DNA of 64,000 nucleotides from contig CM126218.1 in assembly GCA_052327205.1 (NCBI GenBank), positions 27,094,001 through 27,158,000 of the forward strand, read 5' to 3'. This DNA is from Somniosus microcephalus. Its lineage: Eukaryota. The notes under the pieces were generated by a model, which saw nothing but the letters and a program-made list of their open reading frames with translations, did no database searches and was not told the origin of the DNA. Below, piece by piece: positions 1 through 64,000 of this stretch (within the stretch, counting starts at the first letter, position 1; every line of letters starts with the position of its first letter). The position numbers and the translations under genes are program-made.

Positions 1-1
1 G

Positions 2-67
2 TTGTTCACCGTGTACATAAATGATACGGACTCAGAAATTGGGGACATGCTGTCGAAATTTGCAGAC
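2..67 (+). mobile_element. Degenerate CR1-type LINE reverse-transcriptase fragment
   Basis: Translates LFTVYINDTDSEIGDMLSKFAD, matching the LFxxYINDL..ISKFADD motif of the CR1 ORF2 copies elsewhere in this window. Confidence 0.7.
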
Positions 68-1779
68 CTTGGCCTTCAGCAAGTATGTGCTGGGGGCTGA
101 AATGGAGGGAGATCGGGACATTACAAGAACTTCTCTCTCCATCAGTGGATTTTGAGGTAGTCATACATCTACCGCAAGTCAACCACCAGACTTCATCTGG
201 CAGTCTGGGGGAGTGGTGGGAAGAGGGGCAAGTGGGAAGGAAATGACAGAGTAACCCAGGCCCCATATCCCTACCCCTTGTTATATGCATGCAGCGATGA
301 GGGAGAAGTGGCTAATGGTGGGCCCAGCAGAGCGGGAGAAGGGAACTTGAGGTCAGGTCAGTGAGGCGGTGATGGGCCTGGCTGCCCATTTTTTCCCCTT
401 TCTACTGCTATCCCACCTAATTTTGGGCAGGATAGTGGAGGAAAAGTCTCTAAATTATTCCCTACTTGAGGGACAAACTCATAATTGAATATTTGATGAG
501 GACAGGATGAAAACAGGTTGAGTTTCTCATTGGCAATATGTTTCACAGTTACCAGTGAAACTGTTCTTATGAAGAGTAATTGACCATTATGGATTTTCTC
601 ATTGTATGCATGTTTATTTTATATATATATAGTATTTTTAATACTTTCAGATTTTTAATCTTATTTAATTGTAAATAAAGATATAAGTTGCTCTGGTCTG
701 TATGATAATATCTTCCATTTTGAAGAGTATTTAATAGCATAATGGGAATACATTCAATCCAGAAAACAAAATACTGTACGCTTGACTCTGCCCTCTCAGC
801 TCCCAGTTGGAATGGCACTCACGGGGAGTACATCATGGGAAATTGTAGCAATAGGACCCATGAATTTCCACCCATTGAAACTGATGGCTTTGCATCCTCA
901 ATTTCATGTGATGAGCTCATGAGCTCCCTATGCGCATCGCTTCTCACTGGGAGTGTGGAATGAGCCCTAGTAAGTGGGATGATTCTTAACCTCTCAGGCA
1001 CACACCTCAGCTTCTGGATTATGGAGGACAAGGTCCATTTATGGGAGCCACTGTTAGACAATTGAAAGAGAATTTGGTTATCTAACACTCTGATAATTTT
1101 AACAAAGGAGGACATCTCAGCATTGATGGACCAAATGAAGAGGACCTCCAGGGTCACAGAGCAGGTGGCAGGGAGATCAGAAAATAGACTAGACGGGAAG
1201 AGTCAGTCTCAACGAATGGACAGGAGAGGGCTAATCAGTTACATGGAATGGGTGGAAGAGGTGAAGGGAGCTCCAGAGATAATGGAGCTGCAGAGAAAGA
1301 GATCTCAAAGGTATGGAAAGGATGAAAAGTGGTGGCAGGGGGCTGGGGGGGGGGTGGTGGGGAAATTGGTTTAAAAAGACACAAGAACCTGCTGCCAAAC
1401 TCTACCTGGACTTAAAGCTCAGCATTTGCTAAGTTTCATGCAAATACCTGTCATTGAGATTGACTCAACATCAATGTTTATTATTTTGCATTTTCCCCAA
1501 AGAATTAAGTGCGTTCAGCCTCATTTTTCAATGCAAGATAAGAGTAGATGGATTGGAAAATAAGGCTGTTTGGGTTTGAATCTTTCACCTGCAATTATTA
1601 TAACTGAGAAAGAAAATAATTACAAAACTGTAGTTAAAAAAAAAAACTGATCCACAGGAAAGGAAAACACCTTTACCTGCCCAGAAAATAATTGTGTGTA
1701 TGTGTGTCTGTGTGTATGTGCAGACACCCGCACCAATGCGTGTCTTTGTTTGTGTCTGTGCGTGTTTATCTGTATATAT

Positions 1780-3562
1780 GGCCGTGATTTTGCCGGCGCT
1801 CAGAGTGCAGGTTTAGAGGCGGGCCCGCTGTCAAAATCGAAATGATTGACAGCGGGTTGGGAACCCGCTCCGAATCCGCCTCCATGTAAGTTTCCAAAGT
1901 GTTGGATCTGCGGTTTCAGAACAGACCCGGCACCAAAAGGCATTTAAGATAGTTAACTGCTTGTTAAACACTTGTTAACTATTATTTTGCCAGCCTATTT
2001 CTATTTTCCCACTTTTTTAATGGGCTTCACGTCGTTCAGAGATCGCGTAAGTAGAGGTTCTCTATCTCTCCCCATTGCTGTGAATAGGTGACAACAGCAA
2101 AAATGGTATGAAAGCTACCATTTCACAGCTGTTCACTTTCCAATGTCAGAAGCTTGAGCCTTCAGGATTTGGAAGATACTTTTGAGCTTTATGCAGTTTG
2201 GAAGTGTTTGGAGTAAGCGCTCTCACTATTGACAGATTGCTTCTGTCATCTCAACTTCAGCTGCCATCTATTCCAGCAACATCGCTGCCCTTGAAAATAA
2301 TCACACCTTGGTCCTCTGAATCCCTCCACGATCAGCCCCAACACCAACATCACCAGGCACACCAACATCACCAACAACATTACCAACCTTCTCCGTATTC
2401 ACCTGCTGCTGCACAGGACACCGGGCATCAGCACCCGACAATATTGCTGCCCAGGAGGCCAGCGATGGCATCACCATAGCCAGATTTACTTCACTTGACG
2501 CTATACACCCTGGCTGCCACACAACGCGCCAGGTTGACACCACCCCACACCAGCACCATAAAGCATCGCTACAATGTCCAAGCCATTCCTTTCACACTCA
2601 TTACAATTGGGGGTGGGGTGGGGTGGGGGGCGGGGGTGTGGGCGGTGGGGTAGTTATGTCTAAACATTCACTGGAACTCACTAAGACACTTCCAAAGGTG
2701 AGCACAGATCTGTCCAATAAGGTAAAATCTTGAAAATAAAGATTTCAATGTTTGACAGCACATTAACAGAAACTTCACATGAACATTGACTAAACCACCC
2801 AGGTGCCTACCCTTGTGTGTTGTTAGTTCATAAGCTTGTAGTAGGTTGAGGGTGAGTGTGAGGGGTGGCTAGTGAGATGGAGATGTGATAATGTAGATGC
2901 AGAGGGGTGGGTGGAGGTGCAAGGTAAGTTGGTGTGAGTAAGGATGTGTAGGAGTAGGGTAGAGAAGGCAGAGTGATGGGGATGTGATGAGTGGCACAGC
3001 AGGATGAGGTTGAGTGTGGCTTTGCAGTAACGTTTCATGATCTGCTCAGATCATTGAAACGTTTGCGCCACTGCAGCCTGGTCCTCCTGATGACATCCCT
3101 GCTTGTGCCCTCCTGTCAATGTGCAACTAGGCTGTGTTAATCTCCTGGGGAGGTCTCTTCTGCTCATGGGAAGGGAAGAGAACCTCTCTGCCTGCTGTGA
3201 CTCCCTCCATAAGCATATGGAGGGAGTAATGGGCGAGTCTGGGTGCAGCTGTGCACCTCTGTGCAGTGATTGTCAGTGTTTGCCACACCTCAATGCTGCA
3301 GAACACTGACAGCACAACTGTCAAAGTAAATTTGGATATGGCCCCTTTAAGGAAACCGGGTGATGACGCGTCATCAAATGACATCATCAGATCCCCTCCC
3401 TATTAATTGGCCGGGAACCTCGCAAGGTGAGCTTAACAAGCCCAATCAACGAAAAATTACTTGGAGAGTGCGGGCTGGAGCAGGCAGCGGGCTGGGACCG
3501 CGACACCGACCCCGGCCACCCCAGCCACCCCGGACCCACCTCGGTCGGCGAAATCACGGCCC
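1780..3562. mobile_element. Internally deleted, degenerate PIF/Harbinger DNA transposon
   Basis: Imperfect TIRs GGCCGTGATTTTGCCG (1780) and CGGCGAAATCACGGCC (~3546-3561). Minus-strand Myb/SANT remnant at ~3035-3250 (PRLAHYSLHMLMEGV..REVLFP / SRDVIRRTRLQWRKRFNDLSR) is homologous to 21383-21628. The His/Gln-rich plus-strand segment 2325-2490 recurs at 63699-63858. Confidence 0.8.
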
Positions 3563-4674
3563 TTGTGTTTGTCTGTTTGTATATGAATCTATTTTTCATG
3601 AATACATTTGAAACAGATAGAGAAGAGAAAAGAAGGGAGTGGCAGAAATGGAAAGAAATCATAATGGGAGGGAGGGAGGGAGAGAGAGAGAGAGTGCTGT
3701 GAGAGAGCAGTCTCAGAGGAAACTATAATCTGGACTGAGCAGTCAGCCATCTTTTTTCTGGTTTCCTTAGTAGTAGAAGCTTATCATCTCCCAGTGCTAA
3801 AGTTTTATTTCTGGGGGTAATTTCACAAGTCCATCCTGCGCGCAGGGAGAAGCATCCTCCAGCAGCACTAATAGGAAATCTGGCCTCACACCACCTAGGA
3901 TTTCCTTCAAATTCATAAGATTAGCCTTGCACCCCTATAACTGACATACTCTAACCGTGTAGCCCCCATCCACCCAATGCGTTGGATCCAATGGATCAAA
4001 TGATTATTCTAGGTTTTAGAAAAATTAGAATGCATAATTAGAATCTTCTGGAATAGTCATCAAAACATATGCTCGTAAAACATTCATATTTAGCCAGGAA
4101 TTCCCTGCCCAGAAATTACATGTTGCTGTGTAAATTTGCCTGTGTAAATTCTGTACCAGTTCCATTGAAGCTTGGTAAATTGCAATGTGGATATTTCTCC
4201 TGCCAAATGAATGCCATTAATATGAAAATCAAAGGAAGCAGAAAAGTATAACACTGCCAGCACTGCGAAATGTTTTAATTGGATTTACATTATCAATCAG
4301 TTATTCCGGCTGTCTTTCCATGCAGATGATTTTTGAATTGTGTAGCAGTGGCACATATGCTAAGGAAAAAGCAATATATACAATAATAGGCTTATGATGA
4401 CTTACTTAAGTATTAATGCTGGTCATTAGTCATATTTTAATTAGAAATAGTATATGAGATCAAATTAATAGCAAGGCTAGAGGCAATCAAGGGTTGGAGA
4501 ATCAGTTCCAAATCTCATCTCTGCTGCAATGATAATGGCTTCTTGGCGGGATGAGATTTTGGCCCCCTTCCCCTCCCCCTCCCCCTCCCGGTTATTTGCA
4601 TCCTGATCCCCAGCCTGCTTTCCAGGGCTGGCTCAGGTGGTGGGTGGAGAATCACTGTAGCCCCTTACTGCAGT

Positions 4675-5120
4675 GGGGTATGGTAGCACAGTGGTTATGT
4701 CACTGGATTAGTAATCCAGTGACCTGGACTAGTAATCCAAAAGTTCAAATACCTGCCACAGCAGCTGGGGGGGGAATTTAAAATCAGTTAATTAAATACA
4801 TTTAGAATTAAAAAGCTAGTATCAGTAATGGTAACCAATGGTTATCAGGAAAAACCCAATGGCTTCACTAATGTCCTTTAGGGAAGGAAATCTGCTGTCT
4901 TTACCCAGTCTAGCCTATATGTGACTCCAGACCCACAGCAATGTGGTTGACTCTTAACTTGGTTGACCAAACTGCTACAACAAAGTCAGCACTGTGGGAG
5001 TACCTTCACCACACGGACTGCAGCGGTTCAAGAAGGCAGCTCACCACCACCTTCTCAAGGGCAATAAATGCTGTCCTTGCCAGCGATGCCCACATCCTGT
5101 GAACGAATAAATAAAGAAAA
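4675..5120 (+). mobile_element. tRNA-derived bipartite SINE (5' head and 3' tail of the Zenon/CR1-like LINE at 7402-8687)
   Basis: A-box-like TAGCACAGTGG and B-box-like AGTTCAAATAC. 4675-4960 aligns with 7402-7680 and 4990-5110 aligns with the LINE tail at 8528-8665. A-rich end. Confidence 0.85.
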
Positions 5121-5337
5121 ACTGTAGCCCTTAGCATAAGAGGGCTGGCTGTACCAGCCAGAGTTTTTTTTAAATATTTTTTAAATTTGGAAGTTTCCCT
5201 ACTACAATTGATCAAAACTAACCATTTCAAATAAAAATAAGCCCTGCGGACTCTTAGCAATGCTGAATACTAGGGCTGCACAGCCATCCCTTCTGCCCAG
5301 TGTTGCTAGGATGCAAATGATGAGGAAATTAGTTGTA

Positions 5338-5706
5338 AAAGAAAGGCTTGCATTTATATAGCGCCTATTCATGACCACCAGACCTCCTAAAGCGCTTTAC
5401 AGCCAATGAAGTACAGTCACTGTTGTAATGTGGGAAACACAGCAGCCAATTTGTGCACAACAAGCTCCCACAAACAACAATGTGATAATGACCAAATAAT
5501 CTTTTTTTGTGATATTGATTGAGGGCTAAATATTGGCCAGGACACCTGAGAGAGCAGACAGGGACTCTCTGATAGTGCAGCACTCCCTCAGTATTGCACG
5601 AGGAGTGTTAGCCTAGCTTTGTGTGCTCAAGTCTCTGGAGTGGGACTTGAACCCACAATCCTTCTGACTCAGAATCAAGAGTGCTACCAAATGAGCCACT
5701 GACTGA
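5338..5706 (-). mobile_element. tRNA-derived DeuSINE (SacSINE1-like) with L2-type tail
   Basis: Minus strand reads TGGCTCATTTGG (A box) and GGTTCAAGTCC (B box), a central GCTGTTTGTGGGAGCTTG-type block shared with four other copies here, and a tail ending GGCGCTATATAAATGCAAG like the L2 tail at ~16720. Family name from recall. Confidence 0.8.
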
Positions 5707-7827
5707 CAATGTATGACATGGGTGTATCATGCACCGGCCCCCAAATCCAATGGATATTTTGATGGGTGAAAAAAAAGGTGGGTTGTGGTGTAACTGGATT
5801 GCCCCCAATATTTCCCCAGCCAGCCCACATTCCTATGTTGATTTCTGTAAGGAAGTTCAGGGCAAGGGCTAAAACATTACAGCCCTGAATCTGTGACCTG
5901 TGCTTCTGTCTAGGGTGGCTCTGTGCTGCCAGCAGAGTCTCTCAGCCTCTGCCCCATACCTCATTGCAGGCTGACAGCTATGCTCAGGTGTCCTCACAAT
6001 GATGATTCATCTAAGCAAACTTTTGCAAGCATCTTCTTTTCCCCAGAACAATCGGCCCTAGTAACCGTGAACATTCGTCCTTCAAGAAAGTCATTTGTCT
6101 TGTATATTATTATAATAAATTTCAGCCTCAGTCAGCTGGTGTCTGAAGCCCAGGGCTTCAGCACCTTAACAGTGCGGATTCTACCTGGTAGAGTCCAGTC
6201 TGCAACACTTTTTATTACCACATTGTGACAAGCTCTTAACCTGGTGTGGATTTGGCATCTGTTCCGCTGTGATAAGCTTGGATTGTTTTATTGTAATTAC
6301 ACCAGGGTTCTTAAAGAGGCACTGTCTTCATGGAAATATGTTTTAACAAATCTTTATTTTTTATCTTTTGTTCACCTAATATAATGATGGAGGCCACCTG
6401 AAAATGCATCATTGTGTCACTTCATCACAACTAACATGACATATGACAGTGTCTTTTCCTTTACTTGCTGCTTCTCGTGAATGAGTATGAGCATATGTGG
6501 TGGTCCTTGCTTTATATTTGCATCTAATTTTCACTAAAATTAGCAAATGGAGGAAAATATAGCTGATACTGCTGTTCTCCCTCTCTAAATAAAAGAGATT
6601 TCCAAACTGTTTCAGGAATGTGGGGTCTGTAGCTTCTTCATTAGTCTAGATAATGATTCCTGACATTGTTCTTTAAACTCCACAAAACTCTGCTTGCAAA
6701 TGATCAGTGTTTATTCATGTTGCTTGTAATGGTTGAATCACAAGGGTAAGGCTCAGCAGGGAACCGCACTTGAAGGGAGCACAGTTCAGAGATGGGGTTG
6801 CCAACACCGATTCTCTGACCCACATACCCTTCACACCCGGTTCCCTGTTACGGGCACGGGTTGGGTGATTTTACCTGATCCTGTTCATATTATAATTCGC
6901 GATTGTAGATCCTCTTGTGATATTTCCAGTTACAGGAGAAAAAACCTGTCCCATCCATTGGCAATTGGCATTTTTATAGCTACCAGTCATATTGAACTCC
7001 AGGCTGTCATGCTACCAGATGAGCCTTTGCTCAAGGACACAATAGTGACACTGGCTCCGCAACTATCACTGCCATTGTGGCGATAACGCAGCTCCTGAGG
7101 AAAGGTGCAGTCAGACAATGTGGAGGTTCATAAAGAATACAATCATTGGACTATTGTCTGGAAGCATGTGATAGACTTAAAATTGACTTCTATGTGAGAA
7201 TGTTTGTGCCTGAGGAGCCATGTTATGATTTTTGTGTTGCTGGCGGGAGTCCTGCCCACGATCAGCGCAGAGAGAAGATTCGCCCATCTGCCACCCGCGA
7301 TAGCCTGACCATTAATTGAGGATGCATTTCCAGCTGTGCTAACAGTGGACGAGCATCACCAGCGGCAGCACCAAGTCGGAAAAAGACCTGCATAGTGCCA
7401 AGGGGAGGCGGTGGCGTAGTGGTTATGTCACTAGACTCGTAAGCCAGAGGCTTAGTCATAATGCTTTGAGGATATGGGTTCAAATCCCACCACGGCAGCT
7501 GGTGGAATTTTAATTCAATTTAATTCTGGAATTAAATGTTATGCATGATACCATTGTCGATTGTTGCAAAAACCCATCTGGTTCACTAATGTCCTTTAGG
7601 GAAGGAAATCTGCCGTCCTTACCTGGTCTGGCCTACATGTGACTCCAGACCCACAGCAATGTGGTTGACTCTTAATGGCCTAGCAAGCCACTCAGTTGTA
7701 AACAACAGCTACGAAAAACAATAAGAATAAAACCGGACGGACCACTCGGCACCGGAAATGACAACGACAATGGCAAACCCAGCCCTGTCGACCCTGCAAA
7801 GTCCTCCTTACCAACAACTGGGGGCTT

Positions 7828-8267
7828 GTGCCAAAATTGGGAGAGCTGTCCGACAGACTAGTCAAGCAACAGCCTGACATAGTCATAATTACCAAATCAT
7901 ACCTTACAACCAATGTCCCAGACACCACCATCACCATCCCTGGGTATGTCCTGTCCCACCGGCAGGACAGACCCACCAGAGGTGGTGGCACTGTGATATA
8001 CAGTCGGGAGGGAGTAGCCCTGGGAGTCCTCAACATTGACTCAGGACCCCATGAGGTCTCATGGCATCAAGTCAAACATGGGCAAGGAAACCTCCTGCTA
8101 ATTACCACCTACCGCCCTCCCTCAGCTGATGAATCAGTACTCCTTCATGTTGTACACCAATTGGAAGAAGCACTGAGAGTAGCAAGGGCACAAAATGTCC
8201 TCTGGGTGGGGGACTTCAATGTCCATCACCAAGAGTGGCTCGGTAGCACCACAACTGACCGAGCTGG
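7828..8267 (+). pseudogene. APE-type endonuclease domain of LINE ORF2 (truncated)
   Basis: Endonuclease motifs as listed above; homology ends where the Penelope fragment begins at 8268. Confidence 0.85.
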
Positions 8268-8388
8268 TGACGAAGGAGCAGCGCTCCGAAAGCTTGTGAT
8301 TTCAAATAAAGCTGTTGGACTATAACCTGGTGTTAGTGTGACTTCTTACATTTGTCCACCCCAGTCCAACTCCGGCATCTCCACACCA
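8268..8388 (+). mobile_element. Penelope-like terminal repeat fragment with truncated minimal hammerhead ribozyme core
   Basis: TGACGA-A-GGAGC-AGC-GCTCC-GAAA-GCTT matches (C)UGAnGA, stem II, GAAA. It is followed by AATAAA and the GTTGGACTATAACCTGGTGTT...CCAGTCCAAC repeat I recognise from shark Penelope pLTRs. Confidence 0.75.
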
Positions 8389-10424
8389 TAGAAGGACAAG
8401 GGCAGCAGACGCATGGGAACTTCACCACCTACAAGTTCCCCTCCAAGCCACACACCATCCTGACTTGGACCTGTATCGCCGTTCCTTCACTGTCGCTGGG
8501 CCAAAATCCTGGAACTCCCTTCCTAACAGCATTGTGGGTGTACCTACACCATATGGACTGCAGCGGTTCAAGAAGGCAGCTCACCACCATCTTCTCAAGG
8601 GCAATTAGGGATGGACACTAAATGCAGGCCTAGCCAGCGACGCCCACATCCCATCAATGAATAAAAGAAAATAAATAAATAAATAAACCCAAGTTCCGCT
8701 GAGAATTATTGTGTAGGAACTGCAAGAAGGAGTGTTACCAACCACTAAAATTAATAGACGGACATTCCCAAGCCGAATGTCCTGGATACTTCCCAAGATG
8801 TCCTCCCGGCGAGTGCTGCTCCCCACTGGAAGTGCTGAATCACTCCTAATGGGTGGCATAGAGTCCATGATTGGGCAGATTGTACATTGTCGCAGGAAGG
8901 AATGGGTGTGATTTAAAAAAAAATCTAAACTTTCTTATGTTCTTTAAGATGTGATTGCTCCCTGTTTTGGAATGAATGTTTGATCAGGCAAGGCTTAGAA
9001 ACTGCACAGTCTACAAGACACAATGAAAATGTTCTTTGAAGTTCAAGGTTATATTTATAATATAATACCTTTTACAGTCTTATTTTCCCTTTATAAATAT
9101 TTATAATGTTAAACCAATCTATCTTTTGTACATTGTTGCGTGCTAACATTTAATAACATAAATCTTGTGAATGCAATTATATCACTTCATTACTATGAAT
9201 TATCATTTTAGAAAAATGCACATGTGGAAATTTATGGGTATAACTAATAATATTTGTGAAATGATACAATCCAAACTGCTCACTACATTGGGCAAGACCC
9301 AAAGTAAACAGGGCCACCATGTGACCGATGATTTTGAAAGGTATGCTTTAGGCTACACTGTCATGTTTGCACTGATCTGTTTTACATGAATTTTAAAATA
9401 CAGCACTGTAACAGTGAAGAAAAGGCAAGACTGGACATGAAAGCAAGTGATGAAGAGAGCGCTCTTATTTCAAAGGATATTTTAAATCTTTATGGTATCA
9501 CAAAAAAGATCTGGGATCCAATTTTCCAGACCCATGTCATCCTGAGCAATGCCATTTCCCCAGCACAAAGGACATGAAAAAGGAATGGAATCCCGTTTTT
9601 TACGTTGCTCTGGGATTTCCAGCACTTCCCCAGGGAATCAGAGGTGCTGCTGGCCCATCATTGAGAGGCAACTGAGGTGGGATTGGGCATTCCCAGCTTG
9701 CTGCCTTATTTTCCTACTGCATTGCTCACTGACCACCACAATGCAGTACACTGCAGGATTACCAGGGAGTCCAGAGGGGAGGTTGAAGAGAGCTAAGCAA
9801 ATCTTTATGCTTCTTTTTAGGACCCCCTAGATTTTGCAAGCAAACAGAGCCTTCTGATCTCAGAAGGCCTAACCTTGGAGGCCCAACATGCAATCGTAGG
9901 CCTGAAAAGCCTGAAACTCTGTGCAAATTTCCTCCTGTTTAAAGAGAGTAGAATTTTCAGTATATAACTCCGTGCAGATCAATATTGTAAATATAGTCTC
10001 ATGAATTTAACAATAAAACCGGATAATATGCTGAAACAACAGTTTTTGTTATTTTTATTTATTAATAAAGTTAATTTTCTCAAAATAACTAGTTTTAATT
10101 TAAAGTCAATCAGATCAGTTCACACCAAAACATTTTGCTTTAGAATAAATTTAAATGCTGCAATCATATTTTTTCTTTAGAATGATACACACATTACCTT
10201 TATCACACACCTCTAGACCTGATTTTCAGTTGGGGCCTTTGTTTGGGCAATGTGTAATTAGTGCATACACTCAACAATTAGTACGCTAACCTCACCTCTA
10301 TTTCTGTTAAAGGCCTGCAGCAGTTTAAAGGGCTGTTGCTTCCTTTCAGTAGTATACAACTATCATTAGGCTATCCTAAAGTATAAGGGTGTCTGGGTCA
10401 CCTTGTGTTAAGAATGATTTAAAC

Positions 10425-12270
10425 AATTTTCTGATGGGCCTCTAGAAATCTGGTTAGAGTAAGTGCACAGGAAAGGGAGTCTCTTTTTCAATGTGATGGC
10501 CAATGGACCACAAGACAAGGTGGCAACAAATCTGACTGCCTGGTACACTATTCATCATATCTGCTGCAATGCCAGAAGAAATTTAATGACCTCACCAAGT
10601 CAAGCAAGGTAGGACATCCCACTGTAACCTTATATTAATGCTATTTATTGAGCATGCATGGCATGTAGAGTATCTTCTCTCTCACACTGCCTTGCAGTAC
10701 TTTGAAGGCTTACCATGAATGCCCATTATGCAGTGGGGTGCACTTTGTAGCAGCAACCTTCCACTCTTAAGTCCTCCTGCATTTGCATCCTTAAATATCT
10801 TTGCCCCAAAGGAATCCTTCCTTGTGTGCTATGTGCTGCATTGTGAAGCTGTGCTGACAAGTTGCAGGAGAAGACAGCACATATTGATGAGAAACTGGGA
10901 GGAGGGCTCCCCAACTCATTTGAGGAGGCAGCACTGTAAATATTAAGAAGAGACATCTTGGAGGAAGCAACGGATGGGGATGTAGAAGGTTTGGCTTGAG
11001 CTCAGCGTTAATACTAGCCTTTGCCCATTCTTTCCTATTCTATTCACTCACTCACTCAATGGGCCAAAGCATACACTGAACCCCAGTACCATGTCACTCA
11101 TCCTACTGAAAGCTATACCTGGGAGGTTTGCATAAGGACATGATTGTAACATATGTTTCTCTTTTCTGTCTCTTGGACGGCCAGAAGAAGAACCCGCAAG
11201 ACCCAATGATACTGAGCAGGGCAACATTTCACAACATACAACATCAGGCCCTCTAACCTTCCAAAGCAACAGTTCAGGTTCCTCCACCAAGAGGGACTTT
11301 GAGAATGAGATCGAGGAGGATGCAGTGGGTGAGACACAGAGCACAGGCAGGAGCTCAGGCAGGAGCACAGGCAGGAGCTCAGGCAGGCAGGAGCACAGGC
11401 AGGAGCACAGGTAGGAACACAGGCAGGCAGGAACACAGGTAAGAGCACAGGTAGAAGCACAGGCAGGAGCACAGGCAGGCAGGAGCTCAGGTAGGAGCTC
11501 AGGCGGGAGCACAGGCAGGAGCTCAGGCAGGAGCACAGGCAGGAGCTCAGGCAGGAGCTCAGGTAGGAGCACAGGTAGGAGCTCAGGCAGGAGCACAGGT
11601 AAGAGCACAGGCAGGAGCACAGGCAAGAGCACAGGTAGGAGCTCAGGTAGGAGCACAGGTAGGAGCTCAGGCGGGAGCACAGGCAGGAGCACAGGTAAGA
11701 GCACAGGCGGGAGCACAGGTAAGAGCACAGGCAGGAGCACAGGCAGGAGCACAGGTAAGAGCACAGGCAGGAGCACAGGCAGGAGCACAGGCGGGAGCAC
11801 AGGTAAGAGCACAGGCAGGAGCACAGGCGGGAGCACAGGCGGGAGCACAGGCAGGCAGGAGCACAGGTAGGCAGGAGAAGTGATGATGGGAGTGGAGGAA
11901 CAGGAAACTACTGTCTGGAGAGCTAGCTCAGCTGAAGAAGCCATTGATCCGAACTTCGGGGACCTGCTTGTAAAAGGATGATTTCGGAGCATCAAAGGTT
12001 GTTACAATTATTGGAGACTGTGCCAAGCTACTTTCAACAGATGACAGCTAGTGCGGAGGAGTACACTGCCAGCATCTGTGCTGTGTTGATGCATGGAATC
12101 GAAACAGTGTACACCATGGAGTATGTAGCAGTCCTAGGGATACCTACCATGGAGCACTCTGAGTTAGAGGTCCTAAGGCCAGTCATTGTATCGCATGAAT
12201 ACTCAGACTGCTGCCATAGAGTCTTTGTGCTCCAAAGTGCAAGAGGTTCTCTCCGCCATCTTGGATAGGC
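10425..12270 (+). pseudogene. Decayed Harbinger Myb/SANT-like gene (multi-exon remnant)
   Basis: FSDGPLEIWLE*..LQCQKKFNDLTKSSK|GTAGG (donor ~10609), then TTGCAG|EKTAHIDEKLGGG (~10867). Exon phases parallel the Myb gene at 19809-21628. Stops and frameshifts present. Confidence 0.65.
11339..11875. repeat. 12-bp minisatellite (consensus GGAGCACAGGCA with variants), about 40+ units
   Basis: Directly visible tandem array; it explains the PVLL and ACAP repeat ORFs on the minus strand. Confidence 0.95.
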
Positions 12271-12879
12271 GTGCCAGTTGCATGGAGATATCTGTTAATA
12301 GGAGGTTCAAGAATGTTATTGCTGCCACATGGATCAATAGGCATGGTAAGACAGTGTCCAACAGAAGGGGTAGCATGGCATATGCACAGATGATGCTGTT
12401 GTAGCTCAAAATGGCAACACAATCGAACTCTCCAGCCATTCCCTTCCAGTGATTGCACATGGGCTAGAAATGAGGCAGGGCCAGGCCACCCTCGCAGCTA
12501 AAGCAGCAACGTAACTGGGAGATACTAGGCCCCTGCTCACATTTGTTGAGGGCCACCTTGCTCTCAAGGGCCTCTCATGGGCACACAGCATCCTTCCACT
12601 GAGGAGCATGTAGAAGAAGCCATAGATTAGGTAGTAGAACATTTCAGTCACACACCATTACAGAGTGGATTGATTCACTGGGGTCCAAATCAATAATCAC
12701 ACATCCAAATCACATTTAGTGAAATAACATTATTACTAAGTTGTACTGTGCCCAGAGCATGTTCTTGTTATGGTGTTGAATATTGTATCAGCAGGCCATA
12801 GGATTGGGATCTTTAGTAGTTCAGGTGGAGATGAAGCCAATGTGAATGATGACACATTTGTTAAAGGTATACTCTTGGA

Positions 12880-13170
12880 TGAGACATTAAACCAAGGCCC
12901 TGTCAGGTGGATGTAAAAGATCCCAGGCACTATTTCGAAGAGCAGAATTCTCTTGGTGTCCGGGCCAATATTTATCCCTCAACCAGCATCACTAAAACAG
13001 ATTATCTGGTCATTATCTCATTACTGTTTGTGGGAGCTTGCTGTGCGCAATTTGCCTGCTACATTTCCCATATTACAACAGTGACTATACTTCAAAAATA
13101 CTTCAAAGCACTTTGGGACATACTAAGGCCACGAAAGGCACTATGTAAATGCAATTCTTCCTTTCTTTGC
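12880..13170 (+). mobile_element. 5'-truncated DeuSINE (SacSINE1-like)
   Basis: TCAGGTGGATGTAAAAGATCCC...GGCCAATATTTATCCCTCAACC...GTTTGTGGGAGCTTGCTGTGCGCAA...AAAGGCACTATGTAAATGCAA, matching 5338-5706 and 23485-23805. Confidence 0.8.
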
Positions 13171-14800
13171 TAGCTTCACGTGCATGCTGATCGTACAGCA
13201 GGGCACACTTTCTAATGGATGAATAGAAAATCAGGCTGGCTCGCTTGTCGGCGTGTGCAATCCTTCCTGGACGATTTTCTTCTAGGTGTTGCATTCAGTT
13301 ACACTGATAAACCTCCATAACCTGAGGCGGACTGGGCAGGAAAATCGGGTGTGGAGCCTATCTGTTGGGCTCCACACAGGACAGAGATACAGACCATGTT
13401 GGGAGGCAGAGGTGATCCAGTATTCCCAAGTACAAAACAGGAAACTATACCCCAACATCGTCATCTAACATTCCTCTGTTCACTATTTTAGCAGAGGTGG
13501 CAACCTATTTAAAATAAACGATTTAGCACCTGTATTAAAATGGAGAACAGAGGAATGTCTCTCAAATGCATTAAGTATGTGTTTACTAATATTGATCATT
13601 TCTATACTGATTTTCAGGGATAATTTCCAACTATTTGCCTCCAGTGGGGAGCTTCATCTGCTGAAAGTGTATATTGGAAATTCAGGTGTAGCACGTGCTA
13701 GAATTTCCAATTCCCATTGGACGAAGCTCCTCGCTTGAAGCTAACTCTCGTGATATAAATTAATGTTTGATCTAGTGTATCTATGTTACTGAGATCTGAG
13801 TCTGTGCTACTTTCCTATTGAGATACTTGCCAGAAAAACCTCATTTAAAATGGACCTTTTCTGCTACCAGGTTGGTCTGAAGCTCTGAGTTGATGAAACA
13901 CTGATTGTCAAAGCGGTTCCAGAAAGATGCCACAAACTGCAGCCACCTGTAGCGAGGTTAAGCCTCTGCCAAAGCAGGTAACTTCTGAACTTGAAAGGAT
14001 GAACAGTGAAGTGTGCCAGAACTTGGAGAAGCAGGTGGTTACTGCCGGCAGTGGTGGGCTTGATCTCTTCATCGGTGCTTTGATTTGATAAGGGTTCCGT
14101 AAGCTCTGCCAACATTCAGCGACTTAATTAGACTGCTCTGTTTAAGTTGTAGATCTGTAAAAGGATATCTTTTGAATCTTCTGACATAATTTAAAGGTGA
14201 ATTTGAAGTAAACATGTTGGGCTTGATTCTATTCTGCTTCAGAATAGCACTGTCAGATGAAAAAGGCTTAATCTATGTTTTTGTTTTTAACGACTGCACC
14301 AATGTTTGCCGACAACTTGCGGCAGGGAATTAAGACATTAACAAGGGGTGGTTTATGATGTGCCAACTGCTACAGTGTGTGTTGTATTTATGAAATCCTA
14401 TTACAGCATTGGCTTCAACTCAATGGAGTTATTAGGACCATAAATTTGCTTCCATGTTTCTTCATCACAAACAATTTCCAACGATGAAAAGACTCTTGTT
14501 TCCAGTGGAACGGGATTGTGAAATGTTCCTGTTGCCACCTGGCACGTGGTTTGTATATAAAAATTCCAAATGTTTCTCTCTCTTCAGTGCCAGCTGTGGC
14601 TGAGTGGGTAGCAAGCTTGTCTCTGAGTCAGAAGGTCATGGGTTCAAGTCCTGCTCCAGACACTTAAGCACATAATCCAGGCTGACACTACAGTACCGAG
14701 GGAGTGCTACACTGTCAGAGGCACCATCTTTTGGATGAAATGTTAAACCAAGGCCCCATCTGCTCTCTCAGGTGGACGTAAAAAATCCCATGGCTCTATT

Positions 14801-16748
14801 AAACCAATCAGGTTTCTGCTCCCGTCACAGTACTGAAATGGCTCGTGTCAAAGTCACAAATTATATTCTATGTGACTGTAACCATGGTAAACTATCCCTC
14901 CTCATCCTTCTCGACCTATCTACAGCCTTCGACACAGTTGACCACACCATCCTCCTCCAACGCCTCTCCTCAGTCGTCCAGCTGGATGGAACTTGCCTTG
15001 TTTAATTCTTATCTACCGAATCGTAGCCAGAAAATCATCTGCAATGAATTCTCTTCCCATGCCCACATCGTTACCTCTGGTGTCCCCCAAGGATCTATCC
15101 TTGGTCCCCTCTTATTTCTCATCTACATGCTACCCCTCAGCACCATCATCTGAAAACACAACATCAGGTTCCACATGTGCGCTGATGATACTCTGGTCTA
15201 TCTCACCACCACCTCTCTTGACCCCTCCACTGTCTCTGATTTGTCACACTGCTTGTCCAACCGCCAGTATTGGATGAGCAGAAATTTCCTCCAACTAAAT
15301 ATTGGAAAGACCAAAGCCATTGGGCTGGATTTTGTGAATGGAGGCGGGACAGCTGCTTGTCATGTCAATGTCCCACCTCCATCCTCGCCTGACCAATCAG
15401 AGGGATTTTCCCCTGATTGAGCTTGTTAAGCCTGCCCTGCGGGCTCAGCAAGCCAATTAGGGAGGAAGTCACTGACAGATCAAGTCAACGTCAGACGTGC
15501 TATCTGTCAAGACTTCTTGAAAGAAGAAATGACAGCGTTTGACAGCTCTGTGAAGCTGTCAAACACTGACATTCTGTGTAGTTTGATGAGCCCTTGTGTT
15601 CAGGACTCATCAAACCTTTCAACTTTGTAAATTTCACATGGCTGTAGGATCGGAGGTTCCATCAGCCATTATGTGAAATTGACAAGGAGAATATCGGCTC
15701 TCCCCATCCAGCGCAGCTAAAGGCTGTAGAAAGAAAACAAGGTAAGTGAACACTTTTTTAAACTTATCACTCACCTTGCATACTTACCACTCCACACTTG
15801 CACCCATCACTCACCTCTACACCTCACTTCCAGGTGCCTCTGACCACCGCAGACCTCCTCCACGTCTCCTACAATGCGGTGGGGTTCTCCGAAGTCGGGA
15901 AGCCTTCACTTGAGAAGGTAAAATGGCACCAATCCTTTTTTCTGCCTGTTGACTGCCTGTTAACAGGCAGTTAAAAATATTAAATGCCTTTCCCAACTCC
16001 AGGAGACGGGACCCGAAGCTGCACATCTTCCCGCCTCCTGGCAAAAGGGCACGGAGGCGGGATGGGGGCGGGTTTGCCATCCGCCCCCACTTTCACTGAT
16101 ATTACTGGCAGTCCCACCTCCATGCCCGCCTCCTCGGGGCTTGGAAAATCCAGCCCAATGTCTTTGGTCCCCACCAGAAACTCCAATCCCTGGCTGCCAT
16201 TTCCATCCCTGGCAACTGTCTGAAGCTGAGCCAGACCATTCGCAATCTTAGTGTTGTGTTTGACCCCGAGATGAGCTTCCAACTACATATCCGCTCCATC
16301 ACCAAGACCGCCTACTTCCACCTTCCGGTCTGATGACGCCTCAATTTTAAAATCCTTATCCTTGTTTTCAAATCCCTCCATGGCCTTGCTCCTTCCTATC
16401 TCTGTAACCTCCTCCAGCCCTACAAACCTTTGAGATCTCTGTGCTCCTCCAATCCTGACATCTTGTGCATCCCCGATTTTAATCGCTCCACCATTGGCGG
16501 ACGTGCTTTCAGCTGCCTTGGCCATAAGCTCTGGAATTCCCTCCCTAAACCTCTCTGCCTCTCTACCTCTCTCTCCTCGTTTAAGATGCTCCTTAAAAAC
16601 TACCTCTTTGACCAAGCTTTTTGTCATCAGTCCTGAATTCTCCTTCTGGGGCTTGGTGTCAAAATTTTTATTGATAACACTCTTGTTAAGCACCTCGGGA
16701 CATTTTGCTACATTAACGGCACTATATAAATGCAAGATGTTGTTGTTA
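14801..16748 (+). mobile_element. 5'-truncated degenerate L2-clade LINE (RT plus 3' tail), interrupted at 15322-16156
   Basis: QSGF..HSTE, LLDLSTAFDTVDH, GVPQGSILGPLLF, CADDT, LNIGKTKAI, then GGRAFS..LWNSLP..FK..LK; tail ends TATATAAATGCAAGATGTTGTTGTT. Confidence 0.9.
15322..16156. mobile_element. Non-autonomous Harbinger-type element (835 bp) inserted in L2
   Basis: TIRs GGGCTGGATTTT / AAAATCCAGCCC; 3-bp flanks ATT/AAT; the L2 frame KTKAI|VFGP rejoins when the element is removed. Confidence 0.8.
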
Positions 16749-17399
16749 CTTTGGTGTACTGGCCAACATTTATCCCCCAACCAACATCACATTAAAAAAT
16801 AACACATTTTCCGGTCATTATCTCATTGCTGTTTGTGGGATCATGCTGTGTTCAAATTGGCTGCCGCGTTTTCTACATTACAACAGTAGTTTCACTTCGA
16901 AAAGTAATTAATTGACTTTAAAGCACTTTGGGTTGTCCTGAGGTCACGAAAGGCACTCTATAAATACAAGATTTTCTTGTTCTTTCTCCCACCCGCTAAT
17001 GCTGCAGTTGGAATACAATGCCAATGGGGCTGGGTGTGGTTGAAAGCTTTTTTAAATGTGGTTAGTTTTCTATGGTCACATGCAGCACCCAAGCCTTGGA
17101 AATTCAGTTGTCAAAGCCCACACACCTAAGACTTGTTTGTACCTGTATTTTCTATTTGCTGTCTTGCCTTGTTAGAATTTTTTGTATTGGCTTGGGAAGA
17201 GCTGTTGCCTCATTAGTGAATAAATCGTAAGTTACAACACCAAGATCTGTTAGTGTCAGCAACTTGAGATATATGCAAATGAATGGAGACAGGGAGTAAA
17301 CTTTATATGTGTCCCATGAGTCTCAAAGCACACAGAGGAAAGCTTGGCTATTCCTGCCCTGTGATATAACTCAACCCCATGCCCACCAGTCACACACAC

Positions 17400-17520
17400 A
17401 TAAACTAGGCCACAGTTGTCAGTGTTACATGCAGTTCTGGGCACCCCATAATAGGAAGGATATTAGACCATTGGACAGGGTACAGCAAAGATTCACTAGA
17501 ATAAAACCAAGAATGAGAGT
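17400..17520 (+). mobile_element. Short degenerate CR1 ORF2 C-terminal fragment
   Basis: QFWAPHNRKDIRPLDRVQQRFTR resembles CR1 QFWSPHYRKDVIALERVQRRFTR. Confidence 0.75.
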
Positions 17521-18171
17521 AGGAGTAAATGGGGTAGAAATTGGACCTTGTTGCATCTGTGTTGCACCTGATTTTGGGGACCAACATCCTGCACCACAAG
17601 GATGCCTGAAAAAAGTTCGATCCAAAATTGGGTCAGGCCATTTTTCAGGCGTCCCTGGCAGCCACCTAAAACAGTCATTATGGCCTAGAAATTCAGTTGG
17701 TTGCGCCAGCCGTTAGCGCCTTAAGAGAAGTGAATTTTGGGCGCTATGCGTGTAGCGTCCGGGCGCAGCGCGATCTGCGCCTCGCCCCAAATTAAGTAGA
17801 CATTTAGCGCCGGCGCAAAGTCTTAGCGCGCGCTCACCTGCGCGCGCAGAAAATGACGTCATATCCTCGTGCAACGCCCTGATCCAGAACTTCAGTGGGA
17901 CCGCCCCATTGTGCGGCCGGCGGCCCGAACACTTGTTTAGTGGAACGCAACAGAGCCGACGCGGGCCCCGGGGAGCGCAAATTAAAGGGCACTTACCCTG
18001 CACTATAAAGGGCAGCCATTTTGCAGCAAACACTCTTGTGCAACGGATTTCTGGAGAGAGACCAAGGAAGAGAGCTTTCTGGTTTGGGCCAACACTAGCT
18101 CAGGTATTTTTGGCTTCAGGCCAGAGCGTTGCAAGTGGCCTCTTGGATATTTGACTGTTTGGCAGCATATT

Positions 18172-19323
18172 ATGGGGGCTGCATGGGGTGCCAATGCTGA
18201 GTTTCAGCGTCATGTCCGTAGGGCTCGCAGACGCGGTGTGAGAGGGGCAGCCCTGGCTAGATGCAGAGGGGGCAACAGGCGTTGGCAACATAGGCCTTAC
18301 CCAGTCAGGGCATACCGCCAGCAGCGCTCCTACCTCAACATGAGTGGCGCGCGATGTGTAAAAAGGCTGAGATTCCGAAAGGAGGTGGTTGGAGAGATCT
18401 GCCAGCTGCTTCGCAGAGATCTGCGTCCAAAGCTCAGGAGCAGGACGTCTCTGTCGGTGGAAGCGAAGGTGACGGTGGCCTTGAACTTCTATGCCACCGG
18501 CTCCTTCCAATCCGCTGCTGGGGACATTGCTAACATATCCCAGTTCGCCGTGCATTGCTGCATCCGCCAGGTGACCGATGCCCTTTTCAGAAGGAGACGC
18601 CAATTCATCTCCTTCCCCATGGCCCTGGAGAGGCAGCATCAGCGTGCACTGGGATTTGCAAGATTCGCGGCCTTCCCCTTGGTGCAGGGCGCCATTGACT
18701 GTACGCATGTGGCTTTGCGGGCACCTGTGGAGCATGCCGAGGATTACCGCAACCGGAAGGGCTACCATTCCCTCAATGTGCAGCTGGTGTGTGACCACAA
18801 GCAGCGCATCCTAGCTGTCAATGCCCGCTTTCCAGGCAGCAGCCACGATGCCTTTATCCTGCGGCAGACAACTGTGCGTGACATGTTCGAGGCACAGCCT
18901 CCCCCAAGAGGATGGCTTCTTGGGGACAAAGGCTATCCTTTGTGTACCTGGCTCATGACCCCGCTCCGCGCGCCCAGGACCCCTGCTGAAGAGGCATACA
19001 ACGAGAGTCATCAAGCGAGCAGGAACATAATCGAGCAAACAATTGGTGTCCTCAAGCAACGGTTCCGCTGCCTGGATCGTTCCGGCGGATCTCTGCAGTA
19101 TTCGCCGGACCGAGTCTCCCAATTCGTCGTAGTTTGCTGCATGCTGCACAACCTGGCTCTCCGCAGGACTCAGGCACTGCCACCTCACGTTGGACCACCA
19201 CCTCAGGAGGAGGAGCAGGAGGAGCATGAGGAGGAGGAGCAGGAGGAGGAGGAGTACCATCCCAGGAGGGAGCGAGAAGGTCCAAGGGCCGTCCGTCGGC
19301 GGCTTATTGAACGTCACTTCTAA
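18172..19323 (+). CDS. Harbinger (HARBI1-like) DDE transposase, 383 aa, intact
   Basis: First ATG at 18172. HTH region (LNFYATGSFQ..ISQ..V..CI..VT), GAIDCTH (D), NRKGYHSLNVQLVCD, PGSSHD, LLGDKGY (D), RNIIEQTIG.LK.RFRCL (E), CCMLHN and an acidic tail. Confidence 0.95.
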   Translation: MGAAWGANAEFQRHVRRARRRGVRGAALARCRGGNRRWQHRPYPVRAYRQQRSYLNMSGARCVKRLRFRKEVVGEICQLLRRDLRPKLRSRTSLSVEAKVTVALNFYATGSFQSAAGDIANISQFAVHCCIRQVTDALFRRRRQFISFPMALERQHQRALGFARFAAFPLVQGAIDCTHVALRAPVEHAEDYRNRKGYHSLNVQLVCDHKQRILAVNARFPGSSHDAFILRQTTVRDMFEAQPPPRGWLLGDKGYPLCTWLMTPLRAPRTPAEEAYNESHQASRNIIEQTIGVLKQRFRCLDRSGGSLQYSPDRVSQFVVVCCMLHNLALRRTQALPPHVGPPPQEEEQEEHEEEEQEEEEYHPRREREGPRAVRRRLIERHF

Positions 19324-19808
19324 GCCCCCCTGTCAGGGAATGCCTTGTGGCCATGAAGGAACATGAACGCAGCCGCTCCGCAAGCCCTCAGCTGGCGAAG
19401 GCAACAAACACTTACAACAACAAACATGGACACTCTCTGAATAAAGAGAAATCTTTATTTTAGACAAATGAAACCCCTTCCCACATGAAACCCAGAAACA
19501 TTCAACGGCCCCAAAAAACAGTACATCAAATGACTCACTCCCACAACCTGGGGAGGAATAACTGAACATTTGGACAAAAATGGCCTTCATCCTCGGCCTT
19601 AACCCAAAAAACATCCCCAGAAACAAAACAACCATCCCCAAAAGAAACATAGCCATCGCCATATAAAATAACACTTGGCCACACCGTCTACTTATTGGGC
19701 CGCGAGGGCGAGACCTTGTCGAGCCTTTTGGGGCCCCTGCCCGGCCTGCTGCTCCTCCGCAAGCTCTGCCCAGTGGCTGCTGCGAGGCTGGGGGAAGGCT
19801 CCTGAGGG

Positions 19809-21628
19809 TCAGATGTCCTTCTGGCAGATGCCCTTGGGGGGGCGGCCTAGACGGGGTTTGGCCCTCGAGGGGCCGGCTGGTGATTGGCGCAGCTGTGCCT
19901 GGCCAACATCATTCGCAGCCGCTTGCCGTTGAGGCTCCACTGGGGGAGTGGCGGTGACGGCTGGAGGAATGTGTGCAAGCTGGCGGATGGGAGGCGCTGG
20001 CTGGTGATGTGGCACGCTGGCACTCGCCCGGGCCCGCACTGCAGCATACGCACCAATCTGCCGAAGGGCAGCCCGCTGTGCTGCTGCAGCGCGGCGGGTG
20101 TCCAGGCGATGCCTGGCTGACGCAGCGCGTGTGGCAGCAGTGAGTGCACCTGTTGCCCTGGTCTGCGACCGCAACAGAGTAGCCACTGTCTGGACGGCAT
20201 CACTGATCAGCCGGCCACTCGCGGCATGTGAGGCCCTGAACTCGCGCACACTGCTAGCCAGGGACTCGATCGCCTCAGGCATCCGTGCCACTACCCCCAT
20301 CAGCTCAGTGTGCCGGCGATCCGAATCCTGGGCCATTTGATCGAGGTGGCGCGCCTCCTCTGAGTTGAACGTGGCCGGACTGGAGTCCGGACTCGCCCGC
20401 TGGGGAGCAGGGGGCCGAGCTGCCCGACCCTTGCCACGTTGCCGGCGGCGACTGGGCCCAGCAACTGCACTCCCCTCCGATCCTTCCCCCCTCTGGGGGG
20501 AAGGTCGCGGACCAACCGCAGCCCTCCTGGGTTGCTGGACGCCACTGGTCCCAGCAGCTCCACTCCCCTCCGACACTTCCTCCAGGCTCTCCTCCAGGGA
20601 AGACGTGTCCACTACTTCGGCATCTGCAGCCGGACCTGAGTGCTGCCCTGATGGTCCGCCTTCCTCTTCCTCCTCCTCCTCCTTCTCCTCCTCTTCGGAG
20701 GGGCTGTCACTGGCAGCTTCAGGGAGCTCCTGGTCACCAGCTGAAAGCAGGAAGGCACAAGAGTAGCTTTAGAGTGAGGAGAGGGCGTCAGTGAGGGAGG
20801 CATGACTGGTGGCATTCAGCGCATTGGTCGGACAGTGGCAAAGGAGGTAGATCGGATGCGCAAGTGCGACGAGAGAGGCCCAAAAGGTGATGTCCTTACC
20901 ATTGTGGCCCAGAAGAGGGTCGGCATCTCCACAGGCGACGGGCCCAATCACCCAGGCTCCCATGAGGCGACTCATGCGCTCCTCCAGGGGAGTGAGCTCC
21001 TGGATCTGGGGGCGGCCTCCCCCGGTCTCCTCCTGGTGCCTTCGGTTGTTTGCAAGTTTTGCCTGCAAGAGAAAGGACGGCCTGTAAGTACGGTGTGTAG
21101 CCCTGATGTGGTGTGCACTGCCTCCCATGGTGGAATAGCTTGGCCAGTGTGTAGCCCTGATGTGGTGTGCACTGCCTCCCATGATGGAATAGCTTGGCCA
21201 GTGTGTAGCCCTGATGTGGTGTGCACTGCCTCCCATGGTGTAAAGTGCAGAATGTGCAATTGATGTTCATGACTGTCCCATAGCTGCTGGCTGAGGGCTG
21301 GCCATTAGAGCTTTCAGGTCCCTTTGCCCATCATGTCAGGTGTACATGCAAGGATGAGGAGGAGACTGGAAAGGGTACTCATCCTGACAATCCTGGTCAG
21401 GTCATTGAACTTCTTCCGGCATTGGACATTGTCCCTGGGGGCATCGCCGGTGGCCGACACCCTGCGGGCGACCTCCCTCCAGGCTTTCCTATAGATGCTG
21501 GTGGGAGGCTTCCTGCCAGTGTCCGGGAACAAGATGTGCTGTCTCTTCTCCAAGGCCATCACCATCACCTTCAAGTCATGGGCTGAGAAGCGCAGGGCAC
21601 GCTCACGGGCCTTCTGTACCGTTGCCAT
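19809..21628 (-). CDS. Harbinger Myb/SANT-like (trihelix) DNA-binding protein, 3 predicted exons: 21628-21383, 21062-20900, 20740-19809 (~446 aa)
   Basis: Exon 1 RALRFS...LF...AWREVA..V...R...QCRKKFNDL; acceptors TTTCTCTTGCAG and CCTGCTTTCAG; intron 2 donor G|GTAAGG; the frames join. Intron 1 donor reads AGG|ATGAGT (non-canonical). Confidence 0.85.
21093..21240. repeat. 54-bp tandem repeat (~2.7 copies) in intron 1 of the Myb gene
   Basis: Units GTGTGTAGCCCTGATGTGGTGTGCACTGCCTCCCATGGTGGAATAGCTTGGCCA start at 21093, 21147 and 21201. Confidence 0.95.
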
Positions 21629-23484
21629 GGCTCCTTCTGCTCACCAGCAGTGTTCAGGCCTAGCTGGAAGGCTGCAGTGTGCAGGCCGTTGCAGCAGACC
21701 AAGTCGACCCTTCCCCCTTTAAGAGCTGGCCGGCGCCACGGTGTCTGCTGTCAATCAAGAAATGACCGCACCTACGCCCGGCCTCGGCGCTATCCCTCAG
21801 CACCGCCGGCTTTGCGCCTAAAGATAGTTGTGTAATGCCAGTTTTAGCGCTCAAGCAAACTCTTAGGGCGAAGCTACTGAATATCGGCGAAGTGGCCTCG
21901 ACTTTGCGCCGGGCGCAAACTTTAGCGCCCGCCCGACTTTACCGCCCCAAAACTGGCTATACTGAATTTCTAGGCCTATGTCTCTTATATATGTAAATGA
22001 AGGGCCTAAGCCCCGTTTTAGACCCCTTTTATCGAAATCGGACCGCAACGAGGGGACGGGAGCTGGGATTCTTCTGCGACCCGTGCAGCGACCATCAAAA
22101 AAGGTGAGTTTCATTAACAATTTTTTAAATATAGTTCTTGTGGTGCCAGGAGGAGCAGCTGGAGTGTCCCTCCCTGCTCCACGGTCCTCCTGAGGGCTGC
22201 TGCCAGAGATGATAGCAGGAGTGACCAAAACCTTGGTCAGGGAGGCAGGTTATAAGGTGGGTCTTACAGGAGAAGAGGGAAATGGAAAGTTACAGGGCAT
22301 TTTATTTTCTATTTTTGTTGGCTACCTTTTGCAAATACAGTTTAACATGGAGCAAGATTTTGAGTACTGGTAACTCTTGTTCAGCTGCTTGCTCACGTTT
22401 ACCTTTTCATTCACAGAAGAAAATATAGAGCCGAGAAAGGATAAAGCTAATGATTAGTATCCATGATGGGAAAAAGCTGGAGACCGAGGGAGCTCAAACA
22501 TGGAGACACTGGGGAACTGCTCCAAGCTCGGTAATGTGAAGAGGTGTTCCTCACCCTGCAACATGACCATAACTGACTAAGCTGTGACTCAGAGAGAATG
22601 TACTGTACTTTACGGCTAGCCAGCACAATGTGCTATTTTCAAAATGAAATCTCCCAAACCTCGAACTCCTCTTAATACCTACCCTGTTATTTTTCTGTTC
22701 TCCACTTAAAAATATTTTGATTTCATTTTTCAGAATTTCTATTCGTGTTTTTAATGGCCCAGAAATTCGGGTCTCCACGGGTGAGTACGCACGGGGTACT
22801 CACCCATAAGCCCAATGGAAGTGCTGGTTTCCTGCATGCACTGCATTAGGGCATAGATTAGCGGTAGGAATGAAGTATTGTGTGTAAGTGAAATTTAAAG
22901 GGATGGGGCAATTAAAATAAATTGTCCTAGAAATTGGGGCTCCTGGCCAGAAGCGTGTTGACTGCTATATTGGGTAAAGACAAACAAGAGGCGCCCTTTA
23001 CCCACGCTTGAAGCAGGCGTTCGGCCCTTTGCGTATGCAAATAAGGGGCCTAACGGCAGATTAAAGTCCCCTCTCTGACATTGGTTTGACCTGAGGCAGC
23101 CGCGCCATCACGGGTTGCACACAGGGAGGAGGAGCAGGAGTGATCCTCCCAACCCCACATTAAAGGACTTAATCGCTACTCCCAATCTTTTCCCACCCCC
23201 CCACCCTATCGCTGTCACTCCTGACCCTTGGCGCTTCCCCCGTACCCACTTATCTGAAGGCTGCTGTGACGCTAGCAGAGGCTCAATTTTCTTCATTCTT
23301 TGCCAGTTCTAAGTTCCAGTATTTACTTCGACTTTCATGATTCAGATGGCAGCTGTTACAAGGTTAAGCAACACAAATCCACCATTTGTTAAAAAGCTCA
23401 ATCTTGTTTCTACCCAAGCTGAGTTAAAGGGAGTATTTGGGTATTTCTCTCATCTTTCACCTCTCAACAGCTTTGGAAAAGAAC

Positions 23485-23805
23485 GAAAGACAGATTTGTA
23501 TTGATATAGCACCTTTCACAATTCCAGGACGTCCCAAAGCCCTTTGCAGCCAATGAAGTACCCCCCTGTACCTTTGAAGTGTAGTCACTGTTGTGATGTA
23601 GGAAACGCGGCAGCCAATTTGCGCTCAGCAAGCTCCCACAAACAGCAATGTGATAATGAGCAGATAATCTGTTTTAGTGATGTTGATTGAAGGATAAATA
23701 TTGGCTGGGACACCAGGGAGAAGTCCCCTGCTCTTCTTCGAAATAGTGCCATAGGGTCTTTTATGTCCACCTGAGAGGTTAGACGAGGCCTTGGTTTAAC
23801 GTCTG
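23485..23805 (-). mobile_element. 5'-truncated DeuSINE (SacSINE1-like)
   Basis: Reverse complement of the 12880-13170 sequence (AGCAAGCTCCCACAAACAGCAATG, GGATAAATATTGGC, TCTTTTATGTCCACCTGA). Confidence 0.8.
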
Positions 23806-25570
23806 CTTTGGGAAACCTGTGGACAAGTGTCGTACTGTCATTTCTTGCCTTATTAAATATTTTAGCTATGATAAAAATTCAGCTCCATTATATTCCCTAT
23901 CATGTTGTTCACCTTTAATAAATGCATCCATAATTTACTTTCAGCTGAGTTTTTTAATCATCAGGTGGCTAAGCTTTAAGATCCTTCCATAATACTGAAA
24001 TATAAAAAAGAATAATTTGGTAGATTTTATTAAGGGTGAATTCATCCATCCCGCACTCTCAGCAGGGAATATTTTTTGACAGGAGTGCAGATTGAGCTAC
24101 AATACTTGGTGCCGTGTCTCTCAGCAAGTGAGGCTCCCTGTTGGGGATGTAGGATTAGTATATAAACCCTTTGAAATACACTTTCTTTAAATACTTTGTT
24201 GCTAATGGTATGTGATCCAATGTTTTGGCTTCAGAACGAAAAGAATTTCAATAACAAAATTTACTATTTTTATTCAGCTTGGTTTTTCTCTGTGATATTA
24301 TATATTATATTTTGATTACCTGACAGGTCTTTCACAAAAAAATGATTTAGCTTTGTCCCAACTTGGATTTTCTTGGAAATGTCTTATTTCTATTGTTGTC
24401 TTTTGTGAGTTCCGACATTCTTTTAATTCCTCGCACTAATGCCGTGTGGTACTTCTGTAAATCTTTACAGATGTATCCAGGCATCTTTTCTTTTTCATAA
24501 TGCTGTCAGACAGCGACTGCTTTCAGTCTTAAAAGATTTACTTGACATTAGAGGGAATAACAGTCTTAAAAATGAGGCACGGAAATGGGTCACATGTTAT
24601 AAGGGCATTTCAGTTCTCTTGCAACTGATAAATCCTCAGTGCCCAAGACTTTTCGTCAATATAGTCATCATTCATCATTTGACTTCCAGTCTTGGTCTGA
24701 CAACCTCAGGTTGACTGCAATTTGAAGGATCTCTGGACTAAATTCTTAACATTACAGCTCAGTCTGATGCCACTGTTTTAAAGGAGTCATTTTTTTTTCT
24801 GACGCCATCATGATTTTGCAAAGCTGATTTTTTGCATATCGTCTTTCGCAGTACAATACATAGTTTGCTACAATTATATTCGGATGTGTGTGTTGAATAG
24901 ATTGAAAGGCTGTTTCACTGTATTTTGGCACAATTATACGCATGTTTCAGAGGCAGCATGCTAGCTTGGTGGTACCACTGTTGGATTTACAATCGGAGCA
25001 ACATAGGTCTTGAGCTCAAACATTCTGATGCTTAAATCTACCTGCTTAGGTCATGACAAGGTTTATTCATTCTTCTTGGAGTCTACCAGACAATTATGGA
25101 GTCTGTGTAGGTTAAACAGCACAGCTGCTGGTGAGGTTGCCTATTCTGGTTGGATGAATTCCTGGAAGTTTTATCACATGACTCCCGCCTGGAACAACCC
25201 TTGCTCCACCCTACCGCCATTTTCCATTCTCCAGGCGCATTGCCTTCCCATGCAATTGGAAAGGGAACAGACTCTTTGATACCCAATTGGATTAATCTTG
25301 ACTGTCAGTGAAACTGTCTTTTTTACCCCCGTTTCCAATATTTTTATTAACAAATAAATGAAAGGGTTCAAAGAAAATGGGGAAAGAAAACATGATTTTT
25401 CTCCTGGGTGGCATGCAGCAGTGTCCAGGAGATTCACCTTTAAATCCCTGGAGACTCCACGACAATCTTGGAGGATTGTCAGCCCTATCTGCTAGCTTGG
25501 AGGAAACTGTATAGAGTGGCTAGGTGATCATGGAATTAAATAAGAAGGAAAGTTAAAAAAAAGAACTGCT

Positions 25571-25846
25571 TGATGTGCCTCAATAATCCCAAGACTCGAT
25601 GTTAGCGGAACAAAACAAGGCTTTTATTAACTTAGAAGATAACACGCAGTGGAGAGAGGTATCTTCCATCTGGAGCTCTGCAGTACTGGATATGAGGCCA
25701 GACTGAGCTGGCTTACAAAGAGGCCAGGTATGGGCGGAGCCCTACACACAACACATTCCATACATTCCAATATACAATACAATGGTGAGGAGAAACCTGA
25801 AACCAACCACAGTCACAGGCAGTGATGAATGGAATATTTCATCACA
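25571..25846 (-). repeat. 3' LTR (276 bp)
   Basis: Matches 29648-29968 except for 2 substitutions and a 45-bp indel. Confidence 0.95.
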
Positions 25847-25856
25847 TTCACCTCTT

Positions 25857-28800
25857 CTATAGATTTAGTCTGTTCGGGGGTTTGGTAGTCCTCTGCGACC
25901 GACGTGGCTGTTGTGGTGTCGCGGGTGTCGGCTGGGTGTCCCCGGTGGCCTCCTGGGTCTCTGCCGGGGGTGCCGCCAGGGTTGTTGAAGGGGTAGTTGG
26001 TGGGGGTGCCATTGGTCGATGTTCTTCCGGGGGTGATGAAAGAGTAGTGGGTGGGTAAGAGTTGCTGTGGTCGTTGTTGCTGCTATTGCCGTGGTTGTTG
26101 TTGTTACCGGCTGGGGCGACGTCTTTTATTGACACGGTGTCCTCCCTTCCGTCGGCGTGCCGGACATACGCGTATTGGGGGTTGGCGTGGAGTAGGTGCA
26201 CTGGCTCCACGAGAGGGTCCGTCTTATGGCCCCTCACATGCCTTCGCACGAATACCGGACCTGGGGTGGAGAGCCATGACGGCATGGATACGCCTGAGGT
26301 GGATTTCCGGGGAAAGCTAAACATTCGTTCATGAGGCGTGGCATTAGTGGCAGTACACAATAGCGACCGTATCGAATGGAGCACATCTGAGAGGACTTCC
26401 TGCCAGCGGGAGATAGGGAGGCCCTTGGTCCTTAGAGCTAGAGTGACTGCTTTCCATACTGTCCCGTTCTCTCGCTCCACTTGACCATTACCCCGGGGGT
26501 TGTAGCTGGTGGTACGGCTCGTGGCGATACCCCTGGACAGCATGTACTGGCATAGCTCTTCACTCATGAAGGACGCCCCCCTATCCGTGTGGATGTAGCT
26601 CGGCATACCGAACAGGCAGAACAGGCTGTTGAGGCATTTAATGACCGTGGCGCTGGTCATGTCTGGGCAGGGGAAGGCGAATGGGAACCGGGAGTATTCG
26701 TCCACAATGTTCAGGAAGTAAACATTGCGGTCGACGGACGGGAGGGGGCCCTTGAAATCTAAGCTGAGCCGCTCAAAGGGCTGTGTAGCTTTGATTAAGT
26801 GGGCTCGATCAGGGTGGTAGAACCGAGGCTTGCACTCAGCGCAAGTGCGGCAGTTCCTGGTCAGAGACCGAACTTCCTCAATCGAGTAGGGTAAGTTGCG
26901 GGACTTTATGAAGTGGAACAGCCGCGTGACCCCTGGGTGGCAGAGGTCGTTGTGGAGGGTCTGTAGCTGATCCCCGGTGGCGCTGGCACACATCCCTCGT
27001 GAGAGGGCGTCGGGGGATTTGTTAAGGGCCCCTGGCCGGTAAATGATGTCATAATCGAAGGTGGAGAGCTCGATCCGCCACCTAAGCATCTTATCATTTT
27101 TAATCTTCCCCCTCTGTTTATTATTGAACATAAACGCTACCGACCGCTGGTCGGTAAGTAGGGTGAAGCGTTTGCCGGCTAGGTAGTGGCGCCAGTGGCG
27201 CACTGCCTCCACGATGGCTTGGGCCTCCTTTTCCACGGAGGAGTGTCTGATCTCGGGCCCTTGGAGGGTCCTCGAGAAGAAAGCTACGGGCCGCCCCGCC
27301 TGGTTGAGGGTGGCCGCCAAGGCAAAGTCAGACGCATCACTTTCCACTTGAAAGGGAGTGTTCTCGTCCACTGCCTGTAGCGTGGCCCGCTCAATATCCC
27401 GCTTAATGCTTTTGAAGGCGGCATGTGCCTCAGCAGAGAGCGGAAAAGAGGATGCTTTCAAGAGGGGGCGGGCTTTGTCGGAGTAGTTGGGGACCCATTG
27501 GGAATAATAAGAAAATAACCCCAGGCACCTTTTCAGGGCTTTGGGAGTGTTGGGCAGGGGCAGCTCCCGTAGGGGGCGCAATCGGTCGGGGTCTGGTCCG
27601 ATTTCCCCATTCTGCACCACGCTGCCTAGTATGCAGAGGCGCGTGGTGTTGAAAACGCACTTGTCCTCGTTGTAGGCGAGGTTGAGTTTTTGTGCGGTTT
27701 TCAGGAACCTCTCGAGGTTCGAGTCGTGATCCTGCTGGTTGTGACCGCAGATGGTGACGTTGTCGAGGTAGGGGAAGGTTGCCTGCAAGTGGTGGTCATT
27801 GACCATGCGGTCCATCTCCCTCTGGAAGACCGAGACCCCATTCGTCACCCCAAAGGGGACTCTGAGGAATTGGTAGAGGCGTCCGTTCGCCTCGAAGGCG
27901 GTGTACGGGCGGTCCTCTGGTCTGATAGGGAGCTGGTGGTACGCTGACTTAAGGTCGATGGTGGAGAACACCCGGTATTGGGCGATTTGGTTCACCATTT
28001 CTGATATGCGGGGTAGCGGGTAGGCGTCTAGTTGGGTGTACCTGTTGATCGTTTGGCTATAGTCGATCACCATCCGTTTCTTCTCGCTACCCCTTACCAC
28101 CACCACTTGGGCGCGCCACGGGCTATTGCTGCATTCAATAATGCGCTCTTTCAGGAGCCTGTCTACCTCGGTCGCGATAAACCGCCTGTCCTCCCAGCTG
28201 TACCTCCTGCTTTTGGTCGCTATTGGCCGGCAGTTAGGGGTAAGGTTCGCGAATAGCGAAGGTGGCTTTACCTTCAGGGTAGCCAGGCCGCACACTGTGA
28301 GGGGCGGCTGGGACCCACCGTACTTGAGCGTGATGCTTTGGTGGTTGCACTGGAAATCCAGGCCCAAGATCACGCTCGCGCATAGATTCTTCATGATTAA
28401 TACTTTAAAATTATCGTATACAGTCCCGTTAACGGACAATTGTACCGTGCAGTAACCCAGAATGGTCGATGTCTGGGTTTTATCAGCCATAGAGATGGTA
28501 CCCCGAGTAGGGACCACCTTTAGGGAGAGTTGTTGTGCCAGTTCAGGGTGGATAAAACTCTCCGTGCTTCCGCTGTCAATTAAACATTTAACCCGGCACC
28601 CGTTTACCTCGATGTCCACCATTGATTTGGATAGCGGGTGGGGCCTGGTCTGGTCCACTGTGACCGATGCCACTGTAGGGCCCTGATCGAGACAAGATGG
28701 CGTCCACGCTGTCTGCTCACAAGATGGCGTACCCCACGAGGTCGGGCAAGATGGCGTCCAAGATGGCCGCTCCCACGGCGCACACGCGGCGGTGGCGGGT

Positions 28801-29621
28801 TTTGGTTTTCCGGCGGGGTTCCCTCTGCACACCTTCCCGAAGTGCCCCTTCTTACCGCACTTAAAGCAGGTGGTGCCTTTCGCCGGGCACAGGTTTCTGG
28901 TGTGCTTTGGCTGCCCGCAGAAGTGGCAGTTGGGTCTCCGACGCGTCGCGGCTGTCGTAGGGCTTCTGGGGGGAGAGCGGGGCCCCGACGGTGTCGGGCT
29001 GCCGGGCGGGGAAGATGCCTTCCAAGATGGCGGCGCCCTTGGTGCACACGTGGCGGCGTGGACAGCGCGGGCTGAAGAGTAGGCGTCCGAGTTTCTCTGG
29101 GCCACATCCAGGGATCGCGCGGTGTCCACAGCCTGTTTCAGGTCCAATCCCATTTTTTCCAGCAGTCTTTGCCGGATGTAAGTGGAGCTGAGGCCTGTGA
29201 TAAAGGCATCGCGAACAAGCTCGTCGGTGTACACAGCGGCTTTTACATCTCGGCACTTGCAGTCTTTGCCAAGCATTTTCAGGGTGCCTAGGAACTCCTC
29301 CACCGATTCCCCAGGTCGCTGTGCGCGAGTGGCGAGCAGATGCCTAGCATACACCTCATTCGTAGGCTGCTGGTAATGCGCCTTTAAGATGTCGCAGGCG
29401 GCCAGGTACGTGTCGGCGTCTTGGATGAGGGGGTAAACCCGGTGGCTTACCCAATTCTGCAGAATTCCGAGTTTCATACTCGCAGCGTCCGTAGCGTCTT
29501 TGACGGCTGCGGAATTGTCCAGGAAGAATTCCATACACATAAACCAGTGTCCGAAGCGTGCTGATGCATCCGGAGCATGCTGATCCAAATCCAAACGTTC
29601 GGGTTTCAGGAGTTGATCCAT
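25857..29621 (-). CDS. Gag-Pol polyprotein, 1254 aa (Gag with two CCHC knuckles, protease, RT, RNase H, integrase)
   Basis: First ATG after the LTR at 29621 (MDQLLKPERLD). CHFCGQPKHTRNLC and CFKCGKKGHFGKVC; LIDSGS; IDLKSAYHQ, PFGVTN, YLDN; ESDAS, EKEA, TDQ, DALSR; H..H..CRTC, SLDFKG, HTDRG, QVER. Confidence 0.96.
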   Translation of the reverse strand: MDQLLKPERLDLDQHAPDASARFGHWFMCMEFFLDNSAAVKDATDAASMKLGILQNWVSHRVYPLIQDADTYLAACDILKAHYQQPTNEVYARHLLATRAQRPGESVEEFLGTLKMLGKDCKCRDVKAAVYTDELVRDAFITGLSSTYIRQRLLEKMGLDLKQAVDTARSLDVAQRNSDAYSSARAVHAATCAPRAPPSWKASSPPGSPTPSGPRSPPRSPTTAATRRRPNCHFCGQPKHTRNLCPAKGTTCFKCGKKGHFGKVCRGNPAGKPKPATAACAPWERPSWTPSCPTSWGTPSCEQTAWTPSCLDQGPTVASVTVDQTRPHPLSKSMVDIEVNGCRVKCLIDSGSTESFIHPELAQQLSLKVVPTRGTISMADKTQTSTILGYCTVQLSVNGTVYDNFKVLIMKNLCASVILGLDFQCNHQSITLKYGGSQPPLTVCGLATLKVKPPSLFANLTPNCRPIATKSRRYSWEDRRFIATEVDRLLKERIIECSNSPWRAQVVVVRGSEKKRMVIDYSQTINRYTQLDAYPLPRISEMVNQIAQYRVFSTIDLKSAYHQLPIRPEDRPYTAFEANGRLYQFLRVPFGVTNGVSVFQREMDRMVNDHHLQATFPYLDNVTICGHNQQDHDSNLERFLKTAQKLNLAYNEDKCVFNTTRLCILGSVVQNGEIGPDPDRLRPLRELPLPNTPKALKRCLGLFSYYSQWVPNYSDKARPLLKASSFPLSAEAHAAFKSIKRDIERATLQAVDENTPFQVESDASDFALAATLNQAGRPVAFFSRTLQGPEIRHSSVEKEAQAIVEAVRHWRHYLAGKRFTLLTDQRSVAFMFNNKQRGKIKNDKMLRWRIELSTFDYDIIYRPGALNKSPDALSRGMCASATGDQLQTLHNDLCHPGVTRLFHFIKSRNLPYSIEEVRSLTRNCRTCAECKPRFYHPDRAHLIKATQPFERLSLDFKGPLPSVDRNVYFLNIVDEYSRFPFAFPCPDMTSATVIKCLNSLFCLFGMPSYIHTDRGASFMSEELCQYMLSRGIATSRTTSYNPRGNGQVERENGTVWKAVTLALRTKGLPISRWQEVLSDVLHSIRSLLCTATNATPHERMFSFPRKSTSGVSMPSWLSTPGPVFVRRHVRGHKTDPLVEPVHLLHANPQYAYVRHADGREDTVSIKDVAPAGNNNNHGNSSNNDHSNSYPPTTLSSPPEEHRPMAPPPTTPSTTLAAPPAETQEATGDTQPTPATPQQPRRSQRTTKPPNRLNL

Positions 29622-29647
29622 TGTGTTGAAAAATAAGTTAATAAAAT

Positions 29648-29968
29648 TGATGTGCCTCAATAATCCCGAGACTCGATGTTAGCGGAACAAAACAAGGCTT
29701 TTATTAACTTAGAAGATAACACGCAGTGGAGAGAGGTATCTTCCATCTGGAGCTCTGCAGTACTGGATATGAGGCCAGACTGAGCTGGCTTACATAGAGG
29801 CCAGGTATGGGCGGAGCCCTACACACAACACATTCCATACATTCCAATATACAATACAATGGTGAGGAGAAACCTGAAACCAACCACAGTCACAGGCAAT
29901 ACAATGGTGAGGGGAAACCTGAAACCAACCACAGTCACAGGCAGTGATGAATGGAATATTTCATCACA
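29648..29968 (-). repeat. 5' LTR (321 bp) with a 45-bp internal tandem duplication
   Basis: AATACAATGGTGAGG(A/G)GAAACCTGAAACCAACCACAGTCACAGGC occurs twice here and once in the other LTR. Confidence 0.95.
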
Positions 29969-31079
29969 CTGCTGATGATAGAAGTTGCGTGCGTTGATTT
30001 TCCAAATTTGTATTGTTGGTTTGGAGTCTGCATGAACTCCAAAAATTAGCCTGACTGTTTCTTAATGTTAAGGCGCCCTGCTGCTTATGCACCAATGGCC
30101 AGTAATTGACTGAGTGCACTACAGCCCTTGATTATTCCTGCCTTAGGAGCCCATAACATTCTCTGCTGGGGTAAGTAGTGGATGCGCACTATAGTAATTG
30201 GGCACTACATCAATTAAAGTGCTCAAAGGGGGATTACTGCGTTTTGAGGAACTAACCCTCCCTCCCTCTAATTTCCAGAGCCTCATTCGGCATATGTGTT
30301 GCCTCATTATCTCCAGTTTCAAATATGCACGGCCTGCAGACTGCTTGGTAGATAGTTAGCTACAGTGAAAGGTTGGGGACTGTTTTTCACTTAAAAAAAC
30401 AATTGAGAATGGGAATTGGGTCTTGTTACACATTCAGCCCTGCGTAGACGCCTTCTTGGGTTCTGTAGCTTCAGTCACTCCCATAAGCTGCCTGAGCATC
30501 TTTTTTCATGGAGGTTGATTCACACTGTCCTATAGCTACTTGCGCAATAGAGTAAACCAGGGATGTAACAATAGTACACCGTTGAAATCCAAGAGTGGAA
30601 TGCACCAGCCTAATTTAGAAATGGCCCCTGCTGAGTTCAAATGAATAGAGTTGTCACAGCATCATTGAGTGTGAGTAATCACTAGAATGTTAACATAATC
30701 TTTCCTTTTCACCAGCATACTGGTTCAGACACCCCATCTAAATACTAATCTATATCTCCCAACCCTGGCGTTTTGTCAATTTAACCCTTTAAAATGAGCT
30801 CAATGGTGGCATTTTTAACATTTATTATACCAAGGCCCCCCATGGTGGCTTAGTCAGACATCCTGAAATGCCCTTGTGGAAGAGGATGAACAAGGACCAA
30901 AAAGGACAGACTGTAGTGTCAGGTGTCAAGCAAGACACACTGTGGCCTCATCCCAGTAGCGAGTGCAGAGGGCATACTGTCCCAGCCAGACCTACCTGAG
31001 AATATCAGAGGAGCAGAGTTGTCGGACTGTTAGGTTAAGCCAAGAAATGGCGACTGAATTCAATCCGAACATCTGGAAA

Positions 31080-31278
31080 TTTGGAACTCTTTCCCCCAAA
31101 ATGCTAGGTCCACTGAAATTTCAAAACTGAGATTGATAGATTTTTGTTAAGTAAGGGTATTACGGGATATGGAAACAAACTGGTTAAATGAGTTTAAGAT
31201 ATAGATCAGCCATGATCTAATTGAATGGCAGAAAAGGCTTGAGGGGCTGAATGGCCTACTCCCGTTCCTATGTTCCTA
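31080..31278 (+). mobile_element. CR1 3'-end fragment
   Basis: TGGAACTCT...GAGATTGATAGATTTTTG...GATCAGCCATGATCT...GAATGGCCTACTCC..CCTATGTTCCT, like 47100-47315. Confidence 0.8.
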
Positions 31279-31554
31279 GGACCTGCAGGCCACATCTACC
31301 ATCTGTGTGACTCTACCAGTGGCTGGGAATGTCACCACTGCCTCTAATATGTATCCATTGTGGTTCTTCCAGGCAGGCATGGGAGGGACATCTGCCACAT
31401 CTGCGAGTTTTTTATGCACAAATGTACTAAGGATGCGACGGATGTCTTATTTTACATTCCCCATGATTTAAGTAACTTTCCTACTGATTAACAGAACCAG
31501 CAGACCAGAGCATCACAATTCTACAGGTCCACTGGCTTCACTAGAGTATGGGGT

Positions 31555-33086
31555 GTCATTGATTGCTTGCAATCCTCCTCAATCGTCTTCTCCCAGTGGC
31601 CAAAGAGCTCCTCCCAGAGCCGCAATGCGGATTCCGCCCACTAAGGGGCACAATGGACATGGTCTTCACCGCTCGCCAATTACAAGAGAAATGCAGAGAA
31701 CAGCACCAACCGCTGCACATGGCCTTCTTTGATCTCACAAAGGCCTTCGACATTGTCAACTGTGAGGGATTATGGAGTGTCCTCCTCAAATTTGGCTGCC
31801 CTCAAAAGTTTGTCACCATCCTCTGCCTGCTTCACGATGACATGCAAGCCGTGACCCTGACCAACAGTTCCAACACAGGCCCAATTCATGTATGAACTGG
31901 GATCAAGCAAGGCTGTGTCATCGCACCAACGCTCTTCTTGATCTACCTTGCTGCAATGCTCCATCTCACCCTTAGTAAGCTCCCCGCTGGAGTGGAGCTA
32001 TTTTACAGAACAAACGGGAAACTGTTCAACCTCCGTCACCTCCAGTCCAGATCCAAGGTCGTCCCATCCTCTGTTGTTGAATTACAGTATACAGACGACG
32101 CTTGCGTCTGCGCTCACTCGGAGGTCGAACTCCAAACCATCATCAACACCTTCACCGAAGTGTACGAGAGCATGGGCCTTACACTAAACATCCGTAAGAC
32201 AAAGGTCCTCTACCAACCTGCCCCCGCCACACAGTACTGCCCCCCGATTATCAAAATCCACGACAAGGCCTTGGACAACGTGGACCACTTTCAATACCTC
32301 GGGAGCCTACTGTCAACAAGGGCAGACGTCGACGACGAAGTCCAACACCGCCTTCAGTGTGCCAGTGCAGCCTTCGCCTGCCTGAGGAAGAGAGTGTTTG
32401 AAGACCAGGACCTCAAACCCAGCACTAAGCTCATGGTCTACAGAGCAGCAGTGATACTCGCACTGCCTCAGAGACATGGACCATGTACAGCAGGCAACTC
32501 AAAGCACTGGAGAGGTACCACCAACGCTGCCTCCGCAAAATCCTGCAAATCCATTGGCAGGATAGGCGCACCAACGTCAGTGTTCTTGATCAGGCCAACA
32601 TCCCCAGCATCAAAGCTTTGGCAACGCTCGATCAGCTCCGATGGACGGGTCACATTGTCCGCCTGCCCGATACGAGACTCCCAAAACAAGCGCTCTACTC
32701 GGAGCTCCGGCACGGCAAGAGAGCCCCAGGTGGGCAGAGGAAATGCTTCAAGGACACCCTCAAAGCCTCCTTGAAAAAGTGTAACATCCTCACCGATACC
32801 TGGGAATCCCTGGCCCAAGACAGCACAAAGTGGAGAAGAAGCATCCGGGAAGGCGCCGAACACCTCAAGTCTCTTCACCGGGAGCAAGCGGAAGCCAAGC
32901 GCAGGCAGCGCAAGGAGTGCACGTCAACCCAAGCACCCCACCCACCCACCCCTTCAACCACCGTCTGCCCCACCTGTGACAGAGACTGTAGGTCCCGCTT
33001 TGGACTCATCAGTCACCTGAGAACTCATTTTTAATGTGGAAGCAAGTCATCCTCGGTTCCGAGGGACTGCCTAAGAGAGAGAAGAG
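31555..33086 (+). mobile_element. 5'-truncated RTE-clade LINE (disrupted RT plus C-terminal C2H2 finger)
   Basis: LPEPQCGFRP.RGT.DM.F..RQLQEKCRE, FFDLTKAFD, G.KQGCV.AP.LF, YTDD, CLRKIL.I.WQDR.TN, LRW.GH..R....RLPKQ.LY.EL, CPTC..C..H...H; in-frame stop and frameshift; GA-rich tail. Confidence 0.92.
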
Positions 33087-33473
33087 CATGTGGCCATTTG
33101 TACCAGTGTGCACATTGAATGGCCAAGCCATGGCTTGGTAGGAGAACAAGTGATGGCAATGAGCCAGCTGCGGATCTCCTAATGCTGTAAGGAACGCCTA
33201 TACATCAAATGTACATGTACAGAGAGAAAAGCCTTAAAATAGAGACGAAAGTATTCCAGTCATGACCAACTCACCCTCATCACTGCCCCCCCCCACCTCA
33301 ACCCCAAGGTGGCACTAGTGAGAACTGTGGCCATGTTTTATTCTTCCCAGTACAGCGTGCATGCATTCCTTCATATGAATGACACAGATTAGATATTTAT
33401 ATGCACCGGACTAAAAGCACATAGAGTTACCTCATGTTCAAATTACTTTGCTTATCCTGGGTTGCCTGAGTAT

Positions 33474-34209
33474 TGTAAGAACACACTATTTGCTATAAAT
33501 TTTGCTGTAACTTGATGAAAACTTAAAAGTTGACCACATTTTATGTACCATCATGCTTCATGAGGCCAAGAGACTGGTTGCTGAGATGTTACGGTTGTAA
33601 GCTGTGACAGCTGCCAATTGTCTTTCAACAGATAAGGAAAACAGACTTTGAAAGTTCTGTGGGAACGAGCTATTGAGCTGTTGAATCAGTGCAAAAACAG
33701 AAACAGCTTCAAACTATGGAATGTAACCGGTCTTGAAGGCCCACGGATGCTTAACGAACTATTGATAAGAAGAACTGAAAAACAACTGATGACCATTGTC
33801 TGTATCGTGAGAGACACGTACACAGTGGGAGGGTTGCTATGTTTTAAGGTATAAAAGATGCTGGTAGAAGACACTCGGGGCTGCAGTCGGGGGCAACTTG
33901 GTCTGTTGCCAGTTAAAGGCGTACGTCTAGTCATCGCTGAATTGACCACTCGCTGGTGTTAGTATGTATGCAGTGTTGGCTTATTACCACTTGATCTTAA
34001 AGTAAGGGAATAAATCTGTGAGTGCTTAGATATAATCGGGAGTATTATATGCAACAGTTTTGTGTGAACTTACTTGTAACCTCTTGCCGATTTTAAGTAA
34101 AGGAATTTATTCCTGAATCCTTTGGGTTTTGTGTTGTCTGTTTTATGGGTCTGAACTTTGGAAACTGTTTGACGGGTTGGAGGACAAGGGTGAATCTAAA
34201 TATCTTACA
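33474..34209 (+). repeat. 5' LTR (736 bp) of the env-bearing element
   Basis: TGTAAGA...TCTTACA; TATAAAA at ~33850 and AATAAA at ~34008; last ~22 nt GGGTGAATCTAAAT(A/G)TCTTACA repeated at 42770-42791. Confidence 0.8.
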
Positions 34210-34214
34210 GATTT

Positions 34215-34232
34215 TGACACCCGAACAGGGAC
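34215..34232 (+). promoter_or_regulatory. Primer-binding site for tRNA-Lys(UUU)
   Basis: TGACACCCGAACAGGGAC versus the canonical TGGCGCCCGAACAGGGAC (16/18), 5 nt after the LTR end. Confidence 0.85.
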
Positions 34233-34248
34233 CTGTTCAGAGCAGACA

Positions 34249-34900
34249 ATGTCAAAGACAGTGGATGAGCTAGTCACTAAGTATATGACAGGGAAGTTGC
34301 CTCTTCGAGAGAGGTGGATCCGGGTCATTATAGACAGTGATGATCCAGTATTGGAGGCTGAACAGTGGATACAAGGGTCCATGTATCAGCCAAGGGTAAA
34401 GAAATCCGTCTGATTATTGGCCTATCAGAGGCAGGTTAAATCTGATGAAAGGGTAAAGATCAAGTTAAGGAAAGAAACAGAGGAAGAAAGGGAAAGTAGG
34501 AAAAGGCTCGAGGAAAAGTTGAAACAGGAGGCGAGGTGGTGTAATAAAGAACAATACCTCGAGAGCCAATGTATAAATAATTAGAATCAGTACGATGCCT
34601 TGTCAAAAGAACTATCCAAACAGAGACATCGGGCAGAGCAGGCAGAAAAGGTCAATGAGGACTGGAAGGTTGCATTTAGGGCCACCCAGAAACAGGCTCT
34701 AGAGGAACGGAGTGCTCGTGGGGACCACATTAAATGTAATAAGCGGTTTAAGAAACTGGAGGTGAAGCATAAAGAGCAGGAGAGAGAGTAGGAGATAAAG
34801 AGGGAAAAAGATCTAAGCTGCAGGCTAACCAATTTGAAAACTCAGCAAAGGAAGGAAAAAAACAGGGATTTGGGGAGCCAGGAAAAGCTGCTGAGATGGC
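34249..34900 (+). pseudogene. gag N-terminal remnant with long coiled coil
   Basis: ATG 16 nt after the PBS; MSKTVDELVTKYMTGKLPLRERW...*LLAYQ..., then an E/K/R-rich heptad region; stops present. Confidence 0.6.
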
Positions 34901-37193
34901 GATTTAAAAGAAGGGGAAAAAAAGAGAAACTTAAAGTTTTACCGACACGGAAGCTATCAGCTTTTGTGCCGAGACAAATAAAACAAAAGATTTGCTGAGT
35001 GAAAGGAACCTTAAAGGATGCTGGAATTTCAGTTTGTGTGAAGGTGTGTGTTAAAGAGTAGAAGTTCTCCTGGCTATGAATGTTTAAGAAGTTACAGTAT
35101 TCCTTTTGTCTGAAAGTCTGTCTTTGAAAGAAAGTGTCTGTTGTGATTGTTTCAGCTCCACCCACTTTTCTGTGCATGGAGCTAAAAGCCGTTTAACCCA
35201 TTGTTGGATGTTGGAAGTTTTAAGAGAGTGTGGAGGTGTTAAATACGTTCATTTCAATTTAAGATTGTGCACCTAGAAGTGGGAGAAACTTTGTGATTTG
35301 CATTTTAAGTTAAAGACACTGCTGTGGATATATTTTGATTGGGACGGATTTACAGCAAGCTGTAAATCAGAGGCAGTTTGTATTACAAAAAGATAAGCTT
35401 CAGCCTTGAAGTTACGGTTGCCATTGTTTCTGATCGTGTCTGGTAGAAAATGAGTCTGGACTTTTTGAAAGTACATTGTTTTAATTGGATTACAAAAATT
35501 GCTATTGTTTGATTTTATTTTTAAATTAATTTGAACGTTTACAATGCACTGTTTTCTTAATTTGGTTACTGCAAGTCCGAGACACCCACTCTCTAACCTT
35601 TTGACGAGAAGCCTATGGTGAAATACAGAAAGGACAAAAGGAAAGATTCTGGCCCTTTTCTACTTTCAGTGTAGTGATGTCTGAAAAAAACATGTATGAA
35701 TGTTTCGAAGCTACAGGCTGAGGGAAGCTCCTCCGTCTTTTTCAAGTGGTACTGATTAGTTTAAAATATTGATTTGAATTGTATTGGAGTTATTGAGGAT
35801 AATTAACCTGTTTAAACCAGACTTTTATTGTGGCCACAGTGAAATTCTGGTTGGTGTAAATTGTGTGAAAGCCTCTAGTTCCAGACATGAGGCAATCACT
35901 TCAACAATTGGTATTTTTTAAATTTCTGACCAATTTCAAGTATGTGCGACCAGGAGGAAAAATAAAGGAAGTGCTATTCTTGTGTGTGGAGTTGTTTCAC
36001 AGAATGTTTATAAAGTCTGATGTTTTTACCTGCTGAATTGAATTGATCAGAATCTTTGCAAGTTTTAAAGGCACAAAGATTTTGCAAAAGCACCAGTTTT
36101 TTTTATTGACGAGTTTTTAAACTTATTTGATAGCTGCGAGAAGCTGTGTAACACAAGTTGACATTGATTGATGGTATCTGGGTTTGTCTTCTTTTGAGAA
36201 AAAAAAGTTAACTAACCTATTAAATTGTAAAAACCCAACTGTCTTTTTCGATCGGGAAAGCTTTTTTTTTAATTTACGTGAAGTGACGCAATTGCGCGTG
36301 TCTGACAATTTGCTCTGCCTTCTTACAAACCTGCAAAGGAGGTAATCCTTTCCACTGACAGATGGAATTTTTTCATTCACCACACAACAACTTTTTATTG
36401 CTGTATGAAATTTAAAGATATTGGACATTATTACATTTAAGTTCCTTAATTTTAAGTGCATATTTCCCCACATTGACAGAAGGGAATCAGGAATTGACGA
36501 ATTAACCCATTGGGCTGGCAGGAAAGCCACAATGGATTTTTCTGTTTTTCCTTTTAAGCAGGGAACCAGATGAGTGTTGATGGTGTAAGATTACCAAGTG
36601 GGTAGAAGCCTTCCCGTGCAAGTCGGTCACAGTCTCTTGAATGGCCAAGATCCTAGTTCGGGAGGTATTTTCCAGATGGGGGCTCCCTCGAGTGGTAGAA
36701 TCAGACCAAGGAATCATTTCACAGGTCAGGTAATGCAGGCCACTCTGAAGTTGTTTGGGATTGAAGGGAAATGGCACGTGACCCACAACCTGCAATCATC
36801 GGGAATTGTGGAAGGAATGAACCGTACATTAACATTGGCTCTGCGTAAAGAATTGAACGAAAACCCCAGCAGGTGGGATGAGCTACTTCCCCTAATCCTT
36901 ATGGGGATACGTAGTAACAGATCCAAAGGAACGGATCATTCCCCACATGAATTGGTAATGGGGAGACCCATGCGAACCCCCACACACCTCTTGGTCCCCA
37001 CTCTGACTGATAAACAAATTAAGAAGGTGACCCGGGGCAAATTTCTGAGTGATCTGTGGGGAACTTTAAAGGAGTTGAACTTAAGAGCCACCCGCAACAT
37101 TGGGAAGGTTCACCAACACAGCCGACTACACTTGGCTCCGAGTAAATCCCAGGAGTGGGAAGTAGGGAGCCAGGTAATGGTACAAAACTATGT

Positions 37194-40100
37194 CATAGAG
37201 TCATAGAGTAATACAGCATGGATAGAGGCCCTTCGGCCCATCGTGTCCGCGCCGGCCATCAAGCCCTGTCTAATCTAATCCCATATTCCAGCATTTGGCC
37301 CGTAGCCTTGTATGCTATGGCATTTCAAGTGCTCATCCAAATGCTTCTTAAATGTTGTGAGGGTTTCTGCCTCCACAACCCTTTCAGGCAGTGAGTTCCA
37401 GACTCCAACCACCCTCTGGGTGAAAAAGTTCTTTCTCAAATCCCCTCTAAACCTCCCGCCCTTTACCTTGAATCTATGCCCCCTAGTTATTGACCCCTCT
37501 ACTAAGGGAAAAAGCTCCTCAGCATCCATCCTATCTATGCCCCTCATAATGTTGTACACCTCAATCATGTCCCCCCTCAGCCTCCTCTGCTCCAAGGAAA
37601 ACAAACCCAATCTGCCCAGTCTCTCTTCATAGCTGAAGCGCTCCAGCCCTGGTAACATCCTGGTGAACCTCCTCTGCACCCTCTCTAACGCGATCACATC
37701 CTTCCTGTAGTGTGGCGACCAGAACTGCACACAGTATTCCAGCTGTGGCCTAACCAGTGTTTTATACAGCTCCACCATAACCTCCTTGCTCTTATATTCA
37801 ATGCCTCGGCTAATGAAGGCAAGTATCCCATATGCCTTTTTTACCACCTTATCCACCTGTTCCGCCGCCTTCAGGGATCTGTGTACTTGCACACCCAGAT
37901 CCCTCTGACCCTTCATCTTGCCTAGGGTCTTTCCATTCATTGTGTATTCCCTTGCCTTGTTAGTCCCCCCAAAGTGCATCACCTCGCACTTTTCCGGGTT
38001 AAATTCCATTTGCCACTGTTCCGCCCATCTGACCAACCCATCTATATCGTCCTGCAGACTGAGGCTACCCTCCTCGCTATTTACCACCCTACCAATTTTT
38101 GTATCATCCGCGAACTTACTGATCATACCCTTTACATTCATATCCAAGTCATTAATGTAGACCACAAACAGCAAGGGACCCAGCACCGATCCCTGTGGTA
38201 CCCCACTGGCCACAGGCTTCCAGTCACAAAAACAACCTTCGACCATCACCCTCTGCCTTCTGCCACTAAGCCAGTTTTGTATCCAATGTGCCAAGGCACC
38301 CTGCATTCCATGGGCTCTTACCTTCTTGACCAGCCTCCTGTGCGGGACTTTATCGAAGGCCTTACTGAAATCCATGTATACCACATCCACTGCGTTACCC
38401 TCATCCACACACCTAGTCACCCCCTCAAAAAATTCAATCAAATTAGTCAGACATGATCTTCCCTTGACAAAGCCATGTTGACTATCCCTGATTAATCCTT
38501 GCCTCTCCAAGTGGAGACAAATTTTGTCCCTCAGGACTTTTTCCAATAATTTTCCTACCACTGATGTTAGGCTCACTGGCCTGTAGTTCCCCGGTTTTTC
38601 CCTACTACCCTTCTTGAATAATGGTACTACATTAGCGGTTCTCCAGTCCTCTGGCACATCCCCTGTGGCCAGAGAGGTCCTGAATATATGTGTTAGAGCC
38701 CCCGCAATCTCCTCCTTTGCCTCACACAGCAGCCTGGGATACATTTCATCCGGGCCTGGGGATTTATCCATTTTTAGGCCAGCTAAAACCGCCAATACCT
38801 CCTCCCTCTCGATGTTAATATGTTCGAGCATATCACAGTCCCCCCGCCCTATTTCTATGTCTACATCGTCCTTCTCCATAGTGAAAACAGATGCAAAAAA
38901 TTCATTTAGAACCCCTCCTACATCTTCCGGCTCCACACACAGATTGCCACTTTTGTCCCTAATGGGCCCTAATTTTTCCCTAGTTATCCTCTTACCCTTA
39001 ATATACTTATAAAACATCTTCGGATTTTCCTTTATTTTGCTCGCCAGTGTTATTTCATGGCCCCTCCTTGATCTCCTAATTTCTTTTTTAAGTATCCCCC
39101 TGCACTTTTTGCACTCCTCTAGGGCTTCCTCCGTCTTTAGCCTTTTGTATCTACCAAAAGCCCTCCTTTTTTTCCTAATCCATTCTCGTATATCCCCTGA
39201 CATCCATGGTTCCTTGTGGTTTTTGGAACCACTCTTGACCTTTACGGGAACATGTTGCCATTGTATGATCTCAATCTCCCTTCTGAAAGCCTCCCATTGC
39301 TCCGATGCGGATTTTCCTACAAGTAGCTGATCCCAGTCCATTTTGGCCAGATCCTGCCTTATCCTATTAAAATCGGCCTTCCCCCAATTTAGAACCTTTA
39401 TTTCCGGCCCATCCCTGTCCTTTTCCATGACCACCTTAAATCTTACCATATTATGGTCACTATCACCAAAGTGCTCACCTACTAGCACTTTTTCCACTTG
39501 GCCGGCCACATTCCCTAGAATTAGGTCCAGTACCACCCCCTCTCTTGTAGGACTTTCTACATGCTGGCTCAAAAAGCTCTCCTGGATGCACTTTAAGAAT
39601 TCTACACCCTCTGAGCCTTTCACACTCTGACTATCCCAGTTAATATTGGGGAAGTTGAAATCCCCCATTATTATTACCCTATTATTTGCACATTTCTCTG
39701 AGATTTGCCTACATATCTGTTCCTCTATCTCCCCCTGACTGTTTGGAGGCCTATAGTACACTCCCAGCAAAGTGCTTGCCCCCTTTTTGTTTTTAAGCTC
39801 CACCCATATGGCCTCATTAGAGGACCCTGCTAATATATCATCCCTCCTTACTGCAGTAATTGACTCCTTAATTAATATTGCGACACCCCCTCCTCTTATA
39901 CCTCCCCCTCTGTCTCGCCTGAAGATTCTGTACCCCGGAATATTGAGCTGCCAGTCTTGCCCCTCCCTCAACCATGTCTCCGTGATCGCAACAATATCAT
40001 GCTCCCATGTGTTTATCAACACCTTCAGTTCATCCACCTTATTTGCAAGACTCCTTGCATTAAAATAGATGCCATCCAGCCTTGCCCTTATATATTTGCC

Positions 40101-40455
40101 CTGTCTACCAAGCTGACTTGTTTTTTTCTCTATAATTGGCAGCACATCCCCCCCTATTTCAGCTCCCCTCTGTATCCCATCCCCCTGCCAAGTTAGTTTA
40201 AACCCCCCCCAACAGTGCTAGCAAACCTCCCCGCAAGGATATTTGTCCCGCTCTGGTTCAGGTGCAACCCGTCCGACCTGTACAAGTCCCACCTTTCCCA
40301 GAAGCAGGCCCAGTGATCCAGGAAAGTAAAACCCTCCCCCCTACACCAACTCTTTAGCCACGCATTCATCTGCTCTATCCTCCCATTCCTATACTTACTA
40401 GCACGTGGCACTGGGAGTAATCCAGAGATTACAACCTTTGAGGTCCTGCTCTTTA
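37194..40455 (-). mobile_element. Young CR1 LINE, 5'-truncated within ORF1
   Basis: 3' tail (ACTCTATG)n at 37194; ATGT duplicated at both junctions; ORF1 esterase C-terminus at 40193-40455 (VVISGLLP..DGLHLN); intact ORF2. Confidence 0.96.
37275..40145 (-). CDS. CR1 ORF2 (APE endonuclease plus reverse transcriptase), uninterrupted ~956 aa
   Basis: FNARS, ITETW, YRPP, GDFN, SDH; [43 protein letters not shown]. Start codon uncertain. Confidence 0.93.
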   Translation of the reverse strand: MLPIIEKKTSQLGRQGKYIRARLDGIYFNARSLANKVDELKVLINTWEHDIVAITETWLREGQDWQLNIPGYRIFRRDRGGGIRGGGVAILIKESITAVRRDDILAGSSNEAIWVELKNKKGASTLLGVYYRPPNSQGEIEEQICRQISEKCANNRVIIMGDFNFPNINWDSQSVKGSEGVEFLKCIQESFLSQHVESPTREGVVLDLILGNVAGQVEKVLVGEHFGDSDHNMVRFKVVMEKDRDGPEIKVLNWGKADFNRIRQDLAKMDWDQLLVGKSASEQWEAFRREIEIIQWQHVPVKVKSGSKNHKEPWMSGDIREWIRKKRRAFGRYKRLKTEEALEECKKCRGILKKEIRRSRRGHEITLASKIKENPKMFYKYIKGKRITREKLGPIRDKSGNLCVEPEDVGGVLNEFFASVFTMEKDDVDIEIGRGDCDMLEHINIEREEVLAVLAGLKMDKSPGPDEMYPRLLCEAKEEIAGALTHIFRTSLATGDVPEDWRTANVVPLFKKGSREKPGNYRPVSLTSVVGKLLEKVLRDKICLHLERQGLIRDSQHGFVKGRSCLTNLIEFFEGVTRCVDEGNAVDVVYMDFSKAFDKVPHRRLVKKVRAHGMQGALAHWIQNWLSGRRQRVMVEGCFCDWKPVASGVPQGSVLGPLLFVVYINDLDMNVKGMISKFADDTKIGRVVNSEEGSLSLQDDIDGLVRWAEQWQMEFNPEKCEVMHFGGTNKAREYTMNGKTLGKMKGQRDLGVQVHRSLKAAEQVDKVVKKAYGILAFISRGIEYKSKEVMVELYKTLVRPQLEYCVQFWSPHYRKDVIALERVQRRFTRMLPGLERFSYEERLGRLGLFSLEQRRLRGDMIEVYNIMRGIDRMDAEELFPLVEGSITRGHRFKVKGGRFRGDLRKNFFTQRVVGVWNSLPERVVEAETLTTFKKHLDEHLKCHSIQGYGPNAGIWD

Positions 40456-40609
40456 ATGTGAGGGTGGGAATGTTTGAACCTCTCTACAAGGGGCCGTATA
40501 GCATTGTCGACAAAGCTAGTCCCATGGTGTATGTGGTTCAGTTACCTAAGAACATTAAGTGGTTTCATATTAACCAGATGAAGCTTTTTCAGCCCACTAG
40601 CAGGTCATG

Positions 40610-42765
40610 AAGACAACAAGCCACGATTATGAGCATGGTGAGCCGGATTTATCCTCTCCAGTGGGATGATGAAGAAGGGGTGCCTAATGGGACACCCCCA
40701 CCCAATGATCCGGCCCGTCTGAAAGGGCGCCTCCTCAGGAACAGTATGATCCAAATGAAGGTGGACAGGACATGGGAGCAGTAGAAACCTCCTCGTCCCC
40801 AGGTCCGGAACCACCTCCCACCCCACGGTGGTGTAGAAAAAGTATCATCAGTGGTAGGAGTGGGAAAATTGCCCAATGCAGGAAACGGAGTGTAGGAAGC
40901 CCGACCCAATCCTGAGCAGTGGGAGACATTCTGTTGTGTTGGCCCCGATGGTGAAAAATTCATGAGGGAATTTATGGATGTGTAAGCCCAAGTGGGGTGA
41001 CAGATGGGTTCCAGTCGGATGATTCGGACGGCTTGTCCATGATTGAAAGGGATGTAACCAGTTGTACGATGTTTGCCCACCATAGGGCCAAGGAACTCTA
41101 TCAATGGTATAGCAACGATACCGGTATTAGCACCTATCACATAAGGGGATGTGGTAACGGAAGTGCAGTTATACATGCAGTAGAATTAAAAGTTCGACCG
41201 AAAATTCCTCTCCCTATGAATAAAACACAATCACGGGAAGGACAAAATACAACCCGGGTCACTTGCCCTAAACACACCCCGGGACTGACAAATGGGTTAG
41301 TGGTAATCCCAACTCGGATGATATTGTACCATGATGTGCATCATGAGGTGGTGCCAGTAATATTGAATCTGACCGAGGTGGCAATACCGAACTGGAGCAA
41401 ACCAGAGACAGCGCGGTTATATGAGAGGATGGTGCAGGAGTTAATGGAGGGATTTTGGGAAAGGACCAGCTCAACACTGGCAGAATCAGATTTAGAGTCG
41501 TTATATCACATGGGCTCAGGGAATGGTAATAGATTTAACAAGGCAAATAGTACCGAGATCATTGAAGAAAACAATGTTGGTTACGGGATTAAAGGGAACC
41601 ATATCAGAAGGTGACGGGGTCTGATAACTTTTTGATACCGGAACCTCCCTCATTAATAGCTTAGATTTGGTCAGCTTGGATCAATCCGCAAAGACAGTTA
41701 GAAATCGTTTAAAGAAAATTTTAAATAAAATGAATGGTCTGGAACAGGAGGAATTGAAGGAAGACCAAATTATGACCATGCATCTGCAGGACGTGGTTAA
41801 ATATTTAGAATCCCGTGCTAAAAAGATAAACCAACTTTTAAAGGGGAATTAAAGCCTCTAGTGAGGCCGCACAAAATGATATGTGTTTAATGTATGGATC
41901 TTGGTTAGTGGAACAAGCCAGAGAAAATCTGTAGCTTATTGCTGGGGGGGGGGGGGGCGCTACCCTCCTGGGCGACTGATCGACACCTGAGGGCAATTTC
42001 CACTTATCAATTTACAGGAAACTCTTTGGTATCCGGCACCGATGGGACCGGGATGGTGCCGGTTGATTAAAAATTTCGGATGACAGAGAGGGTTATCTAC
42101 CGAGGCTATTTTTAACAAACAAAAATAAAAAAATCAAGAAATGTGCGGTATACAGTAATTGAATACTCACCTACAGAATGTTGTGTTAAATGGATGGTGG
42201 AAGATGCTTGATTAAGTACAGTACTGCCAGTTGAGGGTAATCCATAACTCTTTAATTACTTAACAGTAAAACAAAACTTATACAGTAAACGACTGTATAA
42301 AGCGTGGGAGAGTCAGACTCCTGTTATTGAGGTGTTCCGACTTCCGACAGCTCCAAGAAGCCAAGTAGTGGCAGTTTGGAGAACTACCCCCACTGACTAA
42401 CTCGGCCACTGTGGGAGACTCGGACTCGGCAACATTTCCGGTTATTGAGGTGTTGTTTTCGGAGTATGAATTTTGCCGGTTAATAGAGAATTCCGGATAT
42501 TTAGGTGCCGTTTAAACGAGAGTTTCCTGTACCATGAATATCTGTAAAGGCAGGGGTTGGTAAGGTGTACCAGGTGAAACATGAATGCCATTTGCAAGAA
42601 CAGAACAATGTAACTCTGTTAGGGATGGTATTGTATTATCCCATCCTGCCCGAAAAGGTGACCCCAAATCCTCTGTTCCATGTGGAGAATATAGGAGTAC
42701 GTTAGGGAGACCAGTTAATAAGGTATGACGAACCCCCGAAGTATGGGACCACATGGGTCAGATCT
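40610..42765 (+). pseudogene. env remnant (class I fusion-protein-like)
   Basis: Follows the integrase stop. GLVVIPTRMILYHDVHHEVVPVILNLT; IRR*R|GLITF..TGTSLINSLDL (furin site plus fusion peptide); heptad LDQSAKTVRNRLKKILNKMNGLE..LQDVVKYLE..INQL; later LGMVLYYPIL..PLFHVENIG; truncated before any TM segment. Confidence 0.65.
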
Positions 42766-42924
42766 TACCGGGTGAATCTAAATGTCTTACAGTATAGAGT
42801 GAAACATTAGCAACAATTCTCTAGCTTGCTATTTCTGCGTGGGAGATAGCTAAACTGTTAGTGTAATCTCACCCACTGAATAACCCATTCTATTCTTAGC
42901 CAAGAGGTCTATGAAGAGGATCAA

Positions 42925-43385
42925 TAGAATAAGTGGGAAGTGATGCACTTAGGGAGAAACATCATGGAGAGGCAGGATAATCTAAATGGTACTATTTTGA
43001 GGGGGTGCAAGAGCAGAGGGACCTGGGGGTGCATATTCACAAATCCTTGAAGGTGGCAGGGCAAAGTTATAAGACAGTTAAGAAAGTGTATGGGACACTT
43101 GGCTTTGTAAATAGGGGCATTGGATACAAAAACAAGGAAGTCATGCTAAACATTACAAGTCTCTGGTCAGGCCTCAGCTGGAGTATTGTGTACAATTCTG
43201 GGCACCACACTTTAGGAAGGATGTTAAGGCCTTAGAGAGGGTATAGAGGAGGTTTACCAGGATGATACCAGGGATGAGGGATTTCAGTTATATGGAGAGA
43301 TTGGAGAAGCTGGAATTGTTCTCCTTAGTGCAGAGAAGGGTAAGGGGAGACCTACTAGAGATATTCAAAATTAAGAGGTTCTTTG
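42925..43385 (+). mobile_element. Degenerate CR1 ORF2 C-terminal fragment
   Basis: [52 protein letters not shown]. Confidence 0.85.
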
Positions 43386-43799
43386 ATTGAAAACAGTATT
43401 GGTCCCAACACAGGCACCTGGAGGACTGTGCTCAGTACACCCCCCATTACCATCCAACATCATACCCTTAACCAGTGCCTGCTGCTTCCTACTCTTTACC
43501 CAACTTCCTAACCATTCCTAGGAATTTCCTGGAATTTCTGCCATTTTAAGCTTCAGTAGCTGCCCTTTGTTGAAGAATTTTAGGGATTGTCATCATCCAC
43601 TTTTGCAGTGGCTTTCTCAAAAAAAGTCAAGAACGTTGGGCAGTCATAATCTTCCCTCTGAGTCCATTTTTGCTGTTGTTACTAGGCTGTCATACAGGTA
43701 ATCCTCAAGCTTACTCCCAATAATCAATTCTAGTATTTTATCCAATAATCATGAAGGTGCAGTTGCCTGGGTTTGTTTTGTTACTTTTTTTAAAATGGA

Positions 43800-45062
43800 T
43801 TTCACGTCATCTGGCTTCTGTCCCAGGGTTCATTGACCCCATCACGACAGCTCCTAGGGAATCTGGCACACACCTTCATGAACCTCTTCTTGTGGTTGCA
43901 CACCAGCTGCGCATTGACAGAATAAAATCCCTTGCAGTCGACAAAAAACTCCTGGTTGCTGTGGTGGTCCTTGGATTGCCACATGTGTGCCTGTGTGAAG
44001 CCAGCCAGAGTGGCGAATGTGAGTGTCCGCTCACATTCGCCACTCTGGCTATTGTCGCTGGGGAAGTTGACATAAGTTGATGCCGAGGCAAACAACCCAT
44101 CCGTGAGCTGCTGCAAAAATTTATGGGCAGCTGACTGAGAGACCCTCAAGATGTTTCTGGTGGTGCACTGGAAAGAGCCAGAGGCAATGAAATTGAGTGC
44201 AGTGGTGACTTTCAGAGTGACGGCAACGTGTGGCCACCAAGTCTAGCAGGGAGCAGCTCTGCTTGAAGGAGTCTGCAGATGTCTGCAGCCACCTGCCATG
44301 ACAGTCTGAGCCTGCGGAAGCACTGCTCTTCAGATAGGTCCAGGAAGCTGAGCCTCTGGCGGTAGACCCTCTCATGTGGGTAGTGCCTCCCGCGACATCG
44401 GCCCCCTCTGTTGGTCTCCTCTCTGCTGTTCTGCGCCTCTCTCCTCTGCACCTCTCTCCTCTGCACCTCTCTCCTCTACACCTGTTGATCCGACCACAGC
44501 TCACTGTTGCTGCCTGGGATGGTGATTGACTTCCTCGTCTGATGTAGTGTCGAAAACATCCATGGCGCCTCCCTGCCTGCTGGTGTCCGTTTGAAAGGCT
44601 CCAAACTACCCAAAAATCGCTATGCTGACAAGGGCTCCCTGCTAAATGTTTCCTGAGGGAACTGACAGAGCCACTGTAAGCACTGAGCCTTTATTGAGAG
44701 TGGGCAATCTGAAGTTGATAGCGCACCTCAAACTTCCCTCCTTTTCAATGGCGAGTTTCCTGAGCCCCTGGAAAACCATACTGGAGGTGTTAAATTCAAA
44801 GTATAGCTTAAATCAATTGAAAATTCACCCATTTCCATTTAATTATGACATTCAATGCTGTGTTAACTGTCAACCCGCCTGTGTTAATGATCGCACCGAC
44901 TCCGGCGAGAAGGTAACTCACACTCAACAAAACGTGCCTCTGTTAAACCCGGAAGTCGGCGCGTTGGAGCTGGGTTGTGGTTGCGCTTCAATTTTCTTCT
45001 ATTTTCACTTCCCATCCGACGCCAACCCTCCCATTCTCGGGTGTTAAAATCCGCCCCCCCCC
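43800..45062 (-). mobile_element. Degenerate Harbinger element with transposase pseudogene
   Basis: Frameshifted RVYRQRLSFLDLSEEQCFRRLRL..DICRLL, VSQSAAH..LTDGLF and KGFYSVNAQLVCNHKKRF..VCARFPRSCRD, homologous to 18172-19323; TIR-like end AAAATCCGCCCC at ~45055. Confidence 0.85.
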
Positions 45063-45809
45063 CACCAAGATTACTGACGCTAACCAGGTAGTCACCAAGC
45101 TCTCTGTTCAAGGAATCTCACTGATCATTAGAAATGGTTTCAACGAGCTGTCTCAAAGCCTTCTCAGTCTGACTAAACTTGCATTGCAGGTTCTGTGAAG
45201 TGCAAAGTAATACAACACCTCTTAGTACTCTTAGTAACTTTAGGGTGAATGTTTAATTCATGTAGTCAAGCCCTTTTTTAAAAAAGTGAAGCAATTTTAT
45301 GTTAAAGTTATTGCATGTATTAAGGATGAATTATTAGCTTGAAGTTTCTTATTTCAAGTTTGACTATCTGACAAAAAATCCATAAATAATTCTTGTGTTT
45401 CTGAACACCTTCAACAAGCTGAGAATCTCATTATCGAGCTTTTCCAGAAAGCAAGTTAGATTGACCAGGTTCTGCAACATGACCTTGTACAGCCTTATAA
45501 TTGAAGGATGCAAGATGTGAAGCTGGGACGTTTCAGACTCAGCAGAACGTTCTGTCCATCCAAGGTTGGTAGAAGAGCTTCCAAGAATAACAAGTGAACG
45601 TTGGTGATTGGACGTGTGAAATCCTCAACTAGCATTTCTTCTTTTATTGTTGATTTTTACCTGTCATTGTATCCCACCCCTCTCATCTTTGTCATGGTTG
45701 GTAAGGAAGTTCCTTCTGAGACAGTGCATTTGACTAGTCCACTGTTGACGCATCTGCTTTGATTTAAGCCACCCTGTGGATACATGGGCAAGAACATTTC
45801 TTGCATCTT

Positions 45810-47316
45810 CATGGTCATCTTCCAAAATTCTATAAATTCTGGAATGGTTCCTACAGATTGAAGGATAGCAAATGTAACCCCACTATTTAAGAAAGGAGGG
45901 AGAGAGAAAATGGGGAATTACAGACCTGTTAGCCTCATATCAGTAGTTGGGGAAATGCTGGAATCTGTTATAAAGGATGCAATAACTGAGCACTTAGAAA
46001 CTAATAGTAAGATTGGGCAGAGTCAACATGGATTTATGAAAGGGAAATGCTGTTTGACAAACCTATTGGAGTTCTTTGAGGATGTAACTAGTGGAGTAGA
46101 CAAAGGGGAACCGGTAGATGTGGTGTATCTGGATTTTCAGAAGGCCTTTGATAAGGTCCCACAAAAGAGGTTGAACAAAATTAGGGCACATGGAATTGGG
46201 GGTAATATACTAGCATGGATTGAGAATTGGTTAACAGACAGAAAACAAAGAGTAGGGATAAATGGGTCTTTTTCAGGATGGCAGGCTGTGACTAGTGGGG
46301 TACCACAAGGATCGGTGCTTGGGCCCCAGCTATTCACAATCTATATCAATGATTTGGATGAGGGGACTAAATGTAACATTTCCAAATTTGCTGATGATAC
46401 AAAGCTAGGTGGCAGTGTCAGTTGTGAAGAGGATATGAAGAGGCTTCAAGGGGATCTCAACAGGCTCAGTGAGTGGGCGAGAACATGGCAGATGGAATAT
46501 AATGTGGATAAATGTGAAGTTATCCACTTTGGTAGAAAAAACAGAAAGGCAGAGTATTTCCTAAATGGTGAAAGATTGGGGAATGCAGATGCTCAAAGGG
46601 ACCTGGGTGTCCTTGTACATGAGTCACTGAAAGTGAATGTTCAGGTGCAGCAAGTCATTAGGAAGGCAAATGGTATGCTGGCCTTCATTACAAGAGGATT
46701 TGAGTACAGGAGTAAAGAAGTCTTACTCCAATTATATAGGGCCTTGGTGAGACCACACCTGGAGTACTGTGTACAATTTTGGTCTCCTTACCTAAGGAAG
46801 GATATACTTGCCATAGAGGGAGTGCAACGAAGGTTCACGAGATTGATTCCTGGGATGGCGGGACTGTCATATGAGAAGAGATTGAGTAAACTAGGCATAT
46901 ATTCTCTTGAATTCAGAAGAATGAGAGAGGATCTCATTGAAGCATACAAAATTATGACAGGGCTTGATAGGATGAATGCTGGGAGAATGTTTCCCTTGGC
47001 TGGGGAGTCTAGAGCCAGGGGCCACAGCCTCAAGATAAAGGGTAGGCCATTCAGGACTGAGATGAGTAGAAATTTCTTCACACAGAGGGTGTGAATCTTT
47101 GGAATTCTCTACCCCAGAGGGCTGTGGAGGCTCAGTCATTGGGTATATTCAAAACAGAAGTCGATAGATTTCTGACTAGTAAGGGCATCAAGGGATATGG
47201 TGATAGGGCCGGTGAATGTAATTGAGGCAGAAGATCAGCCATGATCTCATTGAATGGCGGAGCAGGCTCGAAGAGCCGAATGGCCTACTCCTGCTCCTAT
47301 TTCTTATGTTCTTATG
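45810..47316 (+). mobile_element. 5'-truncated CR1 LINE (RT ORF 45910-47094 plus 3' UTR)
   Basis: [32 protein letters not shown]; tail TTCTTATGTTCTTATG. Confidence 0.95.
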
Positions 47317-47681
47317 AATTCCATGAAGTCCATGAGCTGCAAATTCCTTAAAAATAGTGCCTGACGACAGTGTGAAAGTCTGTCACGCAGAGCCAGCCAA
47401 AAGTTGAGTCCCACGGCATGGATATCGTATTGTACATATGTTGGGCTGCTCTTTCCTTAATCTTGAGAATACACTGTTCATTATACCCTGCACTACAGAG
47501 GCATTGTTTGCATCATGTGCAGCACAATGGTCACAAGTCATGTCATGATTGGCAAGAGATTCAATGTTATGATTGAAAGCTCCTTGTCCTATAGCGCTGT
47601 ATTTGTGGAAGTTCCATGGGTTTCTCCCGATCAACCGTTATAACTTCGGCAGAAGATCAGCGTAAACCCCAGAAAGACAGT

Positions 47682-48423
47682 GGCCCGTATTTTCCAACCG
47701 CAGGCCTCCCGCGGGCGGAGGCCTGCAATCTGGAAAAATCTGCGCCCTTACCCGAGGGCTTCCGGAACGCACACACTTCCGATCCTGGGCCTCTCCACAC
47801 TCCAAGTGCGCAGGGACCACGTATCCCAGAGGTGCAGGTAGTTCGCAGCATCCCTGGGATCACGTGGGCCATGGGGAGCCAATCAAAGAAGGGGATCTCC
47901 CTTCATACACTTGACAGGAAGACCTGTCAAATATATGAATGGAGATCACCCCAAAAACATAGTAAAACTTTAAATAATTTTTTTTTAAATCAGTTTTAAA
48001 ATGACTTGGAATTTCAATAAATTAACTATTTTAAACAAACATTTAATTTTTTGAAAAAAGAATTAAAATTTTTACGGGGCTAAAAATAAACTTAGCTTTT
48101 TTTAAAGTATTTTTGAATGCTAAATCAGTGAAAAATTTTTTTTTTTAACTTTTTTCAACTCTTATCCTGGTAAAAGCAGGCCTTACGCTTGCTTTTACCA
48201 GGTGTAAGAATTGTAAGGGTTTTCTGCGGGCGGAGGGTCTCCAAAAAGCAGAACTTTCCGCCCGCAGGGGCCCTTCCCCAGGGCAGCCGGAGGATCTGTC
48301 AAGAGCTTTCTTGACAGATCGGAAATGCCGGTTTTCAGCGCATGCCTGAAACCGGCATTTCCGATGTCCCTACAGGTGGGTACACGGCACGTACCCACCC
48401 GTAGGGATCGGAATATCTGGGCC
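47682..48423. mobile_element. Harbinger-type MITE with AT-rich core and subterminal hairpins
   Basis: Imperfect TIRs GGCCCGTATTTTCC / GGAATATCTGGGCC; related inverted copy at 54598-55230. Confidence 0.7.
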
Positions 48424-49665
48424 ATTGTTTACGCTGTTTCTCCAGGGTTTCTGCTGACGTTATGGTAACCCATTGGGAGAACTCCTGTGGAATTTCAAGC
48501 CCTTTGTGTATAAGGAATTTTGTTATTGGTGCCTAGAAATGAGCTATAATTTTGTAAATCGGACAACTTAGTGCCACTGAAGAGAATTCGGATTTTGGCC
48601 CTGTCTATTTATCTCAACACTACCTCCTGCTGTTTGTCGCCTGTGCACAATGGGGGAAAAAATAATTTGTATGGGTTAAATGGCTTATTTCCAGTAGTTA
48701 AGAACAATGAATCAGAATGTATACAGCTGCCTGCTGATTCTAAACTCTTTACAACTTCTGTTGCCTACCAGCAAAATTTGACTGTTACAATGGTAGAGGA
48801 TATAGAGTGGAAAGTATTGGCTGATTTTTCCTCCAAATCAGTCTGAAATCCACGTAAAATGCCTTTCAGTCCATCACCTGCTGATAGGATAGGATATAAA
48901 GTAGTGAACTGGGCCTCGATTTTTAAACCTCCGCCCCTGATGGGCAGGAATGCGTTGGACCAGGGGCTAAAATCTTGAAAATCGAAATCCCGCCTCCAAC
49001 CTGCCATGCTCCCGTTATAATATTAACGGCAGTGATTCAGGCCCTGGACAATGCTCCTGCTAAAAGCAGGTGGCGGACTACTTAAGATGCAAAATATTAA
49101 TGGCAAACCAGGAGAGTCCCGCATGACGGCTGGAGCCAACTGGCCGGAAGAGGCCATGGTAAGTTTTAAAAACGTCCTTCCCTTTGAACTACTTGTGGGC
49201 CAGGAGGAGCAAAAGTGCTACCTCCAGGCCCCTAAAGAAGTCCTTGGTCCTTCCCACTCCCGCCACCCCCACCCCCCCATCCCATCCCTGATCGCAAGGG
49301 AATCCCCAGCCCAGCCTCCTGATTGATGCCCTCGAATGCCCTGGAACTTCTCCTCCCAACGACTGCCGGAGATCATTCCCACAGGCTGCGGCCTCCTGTG
49401 ACCAAATTCCCGCTGCCCCCCGCCAGCCAGGTAAAGAACATAAGAACATTAGAAATAGGAGCAGGAGTAGGCCAATCGGCCCCTCGAGCCTGCTCCGCCA
49501 TTCAATAAGATCATGGATGATCTGATCCTAACCGCCAATCTACTATCACAGAACCATCTCCTGAACCTAACAGAATTAGACACACGAAATAGGAGCAGGA
49601 TCAGGCTACATGGCCCCTGGGCCCGCTCCGCTACCCACAGGGCCATGTCCGATCCGAACCTAGAC

Positions 49666-52586
49666 TCATGTCCAAATTCCTGCCCGCTCCCCGTAACCCT
49701 TAATTCCCTTTACTTCTAGGAAACTGTCTATTTCTGTTTTAAATTTATGTAATGATGTAGCTTCTATAGCTTTTTGGGGCAGCATATTCCATGGACCTAC
49801 CACCCTCTGAGTGAAGTAGTTCCTCCTCATCTCAGTTTTGAAAGAGCAGCCCCTTATTCTAAGACTATGCCCCCTAGTTCTAGTTTCACCCATCATCGGG
49901 AACATCCTCCCCACATCCACCCGATCCAACCCCTTCACAATCTTATACTATTCTTCTGAACTCCAATGAGTAGAGTCCCAATCTACTCAACCTCTCCTCA
50001 TATGTCCATCCCCTCATCCCCAGGATTAACCGAGTGAACCTTCTTTGTACTGACTCGAGAGCAAGCATGTCTTTTCTTAAGTATGGACACCAAAACTGTG
50101 CAGTATTCCAGGTGCGGTCTCACCAATACCTTGTACAACTGAAGCAATACCTCCCTATTTTTATATTCTATCCCCCTAGCAATGAAAGCCAACATTCCAT
50201 TGGCCTTCTTAATCACTTGCTGCACCTGCATACTAACCTTTTGAGTTTCGTGCACCAGGACCCCCAGATCCCTTTGTACTTCAGTACTTTCCAGTTTCTT
50301 GCCATTAAGATAATAACTTGCTCTACGATTTTTCCTGCCAAAGTGCATAACCTCACACTTTCCAGTATTGTATTCCATCTGCCAAATCTCTGCCCACTTA
50401 CTTAGCCTGTCTATGTCCCCTTGCAGGTTTTATATCTCCTCCTCACTCACTACTTTCCCTCCCATCTTAGTATCATCTGCAAACTTTGATATGTTACACT
50501 CGGTCCCCTCCTCCAAATCGTTAATATAGATTGTAAAGAGTTGGGGACCCAGCACTGACCCCTGCGGAACACCACTAGTTACTGATTGCCAGTCTGAGAA
50601 TGAACCATTTATCCCAACTCTCTGCCTTCTGTTAGATAGCCAATCCTCTATCCATGCCAGAATATTACCCCCAATCCCGTGATTTTTTATCTTAAGCAAT
50701 AATCTTTTGTGTGGCACCTTGTCAAACGTCTTTTGGAAGTCTATATACACTACGTCCACTGGTTCCCCTTTATCCACCCTATATGTTACTTCCTCAAAGA
50801 ACTCCAGCAAATTTGTCAAACATGACTTCCCCTTCATAAAACCATGCTGACTTTGTCCTATTAAATTATGATTATCCAAATGTCCTGTTACTGTCTCCTT
50901 AATAATGGACTCCAAAATTTTACCTACCACAGATGTTAGGCTAACCGGTCTATAGTTTCCAGCCTTCTGTCTACTGCCCTTTTTAAATAAGGGTGTTACA
51001 TTAGCAGTTTTCCAGTCTGCCGGGACCTTTGCTGAGTCCAGGGAGTTTTGGAAAATTATTACTAATGCATCCACAATCCCTACCGCCACTTCCCTCAAGA
51101 CTCTAGGATGTAAGCCATCAGGTCCAGGTGATTTATCCGCCTTGAGTCCCATTATTTTACCGAGTACCACTTCCTTCGTGATTTTGATCATGTTTAGCTC
51201 CTCCCCCCCTAAAACCCCCTGTTTGTCCAGTGTTGGGATATTCTTAGTGTCCTCTACTGTAAAGACTGATACAAAATATTCATTCAGTGTTTTTGCCATC
51301 TCCATATTTCCCACCATTAATTTCCCGGTCTCATCCTCTTTAGCCACTTTAGCCACCCTTTTTCTTTTCATATAAATATAAAAACTCTTACTATCTGTTT
51401 TTATATTTTTTGCTGATTTACTTTCATAATCTATCTTCCCTTTCTTAATCAATCTTTTTGTTATTTTTTGCTGTCTTTGAAAGTTTTCCCAATCCTCTAT
51501 CCTCCCACTAGATTTGGCTACCTTATATGCCCTTGTTTTTAGTCGAATACTATCCTTAATTTCTTTACTTAGCCACGGATGGCTGTCTTTTCTTTTACAC
51601 CCTTTTCTTCTCAGTGGAATATATATTTTTTGGAAGTTGTAAAATAACTCCTTAAATGTACACCCCTGATCATGTATCGTCTTACCCTTTAATCTATTTT
51701 CCCAATCCACTCTACTCAATTCCGCTCTCATACCTTCATAGTTTCCTTTATTCAAGCTTAGCACGCTTGTTTGAGATCCAACCTTCTCACCCTCTAATTG
51801 AATATGGAATTCAACCATGTTATGGTCACTCATTCCAAGGGGATCCTTTACTAGGACATTTTTAATTAATCCTGTCTCGTTACACAGGACCAGATCTAAG
51901 GTTGCTTGCTCCCTGGTCAGTTCAGTTACATACTGCTCAAGAAACCCATCCCTAATACACTCAATGAACTCATCTTCAAGGCAGCCCTGCCCAATTTGAT
52001 TTGTCCAATTAATATGATAGTTAAAATCCCCCATAATTATAGATGTTCCCTTATTACAAGCCTCAACTATTTCCTGATTGATACTCCGTCCAACAGAGTT
52101 GCAACTGTTCGGAGGCCTATAGACTACGCCCACTAGTGTTTTTTTCCCCTTATTATTCCTTATCTCCACCCAAACTGTTTCATTATCCTGATCTTTTGAC
52201 CCAATAACATTTCTCTGTATTACAGTGATTCCTTCCTTTATTAACATAGCCACCCCACCTCCCCTTCCTTCCTGCCTGTCCTTCCTGATCATTAAATAAC
52301 CTGGTATGTTTAATTCCCAGGCATTGTCACCCTGCAGCCATGTTTCTGTAATGGCCACAAGATCATACCCATATGTAGTTATTTGTGCCATTAACTCGTC
52401 TATTTTGTTACGAATGCTACGTGCATTCAGATAGAGAACTTTCAAATATGTTTTGTGACAGTTAGTTCCTGCTTTTGCCCTTTCTTTTACTTTACCTTTT
52501 ACTCCATACCTTCTGCCCCTTCCTGACACGCTCTGGTTTTTCATTTCCCCACTGCTACCTAAGTCTATGACCTTCTCTGTTGTCAT
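49666..52586 (-). pseudogene. CR1 ORF2 (EN plus RT), disrupted after the FADD motif
   Basis: 718-aa open frame to FADDTK, then a stop and frameshifted C-terminal pieces. Confidence 0.9.
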
Positions 52587-52624
52587 TTTTATTATTTGCT
52601 CTCTAGGAACCTCCCCCCGACTAG

Positions 52625-53578
52625 TTAGTTTAAAGCCCTCTCTACTGCCCTAATTATATGATCCGCCAGGACTCTAGTCCCAGCACTGGCCAAGTGAAGC
52701 CCGTCCCAATGGAACAGCTCCCTCCTGCCCCAGTACTGGTGCCAGTGTCCCAGGAAGCAAAACCTATTTCTCCCACACCAGTCTTTGAGCCACACATTTA
52801 ACTCTCTAATTTTATTCATCCTAGCCAAATTCGCTCGTGGCTCAGGTAATAATCCAGAGATTATTACCCTTGAGGTTCTGTTTTTTAATTTGACCCCTAG
52901 CTGCTCATACTCCTTTAACAAAACTGGCTTCCTAGTCCTATCTACCTCGTTTGTACCAACATGGACCACGACAACTGGATCCACCCCCTCCCACTGCAAG
53001 TTTCTTTCCAGCCCAGAGGAGATGTCCTTAACCCTGGCACCAGGTAGGCAACACAGCCTTCGGGACTCTCGCTCTCGGCTGCAGAGAACTCTATCTATCC
53101 CCCTAATAATACTATCCCCTACCACTACAACATTTCTATTTACTCCCACCTCTTGAATGGCCCCCCATTCCACGGTGCTGTGGCCAGGTTGCTCATCCTC
53201 CCTGCAGTCCCTGCTCCTGTCCCCACAGGGAGTAAGAACCTCGAACCTATTGGACAACAGCAAGGGCTGCGACTCCTCCAACACTACCTCCTGGATCCCC
53301 GTACCTCCCTCACTCGTAGTCACACCGTCCTGTCCCTGACCATGGGCTACATCTGAATTAATTAACTTCATAGGTGTGACCACCTCCTGAAACACAGAGT
53401 CCAGGTACTTCTCCCCCTCCCTGATGTGTCGCAGTGTCTGAAGCTCAGACTCCAGCTCATCAACACGGAGCTGGAGTTCCTGTAGCAGCAGACACTTGTC
53501 ACAGACATAATCACCGTGAGCCTCAATGGGGTCCACCGGCTCCCACATCTCGCAACAGTAACACATCACCTGCTCCAT
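52625..53578 (-). CDS. CR1 ORF1p (zinc finger/leucine zipper plus SGNH esterase), 317 aa
   Basis: CYCC..W..YVCDKC, heptad [46 protein letters not shown]. Confidence 0.92.
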
Positions 53579-54597
53579 TCTATGTAATTAATTAAATTTT
53601 TTATTGTTAGTTATGGACACCCTCTGCCCGATTTTAGATGCTAGTATCCCCTTTAATTAATTGGATTTAAATTAAATCAATCCGTCTAATTACACCAGTT
53701 AAATGGTTTACCAACAGTCACTCTGCACCAGAAAGGCCTTATTAACTACAACCCACAGAGTTAAAGTTTGAAAAGAGCACCTAACACCCCACTTACCCTA
53801 ATTCACACTTACCCAAACTCACAGCACTCTCTGCTGACTCGCACTCAGTGCTTGCTTGCACTAGGACTGGTCTTTTTATACTGTTTGTTTGTTTACAGCC
53901 AAATGAGTCACCCCTGCTGATTGGTTAGAAAACTGGTTTCCACTGCCTGCTGTGCCAATTTACTCCTACTGCAGTGTAACCTTGTTTTACTCTTCTTAAA
54001 CCAGCAGAATCCCAAATATTTAACTTTTCCCCTTTACTTAAACTGCTTAAGTAATCTTATCAAGAATGATTTAAAGAGAAATAACAATTAAAGAACTCTC
54101 ACACTTACCCAAACTCACAGCACTCTTTGATGACTCGCACTCGGTGCTTGCTCGCACTAGGACTGGTCTTTGGTGAATATTGGACAGGCATCGGACAGGA
54201 ATCCGGGAAGTTTTATTTAAATGAGGTTCTGCCATTAAGTTCAGCAGGGCCTCCACATCCCTGACCTGTCCAGGTGCGCTGCCCGCGACCAGGCTCACGT
54301 GCACCATTCCCTCCTGTAAAACTCGGCCCTGGTTGCATTATGCCCAGGCAGAAATATTGGACTTCTTACTGAAAGGTTTTGTAATTCTGGCATGTATTCA
54401 TTAATCTATCCATCAGTTATCTTTGATCATATAGTGGCTGCATCACTACAGAGGGAATACATGTTGCAAATAAATACGCAGTTACCTATGCGGAGAATGT
54501 AGAAATAAAACACATGGCCATACCATGTTCAGATAATCTGCTTTTATTTAGTAGCATTATTCTACACCACAACATTAAACTGAGGCCCCGTCTGCAA

Positions 54598-55230
54598 TGG
54601 ACCAGATTTTGCGACCCCCACGGGTACATACGAGGTGCGTAAGTGGCCGTAGGGGCCGCGCAAATGCCGGTTTCAGGCATGCGAAGCGCATGTGCTGAAA
54701 CCAGGAACTTGCAATCTGTCAAGAATTCGCTCGACAGATCATCCGCATGCCCAAGAAAAGTGCCTCTGCGGGTGGAGAGTTGCGCTTTTTGCAGAACTTC
54801 CGCCCGCTGAATGACTGTCAAATTCTTACACCTGGTAAAAGCAGACGTAGGGCCTGCTTTTATCAGCTTAAGAGTTTTAAAAAATAGAAAAATGAAATTT
54901 GATAACTCATTTATATAAATTAAAAATACTCTTCAAAAAGGTAAGTTTATTTTTAGCCCCATAAAAACACTACATTTTTTCTTTCAAAAAATAAATTTTT
55001 GTTTAAAATATTTAATTAAATGGCATTTTAATTAATTTTAAGTATGTAATGTTTTTTAAAACATTATTTAATGTGTTGGTGTATTTTTTAGGTGATCCCC
55101 ATTCATACTTCTAACCGTTCTGTACGTACGGAACTGTCAAAAGGTTGAATGGGGATTCCTTTCTTCCATTGGTTGGACCAGCTCACATGATCCCAGGAGC
55201 GCCTACGAACCATTTGCGCCCCTGGGATCA
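54598..55230. mobile_element. Truncated MITE related to 47682-48423, opposite orientation
   Basis: GGACCAGATTTT..AAATGCCGGTTTCAGGCATGCG..ATCTGTCAAGA..GACAGATC..CTTACACCTGGTAAAAGCA..TTTATTTTTAGCCCC matches the reverse complement of ~47850-48423. Confidence 0.7.
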
Positions 55231-55234
55231 TGTG

Positions 55235-55390
55235 ATCTGGTCATTGACTATTTGTGGGACTTTGCAGTGCACAAATTGGCTGTCCTGTTTGCTTACATAA
55301 CCACAGTGACTACACTTGAAAAGTAATTAATTGGCTGTGAAGCACTTTGGGGGATGTGAATTTCAATATAAATGCAAGTTCTTTCTTTTC
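55235..55390 (+). mobile_element. DeuSINE 3' fragment
   Basis: TTTGTGGGA..TGCACAAATTGGCTG..AGTGACTACACTT..AAGCACTTTGGG..TATAAATGCAAG. Confidence 0.65.
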
Positions 55391-56227
55391 TAACACTGAA
55401 TTTAAATTGCAGAATTACTGAATACAGGTACCTGTTGCCCAGATAGAACAAAAAATAGTTATAGAATCATAGAGATTACAGCATAGAAAGAGGCCATCCG
55501 TCCCATCGTGTATGTACGAGTGTTAGCTCTTCACCTGGAGCTCTTAGCCTAGATTTTCCAGCTGGTACATTTTAACGTCATCATTAATCGGTTCCAATGC
55601 CGATTTACAAATCTAGGCCATCTACTCTAATCCCACATGGCAAAGCCTCTTCTAAAGCAGATTAAACCAAATATATACAGTTAACTGAGGTACATTTTGT
55701 ATTCATACTTCATTGAGAAGTAAATGATGTCTGGCCAAATCTACGCAAGCACTGCATGGGGTGAGTAAGGTTACTGTCCAAGCCTCTATTCCTAAATTGT
55801 CTTTGCAGCACAGATCTTTGTACAGGCAACAATAATGCAACTCTCCCTACAATAAATTGCAGTGGACTCAATTTGTGTTTCTTGTAAGGAACAAAATGTT
55901 ACAATCAATAGTAGTAGTCAGCTGCAAAGCACTTTCATAATAACTACAACTGTGCTATGGTCTACAAGAATAGCTTTACCCATACATTCCTGTCACATAT
56001 TTACAAAGTAATCCTGCTGTGGGTTATGTATAGTCCAGTAAGTTACTCGACAGACCTTTGTTGTATCACTTTTTCATGTTGTGAATACAATAGTCTTGAT
56101 ACAGGCTGTCCTCATATCGAAACAACTTTCCAAAGAGAATAGGGATGATTTTCCTTTGCTTTGCGCATTGGGAACATTTACTTCCTGGATGCAAAGCAGA
56201 GGAAAAAAAGAGATGGAGACCTGTGAT

Positions 56228-56650
56228 TACATAGAATTACATAGAAGGTACAGTACAGAAAAAGGCCATTCGGCCCAATTGATCCATGTTGGTGTTTATG
56301 CTCCATATGAGCTTTCTCCCACCACTCTTCATCTAACCCTATCAGCATAACTTTCTATTCCTTTCTCCCTCGTGTGTTTATCTAGCTTCCACTTAAATGC
56401 ATCTATGCTATTCGCCTCAACTACTCCATGTGTAACAAGTTTCACATTCTAACCACTCTCTGGGTAAAGAAGTTTCTCCTACATTCTTTGCTGGATTTAC
56501 TAGTGACTACCTTATATTTATGACCCCTAGTTTTGCTCTCCCCCACAAGTGGAAACACCTTCTCTATGTCCACCCTATCAAACCCTTTCATAATCTTAAA
56601 GACCTCTATCAGGTCACCCCCTCAGTCTTCTCTTTTCCTGAGAAAAGAGA
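56228..56650 (-). mobile_element. CR1 3' fragment
   Basis: Tail ACATAGAATTACATAGAA; the reverse strand encodes degenerate GDLIEVFKIMKGFDRVD..FPLVGES.TRGH..FFTQRVV. Confidence 0.85.
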
Positions 56651-58256
56651 AGTGAGGTCTCTGACCCCTTGCGTAGCCCAGAAAACCCCTTAGGTTCCAC
56701 TGAAGGGAGTGGTGCGCTTGCATCTGGAACTGACAACATCATGCTAAACCCATGATAATGAGTCATTAATGATATCACAACATCTCCACCTCATTTTCCT
56801 GCTCGATAGACATTCCAACAAAGCTGCCCCCTCAGAAAGTGGGTTTTAGTACTCACGCTCAGCCCCCTCAGATTGGAGGAGCTGCAAAGGGGCTATCCAC
56901 AAGGTCCTGGTGGCTCAAAACAGGTGAGTTTCTTCTTCCCTGAAGGTGAAGCAAATCTTTTTGCAGCTGGGTACCTTCGGATTGCTGTTTCTGGACAGCA
57001 GATATAAGATCCACAGCGGCTGGCCATTACCACCACTACAGGCCTCTCAAGCTCTCCGCCGCAGTCAGCGTTCCTCGTCTCACTTCTGGGCGCATGCCCC
57101 TGCTAAGGGGTTGGGTCTGTGCTTGAACAAAATCAGGGCTAGTGTTAAAGACCCCTTGAAACGGGAAATACAGATGGGTTCAGGATCAGGTCAGTGGATA
57201 ATGTTAAAATGTTCTTTACACTTATCCATTAATGATAAACATTAGTTTGTACTCCAATGGAGGATAACTACATCACTGAGGTCATGTGATACAACTGCTA
57301 TAATGTCTGCAATTATTATGACAATTGAAGAAATAGCAGAGAGGGGGTAATTTTCTGAAGTCCCACAACCAGCACAGAGCCGCATCTGTGGTGAGCACAG
57401 ATCAGAGAATCGGGGCTACATTGTTATGACCCTACCTTCAATCTAGGCTCCAGGTGGTCAGCAGGCCCGCACAAAATTACCCTCTCATGGGGTAAATCAG
57501 ATAATAAAACAGGCAAGGGAATAAATCAGATAAAATAACTAACCTCAAAGAAAGCAGGAGAATGAATTTAATCAAAGAAAGAAGATCTTCACTGAAACCG
57601 AAAAGGATAAAACGGGAAAGAGCAAGGACAAGTGGAATAGAAAATGTTGATGTTTTTGTGGTGGTGTGGAGGTGTCTCTATTATAGGTAAAGCTTCCTGT
57701 CTCTGAGTTATTCTGTTACAGGTGTTGGAGCAGGCTGCTGCACGGAATCTATTGATCGTTTTGTGCTGTTTCCGGCCTAAAAGTAGGCCAAGGAGAAACC
57801 CACTTCACACAGCTTTTATCACAGTCTTCCAGACGCCACAACCATTATGATACAAAAGAATTCAAATTATATTTCTGTGCTTTCAATCTCAGAGTCCATT
57901 AGCAGAGGGATTTGAGGAAAATTGACTTTAGATTTGAAAATCTGTATTCCACTTTTCATTTCACTCTCAATAGAGAAAATTAACATTGGAATTCTTTTAG
58001 TTGCTGGTTTTCATAGATATTTTGTGATTCTTATCTTCTGGGACAAGCAGGGTTTTTCTCTATCACTTCAAATGAATCCTTGCAGTACATAAACTCAACT
58101 TCCATAAAGCATTTCATAAAATTCCACTAAAAAAAGGTTACTAGTTAAGCTCAAAGCTGTGGGGATCCAGGGCAAAATGTGGGAATAGGTAAGAAATTGG
58201 CTGAAGGCTGGAAAAGAATGGGTACTGGTTAGAGCAGCAATGTCAGGGTGGGAGTG

Positions 58257-59846
58257 TGTAGGGGGTGGCGGGTCGGCGCGTGCGCCCAGTCAGTTATACT
58301 CCTGACTGTCTGTGAGCGGTTCGAATCACTCCCACACCCCTGGGTTCTGGACACCGGACTTAGGTACAGGCGGCGATACAGAAAACTCGAGTAGACAAGT
58401 GTAAGAAAACCAAGATTTTATTAAAACAGAAAATAAAACAGTCTTATGAGAAGTCACTAGTATAAAATACAGGCAAATACAAAATAACTATACTTACACA
58501 GGGAATGGGGAACACACGGCACATTGAGGGAAAAACAACTACATTAACAATCCCCCTATCCTTATCCCACCCCCTATACCTAACTAGATTAAGCTATGAG
58601 GGGCCAGAATTCATGCTCACCAATCCAAAGCAAAGCCAGCTGTTTTAACGGATGCGGGTTTTGAGGTTTGGTCTTCTGCCCTTTTAGGTACCCCGTCGCC
58701 ACGTGGTCTCAGGGGCGTGGTGCTGGAGCTGCTGCGGCGACACACCTTTTCTTCTCCTCAGCTACCATCGTCATCTCGTCGCGATGGGTTCTCTTCTTCT
58801 TCTCCCTCGGGCAGTCGTCGGCAGTAACGTTGTGCCTATAGGGCAGTTGGCAGTCTTCACTGCCTAGATTTTCCTACCCAAGCGTCAAACGCCAGTATAT
58901 TTGTTGTGGCGTGGACACCTGCATTTATTCGCAGTGCTCAACAAGATGTTCGCCTCCCCAAGCGCCAGCTTATAACTAGGCGCTTGGCCTTTATCGATAC
59001 GTTTTTTGCTGCCTGCTCTGCTCTTATCAAGTTGTTACCTTCTTCTTCGTCTCTACTCGTCTCGTCTCATTTGCCTCATTTCCTCTGCCCTCTCTCGTGG
59101 CCCGGGTGTCCTGGGTGACTTTGGACTCGGGTCTCGTTCCCCTCCCCTGCAGTTGGTATGGATGTCCTTGACTGCTGAAAATTTGCTACGGGGAGCGAGG
59201 AGGGAACCCGCCACAAGGCCAGGGCATAAGTACGGGCGGCGGCAGCCCAAGGCAGCGCAAGAGTCAAGAGCCAGGAGCAAAAGCAAGAGAGCGATTGCTA
59301 CTGGGGGCCTACAGTTACACTCCTTTCGAATGGCCCTTATCTGCACGCCAAATCAGGTTAGTTCATTGTTTCAATTTTGGCGGGCTGTGTTAAATGATTA
59401 TAGCAATCTAAGTTAACTGGATTTAGGTGGCCGTTTATCGCACCTAATGGCCTGCTGTCCAGGCTGTATTGTCTTTAATGCATTCTAATCGGCCTGTCCA
59501 GCCTTGATGGCTCCCATAAGATGTTTCTGATTATTTATGCGGACAAACTACTGGCCTCATGTATAGGCCTAACTGGTTTTGATCTGTCTACGATCTGACG
59601 TACTGCATATTCAATGTTTGCTGTCTGGCTTTCAAAACACAAAAGTCCTTTTTCACAGAAATGCATTTTAAGTTTCGATTTCCCAAAGCTGCTTGTGCTG
59701 CCACAGAGTCCAAGCTTTTTAAAATCTTGCAGGCTTTTGGTCATGAGGTGCGGACACCATCTTTTGAGTACCCTTTTTAAAATGTCCACGCAGGGTCCCT
59801 TTTATTAATAACCTTGGGGGCATGTGGGAATTTTGCAAATCTTACA
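58257..59846 (-). mobile_element. Orphan TG..CA element (probable 1.59-kb solo LTR) inserted in an old CR1 fragment
   Basis: Termini TGTAGG / CTTACA; 4-bp TSD AGTG (58253-56 and 59847-50); flanks ~58075-58256 (KRLLVKLKAVGIQG..NWL) and 59847-60050 (GSVLG.LLF.IYIN..KFADN.KLG) are consecutive CR1 RT segments. Strand inferred from minus-strand AATAAA near 58420. Confidence 0.75.
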
Positions 59847-60054
59847 AGTGGGCTCTGTGTTGGGATCGCTACTTTTTCCAATTTACATCAATGTCTTAGA
59901 TTCAGAAACTCAATGCAAATTGGCCAAATTTGCAGACAATATCAAATTAGGAGGAGCAATGGAGTCGAAGCAGATAGCCCAGGAGTTAAAGAAAGTGCTC
60001 AACAAAATATATGAGTGGGCTGAACAATAGCAGATAGAATTCAATGCTGACACT

Positions 60055-61465
60055 TTTTTTTAAAATTCATTCTTGGGATATGGGCGTCGCTAGCAAGGCC
60101 AGCATTTATTACCCATCCTAGTTGCCCTTGGGAAGATGGTGTTGGGCCTTCTCCTTGAACTGTTGCTGGCCGTGTAGTGAAGGTACTCCCTCAATGCTGT
60201 TTTTTGACATAGCGACGATGACGGAACAGCGATACCTTTCCAAGTCAGGATATTGTGTGACTTTGAGGGGAACTTGGAGGTGATGGAGTTCCCGTGCGCC
60301 TGCTGTCCTTGTCCTTCTAGGTGGTCGAGGTCGCGGGTTTGGGAGGTGCTGTCGAAGAAGCCTCAGTGAGCTGCTGTGGTGCATCCAGTAGATGGTACAC
60401 ACTGCAGCCACGGTACGCCGGTGCTGGAGGGAGTGAATGTTTAACGTGGTGGATGGGCTGCCGATCAAGCGGACTGCTTTCTCCTGGATGGTGTCGAGCT
60501 TCTTGAGTATTGTTGCAGCCACACCCTTCCAGGCAATTGGAGAGCATTCCATCATACTCCTGACTTGTGATTTGTGGTGGAGAGGCTTTGGGAGCTGAGC
60601 TACTTTCTGCAGAATACCTAGCCTCTGACCTGCTCTAGTATCCACAGCAATTAAGTGACTGGTCCAGTTGATTTTCCGGTCAATGATGACACCCAGGATG
60701 TTGATGGTGGGGGTTCCAGCAATGGTAATGCCATTAAATGTCAAGGAGAGGTGGTTAGCCTCTCTCTTGTTGGAGATGATCACTCCCTGGCACTTGTGCT
60801 GCAGAATTGTTACTTGCCACTTATCAGCCCAAGCCTGAATATTGTCCACATCTTGTTGCATGGACTGCTTCATTATTTGAGGAGTTGTGAATGGCGCTGA
60901 ACACTGTGTAGTCATCAGCGAACATCCTCACTGCTGACCTTATGTTGAAGGGAAGGTCATTGATGAAACAGCTGAAGATGGTTGGGCCTAGGACACTGCC
61001 TTGAAGAACTCCTGCAGCGATGTTTTGGGGCTGAGATGATTGGCCTCCAACAACAACAACCATCTTCTGTTGTGGTAGGTATAACTCCAGCCAGTGGAAA
61101 GTTTTCCCTCCGATCCCCATTGACTTCAGTTTTACTAGGGCTCCTTGATGCCACACTCGGTCAAATGCTGCCTTGATGTCAGTGGCAGTCACTCTCACCT
61201 CACCTCTGGAATTCGGCTCTTTTGTCCATGTTTAGACCAAGGCTGTAATGAGGTCTGGAGCCGAGTAGTTATGTCAGAACTCAAAATGAGCATCGGTGAG
61301 CAGGTTTTTGGTGAGTAAGTGAGTAAGCCACTTGATAGCACTGTCGACGACACCTTCAATCACTTTGCTGATGATTGAGAGTAAGCTGAGAGTCTGGTAA
61401 CTGGCTGGGTTGACTTTGTCCTGCTTTTTGTAGACAGGTCATACCTGGGCAATTATCCACATTGT
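60055..61465 (-). mobile_element. Degenerate 5'-truncated Zenon/CR1-group LINE (RT plus 3' tail)
   Basis: PVYKKQDK.NP..Y, DIKAAFDRVWHQG, GV.QGSVLGP..F, FADD, WADKWQV; the 3' tail matches 8389-8687 and 4990-5120. Confidence 0.9.
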
Positions 61466-61502
61466 GTTAGGTACTGCACATAGAAATGAAAAAGGGAAAC
61501 AC

Positions 61503-63858
61503 AGGCCGGAATTTTATGGGGTGGTAGCGGGTGCGATCGGTGGCGGGTTGGGTGGGAAAGTTGTTACTTTTGATGGCGGATTCCATTTCGCTCCCACGCG
61601 ACTTTCCCCCAGGCGCATCTGTCATCGTGGAGCTGACCAGACCGGCAGCAGCGTGCGACCCAATTGAGATGATTACCTGGTAGTTTACAGGCACTTAAGA
61701 GCCTTTTTTCACTTACCTTTTAAATTTCCCTGCATAGCCACGGAATCCACGCAGCTCGGGAACCACGTCTGTCAACCTGAGGTGGGAGTTCCGTGGCCAT
61801 TGCTCCAGCTGATTACTTGAGGGAGGAGGTATTGGCGATTTTAGCAGGCCTAAAAATGGATAAATCCCCAGGCCCGGATGAAATGTATCCCAGGCTGCTG
61901 TGTGAGGCAAAGGAAGAGATTGCGGGGGCTCTAACACATATATTCAGGACCTCTCTGGCCACAGGGGATGTGCCAGAGGACTGGAGAACCGCTAATGTAG
62001 TACCATTATTCAAGAAGGGAAGTAGGGAAAAACCGGGGAACTACAGGCCAGTGAGCCTAACATCAGTGGTAGGAAAATTATTGGAAAAAATTCTGAGGGA
62101 CAAAATTAGTCTCCACTTGGAGAGACAAGGATTAATCAGGGATAGTCAACATGGCTTTGTCAAGGGAAGATCATGTCTGACTAATTTGATTGAATTTTTT
62201 GAGGGGGTGACTAGGTGTGTGGATGAGGGTAACGCAGTGGATGTGGTATACATGGATTTCAGTAAGGCCTTCGATAAAGTCCCACACAGGAAACTGGTCA
62301 AGAAGGTAAGAGCCCATGGAATCCAGGGTGCCTTGGCACATTGGATACAAAACTGGCTTAGTGGCAGAAGGCAGAGGGTGATGGTCGAAGGTTGTTTTTG
62401 TGACTGGAAGCCTGTGGCCAGTGGGGTGCCACAGGGATCGGTGCTGGGTCCCTTGCTGTTTGTGGTCTACATTAATGACTTGGATATGAATGTAAAGGGT
62501 ATGATCAGTAAGTTCGCGGATGATACAAAAAGTGGTAGGGTGGTAAATAGCGAGGAGGGTAGCCTCAGTCTGCAGGACGATATAGATGGGTTGGTCAGAT
62601 GGGCGGAACAGTGGCAAATGGAATTTAACCCGGAAAAGTGCAAGGTGATGCACTTTGGGGGGACTAATAAGGCAAGGGAATACACAATGAATGGTAAGAC
62701 CCTAGGCAAGACGGAGGTGCAGAGGGATCTGGGTGTGCAAGTACACAGATCCCTGAAGGCGGCGGAACAGGTGGATAAGGTGGTAAAAAAGGCATATGGG
62801 ATACTTGCCTTCATTAGCCGAGGCATAGAATATAAGAGCAAGGAGGTTATGATGGAGCTGTATTAAACATTGGTTAGGCCACAGCTGGAATACTGTGTGC
62901 AGTTGTGGTCGCCACACTACAGGAAGGATGTGATCGCTTTGGAGAGGGTGCAGAGGAGATTCACCAGGATGTTACCAGGGCTGGAGCGCTTCAGCTATGA
63001 AGAAAGACTGGGCAGATTGGGTTTGTTTTCCTTGGAGCAGAGGAGGCTGAGGAGGGACATGATTGAGGTGTACAAAATTATGAGGGGCATAGATAGGATG
63101 GATACTGAGGAGCTTTTTCCCTTAGTAGAGGGGTCAATAACTAGGGGGCATAGATTCAAGGTAAAGGGCGGGAGGTTTAGAGGGGATTTGAGAAAGAACT
63201 TTTTCACCCAGAGGGTGGTTGGAGTCTGGAACTCACTGCCTGAAAGGGTTGTGGAGGCAGGAACCCTCACAACATTGAAGAAGCATTTGGATGAGCACTT
63301 GAAATGCCATAACATACAAGGCTACGGACCAAATGCTGGAATATGGGATTAGATTAGACAGGGCTTGATGGCTGGCACGGACACGGTGGGCCGAAGGGCC
63401 TCTATCCGTGCTGTATAACTCTATGACTCTATGACTCTATGACAGCATCAAATGTTCAGTGAAAGCTCCCACCTGACAGATGATCACTTTCCTCAGGCAG
63501 AAGCTGTTGCTCAGTCCATTTCCAGCACAGATTCTGCAGGCTGCAAGTGTTTCTAGCAAAGTCTCCATCCAGTCTCATCTCATTGGAAGAACTCTTTCAC
63601 CATTGACAGAATGTTTCTGTCATCTGTATTCACCTGCCATCTATTCCATCAACATGGGTGCCATTTATACTGGCTCACCTTGGTCAACAGAAACGGACCA
63701 CGATGAGCCCCAACACCAGCAGCACCAGGCACACCAGCAGCACCAACAATACCAACCTTCTCCGCAATCACCTGATGCTGCACAAAACACAGGGCATCAG
63801 CACCTGAGCACATTGCTGCCTGGGAGGCCAGGGATGGCCTCATCATGGCCAGATTTAG
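61503..63858 (+). mobile_element. Degenerate Harbinger-like element (61503-61818 and 63443-63858) split by CR1
   Basis: TIR-like start GGCCGGAATTTT; 63699-63858 is homologous to 2325-2490 inside the Harbinger relic at 1780-3562. Confidence 0.6.
61819..63442 (+). mobile_element. 5'-truncated young CR1, same subfamily as 37194-40455
   Basis: The protein is almost identical to the C-terminal half of the 956-aa ORF2; one nonsense change (TAA at 62864-66); (ACTCTATG)3 tail. Confidence 0.96.
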
Positions 63859-63859
63859 T

Positions 63860-64000
63860 TAAGAACATATGAATTTAAGAAATAGGAGCTGGAGTAGGCC
63901 ATTTTGCCCTTCAAACCTGCTCCGCCATTCAACAAGATCATGGCTGATCTTCTACCTCAACTCCATCTTCCCGCACTATTCCCCTATCCCATAATTCCCT
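63860..64000 (-). mobile_element. CR1 3' tail running off the window end
   Basis: AAGAACATA..GAAATAGGAGC.GGAGTAGGCCA..CCTGCTCCGCCATTCAA.AAGATCATGG, like 49436-49520. Confidence 0.8.

Follow-up and report, generated by a model that had tools for sequence, protein, structure and literature searches.

Gypsy elements that belong to the Tf1/sushi group of chromoviruses, among them Tf1 and Tf2 of Schizosaccharomyces pombe, Tj1, Tosmo, and Tcry1, have no tRNA site. According to reports describing them, the LTR of the element base-pairs with a primer site that follows closely after its end, and a second helix begins at the predicted cut (PMC7175516, PMC10085805, PMC4600332). Primer sites complementary to the element's own LTR were also predicted from sequence for the plant Gypsy element Tcn1 and the Copia elements TAR, Houba, and Osr-1 (PMC6317226). 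Dictyostelium Skipper, with a polypyrimidine site, and fungal GalEa, with a Conserved Hairpin Site, lack a TGG and are suspected of a non-tRNA start; these papers report no complement in the LTR (PMC5006619, PMC5445492). In this literature, Gypsy self-priming is treated as a mark of the Tf1/sushi chromoviruses, with the primer at the first bases of the RNA. The literature searched (including PMC6934838, PMC3601003, PMC11042837, PMC6238403, PMC8556966, PMC5341516, and PMC9873768) holds no description of self-priming in an animal non-chromovirus Gypsy element; supplements, Repbase, or GyDB may mention such a pairing. Self-priming has so far been shown in yeast. The element described here, which belongs to a Gypsy lineage of its own, likely uses a variant of the Tf1-type process in which the primer is long and the arm, located inside the RNA, overlies the poly(A) signal.

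This 4.4-kb Gypsy element lies on the minus strand of the window, the whole stretch of 64,000 nucleotides of the Somniosus microcephalus genome that we analyzed. It has a single ORF, both its LTRs have TG...CA ends, and it is flanked by the target-site duplication AGCAG. Its features are the following:

29969..29973, minus strand: target-site duplication AGCAG, upstream copy
29648..29968, minus strand: 5' LTR, 321 nt, TG...CA, with a 45-nt internal duplication missing from the 3' LTR
29789..29796, minus strand: TATA-like box TATGTAAG, at the position where sister families carry TATAAA; presumed function
29699..29765, minus strand: putative primer, the 5' ~67 nt of the transcript, with a predicted start at ~29765 and a predicted cut at 29699/29698
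29699..29711, minus strand: LTR arm, 13 nt, pairing with the primer site; AATAAA at 29705-29700 within the arm
29693..29698, minus strand: second helix, 5' strand GCCTTG, abutting the predicted cut
29654..29659, minus strand: second helix, 3' strand TGAGGC, close to the LTR end
29647, minus strand: spacer of one base that separates the primer site from the CA closing the LTR; among 29 families, 28 have A here and one has G
29634..29646, minus strand: self-complementary primer-binding site, no TGG
29622..29647, minus strand: leader, 26 nt; the ATG begins at 29621
25857..29621, minus strand: gag-pol ORF of 1254 aa that encodes a zinc-knuckle Gag plus protease, RT, RNase H, and integrase
25847..25858, minus strand: polypurine tract, immediately 5' of the 3' LTR
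25570..25846, minus strand: 3' LTR, 277 nt
25628-25623, minus strand: AATAAA of the 3' LTR, likely the working poly(A) signal
25565..25569, minus strand: target-site duplication AGCAG, downstream copy

Pfam domains for protease, RT, RNase H, and integrase follow one another in the Gypsy (PR-RT-RH-IN) order. Together with the TG...CA LTRs, the polypurine tract, and the 5-bp target-site duplication, they identify a Ty3/Gypsy element, and Ty3 is the best match among solved structures. As the original prediction had stated, the ORF has no chromodomain, none being detected at E ≤ 0.01, and no SH3_Tf2-1 domain was found either. The tandem 45-nt duplication at 29852-29941 of the 5' LTR was probably lost from the 3' LTR, as other copies, for example L212, have it in both LTRs. 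The family is young and abundant: the 40 copies scored, of 1805 candidates, are 99–100% identical. Hypanus sabinus is the source of the best named homologues; for the clade as a whole, named homologues occur in a ray, and also in a sea anemone, an isopod, and a damselfly. Size makes Cigr-1 a tentative candidate among the named animal Gypsy clades. The viral contigs searched contained no relatives. Elsewhere the window carries a Harbinger/PIF-type DDE transposase ORF (17986-19323, plus strand) within a GC-rich block at ~18–22 kb, an array of 12-nt tandem repeats in which both strands have open frames (11356-11891), and LINE ORFs encoding an endonuclease and/or RT (31896-32774, 37275-40217, 45862-47094, 50430-53587, and 61781-62866); for the ORF spanning 52625-53587, the match is GDSL esterase-like.

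The original prediction held that the leader has no TGG primer site and that 13 nt of it are perfectly complementary to the LTR over the AATAAA signal. Both points proved exact: the leader occupies 29647-29622, and its TTTTATTAACTTA (29646-29634) is the complement of TAAGTTAATAAAA in the LTR (29711-29699) over all 13 nt. Among 5000 shuffled leaders compared with the LTR, eight reached 11 bp and none reached 13 bp. The stem is present in the minimum-energy fold, with z-scores of −2.35 (29615-29760) and −1.86 (29600-29765), and in the window family positions 29627-29623 of the leader could also pair with 29722-29718. Of 30 near-identical copies, 29 keep the stem without a mismatch, which says little as these copies were chosen by similarity. 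Rfam gave no match within 29500-30000. Host tRNAs paired with the primer site over at best 5 Watson–Crick bp, or 8 bp with GU pairs, in a comparison of four distinct tRNAs, mainly from one tRNA-Cys array. A long tandem array of tRNA genes, spaced by ~1.6 kb, occupies G000:C24:42906897-43064306; those retrieved are tRNA-Cys(GCA).

Compensatory covariation across related families had been set beforehand as a test of the pairing. Relatives were collected by Gag alignment, which yielded 80 of 120 related metagenome loci, and by searches of the own genome, which added 28 loci; the Gag N-terminus, present in 104 of 109 loci, defined 35 clusters. The LTR–leader junction was placed in 30 of the 35 clusters by a motif rule blind to pairing, and representatives were picked by Gag score. 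LTR ends were verified from LTR pairs in six clusters and in the window and set by the motif rule in the others. The five clusters without a usable junction were L041, whose stem has decayed, L048 and L053, where the upstream sequence is limited to 92 and 36 nt, and the pair L054 and L091, which show no stem. Watson–Crick stems starting at +2 have a median length of 13 bp; 23 of the 30 representatives reach 11 bp or more and 27 reach 9 bp or more, and the other three have only 3–6 bp. When leaders were paired with LTRs of other families, the median was 4 bp and 5 of 870 pairs reached at least 11 bp. None of the 30 representatives has a TGG within +1 to +8.

Further comparisons were confined to 29 families, L098 being left out, whose stem spans 9 bp or more when GU pairs are counted along with Watson–Crick pairs. 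Pairing is kept with different letters: stem columns 4–13 show two to four Watson–Crick pair types each, close subfamilies within the host genome exchange GTT/AAC, GCT/AGC, GGT/ACC, and GCC/GGC, and the primer site takes the form of 27 different 11-mers, each matching its own LTR. A common geometry recurs across families, namely an arm of 13–17 bp ending in AAA, then RCC ... CA, one spacer base, and the complement. GCC or ACC directly follows the arm in 27 of the 29 families, and a second helix starting right after the arm is above the shuffle mean in 26. A third duplex, like that of the three-duplex Tf1 pretzel, is in contrast not above shuffles (18/29 families). In one relative, L079, the LTR end and primer site are tandemly duplicated in the leader. 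The pairing is thus real and conserved, and it is very likely functional.

Most arms (22/29) contain AATAAA or ATTAAA, and seven do not. As the original prediction had proposed, it is plausible from the position of this hexamer that the helix masks the 5' poly(A) signal. In retroviruses a helix, for example the HIV-1 poly(A) hairpin, similarly hides AATAAA at the 5' LTR. Unlike in that hairpin, the primer site itself serves here as the partner strand and is situated outside the LTR, hence a structure specific to the 5' end. The AATAAA of the 3' LTR has no downstream partner for pairing and is likely the working signal.

Other elements of the host genome served as controls. Sushi-like chromodomain elements have an 11-bp self-stem past a one-base spacer (7 of 10 loci in one set, and further loci in another). 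These chromoviruses (L169-L177, L195-L204) are abundant, their self-stem is of the Tf1 type, and 30 nt separate the arm from the TATA-like box preceding it. Gypsy controls of the TGG type, which we take to be tRNA-primed Mag-like and Gmr1-like elements (12 loci, 11 with an LTR pair), have the same one-base spacer and self-stems of only 3–6 bp. As the spacer is common to both control groups, the primer 3' end in the present clade belongs at +2, paired to the last A of the arm. Another Gypsy lineage (L197, L202, and L205) has 780-nt LTRs and a TGGGGG primer site that we presume to be tRNA-Pro-like, in elements that we would label Gmr1-like. Two BEL/Pao elements, L207 (G000:C17:56165500-56175400) and L208 (G000:C9:90760500-90770400), have no TGG and show a 10-bp post-LTR match to their own LTR, ~172 nt upstream.

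The clade resembles the Tf1/sushi group, as described in the literature, in its lack of a tRNA site, the complement of its own LTR past the LTR end, and the second helix at the predicted cut. Unlike that group, it has no chromodomain or Tf2-type SH3 domain: both are absent from the window protein (P0001) and from the six relatives scanned and present in the sushi-like L169 and L195. In a 32-row RT-RH tree, from which Tf1 and sushi-ichi were left out, the clade forms its own branch (94/86), and its RT-RH identity is 32–34% to sushi-like and 30–34% to TGG-type rows. An origin of its self-priming independent of Tf1/sushi is likely from this tree, for which the tool warned of long-branch joins and in which Tf1 does not figure. 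The clade likewise differs from the other systems: Tcn1 is a chromovirus and TAR a Copia element, whereas the present elements are animal, single-ORF, non-chromovirus Gypsy elements, and, unlike in Skipper and GalEa, the complement lies within the LTR and covaries.

The predicted position of the transcript start separates the clade from Tf1 in a further respect. TATAAA lies 83–85 nt before the arm 3' end in the sister families and TATGTAAG lies 98 nt before it in the window; no consistent TATA box was seen among the metagenome families. These positions predict starts at ~54 and ~67 nt, respectively, from the arm 3' end, which would place the arm inside the RNA. The original prediction of a mechanism analogous to that of Tf1/sushi stands for self-priming, with one refinement: the geometry is not that of Tf1, as the arm would lie ~40–55 nt inside the transcript and not at its 5' end. 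In Tf1, according to its descriptions, the primer is the first ~11 nt of the RNA, whereas the arm of this clade, 13–17 bp long and ending in AAA over the hexamer, would be internal, as judged from the TATA boxes and from the end points of aberrant copies.

If RT copied a long RNA primer during plus-strand synthesis, some of the resulting copies would be aberrant: past the LTR end they would carry LTR sequence in inverted orientation that exceeds the arm in length and stops at the transcription start. We found 59 loci in which the LTR end is followed by inverted LTR past the arm, 11 in the window family (none for a reversed control in the pattern search) and 48 in the sister families. The 11 comprise four inversions to the LTR start, two of which are one insertion, and seven partial inversions. 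Six independent partial ends lie at 22, 25, and 47 nt and at 29765, 29765, and ~29768-29771; with the box at −98, three of the six are thus near −67. For the sister families, the end point of ~54 nt was predicted before the loci were read. In 22 of their 48 loci the inversion runs as far as the LTR start; the other 26 are partial and give 22 independent events after four sharing a junction were dropped. With the box at −84/−85, eight of these end at 50–56 nt, 11 at 22–47 nt, and three, at 64, 97, and 99 nt, extend past the inferred start; the search had a floor of ~22 nt for inversion length. The pile-up at 50–56 nt has P = 4e-5 under a constant stopping rate and P = 2e-3 when full-length inversions are counted as at risk. 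Partial inversions thus accumulate ~30 nt downstream of the TATA box, as expected if RT copied a long RNA primer to the cap.

Several details bear on the origin of these copies. The inverted extensions carry LTR variants of their own copy (L216, L217), and in L212 the target-site duplication is intact. Microhomology, which amounts to 6 nt in L212, makes the end points less sharp. An extra C, potentially cap-derived, lies past the run-off end in five of eight sister events and likewise in L212 and L217; with microhomology as a confounder, this base carries no weight in our argument. For full inversions to the LTR start (26 of the 59 loci), fold-back of plus-strand DNA is the best explanation, and they do not help to choose among the models. 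In 6 of 18 full-inversion loci, the truncated own LTR begins within −5 to +7 of the predicted cut, which mildly favors a cut template. In L211, L214, and L248, the 3' LTR is followed by spacer and primer-site sequence, so a primer with arm sequence is needed at this site. An equivalent search of sushi-like elements found none of these extensions, a count to be read with the longer loop of these elements and the absence of a normal-copy denominator. In L213, L228, and L264, the leader has gained 33–47 nt of inverted LTR, after which the normal leader resumes; L228 and L264 have a common junction at different loci, indicating that this leader variant has spread. The structure of L221, L227, and L229 fits an inversion of the loop between arm and primer site.

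The tRNA-independent self-priming put forward in the original prediction is supported by the covariation, by the fixed one-base register shared with the controls, and by the aberrant copies carrying LTR sequence upstream of the arm; in some form, we regard it as very likely. We further consider it probable that this non-chromovirus Gypsy element is primed in cis by a capped 5' piece of its own RNA, ~67 nt long here and ~54 nt in the sister families, cut just after the AATAAA. Transcription would begin ~30 nt past the TATA-like box, near 29765. The arm (29711-29699) would then anneal one base past the LTR end, a pairing shown by covariation, and a short RCC/GGY helix would stack on it in the predicted fold. 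The RNA would be cut between the last arm A and RCC, presumably by RNase H, by analogy with Tf1. RT would extend from the last arm A through U5, and the strong-stop DNA would jump via the short stretch between hexamer and poly(A) site, the repeat for the first strand transfer being the ~20 nt between the cut and the poly(A) site. Plus-strand synthesis may copy the RNA primer, at times to its 5' end, a route that would generate the aberrant copies observed; such copying would overwrite the primer site with arm sequence, keeping both matched. The helix, able to form at the 5' LTR only, would hide the 5' poly(A) signal.

Self-priming could also operate in trans, which we hold to be unlikely: short poly(A)-terminated LTR transcripts, made from the 5' LTR or a solo LTR, or else the 3' R end of another genomic RNA, would anneal by the arm and be trimmed to the duplex, the template staying uncut. 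This would account for why arm and poly(A) hexamer coincide (22 of 29 families), and short LTR transcripts would yield the same run-off at the transcription start, whereas a 3' R primer predicts no ends there. In two RNA-seq runs, LTR-derived RNA is abundant, as such a primer source would have it. Reads of these runs span the entire ORF, their strand bias is the one to be expected of sense transcription if the library is a typical stranded one, and they show no pile-up of ends at the predicted start, cut, or poly(A) site. A dip in depth at the hairpin, for which solo LTRs, diverged subfamilies, or library bias may be responsible, was not used. A primer in trans would, however, face competition from the local hairpin, and a cut template agrees better with the RCC/GGY helix conserved where the arm ends and with the cluster of truncations around the predicted cut (6/18).

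A strict Tf1 geometry, with the start at the first arm base and a primer of ~13 nt, is less probable still. The longer inversions would then be fold-back accidents of RT-made DNA or of host replication at an inverted repeat. This arrangement is the one proven for Tf1 (PMC7175516), and the 26 full inversions among the 59 aberrant loci can be accounted for by fold-back without a long primer. DNA fold-back cannot, however, account for ends that move with the TATA box between families, and this box lies 84–98 nt before the arm 3' end in the shark-genome families versus 30 nt before the arm in the sushi control.

We consider it very improbable that the helix merely masks the 5' poly(A) signal or controls translation while an unseen host RNA, such as a tRNA half or small RNA, primes at or beside it. 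The arm does lie over AATAAA/ATTAAA in 22 of 29 families, and the host tRNAs compared were limited to four distinct ones. Conserved host RNAs could nevertheless not serve 27 different 11-mers in 29 families, each matching its own LTR, in a register fixed to the LTR end, and the L211, L214, and L248 junctions require a primer bearing arm sequence. Functionless chance pairing, to which 12 A/T among the 13 arm bases of the window family and the modest folding z-scores might point, has a negligible probability given the 0/5000 shuffles at 13 bp and the G-C pairs swapped in and out, and is refuted by the cross-family control (at least 11 bp in 23/30 own versus 5/870 cross pairs).

Beyond cis priming by the capped 5' piece, we tentatively propose, as a possibility short of an even chance, a wider scheme for a widespread animal Gypsy clade with self-priming independent of Tf1/sushi. 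One helix would make the poly(A) signal the primer 3' end, hide it at the 5' LTR, and set the cut that leaves a ~20-nt repeat, and RT would copy the long capped primer, rewriting the primer site at each cycle. If true, tRNA-free priming would be more general and geometrically flexible, there being another Gypsy lineage that uses a long primer and an arm inside the RNA, and priming would be tied to the choice between two poly(A) signals. Aberrant genomic copies would be a record of the primer 5' end, and other elements lacking a primer site could be studied in the same way. Tools needing a tRNA primer site would miss or mislabel such self-primed elements, which would themselves evade tRNA-fragment control.
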